This document shows positions 1 to 64,000 of a stretch of 64,000 nt of DNA, one piece after another (position 1 is the stretch's first letter; the number at the start of each line of letters is the position of its first letter). The position numbers and the translations under genes are program-made. The notes under the pieces were generated by a model. The model made no database searches, was not told where the DNA came from, and was given only the letters and a program-made list of their open reading frames with translations. Source of the stretch: an uncultured Pseudomonadales bacterium (lineage in GTDB: Bacteria > Patescibacteriota > Microgenomatia > UBA1400 > PJMF01); the NCBI GenBank assembly GCA_964637295.1, contig CAZWWE010000001.1, positions 252,312 through 316,311 on the forward strand, given 5' to 3'.

Positions 1-8143: not shown

Positions 8144-8821
8144 CTATTTGCCAAAGCGTCTTTGTCTCTGCGCGTAATCTAGTAGCGCTTTGTCGAATTC
8201 TCTGTCATCAAAATCCGGCATCAATACGTCGGTAAAATAAAGTTCACTATAAACTGATTGCCAAATTAAAAAGCCAGATAATCTTTTTTCGCCTCCAGGA
8301 CGAATTAGTAAGTCTGGATCTGGTAAATCAAGCATTCTTTTCGTATCTAGAAAATCTGCAAATTTTTCTCCTCCGGCTTTCACTGCGCGCGCAATTTCAT
8401 CTCTGCCTCCATAGTTTAGGGCAAAAGTAACAATTAATTGTTGATTATTCTTGGTTTCATTTACCCAGTGTTCAATACCTTCGCGCACATCATCTGGAAA
8501 TCGACTCAAATCACCAATACTCGCCACTCTCACTCCTTTATCGTGCAATTTTGCCGCACTCGTAGCAAAAGTTTCACGAAAAAGATCCATGATGCCGTCT
8601 AGTTCTTCTTTTGGTCTTTGCCAGTTTTCTGTGCTAAATGCCCAAAGAGTTAAATATTTGATGCCCTTGCTCAGGGCAAAATCCGCTAATTTTTCAATCG
8701 TTTCTTCAGCGACTTTGCGATGACCTTTGACCACAAAAAGACCTCGCTGGCGCGCCCAACGGCGATTGCCGTCCATAATAATTGCAACGTGTTGAGGAAT
8801 GTTTAAATTTGTTTTTGCCAT
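8144..8821 (-). CDS. uppS: Isoprenyl transferase (undecaprenyl-diphosphate synthase)
   Basis: HVAIIMDGNRRWA motif and overall length/architecture of the cis-prenyltransferase family. Confidence 0.85.
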   Translation of the reverse strand: MAKTNLNIPQHVAIIMDGNRRWARQRGLFVVKGHRKVAEETIEKLADFALSKGIKYLTLWAFSTENWQRPKEELDGIMDLFRETFATSAAKLHDKGVRVASIGDLSRFPDDVREGIEHWVNETKNNQQLIVTFALNYGGRDEIARAVKAGGEKFADFLDTKRMLDLPDPDLLIRPGGEKRLSGFLIWQSVYSELYFTDVLMPDFDDREFDKALLDYAQRQRRFGK

Positions 8822-9390
8822 GTTTGAAGAATTTGTTCAATTTTAGTAAGCACCGTTTTTTGATTTAAAAATAAAGCAAACCAAGGAGTAATTTTTTTAG
8901 CAATAAATTGTTTTTGCTTAACAAGCTGCCAGTCTAGCCACTCGAAATTAAGTACCTCTAGTGAATCAGGAACAATCAGTAAACGATCAGCTTTTTCTTT
9001 AGATATTAAACCGACAAAAATGTGATCAATTTCGTTTTCTGCAAAACCATTTTCGCAAGCAACTTGATAATCTAAAACCAAAGCTTCTTGCAGCAACCAA
9101 TCTTCTTGCCAAAAAATACCTAATTCTTCTTTGAGACGACGCTTCAAACAAAATAAATGATTTTCTCCGGGTATTAAATTGGCACAAAGCGTATTAGCCC
9201 ATTGTAGAGCTCCCACGATTTTATGTTTACTGCGTTGTTGTAAAAGAAGTTCTAGTCCACCATCGGCTCTGTGGCGAAACAGAAATAAAGAAATTGCCTG
9301 ATGTTTCTTTCCAAAACCGCGATGAGCGTCTAGTAGATCTGTTTGACCAACAACTTCGTCGGCTGAATTAACTAAATTTACCTGTCTCAT
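8803..9390 (-). CDS. idi: Nudix hydrolase, probably type 1 isopentenyl-diphosphate delta-isomerase
   Basis: AISLFLFRHRADGGLELLLQQRSKHKIVGALQWANTLCANLIPGE resembles the IDI-1 core (AFSVFLFN..LLLQQRS..K.TFPGLWTNSCCSHP). Nudix box RRLKEELGI. Translationally coupled to uppS. Confidence 0.5.
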   Translation of the reverse strand: MRQVNLVNSADEVVGQTDLLDAHRGFGKKHQAISLFLFRHRADGGLELLLQQRSKHKIVGALQWANTLCANLIPGENHLFCLKRRLKEELGIFWQEDWLLQEALVLDYQVACENGFAENEIDHIFVGLISKEKADRLLIVPDSLEVLNFEWLDWQLVKQKQFIAKKITPWFALFLNQKTVLTKIEQILQTWQKQI

Positions 9391-9508
9391 ATTTTATTCA
9401 ATGTTATTTTACTATGAATTGTGACTAATAAAACTCCAGATAATCAGGAGTAATAATGTATTATAATCAAACATGGTCGGGAGCAAACTTAAATAAAACT
9501 AAAAAAAT

Positions 9509-11767
9509 ATGCTGGATAAACAATATCAAGCCCAAAAATATGAAGAGCAAATTTATCAGCTTTGGCTGAAACATGACTGTTTTAATCCAGACAGCGTCAT
9601 TAATCAAAAATTGCGAGCGCAAGCGAAGAAAAAATCAGAAAAATTTGCTCTCATCATGCCACCACCAAATGCAAACGATCCCCTGCACGTAGGTCACGCC
9701 ATGTTTGTGAGCGTTGAAGACACAATGGTAAGATTTGCGAGAATGCAAGGCAAAGACACCGTCTGGATCCCCGGCACTGATCACGCCGGCATTGAAACTC
9801 AATTTGTTTTTGAAAAAAAATTAAAAAAAGAAGGTAAGAGTCGCTTTAATTTTGATCGAGAAAGTTTATTTCAAATGATCTGGGACTACGTACATGAAAA
9901 CTCAGCCATTGCTGTGGAACAAATTAAAAAGCTTGGTGCCAGCGCCGACTGGAGTCGCTACAAATTTACCCTTGATCAAGATATTGTGCAAAGCGTCATC
10001 GATACTTTTATACAAATGAACAAGGACGGATTGGTTTATCGCGCCAATCGTTTAGTAAACTATTGTCCAAAATGTGGCACAGCTTTTAGCAATTTGGAGG
10101 TTAATCATCAAGAACAGGTAACCAAACTCTATTATATTAAATACGGACCATTCGTTTTGGCCACCACTCGACCTGAAACTAAATTTGGCGACACTGGCTT
10201 AGCAGTGCACCCCAACGACAAGCGTTATCAGCAATATATCGGTCAAGAAGTAGAGGTTGAGGGCTTAAACGGCAGCTTTAAACTCAAAGTGATTGCTGAT
10301 GATTTTGTTGATCCAAATTTTGGAACCGGCGTGGTCAAAATCACTCCTTATCATGATTTTAATGATTTTGCTGCCTGGCAAAGACATAAAAACGAATTAC
10401 CAGAGCCAATTCAAATTATTGATTTTGCCGGACGTTTAACTGAAAAAGCTGGCAAATATGCTGGACTAAAAATTGCAGTGGCCAGAGAACAAGTGGTTAA
10501 AGATCTAGAAAATAGAGGCTTACTAGTTAAAATTGAACAAAATTATCACAATAATTTGAGCGTTTGCTATCGCTGTGGTAATCCCATTGAGCCACTGCCT
10601 CTACCGCAATTTTATATTCAAGTCAAAAAACTCACCCAAGCGGTGCTAGAAAAACTAGATAAAAAAGAAATAAAAATTTATGGGGCTGGCCACGATAAAA
10701 TTTTGCGCCATTGGCTAGAAAACTTAGAAGATTGGAATATCAGTCGACAAATTGTTTGGGGCATTCGTTTGCCAATCTGGTACAAAATTGATGACAATCC
10801 TGATGCGCAAATTACTTTTATTGATCAGCAAAAGCAACCTATTAGTGGCCAATTAGCCAATTTGCTAGAAAAATATTCATTTACAGAAATCAAGAACGGC
10901 TTACAAAGCATTAGCGCTAACGTCAACGCTAAATACCTCATCGCCAAAGAAAATCCGGGTGAAAATTATTTGCAAGAAACTGACACTTTTGACACTTGGT
11001 TTTCTTCCAGTCAATGGCCTTTTGTTACCCTCATGAATAATCAGCCCGGAGATTTTCAAAGATTCTACCCCACCACTGTCATGGAAACCGCCTATGACAT
11101 TTTAATGTTCTGGGTGATGAGAATGCTGATGATGGGCACCTATAAAACAGGCTCAGCTCCTTTTAAACACGTTTATCTTCACGGGCTGATTAGAGACGCC
11201 AAAGGACAAAAAATGAGCAAAAGTAAGGGCAATGTAGTCAACCCGATGGATATCAGCGAAAAATACGGCACTGACGCGCTTAGAATGGCCCTTTTAATTC
11301 GTTCTTCTGCTGGTTTAGACAAGTCCATTGGCGAAGGCGATTTTAAAGCTGGGCGCAATTTTACCAATAAGCTTTGGAATGCCAGTCGCTTTATTTTACT
11401 TGCCAAAGAAACTGAACTGGAACAAACAAATATAAATCAAAGCCAATCCAATAATTCAAAAGACGCTATTTTTTCAGATAAACTTAAAAAAATTACCAAA
11501 CAAGTAAGTAAAAATCTTGAAGCTTTTCAACTCGGAGTGGCCGCCGACACGCTCTATGACGAATTTTGGCATTGGTTTTGCGATCAATGTATAGAAGATG
11601 CTAAAAAAGGATTGATAAGCCAATCTTTAATTTTAGAAGGTTTGATAACATTTTTAAAATTACTCCACCCTTTTATCCCCTTTGTAACTGAAGCGATCTG
11701 GCAAGAATTGGCACAAAAAAAATTAGTTAATGAAACAATTTTGGCTAGCAGTGCATGGCCTATTTAA
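9509..11767 (+). CDS. valS: Valine--tRNA ligase (short form lacking C-terminal coiled coil)
   Basis: PPPNANDPLHVGHAMFVSVEDTMVRFARMQGKDTVWIPGTDHAGIETQ matches the ValRS HIGH region. KMSKSKGN motif present. 752 aa. Confidence 0.8.
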   Translation: MLDKQYQAQKYEEQIYQLWLKHDCFNPDSVINQKLRAQAKKKSEKFALIMPPPNANDPLHVGHAMFVSVEDTMVRFARMQGKDTVWIPGTDHAGIETQFVFEKKLKKEGKSRFNFDRESLFQMIWDYVHENSAIAVEQIKKLGASADWSRYKFTLDQDIVQSVIDTFIQMNKDGLVYRANRLVNYCPKCGTAFSNLEVNHQEQVTKLYYIKYGPFVLATTRPETKFGDTGLAVHPNDKRYQQYIGQEVEVEGLNGSFKLKVIADDFVDPNFGTGVVKITPYHDFNDFAAWQRHKNELPEPIQIIDFAGRLTEKAGKYAGLKIAVAREQVVKDLENRGLLVKIEQNYHNNLSVCYRCGNPIEPLPLPQFYIQVKKLTQAVLEKLDKKEIKIYGAGHDKILRHWLENLEDWNISRQIVWGIRLPIWYKIDDNPDAQITFIDQQKQPISGQLANLLEKYSFTEIKNGLQSISANVNAKYLIAKENPGENYLQETDTFDTWFSSSQWPFVTLMNNQPGDFQRFYPTTVMETAYDILMFWVMRMLMMGTYKTGSAPFKHVYLHGLIRDAKGQKMSKSKGNVVNPMDISEKYGTDALRMALLIRSSAGLDKSIGEGDFKAGRNFTNKLWNASRFILLAKETELEQTNINQSQSNNSKDAIFSDKLKKITKQVSKNLEAFQLGVAADTLYDEFWHWFCDQCIEDAKKGLISQSLILEGLITFLKLLHPFIPFVTEAIWQELAQKKLVNETILASSAWPI

Positions 11768-11781
11768 GCTATATTTAGATT

Positions 11782-12237
11782 GTGTGGAAAAAAACCTGTT
11801 TTTATTTAAATTTAATGATTTTGTGCTGGAGATTAATCTGGCACTTGTTGATCTTTATCTTACAAATATCTTTTAATCGCTTGCAAATCAAAAAACTAGG
11901 CACGGTTTTATGTTTGGCTTTGCTTTTGCTTATTTGGATAGTTAATTTTGGTCTTTTACTTAAAAAAAATTCACCAATCACAACGTTTAAAACTGCTGAA
12001 GAATTACCACACCTCGACAACCAGTTATTTGCTAGCGACAAAAAAGAATTTACACCAGAAGAAGCCGGGTTGCAATTAAAAAAATATCAAGAACTTGAAA
12101 AAAGTGGGATCAACAATTTTTATTTGCTTTTAAACCTCAATCAACTTAGTCAAGTTTTAGACCAAAGAACAGAAGCAAAAGAATATTGGCTAAAAGCTCT
12201 AAAAATTCAACCTGTTAAATCGGCAAATTTAGATTAG
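11782..12237 (+). CDS. Hypothetical membrane protein with TPR-like C-terminus
   Basis: ORF only; hydrophobic N-terminus; C-terminal KEYWLKALKIQP is TPR-like. Start uncertain. Confidence 0.25.
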   Translation: MWKKTCFYLNLMILCWRLIWHLLIFILQISFNRLQIKKLGTVLCLALLLLIWIVNFGLLLKKNSPITTFKTAEELPHLDNQLFASDKKEFTPEEAGLQLKKYQELEKSGINNFYLLLNLNQLSQVLDQRTEAKEYWLKALKIQPVKSANLD

Positions 12238-12258
12238 GTGGCTTACCTACTCACTAGC

Positions 12259-12930
12259 TCACTTAGTAGAAGCATCTTGATCGGATGTTTTTTGTTCATC
12301 GGCAGTTTTTTCATTTACCAGAGCTGGTTCGGTCAAAGTACTTTCTGTTTCTTCTTCAACCACTTCCTCTGCTTTAGCTTGGACCAAGGCCAACACTATT
12401 TCTTCGGCTTTTTCATCTTCATTCAAAATTAAAGTGATTTTGCTTGGATCAAATTGTAAATCTTTTAGAGTAATGCGATCACCAATTTCTTTGAGCTGAC
12501 TCTGATCAATTGGAAAGCTGGCGGGCACATCGGCCGGCAAAGCTTCAACTTCGACGCTATCTTTGGCCAAAATCAAGACTCCGTCGGCAACATCGAATTC
12601 ACCTGTTAGCTCAACTGATACCTCGGCGCGAATTTTTTGCAATAAATTAATTTGACGAAAAACAACATGTAAAATTTCTTTGCCAAAAACATCGTATTGA
12701 ACTTCATCAATGAGGGCTGGAAGCTCTTTTTTTTCATCAGCAATTTGCAAATAAAGAACCGCATTTTCTGGAAGCTTGCGTAATAGTTTAGTAAAATCAA
12801 GGTTGTTCAACTCTAGAGTAAGTGATTCTTGACCAGCACGATATAAATTGGCAGGAATCAAGCCCTCTCTTCTTAATTGTTTGTTTTTTTTGTTTTGTTT
12901 TTTAGCTACTACAAATTTAATTTTTTCCAT
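12259..12930 (-). CDS. rplY: 50S ribosomal protein L25 (general stress protein Ctc form)
   Basis: MEKIKFVVAKKQNKKNKQLRREGLIPANLYRAGQESLTLEL is a typical L25/Ctc N-terminus. Acidic C-terminal tail. Start chosen at the internal ATG (the track ORF extends to 12960). Confidence 0.8.
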   Translation of the reverse strand: MEKIKFVVAKKQNKKNKQLRREGLIPANLYRAGQESLTLELNNLDFTKLLRKLPENAVLYLQIADEKKELPALIDEVQYDVFGKEILHVVFRQINLLQKIRAEVSVELTGEFDVADGVLILAKDSVEVEALPADVPASFPIDQSQLKEIGDRITLKDLQFDPSKITLILNEDEKAEEIVLALVQAKAEEVVEEETESTLTEPALVNEKTADEQKTSDQDASTK

Positions 12931-13142
12931 ACTAATTCTTTTGCCTTTCTCGAATAACAAGTAGTCATTTTATCACAAAAAGGACAGGCTTAAAAGACAA
13001 TTAAAAATTCTCGTTATACATACAAAATAGATCAAACTAAAAAGAAAATAAAAAACCGATCAAAAAGCGAAGCCTGGTCTAAAAAAGATTGTTGCCTTAA
13101 AACAATATTAGCTACAACACGTGAAAAATGAGCATGAAAATT

Positions 13143-16076
13143 TTATTGATTGAAATTAACAGCAAAAGAAAAATTATCTGTGTTTAAATTTTGAAAACTA
13201 ATGATTTTGTTTTCATATTTTGCTTGAGGAGCAATTAACTGTGGCTTAAGTTGATCATCAAAAACGATTTTGTAATTGGTAATTTTTTGATAAATACCTG
13301 CTTGCTTTTGATCATGAAAAACATAAGAAAAGGACGAGCTTTCGTCATGAGGAACCAAATAAGTAACTACCAACTCTTTTTGACTTTGTGCCGGTACTTG
13401 TACAGATAAAGACAATTCTTTGTTTTGTTCACTTTCCTCTGTTTTAATTTCTGATAAATTGATTATCTGATTATCAAATTCAACTTTTTCCAGCAAAGCT
13501 TGTTTGTTAAGATAAAATTTGTAATAAGCCTGATAAGTGCCAAAAGGCCAAACTAAAATGTCAGACGTGTTTTTAATATTTATTTTGCGCTTGTGGCGAA
13601 TAAATTTTTGACCAATGCCAATGCTGTGATCGATTTTTTCTTGAACGTAAACATTGACCTTGTTAAACCCAACGTTTGCGGCCACTTGAAAAATTGAGTC
13701 GACCAAACAATTTTCCTGCTTAAATTCAAGTGGGCAAAGCATTTTTGCTTGTTTACCAGCCCAGATGTTACCTTCAATGATTTCTTGTAACGTCACTGAT
13801 TTGCTATATAAAAAAATTTCTTTTTGATTAAGTCCATTAATTATGATTTGATTCAACTGAGCCAACTGCTCTTCCGATATTTGATTTAATTTGTTTAAAA
13901 ACGCATTGCCAATCTGCCATTTTTTATTAGCTTGGGAATCAGACTTAACTAACAAGAGACTTTTTGCTTGATAATTTTCTTGAGTGATACTCTCTCCATT
14001 GTTTAATGTTAATTCACCAAGGGCAGTCAGTAGTTGTAAAATCGTTTTTGTATTTAAACTCATCACCATGTCAATCTTATTGCCAGTGGCTTGCTCAACG
14101 AACCAGACAATGTTTTGGCCACTTTGAACAAAGTCTGCTTGCCAATTACTATCGTGTAAAAATAATTTTTTTTCTCCTAGCAAGTCTTGAATTTCTTGAT
14201 TAGCAGAAATACTTCCATAAGTTCTGTCATCTAATTCATCGATGGTTAAAGCTTGTTGATCAACTAGCTTGGCGCGATTAAAACCCAAGATAATGGCTTC
14301 TGTCAAAAAACCACCAGTGGCCCTCAGTTCATTACTGTCTTGAATTAGCAATAATATGTTGGCGCGATCAGACGCCAACAATAATTGACTAAAAACTGTT
14401 AAGAAGTTTAAGGATTGACTGGTGTTTTTTATATCTGATCTGATCTGGTCAATTTTTTTCTTCCAGATCATTTTTTCCTCGTCTGGATAAAGATCCAGGT
14501 TTAAATCGCTTAAATAAACATTATATTTTTTTTGTTCTTCAGCCAACTCACCTAGTTCCTTAATTAAATTTTCATAAGAAGATTTCAAGTTCTCTTCTCC
14601 ATTGAAAGTTTTTTTATATAGCTCAAAACTTAATTTTTGCGCTCTAATCTGACGATTTTTGAGATTGATTAATAATTCTAGATGTTGTTTTAAATCCAAT
14701 GTCTCACTTAGACTATCTTTTGGTAAAATTTTTTGAGAGAGCTTAATTTGCTCTAAAAATATACGATATTTAATTGATTTATCAATCTTTTCTATTTTTT
14801 CTTCTTCTCCGTTAATGATTTGAAAAATTGCTTTGTTTAAAATTTTTTGATTTACTTGAAAAAATTCACTAAAGAGCAAAACGCCAAAACTGAAAGCAAA
14901 AATTATTCCTCCAAGATAAAACAGAATTTTTCTTTTTCTGCTTTTTTTAATAATCTCAACACCCAAAGAAATGTTGGCGTTCTGTCTATCAAGCTTGCTT
15001 TGTTGTCTTTGAGTAGAGAAGAGCTTTTCAATTTTAGTGGTCAGCTCTGCATTTAAATCTGTACTTTTAAGCTCTTCTAACTTGCGTTTTTGGGCACGTT
15101 CTGTCAATTGTGACGCCCAGTTAGTTATGGTCTTTTTTATGGCAGAAGGCTTCGGTTGTGAGCTTTGATTTTTAAGTTCAGAGGCTGATTTTGGCGACAA
15201 GATTTGTTTAAGTATTTCAGAAGATTCAATTTTTTGATTAAAATTATTATCAAATTTAAATAAATTTCTGATTCTCTGGTCTAAAATGTTTTTAATATTT
15301 GATTTGCTGTTATTAACAACGGTAAATTCTTTAAACACCGACGGAATTTGTTCATAAGTCGTCAGGTTTAAATTAGATGTTTTTTTTTGAAAATATTGTT
15401 CATAGAGATAACTAATGTCATTTGCCATTTTTGTAGCAATGATTTTTTTACCTTGAACAATAAACTTTTTTGCTTGATGAGGTTTAATCAATTGTTCCTT
15501 AATAATTTCAAAAAAACTTCTTTCATCTTGAAAATAAAAATTATTGGCAGGAACTAAAACGTATTTTTCTTTAATAAGTAAAAAAAATAAGCGCAGGGGA
15601 TAGTCAACACTGCTTGTCTGTGCCAGTAATAAATCTTTGGCCAGAAAAACCATGCTCTGACTAAATTTTTTTAAAAAAGAATTCAAAAAAACTTGCTGTT
15701 TTTTCAAAAAAACATAGTACTGGTCGCTAAAATCACCCACAATTTCTAGAGAACTGCTTAAGTTAGAAATTAAAACCAGAGGAATTTGCAGACTGCGAAC
15801 ATGATTTTGAAATTCTAAAAATTTATGAAGTGCTTCGCTGGTTTTTTTAAGAGTATTCTCTAGACCATAGAGCAAAATAATTTTATAGATATTTTTTTGT
15901 GAATATGCTTCTGTTTTTTCTTGCCAAAAATTTATAGCTTGGTTGTCAATAATTAATAGCTCGACTTCAAGTTGCTTAGCTCGTAAAAAATCACAAATCA
16001 ATTTACAAAGTAAATTTTCTGATTCAGCAATCACTAAAAAAATGGGAACTTTTTCCTCTAGGGAATTTCTTGCCAT
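13143..16076 (-). CDS. Large membrane protein: receiver-like N-terminus, central TM, ~570-aa extracytoplasmic domain (possibly DUF4012-like)
   Basis: 977-aa ORF. N-terminus IFLVIAESENLLCKLICDFLRAKQLEVELLIID. TM ILFYLGGIIFAFSFGVLLF. No catalytic motifs recognised. Confidence 0.3.
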   Translation of the reverse strand: MARNSLEEKVPIFLVIAESENLLCKLICDFLRAKQLEVELLIIDNQAINFWQEKTEAYSQKNIYKIILLYGLENTLKKTSEALHKFLEFQNHVRSLQIPLVLISNLSSSLEIVGDFSDQYYVFLKKQQVFLNSFLKKFSQSMVFLAKDLLLAQTSSVDYPLRLFFLLIKEKYVLVPANNFYFQDERSFFEIIKEQLIKPHQAKKFIVQGKKIIATKMANDISYLYEQYFQKKTSNLNLTTYEQIPSVFKEFTVVNNSKSNIKNILDQRIRNLFKFDNNFNQKIESSEILKQILSPKSASELKNQSSQPKPSAIKKTITNWASQLTERAQKRKLEELKSTDLNAELTTKIEKLFSTQRQQSKLDRQNANISLGVEIIKKSRKRKILFYLGGIIFAFSFGVLLFSEFFQVNQKILNKAIFQIINGEEEKIEKIDKSIKYRIFLEQIKLSQKILPKDSLSETLDLKQHLELLINLKNRQIRAQKLSFELYKKTFNGEENLKSSYENLIKELGELAEEQKKYNVYLSDLNLDLYPDEEKMIWKKKIDQIRSDIKNTSQSLNFLTVFSQLLLASDRANILLLIQDSNELRATGGFLTEAIILGFNRAKLVDQQALTIDELDDRTYGSISANQEIQDLLGEKKLFLHDSNWQADFVQSGQNIVWFVEQATGNKIDMVMSLNTKTILQLLTALGELTLNNGESITQENYQAKSLLLVKSDSQANKKWQIGNAFLNKLNQISEEQLAQLNQIIINGLNQKEIFLYSKSVTLQEIIEGNIWAGKQAKMLCPLEFKQENCLVDSIFQVAANVGFNKVNVYVQEKIDHSIGIGQKFIRHKRKINIKNTSDILVWPFGTYQAYYKFYLNKQALLEKVEFDNQIINLSEIKTEESEQNKELSLSVQVPAQSQKELVVTYLVPHDESSSFSYVFHDQKQAGIYQKITNYKIVFDDQLKPQLIAPQAKYENKIISFQNLNTDNFSFAVNFNQ

Positions 16077-16131
16077 AGCTTTATTCTAAAGCAAAAAGAT
16101 TGCCCTCACAAACCAGCTTTGACTTTAAAAG

Positions 16132-16554
16132 CTAGCTGGCTATAGAGTCCATCGCTTGATTGGCTAATAGATCGGCCATTTTGTTTTCTTCGCGAGGAAT
16201 ATGCCTAATTTCATAAGCAAGAACGGGGAGAGTACTTAAAATTTTCCAGTTTTCCAAAGCTAAAGAACGTAGTCGATCTTCTTTAATTTGCCAATTCTTA
16301 TTCATTTGCTCCACCACTAATTTTGAGTCTAATTTAAAAATTAATGTCGTTGCTTGGTGCAGCTGGTTTTTTAGATATTGAAGAGCTAAATTAAGGGCAA
16401 GGTATTCAGCCTCATTGTTGGTTTTTAAGCCCAAATACTTATATTCTCGATATATTTCTTGACCATCAGCATCAATAATGTAGACTCCGGCCCCAGCAAT
16501 TCCAGGATTACCTCGAGATCCGCCATCGGTGAAGATAATCAGTTTTTTTTGCAT
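16132..16554 (-). CDS. rnhA: Ribonuclease HI
   Basis: IFTDGGSRGNPGIAGAGVYI and the downstream E/D catalytic residues of the RNase H fold. Confidence 0.85.
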   Translation of the reverse strand: MQKKLIIFTDGGSRGNPGIAGAGVYIIDADGQEIYREYKYLGLKTNNEAEYLALNLALQYLKNQLHQATTLIFKLDSKLVVEQMNKNWQIKEDRLRSLALENWKILSTLPVLAYEIRHIPREENKMADLLANQAMDSIAS

Positions 16555-16585
16555 ATTTACCGCTTTATTAACGCAACGTCTGGAG

Positions 16586-17044
16586 TTAATCGGCTTTTAA
16601 TTTGATCAATAAGACTCTTTCTTGATCTCTGTCTTCAGATAGACTCTCGAGTCTTTCAAAGTTTTTATTTTCAGTTAGCACACTGTGTACTAAAAATCTT
16701 TCATAAGAATTTAAGCTATGCATTTCTTCAGTTTGACCGGTTTCTAAAACTCGATGAGCAATCTCCAAAGCTTTTTCTTTTAAACGTTTTTCTAAAGAGC
16801 TACGATATTCATTGATATCAAGCATAATTTTTTTATTGAGAAAATCATTTTTAAAGGACAGCTTGGTTAATAACTCAATCGCTTCCAGGGTTTCTCCGCG
16901 ATTGCCAATGAGAAGTGCTGCTTCGCTTTGAGGAACAGTGATGTTTATTTTTAATCGCTCATCACTTTCTTCTAAAACGATTTCAAACTCATCATCTACT
17001 CCAAGATGTTGAATTAATTTTTCTAGATATTCTTGTACTTTCAT
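16586..17044 (-). CDS. khpB: Jag/KhpB-like RNA-binding protein (KH + R3H)
   Basis: C-terminal R3H-like YERFLVHSVLTEN. Sits immediately downstream of yidC as in the conserved rnpA-yidC-jag unit. Confidence 0.7.
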   Translation of the reverse strand: MKVQEYLEKLIQHLGVDDEFEIVLEESDERLKINITVPQSEAALLIGNRGETLEAIELLTKLSFKNDFLNKKIMLDINEYRSSLEKRLKEKALEIAHRVLETGQTEEMHSLNSYERFLVHSVLTENKNFERLESLSEDRDQERVLLIKLKAD

Positions 17045-17047
17045 ACT

Positions 17048-18046
17048 TTATTTTTTCCTTTTATTTTTGCGTTTACGCTTTTTTGCTAAGAGATCTTTTT
17101 TAATTTTAGTAGCCTTGGTATTTTTTGGTTTTAGTGAAACTTCGCTCCCATCTATTTTCTTCAAAACACTAGCCAAATCATCAGCTGGAGCCTGATGACT
17201 AAAAAGCTTGGTATCAAAAATAGATTTTTGCTTTAGATGAATTTTTTTAGGAATAGCAGTTAGCTTTGTTTGTGTCGTAACAGATAAATATTTATTTTTA
17301 AAAGGACCAAATTTAGTTACATATTTATTCCAATAAGTGGCTAGTCCACCCCAACCAGAAACAAAATATTGAGTAATCATTGTAATAAGAGTGCCAGCAA
17401 TCCAATATAAGGCTAGACCAGATGGCAATTTCAAAGCAATTACGGTAGTCATAACTGGCATTAAAAATATCATTTGTTGTTGCATGGTTGCTGCCATTTC
17501 AGCGATGTCTTCTTCTTTTTTATTCGCTTGCTGAATGATTTTTGATTTAGAATCATTGGCGACCACATCTCTGGTTTGAGTTGCAGGAGCAATCATTAAT
17601 GACAATAAAAATTGAGTTAAACCTGCAAAGACTGGTAAAACAAAAAACTGATCAGCTTGACTTAAATTCACCCATAAAAAATTAAGGTTAAAGTTGAGCT
17701 CGGGACTATTAAAAAGTTTAATAATCGCCTGATATAAAACTATTAAAATAAATAGCTGTAATAATTGGGGTAAACAACCAGCAAGAGGGTTAATATTATA
17801 AGTTTTATAAAGCTGAGCTTGGGCGAGGGCCATGGCTTGCTTGTCATTAGCATGCTTTTCTTTAAGTTTTTTAAGCTCTGGTTGTAGCTCTTGGATTTTT
17901 TTACTTGATTTAATACTTGGCAAAGTAAGTGGCAAAAGTAGTAGCCTAATTAAAACCGTGAAAACAATAATGGTTAAACCAAGATTATTAAAAATCGAAT
18001 CTAAAAAAACTAAAATCGAAATAAAAAAACTTATAAAATTACTCAT
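17048..18046 (-). CDS. yidC: Membrane protein insertase YidC/Oxa1 family
   Basis: Five-TM core with conserved LLPLTLPSIKSSKKIQELQPELKKLKEKH and a Lys-rich C-terminal tail. Synteny with yidD/rnpA. Confidence 0.85.
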   Translation of the reverse strand: MSNFISFFISILVFLDSIFNNLGLTIIVFTVLIRLLLLPLTLPSIKSSKKIQELQPELKKLKEKHANDKQAMALAQAQLYKTYNINPLAGCLPQLLQLFILIVLYQAIIKLFNSPELNFNLNFLWVNLSQADQFFVLPVFAGLTQFLLSLMIAPATQTRDVVANDSKSKIIQQANKKEEDIAEMAATMQQQMIFLMPVMTTVIALKLPSGLALYWIAGTLITMITQYFVSGWGGLATYWNKYVTKFGPFKNKYLSVTTQTKLTAIPKKIHLKQKSIFDTKLFSHQAPADDLASVLKKIDGSEVSLKPKNTKATKIKKDLLAKKRKRKNKRKK

Positions 18047-18056
18047 GTTTTAGATC

Positions 18057-18257
18057 CTAAAAATGGCGACAATTTATCACTCGCCATAAACCTTGTAATG
18101 CCCCGACAATTGTACCATTCTTTTTAATTTGGGCGAGAGCATAAGAACTACAACTAGGACTCTGCCTGCAAGATGATGAAAAACCAAAAAAACTAATTAA
18201 CAGCTGATGTTTATATGCCCTCATCGTTAAAAATGTTTTGGTTAAAATTTTATTCAT
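18057..18257 (-). CDS. yidD: Membrane protein insertion efficiency factor YidD
   Basis: SCRQSPSCSSYALAQIKKNGTIVGALQGLWRVINCRHF matches the YidD signature (CRFyPSCSqYA...G...RilrChP). Confidence 0.8.
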   Translation of the reverse strand: MNKILTKTFLTMRAYKHQLLISFFGFSSSCRQSPSCSSYALAQIKKNGTIVGALQGLWRVINCRHF

Positions 18258-18625
18258 GATTTAAATTTAATATTTTTCTGGATTTGTTTTGCCAAGATAA
18301 CAAAGTCTTTTTCTAGAAGCTCTTTATCTAGTGGAAAATTTCTTTTTAAAATGATCACTAGATCATAGGCCATGTTTGGAGAAAAATTACAATTTTGAAA
18401 CTCTTTTTCCACAAGTGAATATAAAAAACGGCGGAACTTATTTCTAAGTGTTGATTTAGATAAAGATGCTTTAGAAGTAAGACAACTTATCTTAAAATCG
18501 CTTTGATTTGATCTTAAATAGGCTAAAAAGTATTGGGAACTTAAAAATAAAGAATTGCCTCTAATAAAAATATTAGCATTCTGTTGTAAAGAAAGATTTA
18601 GGCGGTGTTTTTTAGCTAACATCAA
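18254..18625 (-). CDS. rnpA: Ribonuclease P protein component
   Basis: LAKKHRLNLS...NIFIRGNSLFL...RNKFRR is RnpA-like. Located between rpmH and yidD. Confidence 0.75.
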   Translation of the reverse strand: MMLAKKHRLNLSLQQNANIFIRGNSLFLSSQYFLAYLRSNQSDFKISCLTSKASLSKSTLRNKFRRFLYSLVEKEFQNCNFSPNMAYDLVIILKRNFPLDKELLEKDFVILAKQIQKNIKFKS

Positions 18626-18633
18626 TAATTAGT

Positions 18634-18780
18634 TTACCAGTGTTTGGCTACGGCCAATTTTTTTCTGCCTTTGGCACGACGACGTTTAATAACAACTTGA
18701 CCAGTAAGAGTTTGCATTCTTTTCAAGAAACCATGCATTCTCATGCGCTTTTTTTTCTTTGGATTCCATGTTCTTTTCAT
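18634..18780 (-). CDS. rpmH: 50S ribosomal protein L34
   Basis: Not in the ORF track (<60 aa). Reverse translation gives [48 protein letters not shown]. Confidence 0.9.
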
Positions 18781-18806
18781 AGGTTAGAGATTATATCATA
18801 AAAAAA

Positions 18807-19916
18807 TCAGCTATTTACCCTGAAAGGCATGGCTATATAAAAATAGTCTTCAGTGGTTTTATTTTTAAAGATTGCTGGCTTTAAGCTCTCGTTCATGCCA
18901 AAAATAAGAGTTTCTGGTTTTAAAGCATTTATAAAATCAATCAAATAATTGACATTAAAAGCAATTTCTCCAGTTTGATCAGAATCATTGTTTATTGTAA
19001 TTTCTCCAGAGTATTCTCCCAAGGAAGGAGATTGTGAGCTAATCAACATTCTATTTTTTTCAATCGCTAATTTTACTACGTTGGAAACATCTCTGGAAAA
19101 AATAGCAGCACGTTTAAGCTGAGTTAAAAACTCCAAACCATCAAATTCAATATTTAAAATAAAGCTTGGCGGAATAATTTTTTCATACGGTGGATAATCG
19201 CCTTCGATTAATCTCACATACATCTCTATTTGATTGAGTTTAAACAAAAGCTGCTTTAATTCAGAGGCTACAAGAATTTCAATTTTTTGCACCTCTGCTT
19301 GTTTGGCAATTCGATAAAGCTCATTCAAGGCTTTGGCTGGAATTAAAATCGTTTTATCTTGTTCAGAGCTAATTGTTCTAAGAAACAAACTACTTAAACG
19401 AAAACCATCAGTAGCAACCACTTCTAGGCCAAGTTTACTAAACTTGAACATTAAAGCTGTTAACACTGGTCTGCTTTGATCAACGCTCGCACAAAAAGCT
19501 ACAGCGGTTTGAATTTTTTCTAAATCATCTAAACCTAAATAAAAACTGTCTCCCTCGACAACTGGAAAGCTGGGAAATTCTTCGCTATTTTGACAAGCTA
19601 AGCGACTATTGGTTCTTCCTTGCTTGATAATTAAAAAATTATCTTTTAACTCAAAGCTAATTTTGCCATTTTCTAAAGAGTTGATGATATTTTTTAATAA
19701 TTCACCATTAACAATTAATTCTCCGGTATTTTCTGTTTCAACTATTAATTCAGTTTTAATACCCAAATAAAGATCTGTGGCTGACAGTATTAGTTTTTGA
19801 TCCTTAAGTTGCAAAAGAATGGATGATAATACTGAAATTTGCGGTTTTGTTGGAATTACCTTTTGTAAGTAATTGAGTGAGTTTTTTAAATTTTCTTGTA
19901 AAACATTGAATTTCAT
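18807..19916 (-). CDS. dnaN: DNA polymerase III beta sliding clamp
   Basis: MKFNVLQENLKNSLNYLQKVIPTKPQISVLSSILLQ plus three-domain length. Directly downstream of dnaA. Confidence 0.85.
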   Translation of the reverse strand: MKFNVLQENLKNSLNYLQKVIPTKPQISVLSSILLQLKDQKLILSATDLYLGIKTELIVETENTGELIVNGELLKNIINSLENGKISFELKDNFLIIKQGRTNSRLACQNSEEFPSFPVVEGDSFYLGLDDLEKIQTAVAFCASVDQSRPVLTALMFKFSKLGLEVVATDGFRLSSLFLRTISSEQDKTILIPAKALNELYRIAKQAEVQKIEILVASELKQLLFKLNQIEMYVRLIEGDYPPYEKIIPPSFILNIEFDGLEFLTQLKRAAIFSRDVSNVVKLAIEKNRMLISSQSPSLGEYSGEITINNDSDQTGEIAFNVNYLIDFINALKPETLIFGMNESLKPAIFKNKTTEDYFYIAMPFRVNS

Positions 19917-20224
19917 ATTTTCTTTTTCTTAATTATATATATTTAGTAGTTGTAGTAGTAGGGTTTGTTAATAAGTGAATATTTAAAACGATTAGATCGA
20001 AAAAATGCCTCATATTAAATGGTTTATAAGACCCAATTTTTTGTTAATATTTTTGTTAATACCTGTGGTTTTATGTTGACAGAATCTTTTAATTATTCAC
20101 AGTCCTATAATTTTTAGAGCAAATTGTTAACAAGCTTTCAACTATTTTTCCACTGTTTTTTCCACAATTGTTAATAAACTTGATTTAGATAATTACTTTG
20201 ACTGATAAATGACTGATTTATCAG
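19917..20224. promoter_or_regulatory. Candidate oriC (dnaA-dnaN intergenic region with DnaA-box-like 9-mers and AT-rich repeats)
   Basis: AATTATATATATTTAG AT-rich tract. Repeated TTGTTAATA (x4). TTTTCCACA / TTTTCCACT / TGTGGTTTT box-like elements. An 11-bp inverted repeat GACTGATAAAT-gactg-ATTTATCAGTC overlaps the dnaA stop. Confidence 0.5.
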
Positions 20225-21793
20225 TCAATTTGATATAGCAATTAGAGACATTTTGATTGCTGAAACATCTTGTTGCACTATCTGATCAGTAATCAAATCT
20301 TGTTCGATTTTTTTAATCGCGTGAATTACGCTACTATGATCTCTTCCGGAAAACCACTGGCCAATTTCCTCGAGAGGAATTTGTAATTCATTTCTTAATA
20401 AATACATGGCGACGTGCCTGGCTTTGACTAATTCTTTGCTGCGTCTTTTGCCTCTAACTGCGCTTTGTTTAATACGATAGTGATTAGCGACGGTTTTGAT
20501 AATGTCTTGAGGTTTGGCCTTAATTATTTTTTGTTGATTTTGTTTAACTTCGCTCTGCAGAATTTTATCGATTAAGTTGATATCAACAGCAAGATTTTGC
20601 AATTCCACCGCTGAGCGAATTTTTTTAATAATACCCTCAATTCTTCTAGCGCTATCTACTTGGGAAGCAATTTTTTGTGCTAAATTTATTGGAACATCAA
20701 GCTTATTAGCTTGGGCTTTTAATAACAGAATTGCAGTTCTTAACTCAAAAGTTGGTTGTTGAATATCAATCATTAAACCTGCTTCAAAACGAGAACGCAG
20801 ACGATCTTCAAGTAAGCTAATTTCTTGGGGTGGGCGATCAGAAGTCATGATAATTTGTGAATTGATGGCAATTAAGGCGTTAAAAGTGTGAAAGAACTCT
20901 TCTTGAACGGAATTTTTTCCAGCAATAAATTGAATATCGTCTAATAAAAGTAAGTTGGTTTTGCGATATTTATTTTTTAATTGCAGAGTATTATGACTTT
21001 TGATAGCTCTAACAATTTCATTAGTAAATTGTTCTCCAGAGGCATAAATAATTTCTGCATCAGGATTATTCTGCAAAAGATGGTGCGCTACAGCGTGAAT
21101 TAAATGGGTTTTGCCAACACCTACTCCGCCATATAAAAAAAGCGGGTTATAGCTAGTACCAGGATTATTGGCAACTGCTGTAGCAGCGGCATGGGCCATT
21201 TCATTGCTTGAAGAAACCGCAAAACTTTCAAAAGTGTAGTCTTGTCTAAGACCGATTTGTGAAGCACGAACCTTGAGCCGATCAAAAGTATTATTATTAA
21301 TATTAGCTTGAGAAAAAAGTTCTTCAACAGTAGGGGATTGAACGTTTTGCTGTTCAGTCAAAAAACCTTTATTGATTAACAAATTATTTTTTGATTGACG
21401 ATAATTTTGTTGAGTTATTTTTTGCGTTTTGGCAACTTGGTCGTTATTTTGTGGGGCCTGTAAATTCTGTGAATTTTGTGGGAAATAATCATTTTTTTTT
21501 GTTTGTCTTAAATCAGTAACAATAAACTCAATTTCCAGCGGCTTGTTGATGTATTTTTCCAGAGCAAGTTTAATTTGAGTATATAAATTTGTTTTCAAGT
21601 TAGTAACGTGAAAAGCCGTCATACAACTAATCGTGGCAACCGCTTTTTGCTCGTTTTCAATTTTTACCGCAGTCAATGGACTTGGAATAATCCAGGTATT
21701 GAAAAAAGCTGGGCTAAGGCTGGCTTCAAGATCTATTTTAGCCATCTGCCAAACCTGCTTAACGGTTTCTGAGTCATAAACCTGTTCTGACAT
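20225..21793 (-). CDS. dnaA: Chromosomal replication initiator protein DnaA
   Basis: GGVGVGKTHL Walker A, LLLDDIQF Walker B and the C-terminal DNA-binding helix. Ends in TGA. Confidence 0.9.
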   Translation of the reverse strand: MSEQVYDSETVKQVWQMAKIDLEASLSPAFFNTWIIPSPLTAVKIENEQKAVATISCMTAFHVTNLKTNLYTQIKLALEKYINKPLEIEFIVTDLRQTKKNDYFPQNSQNLQAPQNNDQVAKTQKITQQNYRQSKNNLLINKGFLTEQQNVQSPTVEELFSQANINNNTFDRLKVRASQIGLRQDYTFESFAVSSSNEMAHAAATAVANNPGTSYNPLFLYGGVGVGKTHLIHAVAHHLLQNNPDAEIIYASGEQFTNEIVRAIKSHNTLQLKNKYRKTNLLLLDDIQFIAGKNSVQEEFFHTFNALIAINSQIIMTSDRPPQEISLLEDRLRSRFEAGLMIDIQQPTFELRTAILLLKAQANKLDVPINLAQKIASQVDSARRIEGIIKKIRSAVELQNLAVDINLIDKILQSEVKQNQQKIIKAKPQDIIKTVANHYRIKQSAVRGKRRSKELVKARHVAMYLLRNELQIPLEEIGQWFSGRDHSSVIHAIKKIEQDLITDQIVQQDVSAIKMSLIAISN

Positions 21794-21888
21794 AAAGATT
21801 TTACCTTCTCAATTATTTGGGGGCAGAGTAAAAACAAAAAATGTTTGCTTACTTATACACAAAGTTTTCCACAATTGGCAAGGGGCAA

Positions 21889-24078
21889 TTATTTTGGTGG
21901 TTGGTAGTCGTTGATGTCGTAAATGCCGTGCTGGTCTGGTTTGAGGGTTTGCTCGTCATTTTCACTAAAGACAGTCTTAATTTGAAAATTATCTTTTTGA
22001 TCACGAGTTGTCAATTCTTGGTCGGCATTAAAAATTAATTGATCAGTTTTAAGCGCTTGTTCTGCTAATTTATTAGCGTTTTTTAGAGGATCAGTAGTAA
22101 GATCGACTTTTGGGTTTTTCCAAGCCAAAACACTGTTATTTAGATTCTCTTTTTCTTGAAAAGCCTGATTGTTGTCAAGTCGCTGTTTTTTTAAAGCTCT
22201 AATTTTTTGATAACTTTCAAAACTTTCACTCCTGGGATTTAGTCCAGAAGCTATGGTCTTTTTTTCATTTTTTTCATCTTCTTTTTTTAAGATTTCCTCA
22301 GGATTGGTGGTAATAACTTGATGTTCTTCTTCTGAAGCAATCACTCTCAATGCTACGTGATTTTGGCCGGCAAAGAAAATGCCTTCTCCTACGTCAGAAG
22401 AAACCAAGAGCTGTCTTTCGCCTTCAGATAAATAAAATGTTTGGGTGAGAATAGGGATAGAGGCGGTTGATTGTTTCATTAAAAATTGAATTGAGGCGTT
22501 AGAGACAATGGCCTTACCATAATCATTGCGTAAAAAATCTTCCACATCTTGAGTGATAGTGGTAATGCCCAGATAGTATTTGCGGGCTCTTTTGACCATG
22601 GAGTAAACAAAGGCAGCACTATCAGGATGCATCATAAAATACCACGCTTCATCAATGACCAAGATGCGTCTTTTGAGATTTTTTTTGACTCTAGTCCAAA
22701 TAAAGTCAAGAATAACGTACATAGCGATTGGTCGCAGCGACTCTTCCATTTCTTTGACAGAAAAAACTGTAAATTGCGAACTGATATCAACGTTAGAAGC
22801 TTGATTAAAAATACCACGAAAAGAACCGGTGATAAATTTTTCCAATCTTGCAGCCAAATCATCACTTTCTTCTCTTTCCATGCCGATCAGTGCTTTATAA
22901 AGATCTTCCATTAAGGGAGGAGTGTTTTTTTGTGTGGCTGGATCAGGAGTAATGCCTTTGGCTTTGTAGGCGGCAATGATGGCGCGATCAAGAATAGCTT
23001 CTTGTTGAGGGGTCATTTCTCCCAGCATTACTTTAAGCAAACCGTGAATGGAAAGAATTTTTTGTCCCAATTCGTTTTCACCTTCCTCGTAAACATTGGA
23101 TAGATCAAAAGGATTAATTTTTGCCTTTGAACCAAAAGTGAAATTGATATATTCACCACCGACCATTTTACATAGTTCTTCATATTCATGCTCTGGATCG
23201 AGAACAATAACTTCGGCGTCAAACATTAATTGTCTTAAGATTTCCAATTTGACAGTGTAAGATTTACCAGCGCCAGATTTGGCAAAAATCACCATGTTGG
23301 CATTTTCCATTTTGAAACGATCGAAAATGACTAATGAATCATTGTGTTCATTAATGCCATAAACAATACCAGTTTCCATGGTCAGCTCGGAAGAAGTAAA
23401 GGGAAAAGTCGTTGCCAGTGAGGTGGTGTCCATGTTTCTAGTGACTGAAAGGCGATCAACTCCCATTGGCAAAGTGGTTTTGAAGCCTTCGTCCATTTGT
23501 AGAGCAGATTTTTTGGAAACAATCATTAGCGCTCCTAGGGTACCCTGAATGCTTTTGGTGATTTTATCCAGCATTTCTTTGCTCTCAGCCCTCACAGTAA
23601 TGTAAAGTCCAAATTGAAAAAATCTTTCTGAGCCAGCAGCTAGTTGCTCTCTCATGGCGCGAGCATCACTTAGTTTAATTTCTGTGTTAATATTGCTAAT
23701 TTTTCCAGATCTAATGTCTGAAGTAATTTCTGCCTCCATTTCGGTAATTTTTCTCTTAAGATTATCAAGAATATCTCCCGTATCTGAAGGAAAAATAAAC
23801 ATAGATATATTGGCTTGATTAGGATAGTTAATTAAAGGAGAGAGCCAATTGGCTGGTACCGCCCTTGGGTAGCCAGCAATAAACAGAGTACGAGTATAAG
23901 TGGAGTTAATTTTTTGATAAGTAAAATCAACCTCAATTGCTTCTGGAGCAATGATGTCTTGAATGGTGACTAAACCACGAGAAAATTCGCTTAATTTTTC
24001 TTGCGTGTACTGTTCCGCGTTAATTTTATTCTGATCAGCTGTAACCGGAGTTTTTTTCTTAGAAAATAAATTTAGCAT
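21889..24078 (-). CDS. virB4: Type IV secretion ATPase VirB4/TrbE/CagE family (monoderm-type)
   Basis: Walker A VIFAKSGAGKSYTVK and Walker B ILVIDEAWYF. Start placed at MLNLFSKKK (ATG 24078), 1 nt after the upstream gene's stop. The track ORF starts at 24228 and overlaps the neighbour. Confidence 0.8.
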   Translation of the reverse strand: MLNLFSKKKTPVTADQNKINAEQYTQEKLSEFSRGLVTIQDIIAPEAIEVDFTYQKINSTYTRTLFIAGYPRAVPANWLSPLINYPNQANISMFIFPSDTGDILDNLKRKITEMEAEITSDIRSGKISNINTEIKLSDARAMREQLAAGSERFFQFGLYITVRAESKEMLDKITKSIQGTLGALMIVSKKSALQMDEGFKTTLPMGVDRLSVTRNMDTTSLATTFPFTSSELTMETGIVYGINEHNDSLVIFDRFKMENANMVIFAKSGAGKSYTVKLEILRQLMFDAEVIVLDPEHEYEELCKMVGGEYINFTFGSKAKINPFDLSNVYEEGENELGQKILSIHGLLKVMLGEMTPQQEAILDRAIIAAYKAKGITPDPATQKNTPPLMEDLYKALIGMEREESDDLAARLEKFITGSFRGIFNQASNVDISSQFTVFSVKEMEESLRPIAMYVILDFIWTRVKKNLKRRILVIDEAWYFMMHPDSAAFVYSMVKRARKYYLGITTITQDVEDFLRNDYGKAIVSNASIQFLMKQSTASIPILTQTFYLSEGERQLLVSSDVGEGIFFAGQNHVALRVIASEEEHQVITTNPEEILKKEDEKNEKKTIASGLNPRSESFESYQKIRALKKQRLDNNQAFQEKENLNNSVLAWKNPKVDLTTDPLKNANKLAEQALKTDQLIFNADQELTTRDQKDNFQIKTVFSENDEQTLKPDQHGIYDINDYQPPK

Positions 24079-24079
24079 A

Positions 24080-25243
24080 TTAAGTCGATGTTTGATTTGG
24101 TTGGGTTGACAATGGTTTTTGTAATGGTTGTATTTCTTCGCTGAAGTCGTCAGTTTCAGACATAGTTGTTGTAGCAGTTGCGGTAAACTCGCTTGAATTG
24201 TTGCTGTTGAGGCTTGGTGTACCTCCAAAAACTGGCACTTCGTTGGTGAACGAAGTTGTTACTTGAGGAATAACTGGGGTCTCTGGAGCAACTGGATTTA
24301 CTGGGTTTGCTGGATCCGCTAGAGGAACTGAATCCCTCGAAGTAAGCGGAGCCGTTTGTATTGTTGGTATTTCTTGGGCAACTGGTTGTTCTTGAGTTGC
24401 TGGTGCTTCTCGGGTGACTGGTTTTTCTTGAGCTACCGGCATTTCTTGAGCGACCGGTATTTCTTGAACAATTGGTCCTTCTTGAGTCACACTGTCGATT
24501 GAAGGATTAATGACTGATTGCTGTAAAGGTGTTGTTGTAATATTTGAACTCATAATTTTTTCTCCAAAGCTCGCCCTGACCAAGGGTGTGGTGTAATTCT
24601 CGTTATTGCTAATTTCTTGTCCCTCAGCTGCTTCGGGATTGTAATTAATATAAAAATTTTGAATAATTTCCTGAGTGTTTAGTTGTTTAGTGTAGAGTCC
24701 AAGTCGATTGAACTGAGAAATGAGATGATCGCGACGTGGCTCCAATAAATTTGCCGCTTTTTCCAAAATAATGCTTTTTTCAATACTATTGATGTCGAAA
24801 GTAGTTTTGCCAGGCAGAACATTGGTGGCGGTAATGAGACCCATTTCTCCTGGACTAGCTGGCACAGTGACGTAAAAATGTTTTTCCAAAACATTTCTTT
24901 CTTTAATCAAAGTGGCCACAAAATCTCGATACTGTTTAATTAGTTTAGCTTTGCGATCCGAGTTGGCTTTTTGCATTTGTTCATCAAGTAGTCTTAAGTA
25001 TTTAGTGACGTCTTTGGTTTGCGATTGAATGTTGATTTGAATAGGATAATTAAGAGAGTTTAATAAAGAACCATAGGTAAAAATGATAGCGTCTTGTTCT
25101 TGTTCGGCCAGCAAACTGAAATTCATCGTGCCCACCTGCAAAATAATTGAAGCAGTGCCGTCTTTCAAAAGAACAATATCGTTAATAATGTCATAGACAT
25201 CAAGAAATTCTTGAGTGGTGGAACTAATTACTTTATCGCTCAT
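24080..25243 (-). CDS. T4SS-associated hypothetical protein with Pro/Gln-rich heptad repeats
   Basis: Translationally coupled to virB4. C-terminal repeats PIVQEIPVAQEMPVAQEKPVTREAPATQEQPVAQEIP are encoded by 21-nt tandem repeats. Confidence 0.4.
   Translation of the reverse strand: MSDKVISSTTQEFLDVYDIINDIVLLKDGTASIILQVGTMNFSLLAEQEQDAIIFTYGSLLNSLNYPIQINIQSQTKDVTKYLRLLDEQMQKANSDRKAKLIKQYRDFVATLIKERNVLEKHFYVTVPASPGEMGLITATNVLPGKTTFDINSIEKSIILEKAANLLEPRRDHLISQFNRLGLYTKQLNTQEIIQNFYINYNPEAAEGQEISNNENYTTPLVRASFGEKIMSSNITTTPLQQSVINPSIDSVTQEGPIVQEIPVAQEMPVAQEKPVTREAPATQEQPVAQEIPTIQTAPLTSRDSVPLADPANPVNPVAPETPVIPQVTTSFTNEVPVFGGTPSLNSNNSSEFTATATTTMSETDDFSEEIQPLQKPLSTQPNQTST
24380..24500 (-). repeat. 21-nt tandem repeats encoding (P-V-A-Q-E-x-P)n
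   Basis: Plus-strand period-21 units: ...ttcttgagctaccggcatttcttgagcgaccggtatttcttgaacaattggtccttcttgagtcac. Confidence 0.6.
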
Positions 25244-25267
25244 GAGCTGTCAATAGTTTACTAAATT

Positions 25268-26122
25268 TTAAGCCTTGATTACAAGGGGCTCAGCAATTTG
25301 GCCAGTAAGCTGAATTTCAACTGGAGTAAAATTCAGTTGATCCTTTTCTACAACAATTTGATAAAGCCCATCAGCTAGAGGACGATCGGTTAAAAATTGT
25401 CCATTCAGATCACTTTTCAAAACGCGCAGAGTTTGTTGATTTTGATCTTTAATTTCAATAATTGCTTGAGCAATTTTTTGATTGTTTTGATCGAGAATAA
25501 GTCCGGCGATTTGATTGGGCAGTAATGGTTTTATAGTACTGTTTTCATCAGGGAGTTTAAGCTTGCGAACTCTAGTTTGTAGATTGGGCTTTTCTTGTTT
25601 AATTGGCTCAGCTTTAATCTGTTCTGTTTTGACCTCGACTTCAGCGAATTGATTGAGCACTGAGCTAATTTTTTCTTTTTCACTCAACTCAAATTGATCG
25701 AGGCTATTTTCTTCGGGAATACTTTTTAAATATTCAAAAATGCGCTGTTTACGCGCAGGATTTAAATTGATATCTGGTGCAAAAAAATCGTCTTGCGTAG
25801 AGCTAATTTTATAATTAAAAAAATCTGGAATTTTATTAGATTTTTTCCAAAAAAATTTAGTTGGTTTATAGATGTTTTTGAAAAAAGTTTTGATCCAATG
25901 ATCGAGAGGTCTTTCTTCAATCGGTACAAAAGCAATGGCCGCTCCCAAGCCAACGACAGAAAAAACTAACGGCCACTTGATGATCCCAATTAGATTGGTT
26001 TTATAGATAATAAAAGCTAAAACTGCGGCGATAGCTAGTTCAGCAAATTGCTTGAGAGTCATGCTTCCCACAAGATGAAACTTATAGTTGGTAATATCTT
26101 GTGGAATTGGATGCTGTTTCAT
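25268..26122 (-). CDS. VirB3/PrgI-like two-TM membrane protein with C-terminal beta-sandwich-like domain
   Basis: N-terminal two TMs (LAIAAVLAFIIY..., WPLVFSVVGLGAAIAFV) immediately upstream of the VirB4 unit. C-terminus GLYQIVVEKDQLNFTPVEIQL is carboxypeptidase-regulatory-like. Confidence 0.35.
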   Translation of the reverse strand: MKQHPIPQDITNYKFHLVGSMTLKQFAELAIAAVLAFIIYKTNLIGIIKWPLVFSVVGLGAAIAFVPIEERPLDHWIKTFFKNIYKPTKFFWKKSNKIPDFFNYKISSTQDDFFAPDINLNPARKQRIFEYLKSIPEENSLDQFELSEKEKISSVLNQFAEVEVKTEQIKAEPIKQEKPNLQTRVRKLKLPDENSTIKPLLPNQIAGLILDQNNQKIAQAIIEIKDQNQQTLRVLKSDLNGQFLTDRPLADGLYQIVVEKDQLNFTPVEIQLTGQIAEPLVIKA

Positions 26123-26208
26123 GAGTTATCTCATTTTAGCAGAAATATAGGTTGATTGTTTAGACTGAGCTTGACTGTTTAAAACTGAAGGTTGCCTCAA
26201 ATCAAATG

Positions 26209-27192
26209 TTATTTTTGGGCAGCGCTGGCCACTGCTGGAGTGATAATTTTGGCCTCGATATTAATTCCGGCCGAATTAGTTAGTTTGGCGCTAAATTTGT
26301 AAAAAGGATAGGCAATTTTTAATTCACTGTCATAGCGATATTCGATTTCGACCGCATACAAATCGGCTTCGATAATCCAATTAAGATCGATGACGTTGGC
26401 AATTTTGCTTTGAGCATCAATAATAGAGCCAACGCCATTTTTGATATTTTTAACAGCTTGGTCAAGCGAAAGAGAAGAAATTTCTCTTGCTGGCTCAAAG
26501 ACTTGATAGCTATCTTTAAATACAATTTTTCTAACTTCATAATTATGGTCGATTTTGCAAAAAAATGGATAATTATTTTCATTTTCGTAAAAAACTGAGA
26601 AGCCGTTTAACTCGTAAGTGAAAGGAATTTGTAAATAAACAGCGTCTTTTGGATCAGTTTCTCTTTGTTCTAATGTGCCACCAAGATACAAAATGCTATT
26701 TTTTTGAGCTATTAAAGATAGATCGAGATTGTATTTTTTATAAAAATTGGCGCATTGAGAGATTGCTTCTTCAATAACAATGGGAACAAAAGCACTTTCA
26801 TTTTTTGAGCCAATGTCAAAACTCCATCTGTTTTCAAAAACATTTTTAATTAAAAAGTTTTCGTCTTTAATCCAATAATTTCCCATTTTTTCATCTTTTT
26901 CCAATTGATATTCTCTAATGATTTTGTTGGCCAACTCATCTTCTAAATTTAAAGTGGCTTTGGCTTGAAAAATTGTAAAAAATTCTGGCACAAAAATTTT
27001 TTGGCCAGAAAAATCAATTTTTTTGTAAGTAGTCTGAGTCTGATTGTAATTATTGTTAACGAAATTATTTTGAACGATGGTTTCTTTTTGGGGAGTGATT
27101 AAAATCAATATCGCAGAAATCAATAATGAAACCGAAGCAAAAATAATTAATAGCGGAATGATTTTGATTTCTTTTTTGTTTTTTTTATTCAT
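26209..27192 (-). CDS. Bitopic membrane protein (possible VirB8-like T4SS component)
   Basis: Single N-terminal TM IKIIPLLIIFASVSLLISAILILI followed by a ~290-aa ectodomain. Overlaps the upstream giant gene by 8 nt. Confidence 0.3.
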   Translation of the reverse strand: MNKKNKKEIKIIPLLIIFASVSLLISAILILITPQKETIVQNNFVNNNYNQTQTTYKKIDFSGQKIFVPEFFTIFQAKATLNLEDELANKIIREYQLEKDEKMGNYWIKDENFLIKNVFENRWSFDIGSKNESAFVPIVIEEAISQCANFYKKYNLDLSLIAQKNSILYLGGTLEQRETDPKDAVYLQIPFTYELNGFSVFYENENNYPFFCKIDHNYEVRKIVFKDSYQVFEPAREISSLSLDQAVKNIKNGVGSIIDAQSKIANVIDLNWIIEADLYAVEIEYRYDSELKIAYPFYKFSAKLTNSAGINIEAKIITPAVASAAQK

Positions 27193-30100
27193 AGCAGGTG
27201 GTTACTCCATCATTTAAAAGTGGTGGATAATTGCCTTTATTGGTTTCTGGTACTAAAGTTTCAATAATGGAAAAATTTCTTGGACTAGGATGATAAAAAA
27301 CACCGTTAAAATCTACTTCATAATGCAGATGAGGTCCGGTTGAATTACCCCGATTGCCCATGGGGCCAATCAAAAAGCCTTCTTCAGTGTTCATGCAGGA
27401 TTCTGCCTGTGACAGCTGATCATTTGGCGCCTCAAAATGAGCAAATAATAATTTGCGACTAGTGCCGCTGTCGTCAAACGTCAAAACATAATAACAACCA
27501 TAGCCGCTGTCGCTACAACCCTTAAAGCAAAGTTCACCAGCGTAGGGCACATAAACATTGGGAAATTTGCCGCCGCCGCCGATATCATATGCATCAGCAT
27601 AGCCTTTAGAAAGAGGAGATCGATGAGAAGCATCTGCGTCTGGAGTTCCGACGCCAAAAGGTAATTGAGAAATGCCTCCGGTCGTTGGCCAACAACCGGC
27701 ACCAGCACTGCAGTTGCCAAGACAGACTCTGGCGGCGGTTTTGAGATTGTCTTGACCAGAGATAAAATTATTTTGGTAATAAAAGTTAAGCTCGATGGTG
27801 TTAATGATGGCAGTGTGATTGTAATCTGAGCTTAGGTCGTCGAGGGTATAAGAAAAAGTCAAGTTTTCTCCGGCTGGAATAATAATAAAGTCTGTTTCTG
27901 CGGGACTGGGATTTGCCAGGGGATCATTGACGTTGGCTGGCACATAGCTTGGTTCTTGTGGTATTGAAGAACCAGGATCGTTGAGTGGCTTTTGATCGAG
28001 GGCTTGATTGGCTTTGATAATTTTTTTGAAGTAAGCAAAATCTAGATTTTTTTGTGTTGGTATGGCGGGTATGGGTTTGCCACTTTCTTCCCAACCTTTT
28101 TTGCTTTGTTTAAATTTGATTTGATCTGTAATGTTGTTTATTTGTAGCGAAAAATCTTCTTTGGGCTTAACGGTGACGGTGTATTCGATGGAGAGTGGAA
28201 AACCGGGATTTTCACATTTAGTGCCATTGTTTTCAGGATTGGTACAGCCCTTGACAATTTTGGCAGTTTTTTTCATTTCTGCATATTTGGAAGTTTTTTC
28301 AACAGATTTGTTAATTTCAGATTCATTGAAAGGAAAATCAGTTAAAAAAGCTGAATTGAGACTAGTTTGATAAATCAAAACCAAGGTGGCCGTGGTGCCA
28401 AAAGTAATTAGCACGGCGCGACCAGCAGTTTGCATGGCGGTAGAATAATGTTGGCTGAGCAAGCTTTTGGCGCCATGTGGCAGTTGGGATTCAATTTGTT
28501 GTTGAGCAGAGACGTTGCTGTGTAAAATTCCGCCACTGGCTCCTCCGGCTCCACCTAGCGATTTACCAGCGGCCCCCAACAATCCTCGACTGCCAAATAG
28601 TCCGTTTCTGAGTAAAAAATAACCAGGAGCTAATAGCAAAAGCCAAGGGAGCAAGGCAGAAAGAGCGGCTAAAATTAGTCCTAAAACTATTAGTGGCCAA
28701 TATTTTTTAATTAGCTCAAGAATTTTTTCCAAGCCCATCTCGATCAGCTGCTCTTTAATTTTTTTGATAATGGGCAGCGCTGTTTCAGCGGCGCGCAAGG
28801 CCTCGCCTAAACCACCGGCCGCATCAAGAGCTAAATAAAGTCCCTCACTCAAGGCTTTGCTGGCTAGTTTTTTACCTTTTTGTCCTAAGGCACTGTCGAG
28901 AAAAGCTGTGCCCTGGTAATTCTCTCCGGGTGCAAAAGCTCTTTGCACGTAGCCACTGTCATCTGCCATAAAAGCATCTGCTCCAAATTGTTCAGCCATC
29001 TGTAGCATGTAAAAGTCCATGGGATTGATTTGCGGCGCAATTTGTTTCTGAAATACTTCTAGGCTGTATTCTTGATATGTGACTCCTGGAGCATAATAAT
29101 CAAAAAAAACTTTGAGCGTGTTTTGCTGTTCTGCTTGAGAAAGTTTAGCAATCTCTGTTTCTAAATATTTTTTGATAAGTTCTTGTTGTTGTTCTTGAAA
29201 AGCTAGGAGCTCTCGATTGTTAGGGTCGGCAAGCTTTGCCAGGCCTTCGGTAATTTGTTTGCCTCCGTAGCTTAAATTGAGTGCACCCAAGCGGCGCAAG
29301 GCTGCTAATTTTTTTGGATCTTTTTTGATGGTTTCGAAAAGTTGTTCTGCTTGTTCTGGAGTATATTTTTCTAGGCCCAGTTCTCGACCAACTATATTGA
29401 TATAGATAGCTCTTTTGCGTTTCCAATAAAAAATGATCAAATTGGCCAATTCTTCGCTGTGAGCATCGAAATCTTGTCGATCTAGGCTGTTGCCAAAAAG
29501 ATTGACAAAGCGGCCATAATCGAAATTTTTGGCATCTGGAATTAGAAATTCTGGCGGCAAGCCCTGTTGAATAAAAACTTCAACGAGCGGGCGAACATTT
29601 TCGATCACCAAGCTCATTCTGGCTCGATCTTGAGAGTTGGTGATGCTAATCAATTTTTCGAGGAAGGCTTTTTCTAAATAATTTTCATCTTGAATGATAT
29701 TGAGCTCAGATTCGATAATTTTGGCGAAATTTGAGTTATCTTGCTGAGTTGTTAATAGTTCTTCAGCTTTTTGACTAGTTAAAACATTTTCCTCAGTAGT
29801 GTCATTTTTGGCTCTGGAGCCAAGCTGGTCTGCTGTGAGTGGCTCTTTTTCGTTGGCACGAATTTGCACTTGACCGCCCTGAGCAATATTTCTGACGGCA
29901 GTGTTGAGTAAATTTAAACCATGAACATCCATTAATAAGTTTAAGGCTGTTTGGTTGCTAAAATTAATTCTTTCTGCTGGCTCACTGATTAATTTATCCA
30001 GCGAAAATTGCCCGCTAAGCAACAGGTTTTCTACTTGTGCAAAAGCTCGATCCATTAATTGCTGTCTTATTGCTAATGGAAGCTGGTCAAAAGTAATCAC

Positions 30101-30925
30101 TGTGCCTGGCGGTAAGCCAATTTTTGCCAGCGAAGCCGCGTTGAAATATCTACTTAGAGCTTGATTGATGGTGATAATTGAGAGCGACTGTAAATAGAGC
30201 TTGGCTTGAGGATCGAGCTCAGAGATTTTGAGGGGAGGGGCTTGTTTAGGTGACTCATCAGGAGGCCTTGGCTCTGTTTCTTGACCAGCGGCTTCTGCGC
30301 CTTCTTCATTTTTTGTAGTACTTGGCCAGGCTATTCCAGCCCCAGAGCCTTGCTTTTGTTCCAAATCTTCTTCTACAGAACTTGTTTCTGTCGATTGAAT
30401 CGCTTCAACACTCAAGCTGGGTCGAAGAATTGCATAAATTAATCGAATTCTTTCAATAATTTGCCGTGAAGATTCATAGTCTTCAATTTTTTGTAGCTCT
30501 TCGAGGCTAATTTTTTCTTCTGCTGGAGAAACGCCAATTAAGCTAAAAGTATTTTCCAATCGGTCAAGTTCCACTCTTTGAGCTGAGTTAATAGAAATCT
30601 TATTACTGGTCAAGGAAGTGCGGATTTGTTCAACGAAATTTACTAGGTCCGAGAGAAACAAAAAGGGCTCTTTGCCGTCAACGGGAACAGTGCCGTTCTC
30701 GATATCATTGGCAGTGCTCAAGTCAAATTCGCCACCATAACTAAATCCTTCAATGGCAAAATTTCCCTTAACTTTTTTGTGGCCGGCCGCCTCATTGTAG
30801 AAATCACTAATCCAATCAATGCTTTTTTGAAGCACTTCACTGATTTGATCAGCACTAAGACTATCAACTCCAGCCAATTTTTTCAGCTTAATGCGAGTGT
30901 TTTGATTGATTTTCTCGTCCGCCAT
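27185..30925 (-). CDS. Giant T4SS-associated membrane protein with C-terminal M23 peptidoglycan endopeptidase domain
   Basis: 1246 aa. ~740-aa N-terminal region, then TM YWPLIVLGLILAALSALLPWLLLLAPGYFLL. Gly-rich GLLGAAGKSLGGAGGASGG. C-terminal M23 signature GNRGNSTGPHLHYEV. Confidence 0.6.
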   Translation of the reverse strand: MADEKINQNTRIKLKKLAGVDSLSADQISEVLQKSIDWISDFYNEAAGHKKVKGNFAIEGFSYGGEFDLSTANDIENGTVPVDGKEPFLFLSDLVNFVEQIRTSLTSNKISINSAQRVELDRLENTFSLIGVSPAEEKISLEELQKIEDYESSRQIIERIRLIYAILRPSLSVEAIQSTETSSVEEDLEQKQGSGAGIAWPSTTKNEEGAEAAGQETEPRPPDESPKQAPPLKISELDPQAKLYLQSLSIITINQALSRYFNAASLAKIGLPPGTVITFDQLPLAIRQQLMDRAFAQVENLLLSGQFSLDKLISEPAERINFSNQTALNLLMDVHGLNLLNTAVRNIAQGGQVQIRANEKEPLTADQLGSRAKNDTTEENVLTSQKAEELLTTQQDNSNFAKIIESELNIIQDENYLEKAFLEKLISITNSQDRARMSLVIENVRPLVEVFIQQGLPPEFLIPDAKNFDYGRFVNLFGNSLDRQDFDAHSEELANLIIFYWKRKRAIYINIVGRELGLEKYTPEQAEQLFETIKKDPKKLAALRRLGALNLSYGGKQITEGLAKLADPNNRELLAFQEQQQELIKKYLETEIAKLSQAEQQNTLKVFFDYYAPGVTYQEYSLEVFQKQIAPQINPMDFYMLQMAEQFGADAFMADDSGYVQRAFAPGENYQGTAFLDSALGQKGKKLASKALSEGLYLALDAAGGLGEALRAAETALPIIKKIKEQLIEMGLEKILELIKKYWPLIVLGLILAALSALLPWLLLLAPGYFLLRNGLFGSRGLLGAAGKSLGGAGGASGGILHSNVSAQQQIESQLPHGAKSLLSQHYSTAMQTAGRAVLITFGTTATLVLIYQTSLNSAFLTDFPFNESEINKSVEKTSKYAEMKKTAKIVKGCTNPENNGTKCENPGFPLSIEYTVTVKPKEDFSLQINNITDQIKFKQSKKGWEESGKPIPAIPTQKNLDFAYFKKIIKANQALDQKPLNDPGSSIPQEPSYVPANVNDPLANPSPAETDFIIIPAGENLTFSYTLDDLSSDYNHTAIINTIELNFYYQNNFISGQDNLKTAARVCLGNCSAGAGCWPTTGGISQLPFGVGTPDADASHRSPLSKGYADAYDIGGGGKFPNVYVPYAGELCFKGCSDSGYGCYYVLTFDDSGTSRKLLFAHFEAPNDQLSQAESCMNTEEGFLIGPMGNRGNSTGPHLHYEVDFNGVFYHPSPRNFSIIETLVPETNKGNYPPLLNDGVTTCYE

Positions 30926-31025
30926 TCTATTTTATTATAACTTTTTACTCATGAGCTTGAAAGAGCAGGAAACAATAATTTACATATTAAACTTTTATAT
31001 CAAAATTGGTACAATATTTTAATCT

Positions 31026-33185
31026 ATGATAGAAGATTTTAATGGTGACCAAGAAGCAATTGGTTTGGCAAATGACATTAAAAAAGTCATTGCTGAATTG
31101 TCCCAAAAAATGGCAATTATATTTAGGGAGATTGACAAATCTGAAGACGGTAAAGATAGTTCTGGCAAACAAATTGATAGATCTCATTTGAAAGAAGTTG
31201 ACAAATTATTTGCCAGATTAAATAATCTAATGTCTCAGCTTGGTTTAGCAAATTTATCTGGGTTAGTGGACGAAGAAAAAGTAAGAGAGTATCAAGAAAA
31301 AATTATTAATCTTACTGACTATTATCAAAACTTATCTAAACAAATTGAAGATCTAAACCCTGCTTCTAAAGATCCTAAAACGATGACCATCGAAGAGGTT
31401 ATTCAGATTTTAGAAAGAGTTGTTGACGATGGGTCTGATTATTACAGAGAAGTAAATCAAAGATTCTTAGAATTACCTAAAGGTCCTCCGCTTAAAGAAG
31501 CAAAATATAGATGTAAAAGAGTCTTTCAAGCAATTTTGGCAAAAGGTGATACTGGTGAAAAAGATTTTGGCATCTGGTTTCCAGAAATTACTAACCAATT
31601 GATTAATAAAACCACTAACTTTATAGACATTGGTAGATATTTATTTACCATTCATTCAGAAAAAGATGAAAATTTATCAATTGAAGACGTAGACAGGTTG
31701 CCAATTAACGAAATTGCTTTGGATATGTGGGACTATGCCCTAGCCAGAATTAAGGGTAAGTATGGTGGTTTAGAAACTGATCCCGACAATCCAAACGATC
31801 ATACTAATTTTGATTATGCTCATTTATTTGGAGATAATATTACCGTTTTTCGCGATCATTTGAGGGCTAAATTTTCAAGTATTGATGATGAGCTTTTTGA
31901 GCAACTTTTTAAGTTTCTTCAATCTCATGATATAAAAACCACTGCTTATGTTGCTTGGCTAGCTAGAGAAACCACTCGTTCTCATGGTGCTGGTCCAGCC
32001 AAGTTAAGAGGTGAAAAATTTGAGGATCCTCTTTTTACGGTAGCTCCTTTTGCAGCTGGCATTTACAGCAGAGGTAGATATGGAGACGTAATTCCAAACA
32101 ACAGTTCGCCCGACATGGTTTTGATGCCCAGAGATGTAGCTGTTAATATTATTCCAGATAAAAAACCTGGAAAGCCTAACGAAAGTAAGAGAAAATCAGC
32201 CGCTGCGCTATGGGACATCGTCAATTCTTATTATACGAAGATTATGTGGCGAGGTACTCCTACATGGATAACTGAAGTAAGAAGCTTGTTTGGTATTGGT
32301 AGCAACGAGATAGATTTGTATAAAACTATGTTTCCAATGCCCGGCGAAGTGATAGTGGATACTTACAGAATTGAACTGGAAAGAAGAAAAATGAACGAAC
32401 GTCACGTTAGTGAGATTAGAAGACTAGAAAAGTTGAGAGATGCCGCTCCTACTCTTCCTGAAAAAGAAGCAATAAATAAAAGAATAGAAGAATTCCGCAA
32501 AATAACAATGGTAGCAGAAAAACAGTCATTCATCGATAAGTGGGAGAGATATGGTTATAGTGATAGATTTGATGAGATTGGTATAAGAAAATTGGCACAG
32601 AGCCCGGACGGCAAAGGTTATAATTTATCAGTTAGTCAATATGATGTTTCATTCAGAGCTATGACTGAAATGACAGATTTTTTCCATCAACCTTTTGGAA
32701 AAATGAACTTCGATCAATGTGTAGAAAAATTTAAACACTGGATGGATAAGATCATTGGTAAGGCAAAATTGGTTCCAGGAAGACATTATGTTTTGTTTCC
32801 ATACTTAACCATGTTTGCCATTGATAAAATCATTTCAAGCTATGAGCTTAGAGATAAATCTTATAAAATTAAGAGCTTAATTGAAAGATTGGGGGAGGAA
32901 TTAGAGCAAGCTGGCGGAGTTCCCGAAATAGTGAAAAAAAAGGTTTTTAATTTTATTCGTCAAGACGAAAAAACTTTTGGAGTTTTCCCAACTGCCATTG
33001 CTTCTAAAGAATATAAACAGGATCTTTATAGATTCAAAACAAGAGTGATGAATGGTGATGAAGAAAAAATTAGAAGACTTATTCCTCTTGGTTTGGCAGC
33101 TGTAAGAGAAGATGGTACTCCAATGAAAGTAGTTGTGCCTTGGGATTGGGGTGTTAAAACAGATAAAGACACGGCTGGCAAATAG
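31026..33185 (+). CDS. Hypothetical 719-aa soluble protein with coiled-coil N-terminus, embedded in T4SS locus
   Basis: No TM or signal peptide. Coiled-coil-like N-terminus. No motifs recognised. Confidence 0.35.
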   Translation: MIEDFNGDQEAIGLANDIKKVIAELSQKMAIIFREIDKSEDGKDSSGKQIDRSHLKEVDKLFARLNNLMSQLGLANLSGLVDEEKVREYQEKIINLTDYYQNLSKQIEDLNPASKDPKTMTIEEVIQILERVVDDGSDYYREVNQRFLELPKGPPLKEAKYRCKRVFQAILAKGDTGEKDFGIWFPEITNQLINKTTNFIDIGRYLFTIHSEKDENLSIEDVDRLPINEIALDMWDYALARIKGKYGGLETDPDNPNDHTNFDYAHLFGDNITVFRDHLRAKFSSIDDELFEQLFKFLQSHDIKTTAYVAWLARETTRSHGAGPAKLRGEKFEDPLFTVAPFAAGIYSRGRYGDVIPNNSSPDMVLMPRDVAVNIIPDKKPGKPNESKRKSAAALWDIVNSYYTKIMWRGTPTWITEVRSLFGIGSNEIDLYKTMFPMPGEVIVDTYRIELERRKMNERHVSEIRRLEKLRDAAPTLPEKEAINKRIEEFRKITMVAEKQSFIDKWERYGYSDRFDEIGIRKLAQSPDGKGYNLSVSQYDVSFRAMTEMTDFFHQPFGKMNFDQCVEKFKHWMDKIIGKAKLVPGRHYVLFPYLTMFAIDKIISSYELRDKSYKIKSLIERLGEELEQAGGVPEIVKKKVFNFIRQDEKTFGVFPTAIASKEYKQDLYRFKTRVMNGDEEKIRRLIPLGLAAVREDGTPMKVVVPWDWGVKTDKDTAGK

Positions 33186-33245
33186 TCCTATTGCTTCCTT
33201 GCGGATGAATTTTCTACTGATTAGGTTAACAAAGCTAAATTCCAA

Positions 33246-34910
33246 TTAAACTTGAAAATCAACTTCATCTTCAGTAGTGGCAGTTTCCCTAGCCTTTCTT
33301 TCTTCAGCAGCCCTAATTTTTTCTTTATTATAAGCTTGTGAAACCAGAGCTTTTTCCCAATTATTTGGATCAAATGCTTTTCCTTCAAGTAGCGTATCCA
33401 AGGCTCTAGCTTCTTCATTTCCTTTAGCAATCTGTATGCCCATGTTGGTTTTAACAGATTTGCCAATCGTTGGAATTGCAACATCCAATCCCTGACCTTT
33501 GGATGATCTAACTCCCTCAAACACGCCTTTTCCAAGACCGTATGCTCCTCTAGCAATTGGAGGTGTGTAAACAGTTGCGTTCTTCATATTCTTCAATGCC
33601 GATCCCGCCAATTGTCCAAATACGCCTTCTTCCACACCCATGGCCTTTTTGACTTGTTGCATGATTTCTGGAATGACCAAGAGAATGCCGATGCCTAGAA
33701 TGACGGGAATGATGTTGGCTTGACCTTGACCAACTAAAAATGGAGGCATGAAGCCACCGCCAAAAGCGCCATCCAGCGCGTCACCGGTGCCTTGCAGGCT
33801 TCTAATCGGAGCAGTTAGCATTCTTTGTACCAACACACAGAGTAAAACCACTGGCCACAGCACCAAGTTGCCAGCTAAATTTTTGAGCCATTTGCCGAAA
33901 GTATCTTTACCAGGAAAAGCGCCAAGCATCAAGATAATTGGCGAAAAGATAATTTGGATTAACACGGCCACATAAGTTTTGACCAGTTCAAAAAAAATTT
34001 TGAAAGTGGCAAAAAGAATAGCGATGCCGATAATGACCGTACCTAGTAAACTAGATAGCCAGGCGATTGCTTCTCCAACAAAAGAAATATTAAGCGCATC
34101 TTCCATAAATTGTTCAATGGCATTTTGCGTGGCACTGCCAGTGTCAGTGCCCTTAAACATTAGACCAATTAAGCCAAAAACATTGCGAGTGATAATGTCG
34201 GGCCCTTCGGTAAAATAGCCGGCTAAAACATACATCGCCACGTACATGATATCAATCATCAATCCGGCGATGGCATAGGAAAAAGTAACGGCGAGCATGG
34301 CGATCACCACGTTGGGAATAGCTTGCTGAGCCGTAATGGCAGCTTGACCAACCTTGGTGCGAAACATGATCATGAAACCAATAATCAGAAAAATAACCAC
34401 AAAAAAAAGATAAGCTAAATTGCGAAAAGATTTCCAAGTTTCTAGAATTGGATCAAGGGCGGAAAAACCTAAACCCTGGGCCTGCGCTTCTGGAATAATT
34501 TTGGCAGATTTCATCAAGTCAGCAACATAAGAGCGCGTGCTAGCGGGTGGAGTATACAAAGCTACGATGCCTTGATTTACTGAACCAATTAAACCCCCGC
34601 CCAAGCTTTTTTCAAGAGCAATCTTATCTGCACCAGTTATGCCTGCAAGCTTGGCTACTGTTTCTCCTCCATACACACTGCCATTAATAAAATTAAAACT
34701 ATTAGACCAAGTTGAAGAAACATTTTTTTCTTGAGCGACACCTTCTCCAAGAATTGCGTTGGTATAACTATTTGTAGCTTCTTCTATGCGAAAAATAGAG
34801 GCAATCCAATCAGAAACAAAATTCGCTTTTGCAGGTTTAATTGATATAAAAAAACACGAAAAAATACACAAAATAATTAATGATAAGCGAAAGTCTTTTA
34901 CTTGTGTCAT
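33246..34910 (-). CDS. Polytopic membrane protein, VirB6/TrbL-like
   Basis: Signal peptide plus at least six TMs (LAYLFFVVIFLIIGFMIMF, AIAGLMIDIMYVAMYVLAGYF, VIIGIAILFATFKIFFELV, LIQIIFSPIILMLGAF, LVLWPVVLLCVLV, IIPVILGIGILLVI) and a hydrophilic C-terminal tail. Lies within the T4SS cluster. Confidence 0.4.
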   Translation of the reverse strand: MTQVKDFRLSLIILCIFSCFFISIKPAKANFVSDWIASIFRIEEATNSYTNAILGEGVAQEKNVSSTWSNSFNFINGSVYGGETVAKLAGITGADKIALEKSLGGGLIGSVNQGIVALYTPPASTRSYVADLMKSAKIIPEAQAQGLGFSALDPILETWKSFRNLAYLFFVVIFLIIGFMIMFRTKVGQAAITAQQAIPNVVIAMLAVTFSYAIAGLMIDIMYVAMYVLAGYFTEGPDIITRNVFGLIGLMFKGTDTGSATQNAIEQFMEDALNISFVGEAIAWLSSLLGTVIIGIAILFATFKIFFELVKTYVAVLIQIIFSPIILMLGAFPGKDTFGKWLKNLAGNLVLWPVVLLCVLVQRMLTAPIRSLQGTGDALDGAFGGGFMPPFLVGQGQANIIPVILGIGILLVIPEIMQQVKKAMGVEEGVFGQLAGSALKNMKNATVYTPPIARGAYGLGKGVFEGVRSSKGQGLDVAIPTIGKSVKTNMGIQIAKGNEEARALDTLLEGKAFDPNNWEKALVSQAYNKEKIRAAEERKARETATTEDEVDFQV

Positions 34911-35025
34911 AAGACAAGTATATTTTAGATTAAGTCCATGAAAACTGCAAAACTAATTGTAGTAAAAATTTGTTTTAACTTAATCAGCTTGACAAGTGTT
35001 ACAAAAACATTTAAAACAATCTTAA

Positions 35026-35823
35026 ATGATCAATCAAGAACAAACTGATAAGCTTAAGGACATTTTAGGTTCAAGTCAAGATATTCTGCTGATCATGCCA
35101 AATATTGCTGATCTAGACTTGTTTTTAGCCGCTTACTGTTTTTATAGTTGTCTTGCACCCAAAAAAAGAATTCGCCTTTTGAGTCCAAGTGCTAAGCTCA
35201 GCATCCCGGCTGTTTTGAAAAAATTGCTTGATCAAAAAATTATCGAAACAGAATTGGGTAAAGAAAATTTGCTGATTAGCTTTCCTTATCAAGCAGAGCA
35301 GGTTGACAAGGTTTCTTACTACATTGGCGAAGAACAGCAACGTTTTTATTTAACCATCAAGCCCAAAAAAGGTTTTGCGCCTCTAGATAGTCAACAAGTA
35401 GAATTTTTTTATGCTGGGGCGCAAATTGACCTGATCTTTCTATGGGGAGTAAAAAATCTAGATGATTTGCAACAACTATATCTTGCTTACGAAGATCTTT
35501 ATCAGGGCAAAAATAATTTTGTGGCGACCATCAACCATCATTTTGTGCCAGATTTTGGCAATTTGAATTTGGAAATTGCTCCGGCTAGTTCATATTGTGA
35601 AGCAATTTTGGCCATACTAACTAAAATCGATCCACAAAATGAAAATTTTTTATCGCAAAGCAATTTGCCTAGTTTATTGCTATATGGCATTGAGAGTAAA
35701 ACTAAGGCTTTACAAACCAAAGAAGCTGGAGCAGAAACCTTTGCTAGCGTTGCGAGCTTATTAAAGCTGGGGGCCAAGAGATATTTTAAGCTAGCTGGTT
35801 CAAAAAAGATCAAAGACAGTTAA
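35026..35823 (+). CDS. Hypothetical protein
   Basis: 265-aa ORF with no recognisable motifs. Confidence 0.3.
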   Translation: MINQEQTDKLKDILGSSQDILLIMPNIADLDLFLAAYCFYSCLAPKKRIRLLSPSAKLSIPAVLKKLLDQKIIETELGKENLLISFPYQAEQVDKVSYYIGEEQQRFYLTIKPKKGFAPLDSQQVEFFYAGAQIDLIFLWGVKNLDDLQQLYLAYEDLYQGKNNFVATINHHFVPDFGNLNLEIAPASSYCEAILAILTKIDPQNENFLSQSNLPSLLLYGIESKTKALQTKEAGAETFASVASLLKLGAKRYFKLAGSKKIKDS

Positions 35824-35826
35824 AAA

Positions 35827-38736
35827 CTATAGCGAGTTCATGGCATTGACCAAAATGGCCATAGTAATCGAGCCCGGTCTGTCATAACGAGGATATTGAC
35901 TACCGTCACTAAAATTTTGACAAACGTTCGAGCCAGCGTAACAAAATTTTTTAGCATTTTCGATCAACCAATTTTTCTTTTCATCACTAAAATTCCAAAT
36001 ACTTTGTTTTTGGTCTAAATCAGCTCTCAGTTTAGCAATTACACTGGCAGTGGGACTGACGCTACAATTAAATTCTACATAATCAAGACAAAAAACTAGA
36101 TCCATGTCAGCATGGCGTTCATCAATGTAAGCAAGTGGGTGGGGATGATCTTCACTAGTAAATTGTGGTGGGCATTTGCCGCCATTTAGCCAGCGAGTTG
36201 ACTTGGCACAATTTTGATTACCCAAACCATTGTAGGCACCAATGGCTGCCACCAAAGTTTCGTAGTCAATATTGTTTTTATCGAAACCATTGGTAAATTT
36301 CTCAATTAAGTGTTCCATGGCCAGCTTAGCATCTTCTTTCAGTGAGCCGCCGTGCAAGTTCCCACCGTCAAAAAGTGACTGATCAGCGTTTGAACCACCT
36401 TCAGTCCAGTGGATACCGGCCGCAATTTCGCAAGGAATGCCAGTCATTTTTTCTGCATATTCATAAGCCTCGATGACTTCAGGAGTTAATCTGGGGGCAA
36501 TTTCCGCAGTGAAAATATCTTTGGCGAATTGCGGAATACCTGCAACATCTGGCATGTTTTTAATATTTTTGAACGCTTCGCCGCTACAGGCACTAGCAGA
36601 ATTTTTGCCACGGGGTTTACCACTGCAACGACCCAAGAACATGTCTTCCACTCTCTGACAAGAAGCGATGTAATCATAGGTTTGCTCGAAGCTGGCTCTC
36701 AAGGTTTGTTGAATTTTGCGCAACATGAAACCCAATCCAAAATCTGGCAATAGAATTTCTTTTTCTCCCTCATCTAAGTTCACTCCAAAATCGTAATTAG
36801 TACAAACTTGTACAATTTTTGTTGAAGGCACACCATTGGCATTTGTTTCTATAATTTCCTCATCGTGACATTCGTCGGCTAGACTAATAGAGTCACTGGC
36901 TTTGATGCCGATGTCTGCTCCTTTGAAAGTGTAATACTTGGGAATAACTCCTTTTTTGTTTTTCATGTCTTCAATGACGTTATTGCGTACCGTGTCAAAA
37001 AAAATTTCTTCATTCCAGAAAATCCCCAAAGCTTTATTAACATCTTTAATGGTTTCTCCAAGAGGAATGACTAAATAAGCGTTAACAATCATGGGTTCCT
37101 CTAATTTGGGTGGATCACTATTAATGGTCAATTGCCATTGAAAAAGATTGGTGTCTGCTGATTTTAATTTATCGACAATAAGTTGATTGACTGGACTTTG
37201 GTATTGATCTTTTTTAATATCCTTGGAGGCAGGCGTAAACAAGTCGCCTGCTTTTTCCCAATTCAACTCTTCTTGATTAAAAATTTCTTCGATGCCAGCG
37301 CTGCCACTCGCACTGTTTGTGGTAGTATTTTCAGTGCCCAACAAATTGCCAGCTAGCGTAGTTTCTTCAACAATTCTCAAAGTTGTGTTGGTGCAATTAG
37401 GAGCGCTACCGTTGATCATGTCGATTAAGACATTGCGCAAAGCATTGTCATCACTTCTTTGGCATTGAGGATAACTATCCGGACATTTAATAATGGGACT
37501 GCCCAAGTAGGGTGCACCTTTGGCTAATTCATAAATTTCCTTTCTTTTATTTTCTTGATCTTTATGATCTTTGGTATTTTGGGCTTTGACTTGAATAGCC
37601 ATCTTAGTTAATTCTAGGGTATCAACATTGCCGGTTGCCAAAGATTTGTTGGTGCCAAAGTCTGGGATTTTAAAAGCTACGATGATGGGCGCATGTACTT
37701 CTTCGTCAATTTGCGGATTGGCTTGTAAAAAATAAAAAGTGTCATTAGCTGCGCTTTTACCTTTATTTTGTTGAGGCACTAAGACTAAAAAAGCTAGACG
37801 ATAAAGAGAATCTAAATCAATTGGCAAGCGAGCGACTGCTGCTCTTAAACTTGCCAACTGATCAAGGCTGATACTTGGTGCTTCGTTTTCTTCCTGATCT
37901 TGCTTGGATGCAGAAAACTGATCGATGGTCAAATCAGCACAAACTTTTTTGTACAATTCTTCATTTTTTAGATTTGGTCTAGCTTGAGCAACCCAATCCA
38001 TTAGAATTTGATTATCAAAATTGACGTCAACGATGTGCTCATCGACCTTCAATTCTTGTTGACTCATGATTGAGCGACTGGCGCCTTGTTCATTAACCGC
38101 AATTTGAAAAGTATATGTTTTATTTAAAGAACAAGGCTCACCAACAATTTCTTTGCAAATTTTAATAGCAGAGAGAGTATTTTGAATTTTGGCCAAACAC
38201 TGATCGTAACTAGAGAGCAATCTTTGACTTACGCCAGCAGCATTGAGCATGTATTCGTTACCAATTTGTTGATAATTAGCTCCAAACATACCTTCAAAAG
38301 AACTATTTTTCAAAGTTTCTGTTTTGGTTTCCATGCCTCGCAAAAGTGGGATGCGGGCTTTGGACAGGTCAACCAGATAAGGATCATTGCCTCCAAAAAT
38401 AGTGGGATTAAATCCTTTGTAAAAACTTTCTTGCGGAGGAGTACCGCTGCTAAAAAACTTGTCAATTTCTCCCCAAAGAGTTTTGTTAATTACCCACTGC
38501 GCCCCGCCGCAATGTGCCTCATAACCCTGATCTTTAATCATGTTATTTAACAAGTCTTCGTAGAACAAACCAGCTTTGGCTTGTGGCAAAAACATGGGCA
38601 GCAGCGTGTAAGTGGCACTTTCGCTAGCCACAGACGCTTGAGTATTTTGTGCCTCAACTGGTTTGGCTTTAAGCAAAAACAATTGGCAAAACAAAAAAAA
38701 GCAGAGTAAATTTATCTTGAAAAATCGATTAAACAC
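35827..38736 (-). CDS. Large secreted protein (969 aa); possible divergent lysozyme-like domain near C-terminus
   Basis: Signal peptide MFNRFFKINLLCFFLFCQLFLLKAKPVEA. C-terminal segment HWTEGGSN...AAIGAYNGLGN is reminiscent of an SLT/lysozyme-like E...AYNxG pattern. This is a weak resemblance. Confidence 0.3.
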   Translation of the reverse strand: MFNRFFKINLLCFFLFCQLFLLKAKPVEAQNTQASVASESATYTLLPMFLPQAKAGLFYEDLLNNMIKDQGYEAHCGGAQWVINKTLWGEIDKFFSSGTPPQESFYKGFNPTIFGGNDPYLVDLSKARIPLLRGMETKTETLKNSSFEGMFGANYQQIGNEYMLNAAGVSQRLLSSYDQCLAKIQNTLSAIKICKEIVGEPCSLNKTYTFQIAVNEQGASRSIMSQQELKVDEHIVDVNFDNQILMDWVAQARPNLKNEELYKKVCADLTIDQFSASKQDQEENEAPSISLDQLASLRAAVARLPIDLDSLYRLAFLVLVPQQNKGKSAANDTFYFLQANPQIDEEVHAPIIVAFKIPDFGTNKSLATGNVDTLELTKMAIQVKAQNTKDHKDQENKRKEIYELAKGAPYLGSPIIKCPDSYPQCQRSDDNALRNVLIDMINGSAPNCTNTTLRIVEETTLAGNLLGTENTTTNSASGSAGIEEIFNQEELNWEKAGDLFTPASKDIKKDQYQSPVNQLIVDKLKSADTNLFQWQLTINSDPPKLEEPMIVNAYLVIPLGETIKDVNKALGIFWNEEIFFDTVRNNVIEDMKNKKGVIPKYYTFKGADIGIKASDSISLADECHDEEIIETNANGVPSTKIVQVCTNYDFGVNLDEGEKEILLPDFGLGFMLRKIQQTLRASFEQTYDYIASCQRVEDMFLGRCSGKPRGKNSASACSGEAFKNIKNMPDVAGIPQFAKDIFTAEIAPRLTPEVIEAYEYAEKMTGIPCEIAAGIHWTEGGSNADQSLFDGGNLHGGSLKEDAKLAMEHLIEKFTNGFDKNNIDYETLVAAIGAYNGLGNQNCAKSTRWLNGGKCPPQFTSEDHPHPLAYIDERHADMDLVFCLDYVEFNCSVSPTASVIAKLRADLDQKQSIWNFSDEKKNWLIENAKKFCYAGSNVCQNFSDGSQYPRYDRPGSITMAILVNAMNSL

Positions 38737-38763
38737 GTTCTTATTATACTAAGAACAAGAGTT

Positions 38764-39657
38764 CTAGGAAAGAATGCGAATACCAAAAATAATTTCCAAG
38801 AGTTGAGCGATCCAGTAGGCAGCAAATAAAATAATAAAACCAATGATGGCTGAGGTAATTTTTTGCTTCCCTTCGTCTAATGATTTGGAGTTATTAGCTC
38901 CAGATAACATTTGAAAACCTCCAAGCAACATGACGACGAATAAAATAATACCTGCGATGGGAAAAATGAAAAACTGCAGTGCTCGAGAAATAATTTTTCC
39001 AGGATTTGACAAATCTACGCTACTACCACCGATTTTAAAGGGATTGAGGCTTTCTAAGGTTGCCGCGCTAACTTCAACGTCATTAATTCCTACATCAGTA
39101 TTCTGACATTGACCATCTCGGTACCAGCCACAGCAACGAGTGTTACCAGTACTGCGATTGGGAATTGCCTCTTGATTAGAGCACACACACTTTTTGGCAT
39201 TTTGAGCATCGGGATCATATTCAGTGCCACAATAAACCTCGTTGACCTGAGGGGGAGCGCTGAGACATTGAGTTTTTTCTGGATTTAGCCAGCCGCAGCA
39301 GACTCTGTTGACCACATAATTATAGGACTGCCATTGTCCTCCTGGACAATCGCAAACCCCTCCCTGTGGGACGCTGGCTCTCATTCTGCTTTCACCACAG
39401 GCATAAATATTTGGATCCTTATTGGCGTAGCACTGACCTTCGATGGAAGAATAAGAGCCGCAGCAGTAATATATTTCACTAAGGACATTGCCGATAAAAT
39501 CTGGTTTATTATTAACATTACTGCAATTGCACATATTACTAACATCTTCTCCAAGTCGAGCTCTGAAAGTTTCACCGCATTGATATGCCTGGCTAGTATT
39601 AGTGAAAATTAAACAGAAAAAAACAGAAATAAATAGAGTTTTTAGTATTTTTTTCAT
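38764..39657 (-). CDS. Cys-rich secreted ectodomain fused to C-terminal VirB2-like pilin hairpin (paralog 9)
   Basis: Start at the internal ATG 39657 (signal peptide MKKILKTLFISVFFCLIFTNTSQA), 1 nt after the upstream gene's stop. CCGW/CxC-rich ectodomain. C-terminal IILFVVMLLGGFQMLSGANNSKSLDEGKQKITSAIIGFIILFAAYWIAQLL. Confidence 0.55.
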   Translation of the reverse strand: MKKILKTLFISVFFCLIFTNTSQAYQCGETFRARLGEDVSNMCNCSNVNNKPDFIGNVLSEIYYCCGSYSSIEGQCYANKDPNIYACGESRMRASVPQGGVCDCPGGQWQSYNYVVNRVCCGWLNPEKTQCLSAPPQVNEVYCGTEYDPDAQNAKKCVCSNQEAIPNRSTGNTRCCGWYRDGQCQNTDVGINDVEVSAATLESLNPFKIGGSSVDLSNPGKIISRALQFFIFPIAGIILFVVMLLGGFQMLSGANNSKSLDEGKQKITSAIIGFIILFAAYWIAQLLEIIFGIRILS

Positions 39658-39658
39658 C

Positions 39659-40519
39659 TTATTCTCCAAATCCTGGTATGCGTAAAATTGATACACCAAT
39701 AAATTGTAAGATAGTGACTGAAAAAATGACAAATAAAAGGCCAATAATTGCCGAAGTAATAATTTCTTTTGCCTCTTTGGTTTTATTTGGATCGCCTTGA
39801 GAAACTGATAGCATGAAAGAACCCACCAAAATCATAATTAGAACGATGCCGCCACCGGCTGTCAGGCCAATGGTCACGATGGTTGTAATAACACTTTCTG
39901 GATCACTAGGAATACAACCTACAGCTGTCCAGACGCCGCCATTTTGAAAACAAGCCTGACAAGCTTCGAATTGGCTGGTGCCTTCTTTGATTTGTTGTTT
40001 GCAAAGATCATAATTGGCAACTGCGTCAGTTTTTGTATTACATTGATTTTCCTCATTGCCGCATTGCAAAGCTGCTTGCGGAGAAGCAATGTAAATTTTT
40101 TGATCTGTAGTGGTGAGAGTGGGATATAAAATAACTGTTAGTTTATAAGAGCAATTAGGTTCAATATTTTTTCCTGCAATCACAATATCAACCGCGCCAT
40201 TTTTTACATCAAAAAAAGAATTATACATATCAGTAAATCCATTTTTGCAAGCTAAAGTTGTGCCGTCTAAATAAACTTTAATAGCTTTTCCATCAACAAT
40301 TTTGCCATCCGCATAAGCGATGTCGGTTAATTTCACATGCACATCTGTTCCAGCCTGGACACAGCCACTTAAAAAATTGCAATTTTGTCCATCTCTTTCT
40401 TGATAGACTTCCGTTGTCCCAATTCTGGCAGTCCCAGCCGCCAACACTTCTTTCACGTTGAGTGAAAAAAGTGAGCTAATCAATAAAAACACTAGAGCTA
40501 TTTTTCTCATTTTCGTCAC
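39659..40519 (-). CDS. Cys-rich secreted ectodomain fused to C-terminal VirB2-like pilin hairpin (paralog 8)
   Basis: Signal peptide MTKMRKIALVFLLISSLFSLNVKEVLA. Cysteine-rich ectodomain. C-terminal IVLIMILVGSFMLSVSQGDPNKTKEAKEIITSAIIGLLFVIFSVTILQFI. Confidence 0.55.
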   Translation of the reverse strand: MTKMRKIALVFLLISSLFSLNVKEVLAAGTARIGTTEVYQERDGQNCNFLSGCVQAGTDVHVKLTDIAYADGKIVDGKAIKVYLDGTTLACKNGFTDMYNSFFDVKNGAVDIVIAGKNIEPNCSYKLTVILYPTLTTTDQKIYIASPQAALQCGNEENQCNTKTDAVANYDLCKQQIKEGTSQFEACQACFQNGGVWTAVGCIPSDPESVITTIVTIGLTAGGGIVLIMILVGSFMLSVSQGDPNKTKEAKEIITSAIIGLLFVIFSVTILQFIGVSILRIPGFGE

Positions 40520-40579
40520 CTCTATATTAAATCATTAAATCTCATTAAAACCAAGCTTTTATTATAGTAGAATGGAATC

Positions 40580-42295
40580 ATGAAGCTGCTGCGTCATTTA
40601 TTTTTTTTACTTTGTTTACTGCTTTCTGTTGCGCTAGTTTTGTTTGCAAATTTATGGTTTATACCTAAAACAGCCCAGGCGATTTCAGATATTGAGCAGT
40701 TACAACAAGACATTGACAAGCTAGAAGAGCTCAAAAAACTTTCCGAAAATGCGACTGCTCCTCTCGAAAAAGAAGTGGCCGGTTTAGAAGCAAGGATCAA
40801 TTCAGCTCAAGCCGGAATTAATAAAGCCAAAACTCAAGCTCAAGAATTGGCTAAAAATATCGAAAAGAGAGAAACTGATTTGGCCTATCATTATCAACTT
40901 TTTGCCAATCGTGTTGCCGAATCATATAAAAGAGAGCGTGTCTTTAATCCCTTGGCTCTTTTTCTTTCTAGTCAAAATGCTAGTCAAATGACCAAAGATT
41001 TGGCTTATAAAGAATCGGCTCGCGCTCAAGATGACCGCTTGATTCGTTCTCTTTCTGGAGAAATTGCTCAGTTGCAGGCAGATAAAAAACAATTAGAGTC
41101 TGATCAAATTCGTTTAGCCGCTCTTTCAGTTCAACTTGACAAGCAGGCCGATTTTTTCAAAGGCGAAATCGCCAAGGCTAAGGCTTATCAAAGCGAATTG
41201 AGTGGCAAAATAGCGTCTTTATCAGCCAAACAGCAAGCGATTTTGTCGGAAAAATCTGGTACTTTTCAAACCACTGTCGGTGACGTGCCTTTGGCCGATG
41301 ATCCAGCCAGTCGCCCTGATTATAAACCGGGTTTCTCACCAGCTTTTGCCGTGTTTAGTTTTGGAGCACCACATTTCAAAGGCATGAGCCAATATGGAGC
41401 TTTGGGTCGTGCCAAAAGTGGCCAAAGCTACGAAAAGATTCTCAGGGCTTATTACGGAAGTGGGATAGAAATCAAAACTGTTGATGTCAATCAAAAAATC
41501 ACCGTTGATGGCTATGGTTCTTATTCTTTGGAAGAATACACCAAGAGAATTTATGAAGTGCCCAACAGCTGGGGAGACGACGGTGGTATGGAGGCGCTCA
41601 AAGCTCAAGCAGTGGCAGCACGCAGTTATGTTTTGGCGAGAGGGTCTTCAATCTGTGCGACTGAAGCCTGCCAGGTTTTTAAGCCAAGTCCCAAAGGGGG
41701 TAATTGGGAAAAAGCTGTCAATGAAACTAAGGGCAAGGTGGTTTATGCCAACGGCAAACCTTTTTCGACTTGGTACGCCTCTACTTCAGGTGGATATCAA
41801 GAGTCATATTCTGCCAATGGCTATTCAACACCAGGTTTTTGGGATACAGCTGATGGACGTAATGGTTGGACCTCCAAAGCTTATGAAAAAATTGCTGGTT
41901 CACCGTGGTTTTATAAAGCCTGGTATAAAACTAGATCGGGAGATGCTTGTGGACGCAATCATCCTTGGCTAACAAGTGAAGAAATGGCTGATATTTTAAA
42001 TGCTTGGGTGGTGATGTATAAAGGTGGTGGAGACAGTGGGCGAGTGACTCCAGAATCTTCTTGTTGGGGTGGTAATCCTTATAGCAAGAATGATCTACAA
42101 AAAATTGGTGGTTTTACTAGCGTCAGTGGGGTGAGTGTCAAATATTCCAATAATGGCACTACGGCTGAAGTTAGCTTCCAAACTAACAAGGGTAGCGTCA
42201 CCATCAATGGTAATGAATTTTATAAAACCTTCAACTTAAGAGCTCCGGGTAGAATTTCGGTCAAATCGGGGTTGTTTAATATCGAGAAAAAATAA
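40580..42295 (+). CDS. Secreted coiled-coil protein with C-terminal SpoIID/LytB domain (PcsB/CwlO-like architecture)
   Basis: N-terminal signal and long coiled coil (LEELKKLSE..., QLQADKKQLESDQ). C-terminus MEALKAQAVAARSYVLARG matches the SpoIID/LytB signature. Confidence 0.6.
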   Translation: MKLLRHLFFLLCLLLSVALVLFANLWFIPKTAQAISDIEQLQQDIDKLEELKKLSENATAPLEKEVAGLEARINSAQAGINKAKTQAQELAKNIEKRETDLAYHYQLFANRVAESYKRERVFNPLALFLSSQNASQMTKDLAYKESARAQDDRLIRSLSGEIAQLQADKKQLESDQIRLAALSVQLDKQADFFKGEIAKAKAYQSELSGKIASLSAKQQAILSEKSGTFQTTVGDVPLADDPASRPDYKPGFSPAFAVFSFGAPHFKGMSQYGALGRAKSGQSYEKILRAYYGSGIEIKTVDVNQKITVDGYGSYSLEEYTKRIYEVPNSWGDDGGMEALKAQAVAARSYVLARGSSICATEACQVFKPSPKGGNWEKAVNETKGKVVYANGKPFSTWYASTSGGYQESYSANGYSTPGFWDTADGRNGWTSKAYEKIAGSPWFYKAWYKTRSGDACGRNHPWLTSEEMADILNAWVVMYKGGGDSGRVTPESSCWGGNPYSKNDLQKIGGFTSVSGVSVKYSNNGTTAEVSFQTNKGSVTINGNEFYKTFNLRAPGRISVKSGLFNIEKK

Positions 42296-42296
42296 A

Positions 42297-44132
42297 TTAA
42301 ATTCCTCGCAAATATTTAGCAGCCCACGGTCTGTAGTTACTGTAATAATAGTCTTCGCGAATTAGTTCACCATCTTTGTCACGAATAACATTGGTGAATT
42401 CAGCCTTAATTCCGCTGGCTGCCCAATCGATTTGTTTGAGTTGACCTGGTTTCAGACTAGGATCGGGAATGTAAACAGCTGGCAAAGCGGGGACTTGTCC
42501 CCATTTTTTATATTTACTAATTTCTGTTTTGCGGCCATCGCTGGCGCCATAAAGCTTACAAAACATATAAAGTTTTTTACTGTCGCTTTGACAGCTAATT
42601 AAAATGTGGCCTGGAGTATCGTTGATAAAACGCAAATCAACGTTGCCTGCATACACTGTGGCGTCAAAACCTGGCTCATTACCAATTTCGTAGTAAGAAA
42701 CTCGATAAGCATGTGGTAATCTTCTGGTAATTTTAACTCCAGCATTCAGTAAGGCCCGAAAAAGAGTGCTGCTCACTTGACAAACTCCGCCACCTGGCGC
42801 CAATTTTGTTTCGCCTTTTTCAATAATATAAGCATTTTTAAAACCAGTTTTATCGGAAACTTCACCTAGAGCTTGATTAAAAGAAAATTCTTCTCCAGGT
42901 TTAACCAAATGAAGATTGATGCGATCGGTGGTCAAAGCGACGTTATCAATACGTCCAGGAATGGAATGATCGTACCAACTTTCGCCAAAACCAATGACTT
43001 CTTTGATGCCCAACTCATTGGTTTCGGCCAAAGTAATTTCTGCAGGACTATTTTTCATGGGAATTACAAAGGTATTTTCTTGGACAATTTGTTGTTCACT
43101 GGCTTCTTTTGTTTCTAGTTCAAGAATTTTTTCCAAAAATTCACTTAAAATTTTTTCCACCGCTTGAGTATCAATTTCAAGTCCATCTTGATCGGGAACA
43201 AATTCTGTAACTTTTAAGCTTTCTGGATCATATTGAAAACTTGCATTGCGACTGGGTCGATTGATTTGAGTTTTCAACTCTTCTAGAAAGGTTTCGATCT
43301 TTTCTTGATCTAATTTATCTGGTAAAGCGATTAAATCTAACAACTGTTGATCATTGAGAGCGATTTTTTGGTATTCATAAGTCAAATGAAGGGTTTGTTT
43401 GATGAATTTTTTAAGCAGTTTTTCGCTGGTTTCAATTTCTGCTTTAGATAATGGTGAAGTTGTTTGCAAAACTCTTGCTTGGACTTGCCAGTCTTTTTCT
43501 GTTAGCTCTACAATTTTTTTGGCAAAAATTTGCGTGCGAATGGCGTCAAGACTTTCATTAATAAGTAATTCTTGGCCCACTTGACCCTCATCTATCAGAA
43601 TTTCTTGATTTTTGATTAAGGCACTTGGTTTTTTGCCTGGCTGATCAACTTGTTTTTTCAATTCTTCCAAAAGAGCGCGAATCTGATTTTCTTCATAAGT
43701 TAAATAAAAATAATAGCGCTCTGCTTGCCATTGAGCAGTGAGCATTTTTTTCAGTTGTTGCCAAACAGAACCCTGATGTTGCCTAGCAAAAATCTTTGTT
43801 AAGTTTGAGTCAATATCATTAACCACTCCCAAATCTTGAAGCTTAGCTTCCACCTTTTTTTCTTGCACAAAAACTTGTAAAGACGTTTTTTCTAGGTCGA
43901 TAGAATTTTCTGTTGACTTTATCAATTTGCTTTTAGCTTCGGCCAAAGTTAGACCACTTACGTTAATATTTTCTACAAAAGTTTTTTGATAAAAACGTGC
44001 TTGATAATAAGTCAAATACAATCTCAGTAAGATGATGCTCATGAGCATCAGACCGAAACCTGTTCCAAATAAAAGCCAAAACGACTTTTTTTGTTGAAAG
44101 TTGAGCTTGATTGCTGAGTAAATTTTATCCAT
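42297..44132 (-). CDS. VanW domain-containing membrane-anchored protein
   Basis: N-terminal TM. C-terminal VanW core LVKPGEEFSFNQALGEVSDKTGFKNAYIIEKGETKLAPGGGVCQVSSTLFRALLNAGVKI. Confidence 0.7.
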   Translation of the reverse strand: MDKIYSAIKLNFQQKKSFWLLFGTGFGLMLMSIILLRLYLTYYQARFYQKTFVENINVSGLTLAEAKSKLIKSTENSIDLEKTSLQVFVQEKKVEAKLQDLGVVNDIDSNLTKIFARQHQGSVWQQLKKMLTAQWQAERYYFYLTYEENQIRALLEELKKQVDQPGKKPSALIKNQEILIDEGQVGQELLINESLDAIRTQIFAKKIVELTEKDWQVQARVLQTTSPLSKAEIETSEKLLKKFIKQTLHLTYEYQKIALNDQQLLDLIALPDKLDQEKIETFLEELKTQINRPSRNASFQYDPESLKVTEFVPDQDGLEIDTQAVEKILSEFLEKILELETKEASEQQIVQENTFVIPMKNSPAEITLAETNELGIKEVIGFGESWYDHSIPGRIDNVALTTDRINLHLVKPGEEFSFNQALGEVSDKTGFKNAYIIEKGETKLAPGGGVCQVSSTLFRALLNAGVKITRRLPHAYRVSYYEIGNEPGFDATVYAGNVDLRFINDTPGHILISCQSDSKKLYMFCKLYGASDGRKTEISKYKKWGQVPALPAVYIPDPSLKPGQLKQIDWAASGIKAEFTNVIRDKDGELIREDYYYSNYRPWAAKYLRGI

Positions 44133-44169
44133 AATAACAATACTACATTGTACTTTGTAGTCTGTTATT

Positions 44170-46209
44170 ATGCCAAGTCAAAACTTGCCCAAACCCAATC
44201 TGCCTGGTCAAAGTAGCCCAGTGAGCCAGAGCGACGCTGTTTCACAGCTTAATGCTTTGACTCAAGCTAACGCGCAGACAGTGTTTAGTCAAACAGCTCC
44301 TCAACCTCAGCAATTACAAAAAACCAATTTCGGAGCACAAGTCGTTCCTGGTGGCTTATCCAGAGAAAATCCTGGTGGCACACCACCCAACATGAAAGTG
44401 GCGGCACCAGCGCCGACTTTAACTCAAGAACAAATTGCTGCTCAAAATACTGTAATCGACCAAAACAAGCAACCTTTAGCAAGCATTTCTAATAGTCGTC
44501 CGCTTGGTCCTTTGGACCAAATCTCTTTGGGCGTGAAAACCAATTCTGCTTCAACTAGTGCTGCTGCGACCAGTACTGCTGCGACTGCTCAAGTTAATCA
44601 ATCAGCCCAGCCAGCTCAAGCATCACCAACTTTGGCACCTTCAACGCCTTCGACGCCAATTAGTACGCCAACTAATATCCCGATTAGTACGTCAAAGAGT
44701 GCTGCGACAAGTTTACCTGCCGTTGCGCCAGCCGCCGCCAAAACCCCCGCTTTTACATCTCCTGCAGCGACTAGTAAGACCTCAAATATCCAACCTGAGC
44801 AGATTGGTCAAACTGCAAATAAAGCGACCGGTATTTTAAGCAAATTCAAAAACAAAAAGTTTTTATTGACCCTATTGATTGGGGGAGGAATTTTACTTTT
44901 AATTATTTTAATTGCTTTATTGTTTAATTCTTTCAAAGCTAAAACTAACACCAGCAAGGTTAAAACCTCCACGAACAGCGATAGCGGCACCACTGCTACT
45001 GGTAATAGTACGGGACAAATTAGCACCATTACTTATTGGGGCTTATGGGAAGATAGCCAAATTTTGAAAGAAGTGATCGCTGATTTTGAAAGTAAAAATC
45101 CAAGCATTAAGATTGATTATCGTAAACAATCTCATCGTGATTACCGCGAAAGACTCCAACAAGCCATTCTTTCTGGTAACGGCCCAGATATTTTTCGCTA
45201 TCACGTCACTTGGACCTCGATGCTAGGCGCCGACTTAGCTCCAATGCCAGCCAATGTAATGAGTGTGGCTCAGTACAAAGAGATTTTTTATCCCACTGCC
45301 TACAATAATTTGCAGGTGGGCGGGCAAATTGTAGGTATTCCCTTGATGTATGATGGTCTAGCGCTGTTTTATAACAAAGAAATGTTGAAAACAGCCAATA
45401 TCGAGGTGCCTAAAACTTGGGCAGAACTGCGCACTGCCGCTAATAAATTAACTGTACCAGCAAACCCAAGTGAGCGCTCTAATTTAGTGAGAGCAGGTTT
45501 GGCCATTGGTAATGCGGGCAACGTCGACCATTTTTCTGACATTTTGGCTCTACTGATTATTCAAAATGGAGGCAATCCCGCTGAGGCTACTAGCCAATAT
45601 GTCAAAGATGCGATTACTTTTTACACTAACTTTGTTAAACAAGACAAAGTTTGGTCAGATCGACTTGCTAATTCCACCACCGCCTTTGCCAAGGGTGATG
45701 TGGCGATGATTTTTGCTCCTTCATGGAGAATTCATGACATTAAAGCCATCAACCCACAATTAGACTTTGCAGTGGCGAGAGTGCCGCAGCTCAACAGTGA
45801 AAGTCCAGTTAGTTGGGCTACCTTTTGGGCTGAGGGAGTGAGTAATAAAAGTAAAAACAAAGAAGCAGCTTGGGCCTTTTTGAAATATTTATCAACTCCA
45901 GAAGTGTTGCGTAAATTTTATAATAGTGCCAGTCAATACCGAGCCTTTGGCGAAATTTACCCACGCATCGACATGACGAGTGAACTCCAAAACAGTGACA
46001 CTGTGGCGGCCTATGTCGAAGATGCGCCTTTGGCGAAAACTTGGTCTATGGCAAGCTTTACTCATGATAACGGAATTAATGATCAAATCATTAAATATTA
46101 TGAAGATGCGGTCAACGCTGTTTTGTCTGGTGCTGATGTTAACAAAGCATTGGAAACCACTAAAACAGGCATTAGCACCGTGATTAGCAAGTACTCAAGT
46201 TCTAAATAA
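44170..46209 (+). CDS. ABC transporter extracellular solute-binding protein (family 1) with ~225-aa low-complexity N-terminal region and TM anchor
   Basis: Ser/Thr/Ala/Pro-rich N-terminus. TM FLLTLLIGGGILLLIILIALLF. Then an SBP_bac_1-like domain (ITYWGLWEDSQILKEVIADFESKNPSIKIDY..). Confidence 0.6.
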   Translation: MPSQNLPKPNLPGQSSPVSQSDAVSQLNALTQANAQTVFSQTAPQPQQLQKTNFGAQVVPGGLSRENPGGTPPNMKVAAPAPTLTQEQIAAQNTVIDQNKQPLASISNSRPLGPLDQISLGVKTNSASTSAAATSTAATAQVNQSAQPAQASPTLAPSTPSTPISTPTNIPISTSKSAATSLPAVAPAAAKTPAFTSPAATSKTSNIQPEQIGQTANKATGILSKFKNKKFLLTLLIGGGILLLIILIALLFNSFKAKTNTSKVKTSTNSDSGTTATGNSTGQISTITYWGLWEDSQILKEVIADFESKNPSIKIDYRKQSHRDYRERLQQAILSGNGPDIFRYHVTWTSMLGADLAPMPANVMSVAQYKEIFYPTAYNNLQVGGQIVGIPLMYDGLALFYNKEMLKTANIEVPKTWAELRTAANKLTVPANPSERSNLVRAGLAIGNAGNVDHFSDILALLIIQNGGNPAEATSQYVKDAITFYTNFVKQDKVWSDRLANSTTAFAKGDVAMIFAPSWRIHDIKAINPQLDFAVARVPQLNSESPVSWATFWAEGVSNKSKNKEAAWAFLKYLSTPEVLRKFYNSASQYRAFGEIYPRIDMTSELQNSDTVAAYVEDAPLAKTWSMASFTHDNGINDQIIKYYEDAVNAVLSGADVNKALETTKTGISTVISKYSSSK

Positions 46210-46215
46210 GTTTTA

Positions 46216-47286
46216 TCAAATTAGCTGCAAAAGACTGTTGGCCAATTTTTGTTTGTGATGGCGAATTAAACTTCTGTTTTGCGCATCATTTTGATCTTTT
46301 TGTACCAAAGTAGTGGAAAGCAAATCTTGGCGGATAAATCTCGAACTATTTTCTATTGGCAAATCATCAACGATAGGCAAATCACCAGCTGCTTGATAAA
46401 GTTTGAGAATTTTTTCCGGCAATGGACTGTTGTTGATTAAAACATAATCTGGTTTGCGCTGGCAATATTTTTCCACTTCACGCAAGTGATCACTGGCGGT
46501 CATTTGAAAAGTTTGAGAAAAATGAGTGACTAGGTTGCTGACATAAACAAATTTGCCGCCGCGTGCTTGATTTTTCAATAAGGCAGTTACAAAGCCGTCA
46601 ACTAAAGCATGCGGCAATAAACTGCCGTATAAATCTCCTGGACCCAAAACAATCAAATCAGCCTCGACAATAGTTTGTGCAGCTTTTTCATAAATTTTGG
46701 CAGTTTGATCTAGAGTGATTTGAGCAATTTTTTTGCCTCCGAAGCGTGGATCATCAAGATTTTTTTCACCTACTACCATTTGTCCATCTTCGTAGTGAAT
46801 TACCAGATGCACGCTATCTTCACTAATCGGTAAAACTTTGCCATTGATGCGAAAAATTTTGGAAGCGACTTCCACGGCTTTGCTAGCTGAACCCGTTAGA
46901 CTTTCGAGTGAAGTGAGAATTAAATTGCCCAGATTGTGACCTTGTAAACTAGAATTTTGTTCGAAACGATAGAGCAAAAGTTGGCGAATTTCTTTTTCAT
47001 TTTCACCAGTCGCCAGGGCCGCAATGCACTGGCGCAGATCACCAACAGGTAAAAAACCAAATTCATCTCTCAATCTGCCTGTTGAGCCACCATTATCTGA
47101 AACAACAATCACGGCACTCAAATCGATGTCAGCATAGTTTTTTAATCCAGCGAGCACGACGGCGCTTCCTGTTCCACCACCGATGGCAACAATTTTTTTC
47201 ATAAGCTTTGAGCCCAATTGTACTTCAAAGCAGCGGCGTGTTAAACTTGGATTTAATTCTAAGAGGGGCGAAGATTCGTTTTTCAT
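46216..47286 (-). CDS. YvcK/CofD-like gluconeogenesis factor family protein (UPF0052)
   Basis: KIVAIGGGTGSAVVLAGLKNY and SDNGGSTGRLR motifs. Confidence 0.75.
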   Translation of the reverse strand: MKNESSPLLELNPSLTRRCFEVQLGSKLMKKIVAIGGGTGSAVVLAGLKNYADIDLSAVIVVSDNGGSTGRLRDEFGFLPVGDLRQCIAALATGENEKEIRQLLLYRFEQNSSLQGHNLGNLILTSLESLTGSASKAVEVASKIFRINGKVLPISEDSVHLVIHYEDGQMVVGEKNLDDPRFGGKKIAQITLDQTAKIYEKAAQTIVEADLIVLGPGDLYGSLLPHALVDGFVTALLKNQARGGKFVYVSNLVTHFSQTFQMTASDHLREVEKYCQRKPDYVLINNSPLPEKILKLYQAAGDLPIVDDLPIENSSRFIRQDLLSTTLVQKDQNDAQNRSLIRHHKQKLANSLLQLI

Positions 47287-47755
47287 GTCAAATTTAGCAA
47301 CATTTTTAACTCAACGCAAAAATTTAGGAAAAACTTTAACTTTAGTGACGGGAGTTTTTGATATCTTGCATGAAGAACATCAAAAATTTTTGCAAAAAGC
47401 TAAAAACTTAGGCGATTTATTGCTGGTGGGACTCGAATCAGATTTGAGAGTTAGGCAGATGAAAGGGGAAGGGCGACCAATCAATCAGCAAGCAATTCGC
47501 TTAGCAAATTTACAAAAACTAGAGCTTGCAGATTTTGTTTTTATTTTGCCAGAGAAATTTTCTCAAACAGCAGATCATCGACAATTAATTGCCCAAATCA
47601 AGCCAGACTTTATGGCGGTTTCCGCCAATACGCTTTTCCAAAAAGAAAAAGCGCGAATTTTAGCGGAATTTTCTGCTAAGCTAGTAGTGGTGCATGATTT
47701 TAATCCAGCAGTCTCTTCGAGTCAAATTATTAAAAACATTTTGCAGAAAGGATAA
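47285..47755 (+). CDS. Cytidylyltransferase-like nucleotidyltransferase (HxGH-type, variant HEEH)
   Basis: LVTGVFDILHEEHQKFLQKAKNLGDLLLVGLESD. The start ATG at 47285 overlaps the divergent start codon of the YvcK-like gene. The track ORF begins at 47183 inside that gene. Confidence 0.5.
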   Translation: MSNLATFLTQRKNLGKTLTLVTGVFDILHEEHQKFLQKAKNLGDLLLVGLESDLRVRQMKGEGRPINQQAIRLANLQKLELADFVFILPEKFSQTADHRQLIAQIKPDFMAVSANTLFQKEKARILAEFSAKLVVVHDFNPAVSSSQIIKNILQKG

Positions 47756-47757
47756 CG

Positions 47758-48069
47758 ATGAAAAAACTCATTATTATTTTATTGGTTTTAGCGGCTTTTT
47801 TTGCTTTGGGCGCGATTGCTCTCAATAAATTCAAAGCCACTGTGCCTGCCTCAACTTCATCAACTGTTCAGCAAAAAGTGGGGACTACTACTAAAACTGG
47901 CACCATTTCTGTCAGTAACAATATTTTTTATTTACAAGAAGCCGGCCAAACACCCAAAGAAATTGATAGTTACACCGTTGATCTTGGTCAGTATGTTGGT
48001 CAAAGCGTGACTGTGAGCGGCCAATATAGTGGCGACACTCTTTTCGTGGGTAGCGTTGTAACAAAATAA
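47758..48069 (+). CDS. Small secreted hypothetical protein
   Basis: Signal peptide MKKLIIILLVLAAFFALGAIA followed by a Thr/Ser-rich region. Confidence 0.35.
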   Translation: MKKLIIILLVLAAFFALGAIALNKFKATVPASTSSTVQQKVGTTTKTGTISVSNNIFYLQEAGQTPKEIDSYTVDLGQYVGQSVTVSGQYSGDTLFVGSVVTK

Positions 48070-48071
48070 TT

Positions 48072-49496
48072 ATGTCTAAAGCCAAATCTCATTTTCGTTG
48101 TCAAAACTGTGGAGCGAGTTTTCCGAAGTGGTCAGGCCAATGTGCCGAATGTGGAACTTGGAATACTTTAGTTGAAGAAGTTTTACCCACTCCAACCGTT
48201 GATCGTCGCTCACAAAGCAGAAATTCTTTAAGTGAGGCCGAAATTGCAGAAAAAAGCATAGTTTTCTCTCGAGTGAAGCGATCAGAAGCCTCAAAACAGC
48301 GTTTTTCGACTAGCATTGGGGAATTGGATCGAGTGTTGGGCGGTGGTTTAGTGGCCGGCATGGTAGTTTTGTTGGGTGGCGAGCCGGGCATTGGCAAATC
48401 AACTTTGTTAACGCAGATGATTTTACAAATTTTGCGTTTAAGAAAAGATGCGCCCAAAAATCTTAAGCCGCTAAAAATCTTTTATGTGGCCGGTGAAGAG
48501 AGTCCATCACAAATTTCACTTAGAATCGATCGATTCTTGGATAATGAACAGCATAGCTACTCCAAAGATGACATTGGTGAGAGTTTAGTTTTTATCACTA
48601 CTACCGATGTAGATGAATTAACCTTTTTGATTAAGAAAGAAAAGCCAGATTTGCTGATTGTGGATAGTATTCAATCTTTATCGACAAGTTTTCTCACGGG
48701 GGCGAGTGGGAGCGTGGGACAAATTAGAGAAGTGGCCGATCGCATTATTAATACCGTCAAAGCTTTCGGGATCCCCACTTTTTTAATTGGCCACATTACC
48801 AAAGATGGAGTGATTGCCGGACCTAAGATTTTTGAACACATGGTTGATACAGTTTTGCTATTAGAGGGCGAAAGATCCGACCAATTACGTATGCTAAGAT
48901 CGCTCAAAAATCGCTTTGGAGCTACTGATGAAGTGGGTCTTTTTCAAAGTGAAGACTATGGCCTCAGGGAAATTAGTAATCCTAGTGAATTGTTTTTAGA
49001 AAACAGCAATCAATTGGTAGTCGGAGCGGCCACAGTTTGTTTGATGGAAGGCACACGCCCTTTACTCGCTGAAGTACAAGCACTAGTGGTCAAGTCACAA
49101 CTAGCCATGCCACGTAGAGTAGGGAGAGGAGTAGATTTGGCTCGCATTCAGGTTTTGTCGGCGGTCTTGCAGAAGCACGCCAATCTTCCTTTGGCTTTTT
49201 ATGATATTTTTCTAAGTGTGGCCGGTGGTTTCCGCATCAAAGAAGCCAGCGTCGATTTGGGTCTGGCAGTCTCTATCGCTAGTTCACTTACGAGTAAAAA
49301 AATACCTCAAAATACTGTTTTTATCGGAGAAATCGGTTTGCTTGGAGAGATTAGAAAAACCCCATATTTTGAACGCAGAGCCAAAGAAGCCCGAAGATTG
49401 GGCTTTAAGAAAATCATTTCACGAGAAACGCACGGGAATATTAGAGAGTTGTTAAAAGATTTAGGACTTTTGCAAAAGGGAACTAAAAATGAATAA
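48072..49496 (+). CDS. radA: DNA repair protein RadA/Sms
   Basis: N-terminal zinc finger CQNCGASFPKWSGQCAECGTW. Walker A GGEPGIGKSTLL. KNRFG motif (LRSLKNRFGATDEVGLF). Lon-like C-terminal domain. Confidence 0.85.
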   Translation: MSKAKSHFRCQNCGASFPKWSGQCAECGTWNTLVEEVLPTPTVDRRSQSRNSLSEAEIAEKSIVFSRVKRSEASKQRFSTSIGELDRVLGGGLVAGMVVLLGGEPGIGKSTLLTQMILQILRLRKDAPKNLKPLKIFYVAGEESPSQISLRIDRFLDNEQHSYSKDDIGESLVFITTTDVDELTFLIKKEKPDLLIVDSIQSLSTSFLTGASGSVGQIREVADRIINTVKAFGIPTFLIGHITKDGVIAGPKIFEHMVDTVLLLEGERSDQLRMLRSLKNRFGATDEVGLFQSEDYGLREISNPSELFLENSNQLVVGAATVCLMEGTRPLLAEVQALVVKSQLAMPRRVGRGVDLARIQVLSAVLQKHANLPLAFYDIFLSVAGGFRIKEASVDLGLAVSIASSLTSKKIPQNTVFIGEIGLLGEIRKTPYFERRAKEARRLGFKKIISRETHGNIRELLKDLGLLQKGTKNE

Positions 49497-49549
49497 ACAA
49501 ATATTTGTTTGACAAACTGTAGCTTAAGTGTTACAGTTTTCATGTATGA

Positions 49550-49857
49550 GCCTTGTTACTATACTCAAAACCAACGTTTTTGAGAAATGATTTGATAAGC
49601 TCAAAGATCGTCAGGCCAAAAGCATCATTCTTATACATATTGGCAGAATGACTGACAATAATTTTGGTGTCACTAAATCAGTGGGAAGTGGTATTTTTGA
49701 AAAAAAAATTTACTACGGACCAGGATATCGACTATATTATTGTTGTCAGGGAAAAGCATGGGTGTTACTTTTGTGCGGTGGGGACAAGTCGACGCAAAAA
49801 ACAGATGTTAAAGAAGCAAAACAAATTAAGGAAAATATATTATGTCTAAAAAAATAA
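49550..49857 (+). pseudogene. HigB/RelE-like addiction-module killer protein, apparently frameshifted or N-terminally truncated
   Basis: In-frame ATG ORF 49648..49857 encodes ...GVTKSVGSGIFEKKIYYGPGYRLYYCCQGKAWVLLLCGGDKSTQKTDVKEAK, the conserved C-terminal two-thirds of the killer family. A killer-family N-terminus (..TFLRNDLISSKIVRPKASFLYILAE*) lies in another frame at 49550..49654 with no ATG. Confidence 0.5.
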
Positions 49858-50180
49858 CTGTCACTCCATTTGATACTGCTAATTATCTCAACACTTCGGC
49901 AGACGTTGATAGTTATCTCAAGGCAGCCTTTGCTGATGGCGACCCAAAAGTCATTGTCCGCGCACTCGGAGATGTAGCTCGTGCTCGCAATATGACTAAA
50001 CTTGCCCGAGTCGCCAAGGTACATCGGGTGCACTTATATCGTGCGCTATCTATCGATGGAGATCCCAAGCTTAGCACGCTTAGCAGCATCATGTCTGCTT
50101 TAGGTTATCGACTATCATTTCGACGGGAAGCCGCTCCTCAATCATTGCTCAAGCTTTCTGAAAAGGCAAAAGCAGAATAG
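49842..50180 (+). CDS. HigA-like addiction-module antidote protein (XRE-type HTH)
   Basis: MSKKITVTPFDTANYLNTSADVDSYLKAAFADGDPKVIVRALGDVARARNMTKLA matches the 'probable addiction module antidote' family. Overlaps the toxin ORF by 16 nt. Confidence 0.7.
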   Translation: MSKKITVTPFDTANYLNTSADVDSYLKAAFADGDPKVIVRALGDVARARNMTKLARVAKVHRVHLYRALSIDGDPKLSTLSSIMSALGYRLSFRREAAPQSLLKLSEKAKAE

Positions 50181-50257
50181 GCTTAACAAAACCTCATAGA
50201 ATTCATTTTTTTTAACTTTTCACGACGTTGGGATTTACAATCAGGTTTATTAATTCC

Positions 50258-52486
50258 TTATAAATTCCTCTTCTTAGCGTATCTTTCACGACTATTGCGA
50301 ATCACTTTATCGCGATTTTGGTTGCTACTTTTAGCCAAGGGCAAAGTATAAGCAGGGAAGGGGCGACTGAGCACATTGTCGATGGAGATTTTGTTAATGA
50401 TTTGGTATTTATCCAAATTAACTAAGTCATCTTGAGTGTATAAATCACCATACTCAGCTTGAAAATAGGTAGCGTCACCAGCCCCCATGACAAAACTCAT
50501 GATGTTGCCACAGTTGCCAAAAATAGCTTGGCGCACTTCTTCTGGAATTTGATCAATATATTGATTGGCTAGAGTCAGATTAAGGCGATATTTACGGGCT
50601 TCAGAAAGAATTTTGATGAAAGCATCAGTTGCAAAATTTTGAAATTCATCGACGTAAAGATAAAAGTCGCGGCGTTTTTCTTCTGGAGTATTAACTCTAG
50701 CCATGGCGGCTAACTGAATTTTGGTGATCATCATCGCGCCAAGAAGAGTAGCGTTGTCTTCACCAAGCCGACCCTGAGATAAATTGACCAATAGAATTTT
50801 GCCTTGACTCATTAAGTCCTCAATACTAAAAGAAGATTGAGTGGTGTTGACGACATTACGGACAATTGGCGAAGAAACAAACTGGCCCACTTTATTAAGA
50901 ATAGAGGCGATGGATTCAGTGCGTTGACGCTCTTGCATCTTATTGTATTCATTAATCCAGAAATTTTTTAAGATCGGATCATCAAGCTTTTCGACGATAT
51001 TGTCGCGAAATTTCTTATTAGTCAATAGCTCGAGAATATCAGATAATTTAGCCTCTTTGCTTTTAAGTAGAGTTAATAAACAATTGCGTAAAATGTATTC
51101 AAGTCGAGGGCCCCAAGAGTAGCTATAAAGTTTTTGAAAAACTGAAATGATACCCGAAGCAATTAACTCACGATGAACAACATTTTCACCTTCAAAAAGA
51201 TTGATTTGCACGGTGCGTTCTTGATCAGCTGGGTCAAAGTAAATGACGTCATTAATGCGATGTTTGGGAATGTAATCAAGTAGGGTTTCAACTAAGTCGC
51301 CATGAGGATCGATGACGCACATGCCCTCGTTATGTTTGAGATCATTAATCGCCATGTTAGCGAGAAGAGTAGATTTACCGGTGCCAGTTTTGCCAATCAC
51401 ATAAAGATGGCGGCGACGGTCATTACGCAACAGACCATATTTGGTGTTGCGATTTTTATAAATGGTTTCAGCAATGACGTTAATGTTTTGGCGAATTTCT
51501 TCTGGCGTGTCTTGACCAACAATCGGCAAGTTTTCTGGTGCTTCGCCAAGCAATTTTTTGCCCCAAGTGATGTTGGGAATGTTGCTAAGTTTTTTACCAG
51601 GCAAATGAAAGAGAGTGGCGATTTCTTCTAGGCTTAAAATTAAACTGGGAGAAGCCTTGAAGCTTCGCTTTAGCATAGTTTTCAGAAAGGCTTTCTTAGC
51701 GAAATATCGTTTTTGCAATTGCAGAGCATTGCCTTCGCTTTGAGAAATAGCCTGATAAGCCGTGGCAATATTTTCCAGGATCAATTTGCTTTTTTGTGCT
51801 TGCTCGCTAAAAACTGCTATTTTGAAAGCAGCGCGCAAAGATCTTTGATTTAATTTTTGTTCAATTAGAGCTTTTTGCGGATGGAGAGAGAGGGCTTCTT
51901 GGGAGAGTGAAGCTTGTTGAGTAAAGGAAACTTCATTATCTAAGATTAATTGCAATAAAATTACGTCGTCGTCTTCATTTTTAGATAAAGTTGATAAAAG
52001 AGTAGCGAGTGGATCAAGCTCATTAAAGTCATGAAAAGTTTTGAGAGGTAAATAACTTTTGTTTTTAAGCTTTAAGCTCGCCAAACATGGCTTGATTGTA
52101 GTTTGGAGTCGATCAAGCAAAAGATCAGCTGGATCAAGCTGTAATTCGCTTAACACTGCTGCTGGATAACTAGCATGAAAAGCTCCCTTAAAATATTCAA
52201 GCAAACGCTCTGGCACACAAGCTAAAAAATGTAAGCGTTGTTTTTCTACCCAAATTTCAAAACTGATCGCTTCGGCTCGATTTAATAATTGATCCACAAA
52301 ATTGTTTTTTAAGTCTGGCAGAGTGGAGAGAAGTTGTACCGCCGCTTCTGCGGTTTCTTGACTATCTTTACTAGTTTTAATCTCGAGCAAGACATGATTT
52401 TTTAGCACAGCCCTAGTATAGCAAATCGCCTTCAGGCTGTCAGTTTGGCTGTCAGCGTGATGAAAAAGCTTTAACTTTATTAGCAA
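50258..52486 (-). CDS. VirD4/TrwB-like (AAA_10/TraG-D type) ATPase lacking N-terminal TMs
   Basis: Walker A HLYVIGKTGTGKSTLLANMAINDL and Walker B-like YLYVDEFQNFAT. 742 aa. No TM segments at the N-terminus. Confidence 0.5.
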   Translation of the reverse strand: MLIKLKLFHHADSQTDSLKAICYTRAVLKNHVLLEIKTSKDSQETAEAAVQLLSTLPDLKNNFVDQLLNRAEAISFEIWVEKQRLHFLACVPERLLEYFKGAFHASYPAAVLSELQLDPADLLLDRLQTTIKPCLASLKLKNKSYLPLKTFHDFNELDPLATLLSTLSKNEDDDVILLQLILDNEVSFTQQASLSQEALSLHPQKALIEQKLNQRSLRAAFKIAVFSEQAQKSKLILENIATAYQAISQSEGNALQLQKRYFAKKAFLKTMLKRSFKASPSLILSLEEIATLFHLPGKKLSNIPNITWGKKLLGEAPENLPIVGQDTPEEIRQNINVIAETIYKNRNTKYGLLRNDRRRHLYVIGKTGTGKSTLLANMAINDLKHNEGMCVIDPHGDLVETLLDYIPKHRINDVIYFDPADQERTVQINLFEGENVVHRELIASGIISVFQKLYSYSWGPRLEYILRNCLLTLLKSKEAKLSDILELLTNKKFRDNIVEKLDDPILKNFWINEYNKMQERQRTESIASILNKVGQFVSSPIVRNVVNTTQSSFSIEDLMSQGKILLVNLSQGRLGEDNATLLGAMMITKIQLAAMARVNTPEEKRRDFYLYVDEFQNFATDAFIKILSEARKYRLNLTLANQYIDQIPEEVRQAIFGNCGNIMSFVMGAGDATYFQAEYGDLYTQDDLVNLDKYQIINKISIDNVLSRPFPAYTLPLAKSSNQNRDKVIRNSRERYAKKRNL

Positions 52487-53019
52487 GTTGTTTAGAGTTT
52501 TCCCAAATTTTGCACATTTTTTACTTTGGCAAGCAAGTGTTGAAAAGTTATGAAAAATACTCTAGATTTTGTATAATAATAAAAATATAGGTCTAACAAA
52601 AAGAGAAGTATTAAAAGTTATAGGATATAATTGCTAATTGAAAAAAATATAGAATCAGCTATAATTCTCTATTAGTTCTTTAGAAATAATTTGTTTGAGG
52701 GAAAATGGTCTTTTCAATTTGTTTTTTGAATCACCAAATGGGTGTTTAAGCCAAGCGGTGGAGGATAAAAACAAAAAATCCATCCCGTTTAGGACTTGTT
52801 CTTAAGGCAGTCAAGAACCTAAACAAGATGGATCGTAGCGAACATTATTACCGCTGATGAATCACGAATAACAATGTAGCTTATTGTAGTTATCTCAAAA
52901 AGATAACTGATTGATTATAGACTAACATTTTCCCAGCAAATAGTAAATTATGCTTAACTGATATTATCTATATCAAAAATAGTATCAGCTCAATTGATTT
53001 TAAGAATTTTTTGCGAAAG

Positions 53020-53080
53020 TTCGGTAGTTGGGCAGGCAACCGAACTTTCGCAGAGAATTTTTCTACTTTTTGTTCTATAA
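53020..53080 (+). terminator. Stem-loop with downstream T-tract (candidate intrinsic terminator or oriT-like inverted repeat) in a 737-nt gene-free region
   Basis: GCGAAAGTTCGG-tagttgggcaggcaa-CCGAACTTTCGC (12-bp perfect stem) followed by agagaaTTTTTCTACTTTTTG. Confidence 0.35.
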
Positions 53081-53223
53081 TTTTTTTCAGGTGATAAAAT
53101 TTATGTTACCAGTGATCAAAATGGAGAGTCGCTGGTTGAATGGTTTCAAAAATTAGGAGAGGCAAGTAAATTTGTCGGAGTACCCTAAACAAACTATGTG
53201 GTTTATAATATGGTCTTACCAAT

Positions 53224-53955
53224 ATGCAAATAGAAAACAAAACAACTAGTCCAGAAAACGGACCTTCGGCCAAACTGGCACAAATAAAAACAACAATTAA
53301 AAGAATAATTTTAGGCTTGACTCTGGCCGCTACAATGACGTCTTGTGTATCAGAAGCCAATTCTTCTCAAGGTGCACAGCCAACTGGGACAGAGGGTGCG
53401 GTGCCTGCGGAAAAATATGATTATTATGGATATCTAGGAGAAACATATGGCATTGGACCAGAAGAAACAATGAAGTTAGTGGAAACTTTAAAGGAGATGG
53501 AATTAAAAGAAATTAAAACAGCTGATATCGATGGTTATTATTATGAGCTAAAAAAACCTTTAGAATTAAAATCCGATGGGTTATTTGTCAAGTTGACTGA
53601 AGAAAAGATTGCGGAAGATTTTAGTATTAAATTTTCTAGGTTGGCGGGCGTGGCTTTTAATTCACAAACAGGAGAATTTCATTTTCTTACTAAAAAAACC
53701 AACAATCATGTAATTGTTCCTGATGGTTCTTATATTGTTTTTATTCCTTCTGGAGTTAGCAATGAAGATGAGTGGAAAGCTTTTGCCGACCTCAACAAAT
53801 TTATCGATTCGCTTTTCTCTACAAAAAATACAAAGAGAAAAGAATTGCCTCTCATTCCTGAACCCACTGCAGAACCCAATTTAGAACCCACTGCAGAACC
53901 TACGCCAGTATTACCAGAAAATAATATTGATTTAGGTCAACCTGGAATAACCTAA
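53224..53955 (+). CDS. Putative lipoprotein with C-terminal EPTAEP repeats
   Basis: Signal peptide with lipobox-like LAATMTSC. C-terminal EPTAEPNLEPTAEPTPV repeats. Confidence 0.4.
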   Translation: MQIENKTTSPENGPSAKLAQIKTTIKRIILGLTLAATMTSCVSEANSSQGAQPTGTEGAVPAEKYDYYGYLGETYGIGPEETMKLVETLKEMELKEIKTADIDGYYYELKKPLELKSDGLFVKLTEEKIAEDFSIKFSRLAGVAFNSQTGEFHFLTKKTNNHVIVPDGSYIVFIPSGVSNEDEWKAFADLNKFIDSLFSTKNTKRKELPLIPEPTAEPNLEPTAEPTPVLPENNIDLGQPGIT

Positions 53956-54083
53956 TCTTGTATTTTTTAGTTTTTTTGTGATAATGGGGTAGTATAACTT
54001 CTCCTAAAACATTTTTATAATTATTTTCAATATGATTGTTCAAGCACAAGTTAAGCTTAAAATGAAGAAAGGTTAAATTTTTT

Positions 54084-55406
54084 ATGCCAGTTGTCAAAAC
54101 TAGCGATCCTAAAGTATTGCCTAGCACTGCGGCAAGTACAAATTCTGAGTCACCAGTTGACTCATCAAGCGAGTCGCCAGCTGAGTCGTCAGTTGATTCT
54201 CGCTCTGCCAATCGTAGTCCACGCATCACCCGTCACAGAGTTAATGGTGTTGCTGGCAATAATTTTGCGGACAACAATGAATCTGCCGAGGTGATCGAGG
54301 GGATCTTAGACATGTCCAGAGATGGACATGGGATTTTGCGCGTAGGTTTTGCAGAATCAGAGCGTGATGCTTATATTTCTACTTCGCAAATTCGTCGTTT
54401 GCAATTACGTCCAGGCGATGTTGTCGCTGGTCCAGCTCGTCGTCCCAAAGACAATGAGCGTTTTTGGGGTTTATTGAAAATTGATCGAGTCAATGGTTTA
54501 GCGATTGAAGATTTTTTGCAAAAAGATCGGGTCAAATTTCAAACTTTGACTCCAGTTTATCCAGATAGTCAAATTAAATTAGAAACGGGCAAGGAACCTT
54601 TATCTCTGCGCATTATCGATATGATCGCTCCTATCGGCAAAGGACAAAGAAGTTTAATCGTTTCTCCGCCCAAAGCTGGTAAAACCACCTTGCTCAAAGA
54701 CATTGCGACTGGGGTGGCCGCCAATAATCCAGACATTCACCTAATGGCAGTTCTGGTGGGTGAGCGACCAGAAGAAGTCACCGATATTTGTCGTCACATC
54801 GAAGCTTTAACTAAAGGCAAGGGCGAAGTGGCAGCAAGTAATTTTGATGAAGCGGCCACCGATCAATGTCGAGTAGCCGAATTAGCTTTGGAAAGAGCTA
54901 AGAGATTAGTAGAAACTGGCAAAGATGTGGTAATTTTACTTGATTCGATTACGCGTTTAGCCAGAGCCTACAATTTAGCCATGCCAACTTCTGGACGTAC
55001 TTTGTCTGGAGGTTTTGATCCAGCAGCACTTTTTCCACCAAAAAAGTTTTTTGGTGCGGCGCGAAATTTTGAAGTGCAAGGTTCATTGACGATTGTTGGT
55101 ACGGCCTTGGTGGATACTGGTTCCAGAATGGACGATTTGGTTTATGAAGAATTCAAAGGAACGGGTAATCAAGAAATTCATTTAGATCGTGGCTTAGCTG
55201 AACGTCGTATTCACCCTGCGATTGATGTGCAAAAATCTGGCACTCGTCGTGATGATTTACTCATTGATCCGGTAACTTACCAATCAATTATTACTCTGCA
55301 CCGTATGCTTGACATGCTGGGCAAAGATGAACGCACTGTGACCATGATTGAAAAACTGAAGAGAAGTAATAGTAATAAAGAATTTTTAGCTTCACTCAAA
55401 GGTTAA
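54084..55406 (+). CDS. rho: Transcription termination factor Rho (with Ser-rich N-terminal extension)
   Basis: IDMIAPIGKGQRSLIVSPPKAGKTTLLKDIA (Walker A). Q-loop and R-loop regions LDSITRLARAYN. The ~60-aa N-terminal insertion is low-complexity. Confidence 0.85.
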   Translation: MPVVKTSDPKVLPSTAASTNSESPVDSSSESPAESSVDSRSANRSPRITRHRVNGVAGNNFADNNESAEVIEGILDMSRDGHGILRVGFAESERDAYISTSQIRRLQLRPGDVVAGPARRPKDNERFWGLLKIDRVNGLAIEDFLQKDRVKFQTLTPVYPDSQIKLETGKEPLSLRIIDMIAPIGKGQRSLIVSPPKAGKTTLLKDIATGVAANNPDIHLMAVLVGERPEEVTDICRHIEALTKGKGEVAASNFDEAATDQCRVAELALERAKRLVETGKDVVILLDSITRLARAYNLAMPTSGRTLSGGFDPAALFPPKKFFGAARNFEVQGSLTIVGTALVDTGSRMDDLVYEEFKGTGNQEIHLDRGLAERRIHPAIDVQKSGTRRDDLLIDPVTYQSIITLHRMLDMLGKDERTVTMIEKLKRSNSNKEFLASLKG

Positions 55407-55427
55407 AAACCTAGTCAAAGGAGTCTT

Positions 55428-56591
55428 TTGTTTGGGAAAAAAAACTACTATCTCAAAAAAGAACATGGCTTTTTCAGTCAGCTCATTTTGTGGTTCGTAG
55501 AACTGCGAGCTTTTGGTACTTTTGTCAGAGCTTATCTTAAATATCGCATTTACAAAGTTTTTGCTTGGTTTGAAAATTTCAAAGATAAATTAGTTGATAT
55601 GCTTTACATGCAAAGAGGGAAATACACCAAGCCTTTTTTGCATTTTGGTACCATTGGCTTGAGTTTTTTGATGGTGACTTTGGGGCCAAATTTACTTAAT
55701 AAAACTGATCGCGCCGATCAGCAGCGAGTGCTGGCTAGTCCAGTGCTTTCCACTGCTACTGCGGCTGCCCCAGATTTTTATACTTCCCAGGCAGAAGAAG
55801 TCCGTCAATATCGTGGTGGAGAAATCATTACTCACGTTGTTACTGAAGGTGAAACCATTTCTAGCATTGCAGAACGCTATGGACTTAAGCCTAGCACAAT
55901 TTTTTGGGAAAATAATCTTACTGAACAGTCAAAAATTAAGCCTGGTCAAGAATTGAGCATTTTGCCCGTAGATGGAGTGCGTCACAAAGTGACGCGTGGC
56001 GAAACAATTTATTCAATTGGTAAAAAATATGGTTTGGATGGTTCTCAAGTGCAGATGATTGTTGACTATCCTTTTAATGAATTTCTAAATGACGAAACTT
56101 TTGAATTAGTGGTGGGTCAATATTTAATGGTTCCAGAAGGTGTTAAGGTAGAAGTGAAGTTGCCTAGCCGTTCACCAGGAGTGACCAAATTTGGTGTTAT
56201 TACTCCTGACGCCGGCACGGTTTCAGCTTTGGGCTCTTTCATTTGGCCAGCATCTGGTGGAATTACTCAGAGCTATAGTTTCTTTCACAAGGCTATTGAC
56301 ATCGCCAATCGAGCTGCTGGTCCTATTTTGGCAGCTGATGCCGGCGTAGTGACCACGGCCGGCTGGATTGATAGTTCTGGTTATGGCAATCGTGTGGTGA
56401 TTGATCATGGCAATGGTTACGTTACTCTTTATGCACACTTATCTGTCGTACAAGTAGTGACTGGCCAAAGAGTGAAGCGCGGAGATGTTTTGGGACAAAT
56501 GGGTAGTACCGGTCGCAGTACTGGCACACATTTGCATTTTGAAATTCGTCAGGGTGGAGCTTTATTAAATCCACTTAGCTTTTTGAAATAA
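55428..56591 (+). CDS. LysM-domain M23 family peptidoglycan endopeptidase
   Basis: TTG start after RBS AAAGGAG. Two LysM repeats (HVVTEGETISSIAERYGL, HKVTRGETIYSIGKKYGL). M23 motifs HKAIDIAN and GSTGRSTGTHLHFEIR. Confidence 0.75.
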   Translation: MFGKKNYYLKKEHGFFSQLILWFVELRAFGTFVRAYLKYRIYKVFAWFENFKDKLVDMLYMQRGKYTKPFLHFGTIGLSFLMVTLGPNLLNKTDRADQQRVLASPVLSTATAAAPDFYTSQAEEVRQYRGGEIITHVVTEGETISSIAERYGLKPSTIFWENNLTEQSKIKPGQELSILPVDGVRHKVTRGETIYSIGKKYGLDGSQVQMIVDYPFNEFLNDETFELVVGQYLMVPEGVKVEVKLPSRSPGVTKFGVITPDAGTVSALGSFIWPASGGITQSYSFFHKAIDIANRAAGPILAADAGVVTTAGWIDSSGYGNRVVIDHGNGYVTLYAHLSVVQVVTGQRVKRGDVLGQMGSTGRSTGTHLHFEIRQGGALLNPLSFLK

Positions 56592-56604
56592 ATCAAAGAA
56601 ATAT

Positions 56605-57768
56605 ATGATTGACTTAGTTAAATTAACTTTAGTAGCGGGGAATGGGGGTAACGGCAAGGTTTCTTTTCGCCGCGAGAAATTTGTCACCAAAGGTGGTCCA
56701 GACGGTGGCGATGGCGGCGATGGCGGCAGTATCATTATCAAAAGCGTGGCTGGTATGACCACACTCAGAGATTACGCGGGAGTCAAATTATATCAGGCAC
56801 AAAATGGTGGTCACGGTGGTCGTCGTAAAAAATTTGGTCAAAAAGGTGCAGATAAAATTATGGAAGTGCCAGTAGGCACAGTACTGTATTTGTTAGCCGA
56901 AAACCAAGCGGCCAAAAAAAGACGTCACAATTCTTTAATCGGCCAAGATTTATTGGGGGGAGGCAAATATTATTTAGAAGATGAAAACCAAGCGATTCCC
57001 ATGCGCGATCCTGATGATCAACTTGAATCGCTCACGGAAAAACTCCAATTATTTGTTTTTGATCGTCCCGATCAAGAATTTTTAGTCTGTCACGGCGGCA
57101 AGGGTGGACGAGGCAGCGTGCACTTCAAGTCTTCGGTAAAAACTACGCCTTTGGAGGCAGAGTACGGTGGCTTTGGTGAGCAGAAATTATTGCAATTCGA
57201 ACTCAAGTTGTTGGCAGACTTGGGTTTAGTGGGCTTACCTAATGCTGGTAAAAGTACTTTTTTAGCCAAAATGACCAAGGCCAATCCTAAAATTGCCAAT
57301 TATCCTTTTACTACCATTGAACCAAATCTGGGTATTATGCATCTAGGTGCCAATCAAAGCAAAGAAGAACTAGTGATCGCTGATATTCCTGGCCTGATTG
57401 AAGGAGCCAGCCAAGGCAAGGGTTTGGGCTTAGATTTTTTGCGTCACATTGAAAACTGCCAAGTTTTAATGTTTGTTTTGTACTTAGAAGAAAGCATCAT
57501 TTTTGACGAGCAACTTAGTGATTTAGACAGAGCTGTTCTGTTATGGCAACAATATCAGCAGCTAAAAAAAGAATTGGGTAATTACAGTTCTCAACTTTTG
57601 GCCAAACCCAGTCTTTTGACTATTAACAAGATAGATTTATACACTTCTAAACAGATAGATACTTTTAGATCATATTTTATAGACAAAGATATGAATGTGA
57701 TGCTTTTTAGCACAGTGACCAATGAAGGTTTAGACGAAATCAAACGAGCAATTGCAAAATTGTTTTAG
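56605..57768 (+). CDS. obg: GTPase Obg/CgtA
   Basis: Obg fold N-terminus MIDLVKLTLVAGNGGNGKVSFRREKFVTKGGPDGGDGGDGGSIII. G1 motif GLVGLPNAGKSTFL. Confidence 0.85.
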   Translation: MIDLVKLTLVAGNGGNGKVSFRREKFVTKGGPDGGDGGDGGSIIIKSVAGMTTLRDYAGVKLYQAQNGGHGGRRKKFGQKGADKIMEVPVGTVLYLLAENQAAKKRRHNSLIGQDLLGGGKYYLEDENQAIPMRDPDDQLESLTEKLQLFVFDRPDQEFLVCHGGKGGRGSVHFKSSVKTTPLEAEYGGFGEQKLLQFELKLLADLGLVGLPNAGKSTFLAKMTKANPKIANYPFTTIEPNLGIMHLGANQSKEELVIADIPGLIEGASQGKGLGLDFLRHIENCQVLMFVLYLEESIIFDEQLSDLDRAVLLWQQYQQLKKELGNYSSQLLAKPSLLTINKIDLYTSKQIDTFRSYFIDKDMNVMLFSTVTNEGLDEIKRAIAKLF

Positions 57769-57792
57769 CAAGCAAATTGTTTCAACAGGCTT

Positions 57793-59886
57793 TTAATTTG
57801 CCACAATGTTTTGATCAGGAGTGAGAGCGCCGTCTTGAATGACTGCTTCAGTAGTCTCTTGATCTAAGAGTTGAGACAGTCCAGAGTTATTAGCTTGATT
57901 GAGATTGTTCAAGGTCGTTGATTCGCTAGCCGCATTGTTTGTAGTGCCACCAGCAGGAGCACTATTGGCAGCAGCCCCTTTTTGCTCCTCTTCCGCTTTC
58001 TTAGCAGCACTTTCTAGCTGCGCGTTAAGCTCATTCACTTCTTTTTCGACCAGTGTATATTCCTGACTATCTTTGGCTAATAAACTCATTCCACTGACTA
58101 AGGCATTTCTAGCTTCCAAAAGCTGATTATTGGCTTTATATGCCTGTGCCAGATAGTAGTAAGCCACAAAGAGGTCTGGTTTTCTTTCAATTGCCTGACT
58201 GAAGAAGTTAGCGGCTTCAGTGGCTTGTTTGGCATTTAAAAATAATTGGCCCAAAATCAATCTAATTTCTGGATTGTTGGGATTGTTGGCTGCTGCTTTG
58301 GCAAGGGCATTGAAAGCTTCTTGCATGGCTTGATCAGTTGAGCCCAATAGTTGCATATAAATTTGTGCCAATACTAACCAGTTCTGATAATTGTAAGGAT
58401 CAAGAATAGTGGCAGCCTTCGCTTCACGAATGGCTTCGTTGACCAATTGCAATACCTGTTCTTGTTCGGCAGCCGTCAAGTCGGTTTTATTAGAAAGGGC
58501 AATAGCGATTTCTAAATTCATCAAAGCATAGCTTTGTCTAATCGAATCAATTTCAAAAGCCATTTCTTTGGCACGGCGATGATAGTCGTAAGCTTTGACG
58601 ACATCATTTTTCATGACATAAGCATTGCTTTGATAGAGTAGGTGATAAGCAACAAAAGTTTTGCCCACAAAATAGCTGGCAAAGCCAAGTAAACTTAAGA
58701 AAACAACGTTACTGATTAAGAATAAATAATAACGAAACTTATCAGCCTTGCGTTGGGTCAAAGAGCCAAGCAGAGACTGACTCTTAAAAATCATTTTTGC
58801 GTAAGCATCTTGGTTACTACTCAAGAACAAAGCTAAACTCACTGCCAAAAGGGCTAACATCACCAAGTTGATTGGCGCAAATAACTGCCAAATGAAACTT
58901 GCCAGTATTAAGGTTTTTAACCAAGTATCATGATGTTCTTTTTCTAAGACGAGAATGCTTTTCCAGATGAAAAACAAATAGGCGAGAAAAGCTAATACGC
59001 CTGCGCTGACAATAAGGCTTAAGGGCACGTTAAAGGCTGAATCAAAGGTGAAATTCCAGTATTTTAAGCCATTGATCCACACGGGCTTAAGAGTATTGTA
59101 AGCATTGCCGTAAGCATCTGGGCCATAGCCGAACATGGCATTTTTCGTAAAAGCTAGACCGTCTCTAGCCACACTCGCACTAGCGCTAAGAGATAAACTT
59201 TGAAAAGCAGCTTCTTCTCCAGGCAAAATGGCCCAAATGTTGATGCCTAAGCCGATGGCAATAATAAAAGTACTAATTTTGATAAACCAAGAACTTTGCC
59301 ACTTTTTTTGATCAAAAACATTACTAAGGAGAACGGTTGAAAGAAATTGAATGGTGATAAATGTCGCTCCAGTTAAGGCAAAAATCAAACTATTGGGCAA
59401 TTCCAAAATACTGAAACGATTGATTAAAGATGCCAAGCCAAAGCCAAATAATTGTAAAACACTCAATAAACTCAAGATAATCGCCGCGGCGTTCATAGTT
59501 AAAACAAACCAGTGCTTGTATTTTTTCTTGAGCAAAGAAGGGGCTAATAAGATGATGCTAGTAAAACTTAAAAAAACTCCGCCCATGCCCAAAAATTGCT
59601 TAGTCGGATATTGATGACTGACTAAGCCAGAAATAGTGATTAGGCCAGCAAAAATTACTAGCGGCCAAGTCAATGGAGTTCTGAGAATGGTCCAGCTTTT
59701 TCTGCGCCAGCTAGAAATGATGAAGCCAAAAATTGTCAAAAAAGCCAAGGAAAAAAATAGGATCAGCTTACTGTTAAAAAGAGGATTGGTGATATACGGA
59801 ATAAAAAATACCGGTAACAAAGTTGCTAGTCCCACAAATAACCAATTGTAAACAGCACTTAGTTTGTTTTCTTTCATATCTGACAT
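57793..59886 (-). CDS. Polytopic membrane protein with O-antigen-ligase-like core and C-terminal TPR repeats
   Basis: About 10 predicted TMs in the first ~420 aa. C-terminal TPR-like repeats (AYYYLAQAYKANNQLLEARNAL). Confidence 0.45.
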   Translation of the reverse strand: MSDMKENKLSAVYNWLFVGLATLLPVFFIPYITNPLFNSKLILFFSLAFLTIFGFIISSWRRKSWTILRTPLTWPLVIFAGLITISGLVSHQYPTKQFLGMGGVFLSFTSIILLAPSLLKKKYKHWFVLTMNAAAIILSLLSVLQLFGFGLASLINRFSILELPNSLIFALTGATFITIQFLSTVLLSNVFDQKKWQSSWFIKISTFIIAIGLGINIWAILPGEEAAFQSLSLSASASVARDGLAFTKNAMFGYGPDAYGNAYNTLKPVWINGLKYWNFTFDSAFNVPLSLIVSAGVLAFLAYLFFIWKSILVLEKEHHDTWLKTLILASFIWQLFAPINLVMLALLAVSLALFLSSNQDAYAKMIFKSQSLLGSLTQRKADKFRYYLFLISNVVFLSLLGFASYFVGKTFVAYHLLYQSNAYVMKNDVVKAYDYHRRAKEMAFEIDSIRQSYALMNLEIAIALSNKTDLTAAEQEQVLQLVNEAIREAKAATILDPYNYQNWLVLAQIYMQLLGSTDQAMQEAFNALAKAAANNPNNPEIRLILGQLFLNAKQATEAANFFSQAIERKPDLFVAYYYLAQAYKANNQLLEARNALVSGMSLLAKDSQEYTLVEKEVNELNAQLESAAKKAEEEQKGAAANSAPAGGTTNNAASESTTLNNLNQANNSGLSQLLDQETTEAVIQDGALTPDQNIVAN

Positions 59887-59916
59887 ATGTTAAGATTAAA
59901 GGAAATTGAAATAAAA

Positions 59917-60660
59917 ATGAAGAAGCAAAACGGCTTGACTCTTATCGAAATTCTGGTTGTAGTAGCAGTCTTGGCTTTGCTTTTACTAGCCTTGTTTAAG
60001 GTTTTTAAAGTAGATGTTAATCGCAGCAAAGATGCAGAGCGCAAGGCTGATCTGCAAGAAATTAAATTGGCTTTTGAAAATTATTACAATGATCATCAAA
60101 CTTATCCACCAGAAGAAGTCTTGGCTGATTGCCAAAGTGAAGCTTTGCGTCCTTACTTAAAAAATGTTCCTTGTGACCCAGAAACTGGCGAGCCCTATCT
60201 TTATTTGCCAGCTCCTGGCGATGGTGATAATAGTGCTGGCTATCGTTTGCTGAGCATTTTGACTGATAAAAGTGATCCAATTATCGAGAAAATTGGTTGC
60301 CAAGATGGCTGCGGCGTGCCAGAAGACCACCCTTTGGTTGGCAATAGTTTTAATTATGTTTATGGAATTGCCGAAGGAGTGCCTTTGGTTTTGACTAAAA
60401 AAGTTTTACCATCTGTGACCAGCACCTTGACACCCTCGCCAACGCCAACAACTGTGCCTACAGTGATTGACAGTTATTGTGACAGTCACTTGTGTTATTG
60501 TTGTTCTAACTCAGCCTATACTTCGACCGAAAGCTGTAACGTTTGGTCACGAGGTAGCAAAACCGGAGAAGTTCAAGAAAAAACTGACAATAATTGTGAC
60601 ATGGGGCCTTATCGCACTGCCGCCGAATGTTATAGTGCTACGCCTTGCGTAAGGCAGTAA
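59917..60660 (+). CDS. Type IV pilin/pseudopilin (GspG-like) 1 with Cys-rich C-terminal region
   Basis: Class III signal MKKQNG|LTLIEILVVVAVLALL. GspG-like SKDAERKADLQEIKLAFENYYNDHQTYP. Start taken at the internal ATG (the track ORF begins at 59887). Confidence 0.7.
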   Translation: MKKQNGLTLIEILVVVAVLALLLLALFKVFKVDVNRSKDAERKADLQEIKLAFENYYNDHQTYPPEEVLADCQSEALRPYLKNVPCDPETGEPYLYLPAPGDGDNSAGYRLLSILTDKSDPIIEKIGCQDGCGVPEDHPLVGNSFNYVYGIAEGVPLVLTKKVLPSVTSTLTPSPTPTTVPTVIDSYCDSHLCYCCSNSAYTSTESCNVWSRGSKTGEVQEKTDNNCDMGPYRTAAECYSATPCVRQ

Positions 60661-60665
60661 AAATT

Positions 60666-61262
60666 ATGCTCAAAAATTTAGCTAAACCTGGCTCAATTAA
60701 AGCTGGTTCAATTAAAGCTAGCCAAAAAGCTTTTACCTTACTCGAGCTATTAGTGGTAATTGCCATTTTAGCTTTACTAACTGGTTTAGGTTTGCGCACT
60801 TTTGGCAGTGTCCAAGAAAAATCTCGAGATAGTCGTCGCAAACAAGATTTGCAAAACATTAGTAAAGCTTTAGAAATCTATTTTAACGACTTCAAACGAT
60901 ATCCAGCGGCTGCGGCGGGACAAATTATTGCTTGTGGAGATGACGCTGCCGAAACTTGCCAATGGGGGCAAACTTGGGATAACACCAGTGATAATACTCT
61001 ATACATGAGCGTTTTGCCCAAAGACCCTGGTGGGAGTAGCTATTATTATTGGGCTGATGAACAGGGCCGCAGCTATCGTTTATTTGCTTATTTAGAAAAT
61101 CTAGAAGACGATAGCGTTGTGAAGAATGCTGAAGCAGAAGCCACTTTTTATAGTGACGCAGCATGCCGAATAGTCAACGACTCTCTCGTTGATAACAGCT
61201 GTAATTATGTTTTGACTAGCAGCAACTTGAGTTCAACTCCAATTTTAGTAGATGGCGACTGA
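60666..61262 (+). CDS. Type IV pilin/pseudopilin (GspG-like) 2 with extended leader containing GSIKA duplication
   Basis: ...PGSIKAGSIKASQKA|FTLLELLVVIAILALL. SRDSRRKQDLQNISKALEIYFNDFKRYP. Start uncertain (track: 60645). Confidence 0.6.
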   Translation: MLKNLAKPGSIKAGSIKASQKAFTLLELLVVIAILALLTGLGLRTFGSVQEKSRDSRRKQDLQNISKALEIYFNDFKRYPAAAAGQIIACGDDAAETCQWGQTWDNTSDNTLYMSVLPKDPGGSSYYYWADEQGRSYRLFAYLENLEDDSVVKNAEAEATFYSDAACRIVNDSLVDNSCNYVLTSSNLSSTPILVDGD

Positions 61263-61282
61263 TTTAGGAACCAAAAATATAT

Positions 61283-61753
61283 ATGAAAAAAAATGCTTTC
61301 ACCCTGATTGAATTGTTAGTAGTAATTGCTGTTTTGGGAGTGCTCATCGCCGTGATTTTACCTAATTTAATTGGAGTGCGTGCTCGGGCAAGAGATAGTG
61401 CTCGTAAAAATGACCTCAGACAATTAAAAATTGCTTTGCGCATGTATTACAACGATCACCAAACTTATCCGGCTGATGATGACAACGGGGGAATTGTTGC
61501 CTGCGGTGAAACTGACGATGAAACTGTGCTTTGTCCCAATCCAGAAGATGGCAGTTTTGCTAAAAGCGAAGTGGTTTACATGAAAAAAATGCCAGAGAGC
61601 GATCAATTTTTTTATGCACAACAAGCCAGTGGCGAAGATTTTCTATTGGCTACCATTTTGGAAAGTCCCTCTGACTCTGACATTGCGGCCAGCGTGGAGC
61701 ATTGTCAGGTTGAAACTCCAGTACCTGCTACATATTATTTATGTGCTGATTAA
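61283..61753 (+). CDS. Type IV pilin/pseudopilin (GspG-like) 3
   Basis: MKKNA|FTLIELLVVIAVLGVLIAVILPNL. ARDSARKNDLRQLKIALRMYYNDHQTYP. Confidence 0.7.
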   Translation: MKKNAFTLIELLVVIAVLGVLIAVILPNLIGVRARARDSARKNDLRQLKIALRMYYNDHQTYPADDDNGGIVACGETDDETVLCPNPEDGSFAKSEVVYMKKMPESDQFFYAQQASGEDFLLATILESPSDSDIAASVEHCQVETPVPATYYLCAD

Positions 61754-61758
61754 TTGAC

Positions 61759-61800
61759 TTTTCTTTTTTAATTGAATTGAATTGAATTTAATTTAATTGA
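61759..61800. repeat. Pentanucleotide microsatellite (AATTG/AATTT)n in convergent intergenic spacer
   Basis: ttaattgaattgaattgaatttaatttaattgaatg between the pilin-3 stop and the stop of the downstream minus-strand gene. Confidence 0.6.
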
Positions 61801-64000
61801 ATGATCCACCAGTTGAAAATGACGTTGTGATCAAGTGGATAGTCGATGCCCACTGTAAATTGACCCTCGTTTTCTTTGGTAAAGCTACTGTCAGCGATTT
61901 TGTTTTTAACGTAAAGCACCTGGTTATTAGTAGAGTTCATCGGAGTGATATAAATCATGCTATTTTCCTCAACTTTATCACTTTCAATGCTCACTTCTGT
62001 TTGGCCAGCTTGAAGAATGGCTTGGCCAGCACTGCGGCCAGCAGTTGTTTGACCGGGCTGAGTGCCGTCGGTTCCATTTTGTCCGAGTCGCAATGATCCA
62101 GTGAGAGCTAAATCACCTGTGGCTGAAAAACTGGCAACGGGAGTGGCTTGTTCATTGATAAATTCAAAATTATTTTGTCTGACAATGGTTTGATCAGAAT
62201 TTGGATCCTGATCAAGAGAGGCGAGTTGTACCTTAATACTTTCGTCAGGATTTTCGGCACTAATTAAATTGGTCAAAAGAGTGTCTTTGACTTTCAGTTT
62301 GTCTTCAACTTCCAAAACGCCAGCAACTTTGAGATCACCAGTAATACTGACAAAACCCCGCCCATCTAATTGCATGAGGCCTGCCATCAGAGATAATTTG
62401 CCTTGACCAGCTGGCTGAATGGAGAAAGTAAAGTCTGCGTCGTCAGCTAATTGTGGCTGATAACTAATGAAATCCTTGCCGATGATGGTGTCTTCGCCAA
62501 GCATGAGACTTTGACCCAGTTTAAGAGAGTTGCTAATTAGAGCATTGCCATTGACCTCAAAGTATTGATTGATGAAAGCAGTGTCGGCAATTAGATCTAA
62601 GCTTCCATCACTTTGAGCTAGCTCTTCAAGATCAGTGAGTGCAGCGGCGCTGGCCTGGTAATTGGTGTTAAATTCTGCTTGAAGTTGTTGAATGTATTCT
62701 TCAGTTTGTTTGCTGTTTTCACCAAAAAGTGTAGCAATGAGACTAGGTTCTTGCAGTGTTTCGTTGATTTTATCGCTTAGTCTCTCTTCTAAGCCACTAA
62801 TAACATTGGCCTTAATACTTTGTGCCTCAATATTTTCAGCATAAAGCGTGCCACTGACGGTCGCATTTTCTAAATTGGCCAATTTAGACTCGAGATAGTC
62901 CATGCGAGCAGAATTAACTTCTAGATGTTCAGCTATTACATTGTCAGCGGTTAAACTGCCAGCCACAGAAGCATCTTCTGCCATTAATTGACCCAGACGA
63001 CTGGTTCCAGCCACTTCTAATTCTCCGCTGAATGAAGCATTTCCTTCACTATCGAAGCTAATCACTGTTTCTTGATCCTGATTTTGAATCATTAATTTAC
63101 CCAAAGCACTGCTGGCGGAAGAATCTTGATTAGCGCCAAGTTGTAGGGCAATATCTTGTGCCTTGATTTCCAAAGTTTCTTCGTTGGGGGCTTGAATTTC
63201 TGCAACTTCTAATTGACCAACTTGCAATTTGCCGATGATTGCTTGGGCGACTGCTAGGGCAGAATCTAAAGCTTCTCCCGTACTAGTGTTGATCACTTGC
63301 CAGCCAGCTTGAATTTTATAGTTTACTAGCTGAGCTATTTCAGTTAAGCCAGTCAAAGCTTGTTGAGCAAATGATGGAGTAGCCATGACATCGCTCACAA
63401 TAGCTAGTACGCGATCGGTTTCGCCACCTGGACTCCAATTTTCAAAAGAACGACCCAGACTGAGTTCACCGACTTTGGCTTTGCGAGCTAAACCGGGTTG
63501 GGCGGCGGCCGTTAGGTAATCACCTTTTTTAATTGGTTCACTGTCTGGAGAAATTTTCACTGGCACACGTCCGTCTAAGGCTAGAAGACGACGATTGTCG
63601 GCTTTAATACCCAGAGCTGTGCCAGCTTGAGTAGAAATTACCCCCAGCAACATGGGATCATTGTTTTCTCGGCTTTTACGTAAAATTGGTACGCCAAATT
63701 CATCCATTTCGCCAGTAATTGCCACCACGTCTCCTGGTCCAATTTCAGCGTCATTGACAGTGTACCATTCAGCCAAGTCAGCTCCGAAAACAATGGCTTC
63801 AAGACGCAATTCTTGTTCTTCGCCAGTGTAATTGTAAACGCGTACCTTATTGGTATCGGTTTGTTCAATTTTATAGCCATTTTGATAAGTGAAGCTAATA
63901 TTGTCGATGGCCGGCTGATAAGCAGGATTAGTGGTGCTAAAAATTACTCGATATTGGAAATAGTTGTTTGGTGTCGAGGTAATTTTTGTACCCGAAGTCG
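61788..64000 (-). CDS. Large hypothetical protein; 5' end lies beyond the window (frame open to position 64000)
   Basis: The track ORF 61788..63809 begins at a TTG. The same frame continues upstream without a stop (..TSGTKITSTPNNYFQYRVIFSTTNPAYQPAIDNISFTYQNGYKIEQTDTNKVRVYNYTGEEQE-LRLEAIVFG..) to the window edge. No enzymatic motifs recognised. Confidence 0.4.
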   Translation of the reverse strand, partial: TSGTKITSTPNNYFQYRVIFSTTNPAYQPAIDNISFTYQNGYKIEQTDTNKVRVYNYTGEEQELRLEAIVFGADLAEWYTVNDAEIGPGDVVAITGEMDEFGVPILRKSRENNDPMLLGVISTQAGTALGIKADNRRLLALDGRVPVKISPDSEPIKKGDYLTAAAQPGLARKAKVGELSLGRSFENWSPGGETDRVLAIVSDVMATPSFAQQALTGLTEIAQLVNYKIQAGWQVINTSTGEALDSALAVAQAIIGKLQVGQLEVAEIQAPNEETLEIKAQDIALQLGANQDSSASSALGKLMIQNQDQETVISFDSEGNASFSGELEVAGTSRLGQLMAEDASVAGSLTADNVIAEHLEVNSARMDYLESKLANLENATVSGTLYAENIEAQSIKANVISGLEERLSDKINETLQEPSLIATLFGENSKQTEEYIQQLQAEFNTNYQASAAALTDLEELAQSDGSLDLIADTAFINQYFEVNGNALISNSLKLGQSLMLGEDTIIGKDFISYQPQLADDADFTFSIQPAGQGKLSLMAGLMQLDGRGFVSITGDLKVAGVLEVEDKLKVKDTLLTNLISAENPDESIKVQLASLDQDPNSDQTIVRQNNFEFINEQATPVASFSATGDLALTGSLRLGQNGTDGTQPGQTTAGRSAGQAILQAGQTEVSIESDKVEENSMIYITPMNSTNNQVLYVKNKIADSSFTKENEGQFTVGIDYPLDHNVIFNWWIIQLN

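What the first reader, a model, noticed from the sequence alone, without database searches (positions are those of the whole stretch)
59917..64000. Three tandem GspG-like pseudopilins with atypical prepilin leaders, followed by a >730-aa gene running off the window
All three have the FTL(I/L)E(I/L)L N-terminal helix and the GspG-type (R/K)xxDLxx(L/I)xxALxxY(Y/F)ND motif. Two have Ala rather than Gly at the -1 cleavage position (…QKA|FTLLE, …KNA|FTLIE) and the first has Leu at +1 (G|LTLIE). The second leader is unusually long (about 22 aa) and contains an exact 15-nt tandem duplication (60691-60719, GSIKA-GSIKA). The first pilin carries a Cys-rich C-terminal half (8 Cys). The convergent downstream gene (at least 737 aa, partial) may encode a tip or adhesin subunit. 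No prepilin peptidase or PilB/PilT ATPases lie in this window.
Basis: seen in the sequence. Interest (0 to 1): 0.55.

Follow-up and report, generated by a model that had tools for sequence, protein, structure and literature searches.

The report
Three type IV pilin genes (Microgenomatia)
These are three ordinary but real type IV pilus subunit genes of an ultrasmall candidate-phyla-radiation (CPR, Microgenomatia) bacterium; the leader peptides that looked odd are normal for this lineage, and the large neighbouring gene is a separate phage-fibre-like surface protein, not a pilus subunit.

Summary
Three co-directional ORFs (59917-60660, 60666-61262, 61283-61753) all carry a prepilin signal that scores above the Pfam and NCBIfam cut-offs. 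No pilB, pilC, pilD or pilT lies in the window.

Corrections:
- The 15-nt duplication matches 14 of 15 bases, so it is not exact.
- All GspG-equivalog scores are far below cut-off.

The window is the origin-of-replication (oriC) region of a Patescibacteria (Microgenomatia, "Pacebacteria"-type) chromosome. The trio is conserved in the same order in about 40 related genomes. In more distant Microgenomatia, its in-order best full-length matches sit directly after pilB-pilT-pilC-pilin-pilD. They are therefore type IV pilus pilins whose assembly machinery is encoded elsewhere.

The "atypical" leaders are normal for the lineage:
- Orthologues switch between Gly and Ala at position -1.
- Of 223 lineage pilin-like ORFs, 29% have Ala(-1) and 16% have a non-Phe residue at +1.
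- The GSIKA repeat is identical in two further metagenome assemblies and absent from a variant strain.

Extra findings:
- Pilin 1 is modular: pilin domain, Pro/Thr linker, and a lineage-restricted 8-Cys module.
- A roughly 0.9-kb mosaic segment spanning pilin 1 and pilin 2 differs between near-identical strains.
- The upstream neighbour is a divergent Wzy_C-like/TPR membrane protein that lacks the family's catalytic His.
- The downstream gene is about 2,700 aa in relatives, membrane-anchored, and resembles phage tail fibres.

Modest interest.

The parts
59917..60660 (+). Pilin 1 prepilin, 247 aa from ATG 59917 (alternative ATG at 59887). Leader MKKQNG, mature N-terminus LTLIEIL with Glu at +5. 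Contains a GspG-like pilin domain with 4 conserved Cys.
   Evidence: PF07963 31.5 bits and TIGR02532 23.8 bits. 53 full-length homologues, aligned as A2. AF2 mean confidence (pLDDT) 81, with an alpha1 helix at residues 9-60 and a small beta-sheet. Foldseek best matches are EpsG and PulG (probability 0.95-0.99, E about 0.05), followed by type IV pilins.
60400..60459 (+). Pro/Thr/Ser-rich linker of pilin 1 (residues ~162-181, ...KVLPSVTSTLTPSPTPTTVP...).
   Evidence: pLDDT below 50 over residues 162-181. Low-complexity and length-variable among orthologues.
60472..60657 (+). C-terminal 8-Cys module of pilin 1 (residues 186-247). Cys pattern in orthologues: C-x4-C-x-CC-x10-C-x8-C-x10-C-x5-C. The window copy carries a 14-aa insert.
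   Evidence: Four of these eight Cys are invariant and the other four nearly invariant (at least 90%) across the 25 aligned family members. pLDDT 55-87. No credible homologue outside the pilin 1 family among 1.84 billion representatives. No structural match.
60666..61262 (+). Pilin 2 prepilin, 198 aa from ATG 60666. 22-aa leader ending QKA, mature N-terminus FTLLELL, 4 Cys.
   Evidence: PF07963 29.9 bits. PF08334 T2SSG 26.5 bits, above its cut-off of 21. Orthologues aligned. The exact sequence is on an NCBI contig of 320,694 bp and in Logan assemblies.
60683..60719 (+). Imperfect 15-nt tandem repeat (2.5 copies) inside the cleaved leader of pilin 2 (KPGSI-KAGSI-KA).
   Evidence: TRF period 15, 90% match, score 60. 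Identical in L001 and L002, absent from L003.
61283..61753 (+). Pilin 3 prepilin, 156 aa. 5-aa leader MKKNA, mature N-terminus FTLIELL, 4 Cys including a C-terminal Cys-x12-Cys loop.
   Evidence: PF07963 29.5 bits and TIGR02532 28.4 bits. Most conserved of the three among most of the closer orthologues. The exact protein occurs on 8 metagenome contigs.
60190..61100 (.). Mosaic (recombinant) segment. In a variant strain this stretch is 65-89% identical, while both flanks are 97-100% identical. It covers the 3' two-thirds of pilin 1 and the leader, alpha1 helix and first two-thirds of pilin 2.
   Evidence: Sliding-window identity of L084 and L003 against the window. L084 and L003 overlap each other at 99.5%.
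61788..64000 (-). 3' part (736 codons) of a giant convergent gene, at least 1,463 aa in L001 and about 2,735 aa in relatives. A surface protein with phage-fibre-like C-terminal modules; not a pilin.
   Evidence: N-terminal transmembrane anchor in L009. AF2 is confident only for residues 78-205 and 655-736 of the fragment. Foldseek matches are phage decoration proteins, the phi29 head-fibre base, the gp12 C-terminus, and K1-lyase/tailspike C-terminal domains. Only a sub-cut-off K1-lyase_C match on the 736-aa window fragment (18.9 bits vs 27); no Pfam match at all on the 1,463-aa L001 fragment, and no PHROG or PDB-sequence match.
57793..59886 (-). Divergently transcribed neighbour, 697 aa: a polytopic membrane domain distantly related to Wzy_C (O-antigen-ligase-like), followed by C-terminal TPR repeats. 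Its adjacency to the pilins is conserved.
   Evidence: TPR hits. No direct Wzy_C hit. Full-length homologues P0147, P0148 and P0149 show a Wzy_C match at residues ~165-305 (P0147 and P0149 above the cut-off, P0148 just below), which aligns to query residues 173-305. The family's conserved His is replaced by Phe. Adjacency is kept in rearranged loci.

Best explanation
The three genes encode subunits (pilins) of a type IV pilus in a monoderm Patescibacteria (Microgenomatia, 'Pacebacteria'-type) cell.

Proposed mechanism:
- Each protein is inserted into the membrane by its N-terminal class III signal.
- A PilD-type A24 prepilin peptidase, encoded elsewhere in the genome, cuts after Gly(-1) in pilin 1 or Ala(-1) in pilins 2 and 3.
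- The same peptidase presumably N-methylates the new Leu or Phe N-terminus.
- The hydrophobic alpha1 helix with Glu at +5 then lets a PilB/PilC motor polymerise the subunits into a filament.

The trio is an ancient, order-conserved set. In this lineage it has been separated from the pilB-pilT-pilC-pilD operon and sits near oriC.

What is shown:
- The signal motif.
- The pilin fold of pilin 1.
- Conservation of the trio.
- In-order, near full-length best matches to operon-embedded pilins in relatives.
- Gly/Ala interchange at -1.

What is inferred:
- Cleavage and methylation.
- Filament assembly.
- Division of labour. Pilin 3 (smallest; most conserved among most of the closer orthologues) may be the main or core subunit. 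Pilins 1 and 2 are larger and mosaic between strains, so they are probably exposed, low-abundance subunits. Pilin 1 would display its 8-Cys module on a Pro/Thr stalk as a binding tip.

The long GSIKA-repeat leader is removed on processing, so it is probably a neutral strain-specific expansion.
For: - Prepilin domain above curated cut-offs in all three proteins.
- AF2 model of pilin 1 shows the alpha1 helix and small beta-sheet typical of pilins, and its Foldseek matches are only pseudopilins and type IV pilins.
- The best PDB sequence matches are pilin alpha1 helices.
- 76 related loci were found. Nearly all record titles that name a lineage name Patescibacteria or Microgenomates-group bacteria.
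- The order rho-M23-obg-(Wzy_C-like/TPR)-p1-p2-p3-(giant gene) is kept in about 40 loci.
- In L063, Pfam confirms T2SSE (444 bits), a second T2SSE, T2SSF, a pilin, and A24_N_bact plus Peptidase_A24. These are followed directly by the best near full-length matches of p1, p2 and p3, in that order.
- In L064, L067, L071, L075 and L078 the best matches of p1, p2 and p3 occur in the same order, next to motif-level signs of the ATPase and/or peptidase genes. L051 fits for p1 and p2 only.
- The -1 residue switches between Gly and Ala among orthologues. Across the lineage it is Gly in 158 and Ala in 65 of 223 pilin-like ORFs, and nothing else.
- PilD cleaves after Gly or Ala (PMC3244431).
- Type IV pili are reported as nearly universal in Patescibacteria, with poorly conserved and often modular pilins (PMC11623550).
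Against: - No pilB, pilC, pilD or pilT lies in the 64-kb window, and the rest of this genome could not be searched.
- There is no expression, processing or filament evidence.
- GspG-family scores are sub-threshold for pilins 1 and 3, so finer classification is open.
- Which subunit is the major one is not determined. In relatives another pilin lies between pilC and pilD and could be the major subunit.
- Synteny of the whole region, housekeeping genes included, is conserved. Position alone therefore says little about function.
Confidence: 0.85

Rival explanations
1. They are type II secretion system pseudopilins (GspG-like), forming a short periplasmic piston.
For: PF08334 T2SSG is above cut-off for pilin 2 (26.5 against 21). 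TIGR01710 is the top NCBIfam hit for all three. The best Foldseek hits for pilin 1 are EpsG and PulG.
Against: - TIGR01710 scores of 39-55 bits are far below the cut-off of 88.85.
- T2SSG is below cut-off for pilins 1 and 3.
- The Foldseek E-values are weak (about 0.05).
- Patescibacteria are proposed to lack an outer membrane (PMC12102498), so there is no secretin-gated compartment.
- The corresponding operon in relatives contains a second, PilT-sized T2SSE ATPase, which is characteristic of retractile pili.
- Pilins 2 and 3 have paired Cys, including a C-terminal Cys-x12-Cys loop. From general knowledge this resembles the disulfide loop of type IVa pilins rather than GspG.
Confidence: 0.03
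2. They build a competence (Com-type) pseudopilus or pilus dedicated to DNA uptake rather than to adhesion or motility.
For: Weak, sub-cut-off similarity to ComGC, ComGE and ComGF. A pilin in the L063 operon has a weak, sub-cut-off ComP_DUS hit. From general knowledge, Patescibacteria depend on imported nucleotides and some are naturally transformable.
Against: - All Com-family scores are well below cut-off (for example ComGC 30.4 against 75).
- In Saccharibacteria the one pilus system tested (T4P-2) did not contribute to competence (PMC11623550).
- This reading is not exclusive of the main explanation, because the same pilus could do both jobs.
Confidence: 0.1
3. They are pilin-like membrane proteins that are not assembled into filaments: relics separated from their operon, or anchors for other surface structures such as the neighbouring giant protein.
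For: The trio is detached from any assembly genes in this lineage. It is flanked by a conserved membrane protein and a giant surface protein.
Against: - All three genes are intact.
- The signal motif, Glu at +5 and all Cys are conserved across about 40 genomes at 40-75% identity, which indicates purifying selection on pilin-specific features.
- Pilin genes located away from the machinery are common (PMC3244431).
Confidence: 0.04

Closest known systems
Type IV pilins of Patescibacteria and monoderm bacteria, for example Nanosynbacter lyticus TM7x PilA1/PilA2 with their minor pilins (PMC11623550)
   Same: Class III signal, Glu at +5, lollipop fold, several pilin genes in tandem, some with extra C-terminal modules, weak sequence-level resemblance to type II secretion pseudopilins, and pilin genes partly away from the machinery.
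   Different: A different class (Microgenomatia). I did not test for sequence relatedness beyond alpha1. The module on pilin 1 is a small 8-Cys domain rather than a beta-jelly-roll or beta-propeller. None of it has been studied experimentally.
GspG/PulG/EpsG major pseudopilin of type II secretion (TIGR01710, PF08334)
   Same: The alpha1-C motif (R/K)xxDLxx(L/I)xxALxxYxxD and a small globular domain. These are the best Foldseek matches for pilin 1.
   Different: Scores are far below the equivalog cut-off. No type II secretion gene was found in the window. The lineage is monoderm. Conserved disulfide-forming Cys are present. Pilin 1 carries an added linker and module.
Geobacter PilA-N, Myxococcus PilA and Thermus PilA (solved type IV pilins)
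   Same: These are the best PDB sequence matches (E = 1e-13 to 5e-8), all over residues 1-65.
   Different: Only the N-terminal helix aligns. The globular domains are unrelated in sequence.
Pilin-specific O-oligosaccharyltransferases TfpO/PilO, TfpM and PglL (Wzy_C enzymes encoded next to pilin genes; PMC9829042, PMC3643930)
   Same: The upstream neighbour is a polytopic membrane protein homologous to Wzy_C-carrying proteins, and it is kept next to the pilin genes even in rearranged loci. Pilin 1 has a Ser/Thr/Pro-rich stretch.
   Different: No direct Wzy_C hit. The conserved catalytic His is replaced by Phe. It has a long TPR tail and is 697 aa rather than 420-600 aa. None of the pilins ends in Ser or Thr.
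Phage tail-fibre, preneck-appendage and tailspike proteins (phi29 gp12 and gp8.5, K1 lyase)
   Same: The two confidently modelled domains of the downstream giant protein match these folds. There is also a weak K1-lyase_C Pfam hit.
   Different: It is a chromosomal gene conserved in about 25 genomes. It has an N-terminal transmembrane anchor and a Gly-rich region, is about 2,700 aa long, and has no phage gene context. Overall model confidence is low (pLDDT 47.6).

Membership tests
Type IV pilin / prepilin-type proteins (PF07963, TIGR02532) | N-terminal class III signal: short basic leader, Gly or Ala at -1, a hydrophobic stretch of about 20 aa, and Glu at +5. Must score above the curated HMM cut-off. 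| tested here: met
   All three score 29.5-31.5 bits against 21.2 (PF07963) and 23.8-28.4 against 16.3 (TIGR02532). The motifs were read directly from the sequence.
Type IV pilin / prepilin-type proteins (PF07963, TIGR02532) | Lollipop fold: a long alpha1 helix packed on a small beta-sheet. | tested here: met
   Pilin 1 only: AF2 pLDDT 81, helix at residues 9-60 plus strands, and Foldseek hits restricted to pilins and pseudopilins at the top of the list. Pilins 2 and 3 were not modelled.
Type IV pilin / prepilin-type proteins (PF07963, TIGR02532) | Genetic association with PilB, PilC and PilD. | tested here: inconclusive
   Absent from the window. In-order best full-length matches of the trio follow pilB-pilT-pilC-pilin-pilD in L063 (Pfam; reciprocal matches). 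Five further loci show the same order next to motif-level signs of the machinery genes. The rest of this genome could not be searched.
Type IV pilin / prepilin-type proteins (PF07963, TIGR02532) | Cleavage and N-methylation by the prepilin peptidase, and incorporation into a filament. | not testable with these tools
   Requires proteomics, a co-expression assay or cryo-electron tomography.
GspG major pseudopilin (TIGR01710 equivalog; PF08334) | Score above the equivalog cut-off. | tested here: not met
   39.1, 54.2 and 55.3 bits against 88.85. PF08334 gives 18.3, 26.5 and 16.9 against 21, so only pilin 2 passes.
GspG major pseudopilin (TIGR01710 equivalog; PF08334) | Type II secretion context: secretin GspD, GspC/L/M, GspE/F, and a diderm envelope. 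| tested here: not met
   No such Pfam hit in the window ORFs. The relatives' operon has a second, PilT-sized T2SSE ATPase. The lineage is proposed to lack an outer membrane (PMC12102498). Whole-genome absence was not tested.
Wzy_C O-oligosaccharyltransferase / O-antigen ligase (PF04932), for the upstream neighbour | Wzy_C domain detectable. | tested here: inconclusive
   No direct hit even at E = 10 or less. Homologues aligning over about 90% of the length (E = 3e-42 to 4e-36) show a Wzy_C match (38.3 and 34.7 bits for P0149 and P0147 against a cut-off of 31.7; 28.1 bits for P0148, below it) in the aligned region.
Wzy_C O-oligosaccharyltransferase / O-antigen ligase (PF04932), for the upstream neighbour | Conserved catalytic His in the ...HN.yL... 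motif, required for activity (PMC9829042). | tested here: not met
   The window protein and its close orthologues read SAFN(V/L)PL, whereas the distant members P0160 and P0162 read K(A/V)HNEYL.
Pilus tip / minor pilin, for the downstream giant gene | Class III signal, or co-transcription with the pilins. | tested here: not met
   Opposite strand. The full-length orthologue in L009 begins with a basic stretch and one transmembrane helix, and has no G/A-FTLxE motif.

The most novel reading that the evidence does not exclude
Pilin 1 may be a previously undescribed modular pilin. Its lineage-restricted 8-Cys knot, held on a Pro/Thr stalk, would be the host- or substrate-recognition tip of the Microgenomatia pilus. 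The mosaic replacement of the pilin 1 and pilin 2 exposed parts between near-identical strains would then reflect switching of binding specificity. The conserved His-less Wzy_C-like/TPR neighbour would be a dedicated pilin accessory factor, either a glycosylase using a non-canonical mechanism or an assembly chaperone.
Probability: 0.15. Interest if true: 0.5.

Novelty: new member of a known kind. Interest (0 to 1): 0.3.

Why it matters
Type IV pili are the best-supported host-contact organelles of CPR bacteria, but experimental work covers only Saccharibacteria.

This locus defines four things for the large, uncultivated class Microgenomatia:
- An order-conserved core trio of pilins.
- Evidence that Ala(-1) is routine there, which is useful for pilin prediction tools and annotation.
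- A modular pilin with a new Cys-rich domain.
- A strain-level recombination hotspot within the pilin genes.

These give concrete targets for studies of host range. As a discovery it is incremental, because the genes are what a standard annotation pipeline would call prepilin-type proteins.

Tried and rejected
1. Pilin O-glycosylase idea for the upstream gene.
- Transitive homology to Wzy_C and conserved adjacency were found.
- There is no direct Pfam hit and the catalytic His is missing.
- The idea is kept only as a low-probability reading.

2. Search for the 8-Cys module elsewhere.
- An exhaustive HMMER search gave one true family member.
- It also gave two spurious repeat-protein hits, driven by the window-specific insert SKTGEVQEKTD.

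3. Downstream gene as a giant pilin. Rejected after reading the N-terminus of its orthologue.

4. Searches for the giant protein. Nothing beyond a sub-cut-off K1-lyase_C hit on the window fragment came from Pfam, PHROGs, PDB sequence or PDB profile searches. Only the fold search of the two confident AF2 domains was informative.

5. Rfam and tRNA scans of the window found nothing.

6. The promoter and terminator scan around the operon gave no more hits than shuffled sequence.

7. PF22434 (PilW_C), precomputed as 'weak' for pilin 1, was not reproduced at E = 0.01 or less.

8. Finding a single-copy GSIKA allele. The exact pilin 2 forms a cluster of one at 90% identity. No intermediate allele is available. 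The only variant strain carries a wholly different leader.

Full report
**What is in the sequence**

The region holds three co-directional ORFs with gaps of 5 and 20 nt:
- 59917-60660, with the longest ORF starting at 59887.
- 60666-61262, with the longest ORF starting at TTG 60645.
- 61283-61753.

Each ORF matches the prepilin N-terminal methylation motif above curated cut-offs. PF07963 scores are 31.5, 29.9 and 29.5 bits against 21.2, and TIGR02532 also passes.

The leaders read:
- Pilin 1: MKKQNG|LTLIEIL.
- Pilin 2: MLKNLAKPGSIKAGSIKASQKA|FTLLELL.
- Pilin 3: MKKNA|FTLIELL.

All three have Glu at +5.

- The 15-nt duplication matches 14 of 15 bases (GGC against GGT). Tandem Repeats Finder (TRF) sees 2.5 copies at 60683-60719.
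- Pilin 1 has AF rather than AL in the quoted motif.
- Pilin 1 has 12 Cys in total, 8 of them in its last ~60 residues.

**Where the window comes from**

The window is a ~38% GC chromosome segment around the origin of replication (oriC). It carries dnaA, dnaN, recF, yidC, jag, rho and obg. It also carries a conjugation-type type IV secretion system (T4SS): VirB4-like, PrgI, VirD4-like, and several PF18895 pilin-like ORFs.

This layout matches what has been described for Microgenomatia (PMC12102498).

A scan of one genome per species with the pilin 1 family profile returned 76 loci. Nearly all record titles that name a lineage name Patescibacteria or Microgenomates-group bacteria. The closest are 'Pacebacteria' and Microgenomatus; more distant ones are Shapiro-, Woese-, Gottesman- and Collierbacteria.

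No ORF in the window hits T2SSE, T2SSF or Peptidase_A24, and motif scans found none.

**What the three genes are**

The trio is conserved as a unit. The order rho - M23/LysM peptidase - obg - (membrane/TPR gene, minus strand) - pilin 1 - pilin 2 - pilin 3 - (giant gene, minus strand) recurs in about 40 loci. Pilin identities there range from about 75% down to about 30%. Cys counts and signal motifs are retained.

In more distant Microgenomatia the same three pilins occur in the same order and lie immediately downstream of a complete pilus operon. They were recognised by near full-length best matches.

In L063, Pfam confirms the following:
- T2SSE, 444 bits (PilB-like).
- A second, shorter T2SSE (PilT-like).
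- T2SSF.
- A pilin.
- A24_N_bact plus Peptidase_A24 (PilD).
- The three best-matching pilins, then more pilins.

In L064, L067, L071, L075 and L078 the best matches of all three pilins occur in the same order, next to motif-level signs of the ATPase and/or peptidase genes. In L051 this holds for pilins 1 and 2 only.

This is the strongest evidence that the window's genes are type IV pilus subunits whose machinery is encoded elsewhere.

The AF2 model of pilin 1 has a mean confidence (pLDDT) of 81. It shows a long alpha1 helix and a small sheet. Its top structural matches are the pseudopilins EpsG and PulG and type IV pilins, all with weak E-values.

By sequence, only the first ~65 residues match solved structures. 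The best matches are Geobacter PilA-N, then GspG, then Myxococcus, Thermus and Neisseria pilins. The quoted 'GspG motif' is therefore a general feature of this pilin class.

Scores against the GspG equivalog are far below its cut-off: 39-55 bits against 88.85. Three things together make 'type II secretion pseudopilin' the wrong label:
- These low scores.
- The proposed lack of an outer membrane in the phylum (PMC12102498).
- The PilT-like gene in the relatives' operon.

**Are the leaders atypical?**

They are not atypical for this lineage.
- Orthologues of pilin 2 have Ala or Gly at -1 in roughly a 2:1 ratio.
- Pilin 3 is mostly Ala, with one Gly.
- Pilin 1 is mostly Gly, with Ala in L023.

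Among 223 distinct pilin-like ORFs in the 76 loci, -1 is Gly in 158 and Ala in 65. No other residue occurs, although the search pattern allowed ten. At +1, Phe occurs in 186 and I, L, V, M or Y in 37.

Cleavage after Gly or Ala is the accepted specificity of PilD (PMC3244431).

Pilin 2 leaders elsewhere are about 5-13 residues long and end in (S)QKA or QKG. The window's 22-residue leader is a strain-specific expansion of a segment that is discarded on processing.

The repeat is identical in two other metagenome assemblies, L001 (SRR9878565) and L002 (SRR9860463). It is therefore not an artefact of one assembly.

**Strain variation**

A variant strain is represented by L084 and L003, which overlap at 99.5%. 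It is 97-100% identical to the window on both sides. Between about 60190 and 61100 it is only 65-89% identical.

This ~0.9-kb mosaic covers:
- The globular part, linker and Cys module of pilin 1.
- The leader, alpha1 helix and most of the globular part of pilin 2.

Pilin 3 is identical at the protein level. The variant's pilin 2 leader is MFKTKHKQA| with no GSIKA. This pattern indicates recombinational allele exchange at the exposed parts of pilins 1 and 2.

**Pilin 1 is modular**

After the pilin domain, which has four conserved Cys, comes a disordered Pro/Thr/Ser linker at residues ~162-181. It is followed by a ~60-residue module with eight Cys: four invariant and four nearly invariant (at least 90%) across the family.

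An exhaustive search of 1.84 billion representatives with this module found only a member of the same pilin family. Two other hits were repeat proteins matching the window-specific insert and are spurious. No structural match was found for the module.

Modular minor pilins are known in Saccharibacteria (PMC11623550). This is therefore a new module on a known design.

**The neighbours**

*Upstream gene (57793-59886, minus strand).* It has about ten hydrophobic segments and C-terminal TPR repeats.
- It has no direct Wzy_C hit, even at E = 10 or less.
- Homologues that align over about 90% of its length show a Wzy_C match in the aligned region, two of the three above the Pfam cut-off.
- Its adjacency to the pilins survives rearrangement. 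In L052, L055-L057, L061, L065 and L072 it lies co-directionally just downstream of them, and the alignments include the membrane domain.
- Wzy_C enzymes encoded next to pilin genes are the hallmark of pilin O-glycosylation (PMC9829042, PMC3643930).
- However, the histidine required for activity in that family is replaced by Phe here.

I therefore do not file it as an oligosaccharyltransferase. It is a conserved pilin-associated membrane protein of unknown role.

*Downstream gene.* It is convergent with the pilins.
- It is at least 1,463 aa in L001 and about 2,735 aa in L009 and L011.
- Its orthologue starts with a basic stretch and a single transmembrane helix.
- It contains a Gly-rich repeat region.
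- Apart from a sub-cut-off K1-lyase_C hit on the window fragment (18.9 bits against 27), it has no Pfam, PHROG or PDB-sequence match.

The AF2 model of the window fragment is poor overall (pLDDT 47.6). It has two confident domains. One resembles phage capsid-decoration proteins, the phi29 head-fibre base and the gp12 C-terminus. The other resembles the C-terminal domain of K1 lyase and tailspikes.

The gene is best read as an independent, fibre-like surface protein. It is not a pilin.

**Mechanism and confidence**

I put 0.85 on the following account:
- All three proteins are PilD-processed pilins.
- They are assembled by a PilB/PilC(/PilT) machine encoded elsewhere.
- Ala(-1) is a normal substrate.
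- The GSIKA expansion is a neutral change in the leader.

Which of the three is the major subunit is not settled. Pilin 3 is the smallest and, among most of the closer orthologues, the most conserved. In relatives, however, a further pilin lies between pilC and pilD.

The roles of the 8-Cys module, the mosaic segment and the Wzy_C-like neighbour are inference only.

**Novelty and interest**

These are new members of a known kind. Interest is modest (0.3). The value lies in:
- Defining a conserved core pilin trio for Microgenomatia.
- Documenting Ala(-1) usage in the lineage.
- Identifying a new pilin module.
- Identifying a recombination hotspot.

Noticed in passing
window 60190-61100 (compared with L084 and L003): A sharp mosaic. 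A variant strain is 97-100% identical on both flanks but 65-89% identical across the 3' two-thirds of pilin 1 and the 5' two-thirds of pilin 2. This suggests recombinational allele exchange. The contig L083 from the same study ends just inside pilin 1, at window position 59972.
   Followed up: partly
window 61770-61802: The pentanucleotide AATTG is repeated 6.6 times. The array spans the gap between the convergent genes and encodes the last five codons (IIQLN*) of the giant gene. No terminator-like hairpin was found there.
   Followed up: no
window 59884-59889: Back-to-back divergent start codons form the palindrome CATATG. That leaves 0 nt between the Wzy_C-like/TPR gene and the long form of pilin 1, or 30 nt to the ATG at 59917. 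The upstream peptide MLRL(K/N) is conserved in many orthologues, so the true start of pilin 1 is ambiguous.
   Followed up: partly
window 57793-59886 (minus strand): A conserved pilin-adjacent membrane/TPR protein, homologous to Wzy_C-carrying proteins but with the family's catalytic His replaced by Phe (SAFN against KAHNEYL).
   Followed up: yes
window 60540-60581 (pilin 1 residues ~209-222): A 14-residue insert (SRGSKTGEVQEKTD) in the 8-Cys module. It is present only in this strain and in its 90%-identical relative P0001. It caused spurious database hits to repeat proteins.
   Followed up: yes
window 4683-8118, 21889-30925, 38764-40519 and 50258-52486: A conjugation-type type IV secretion system (VirB4-like, PrgI, VirD4-like, and a 1,246-aa protein with an M23 domain) plus at least five PF18895 'T4SS pilin' ORFs, next to dnaA and dnaN. 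This is the arrangement reported for Microgenomatia (PMC12102498).
   Followed up: partly
window 18000-21800: The cumulative GC skew reaches its minimum at about 18-20 kb, beside dnaN and dnaA. This is consistent with the replication origin.
   Followed up: no
L035 and L040: Two tandem paralogues of the Wzy_C-like/TPR gene lie next to the pilins in these rearranged loci.
   Followed up: no
L001 6070-10461 (extension of the giant gene): A long Gly-rich (GGxGG...) repeat region lies upstream of the part seen in the window. No family match was found for it.
   Followed up: partly
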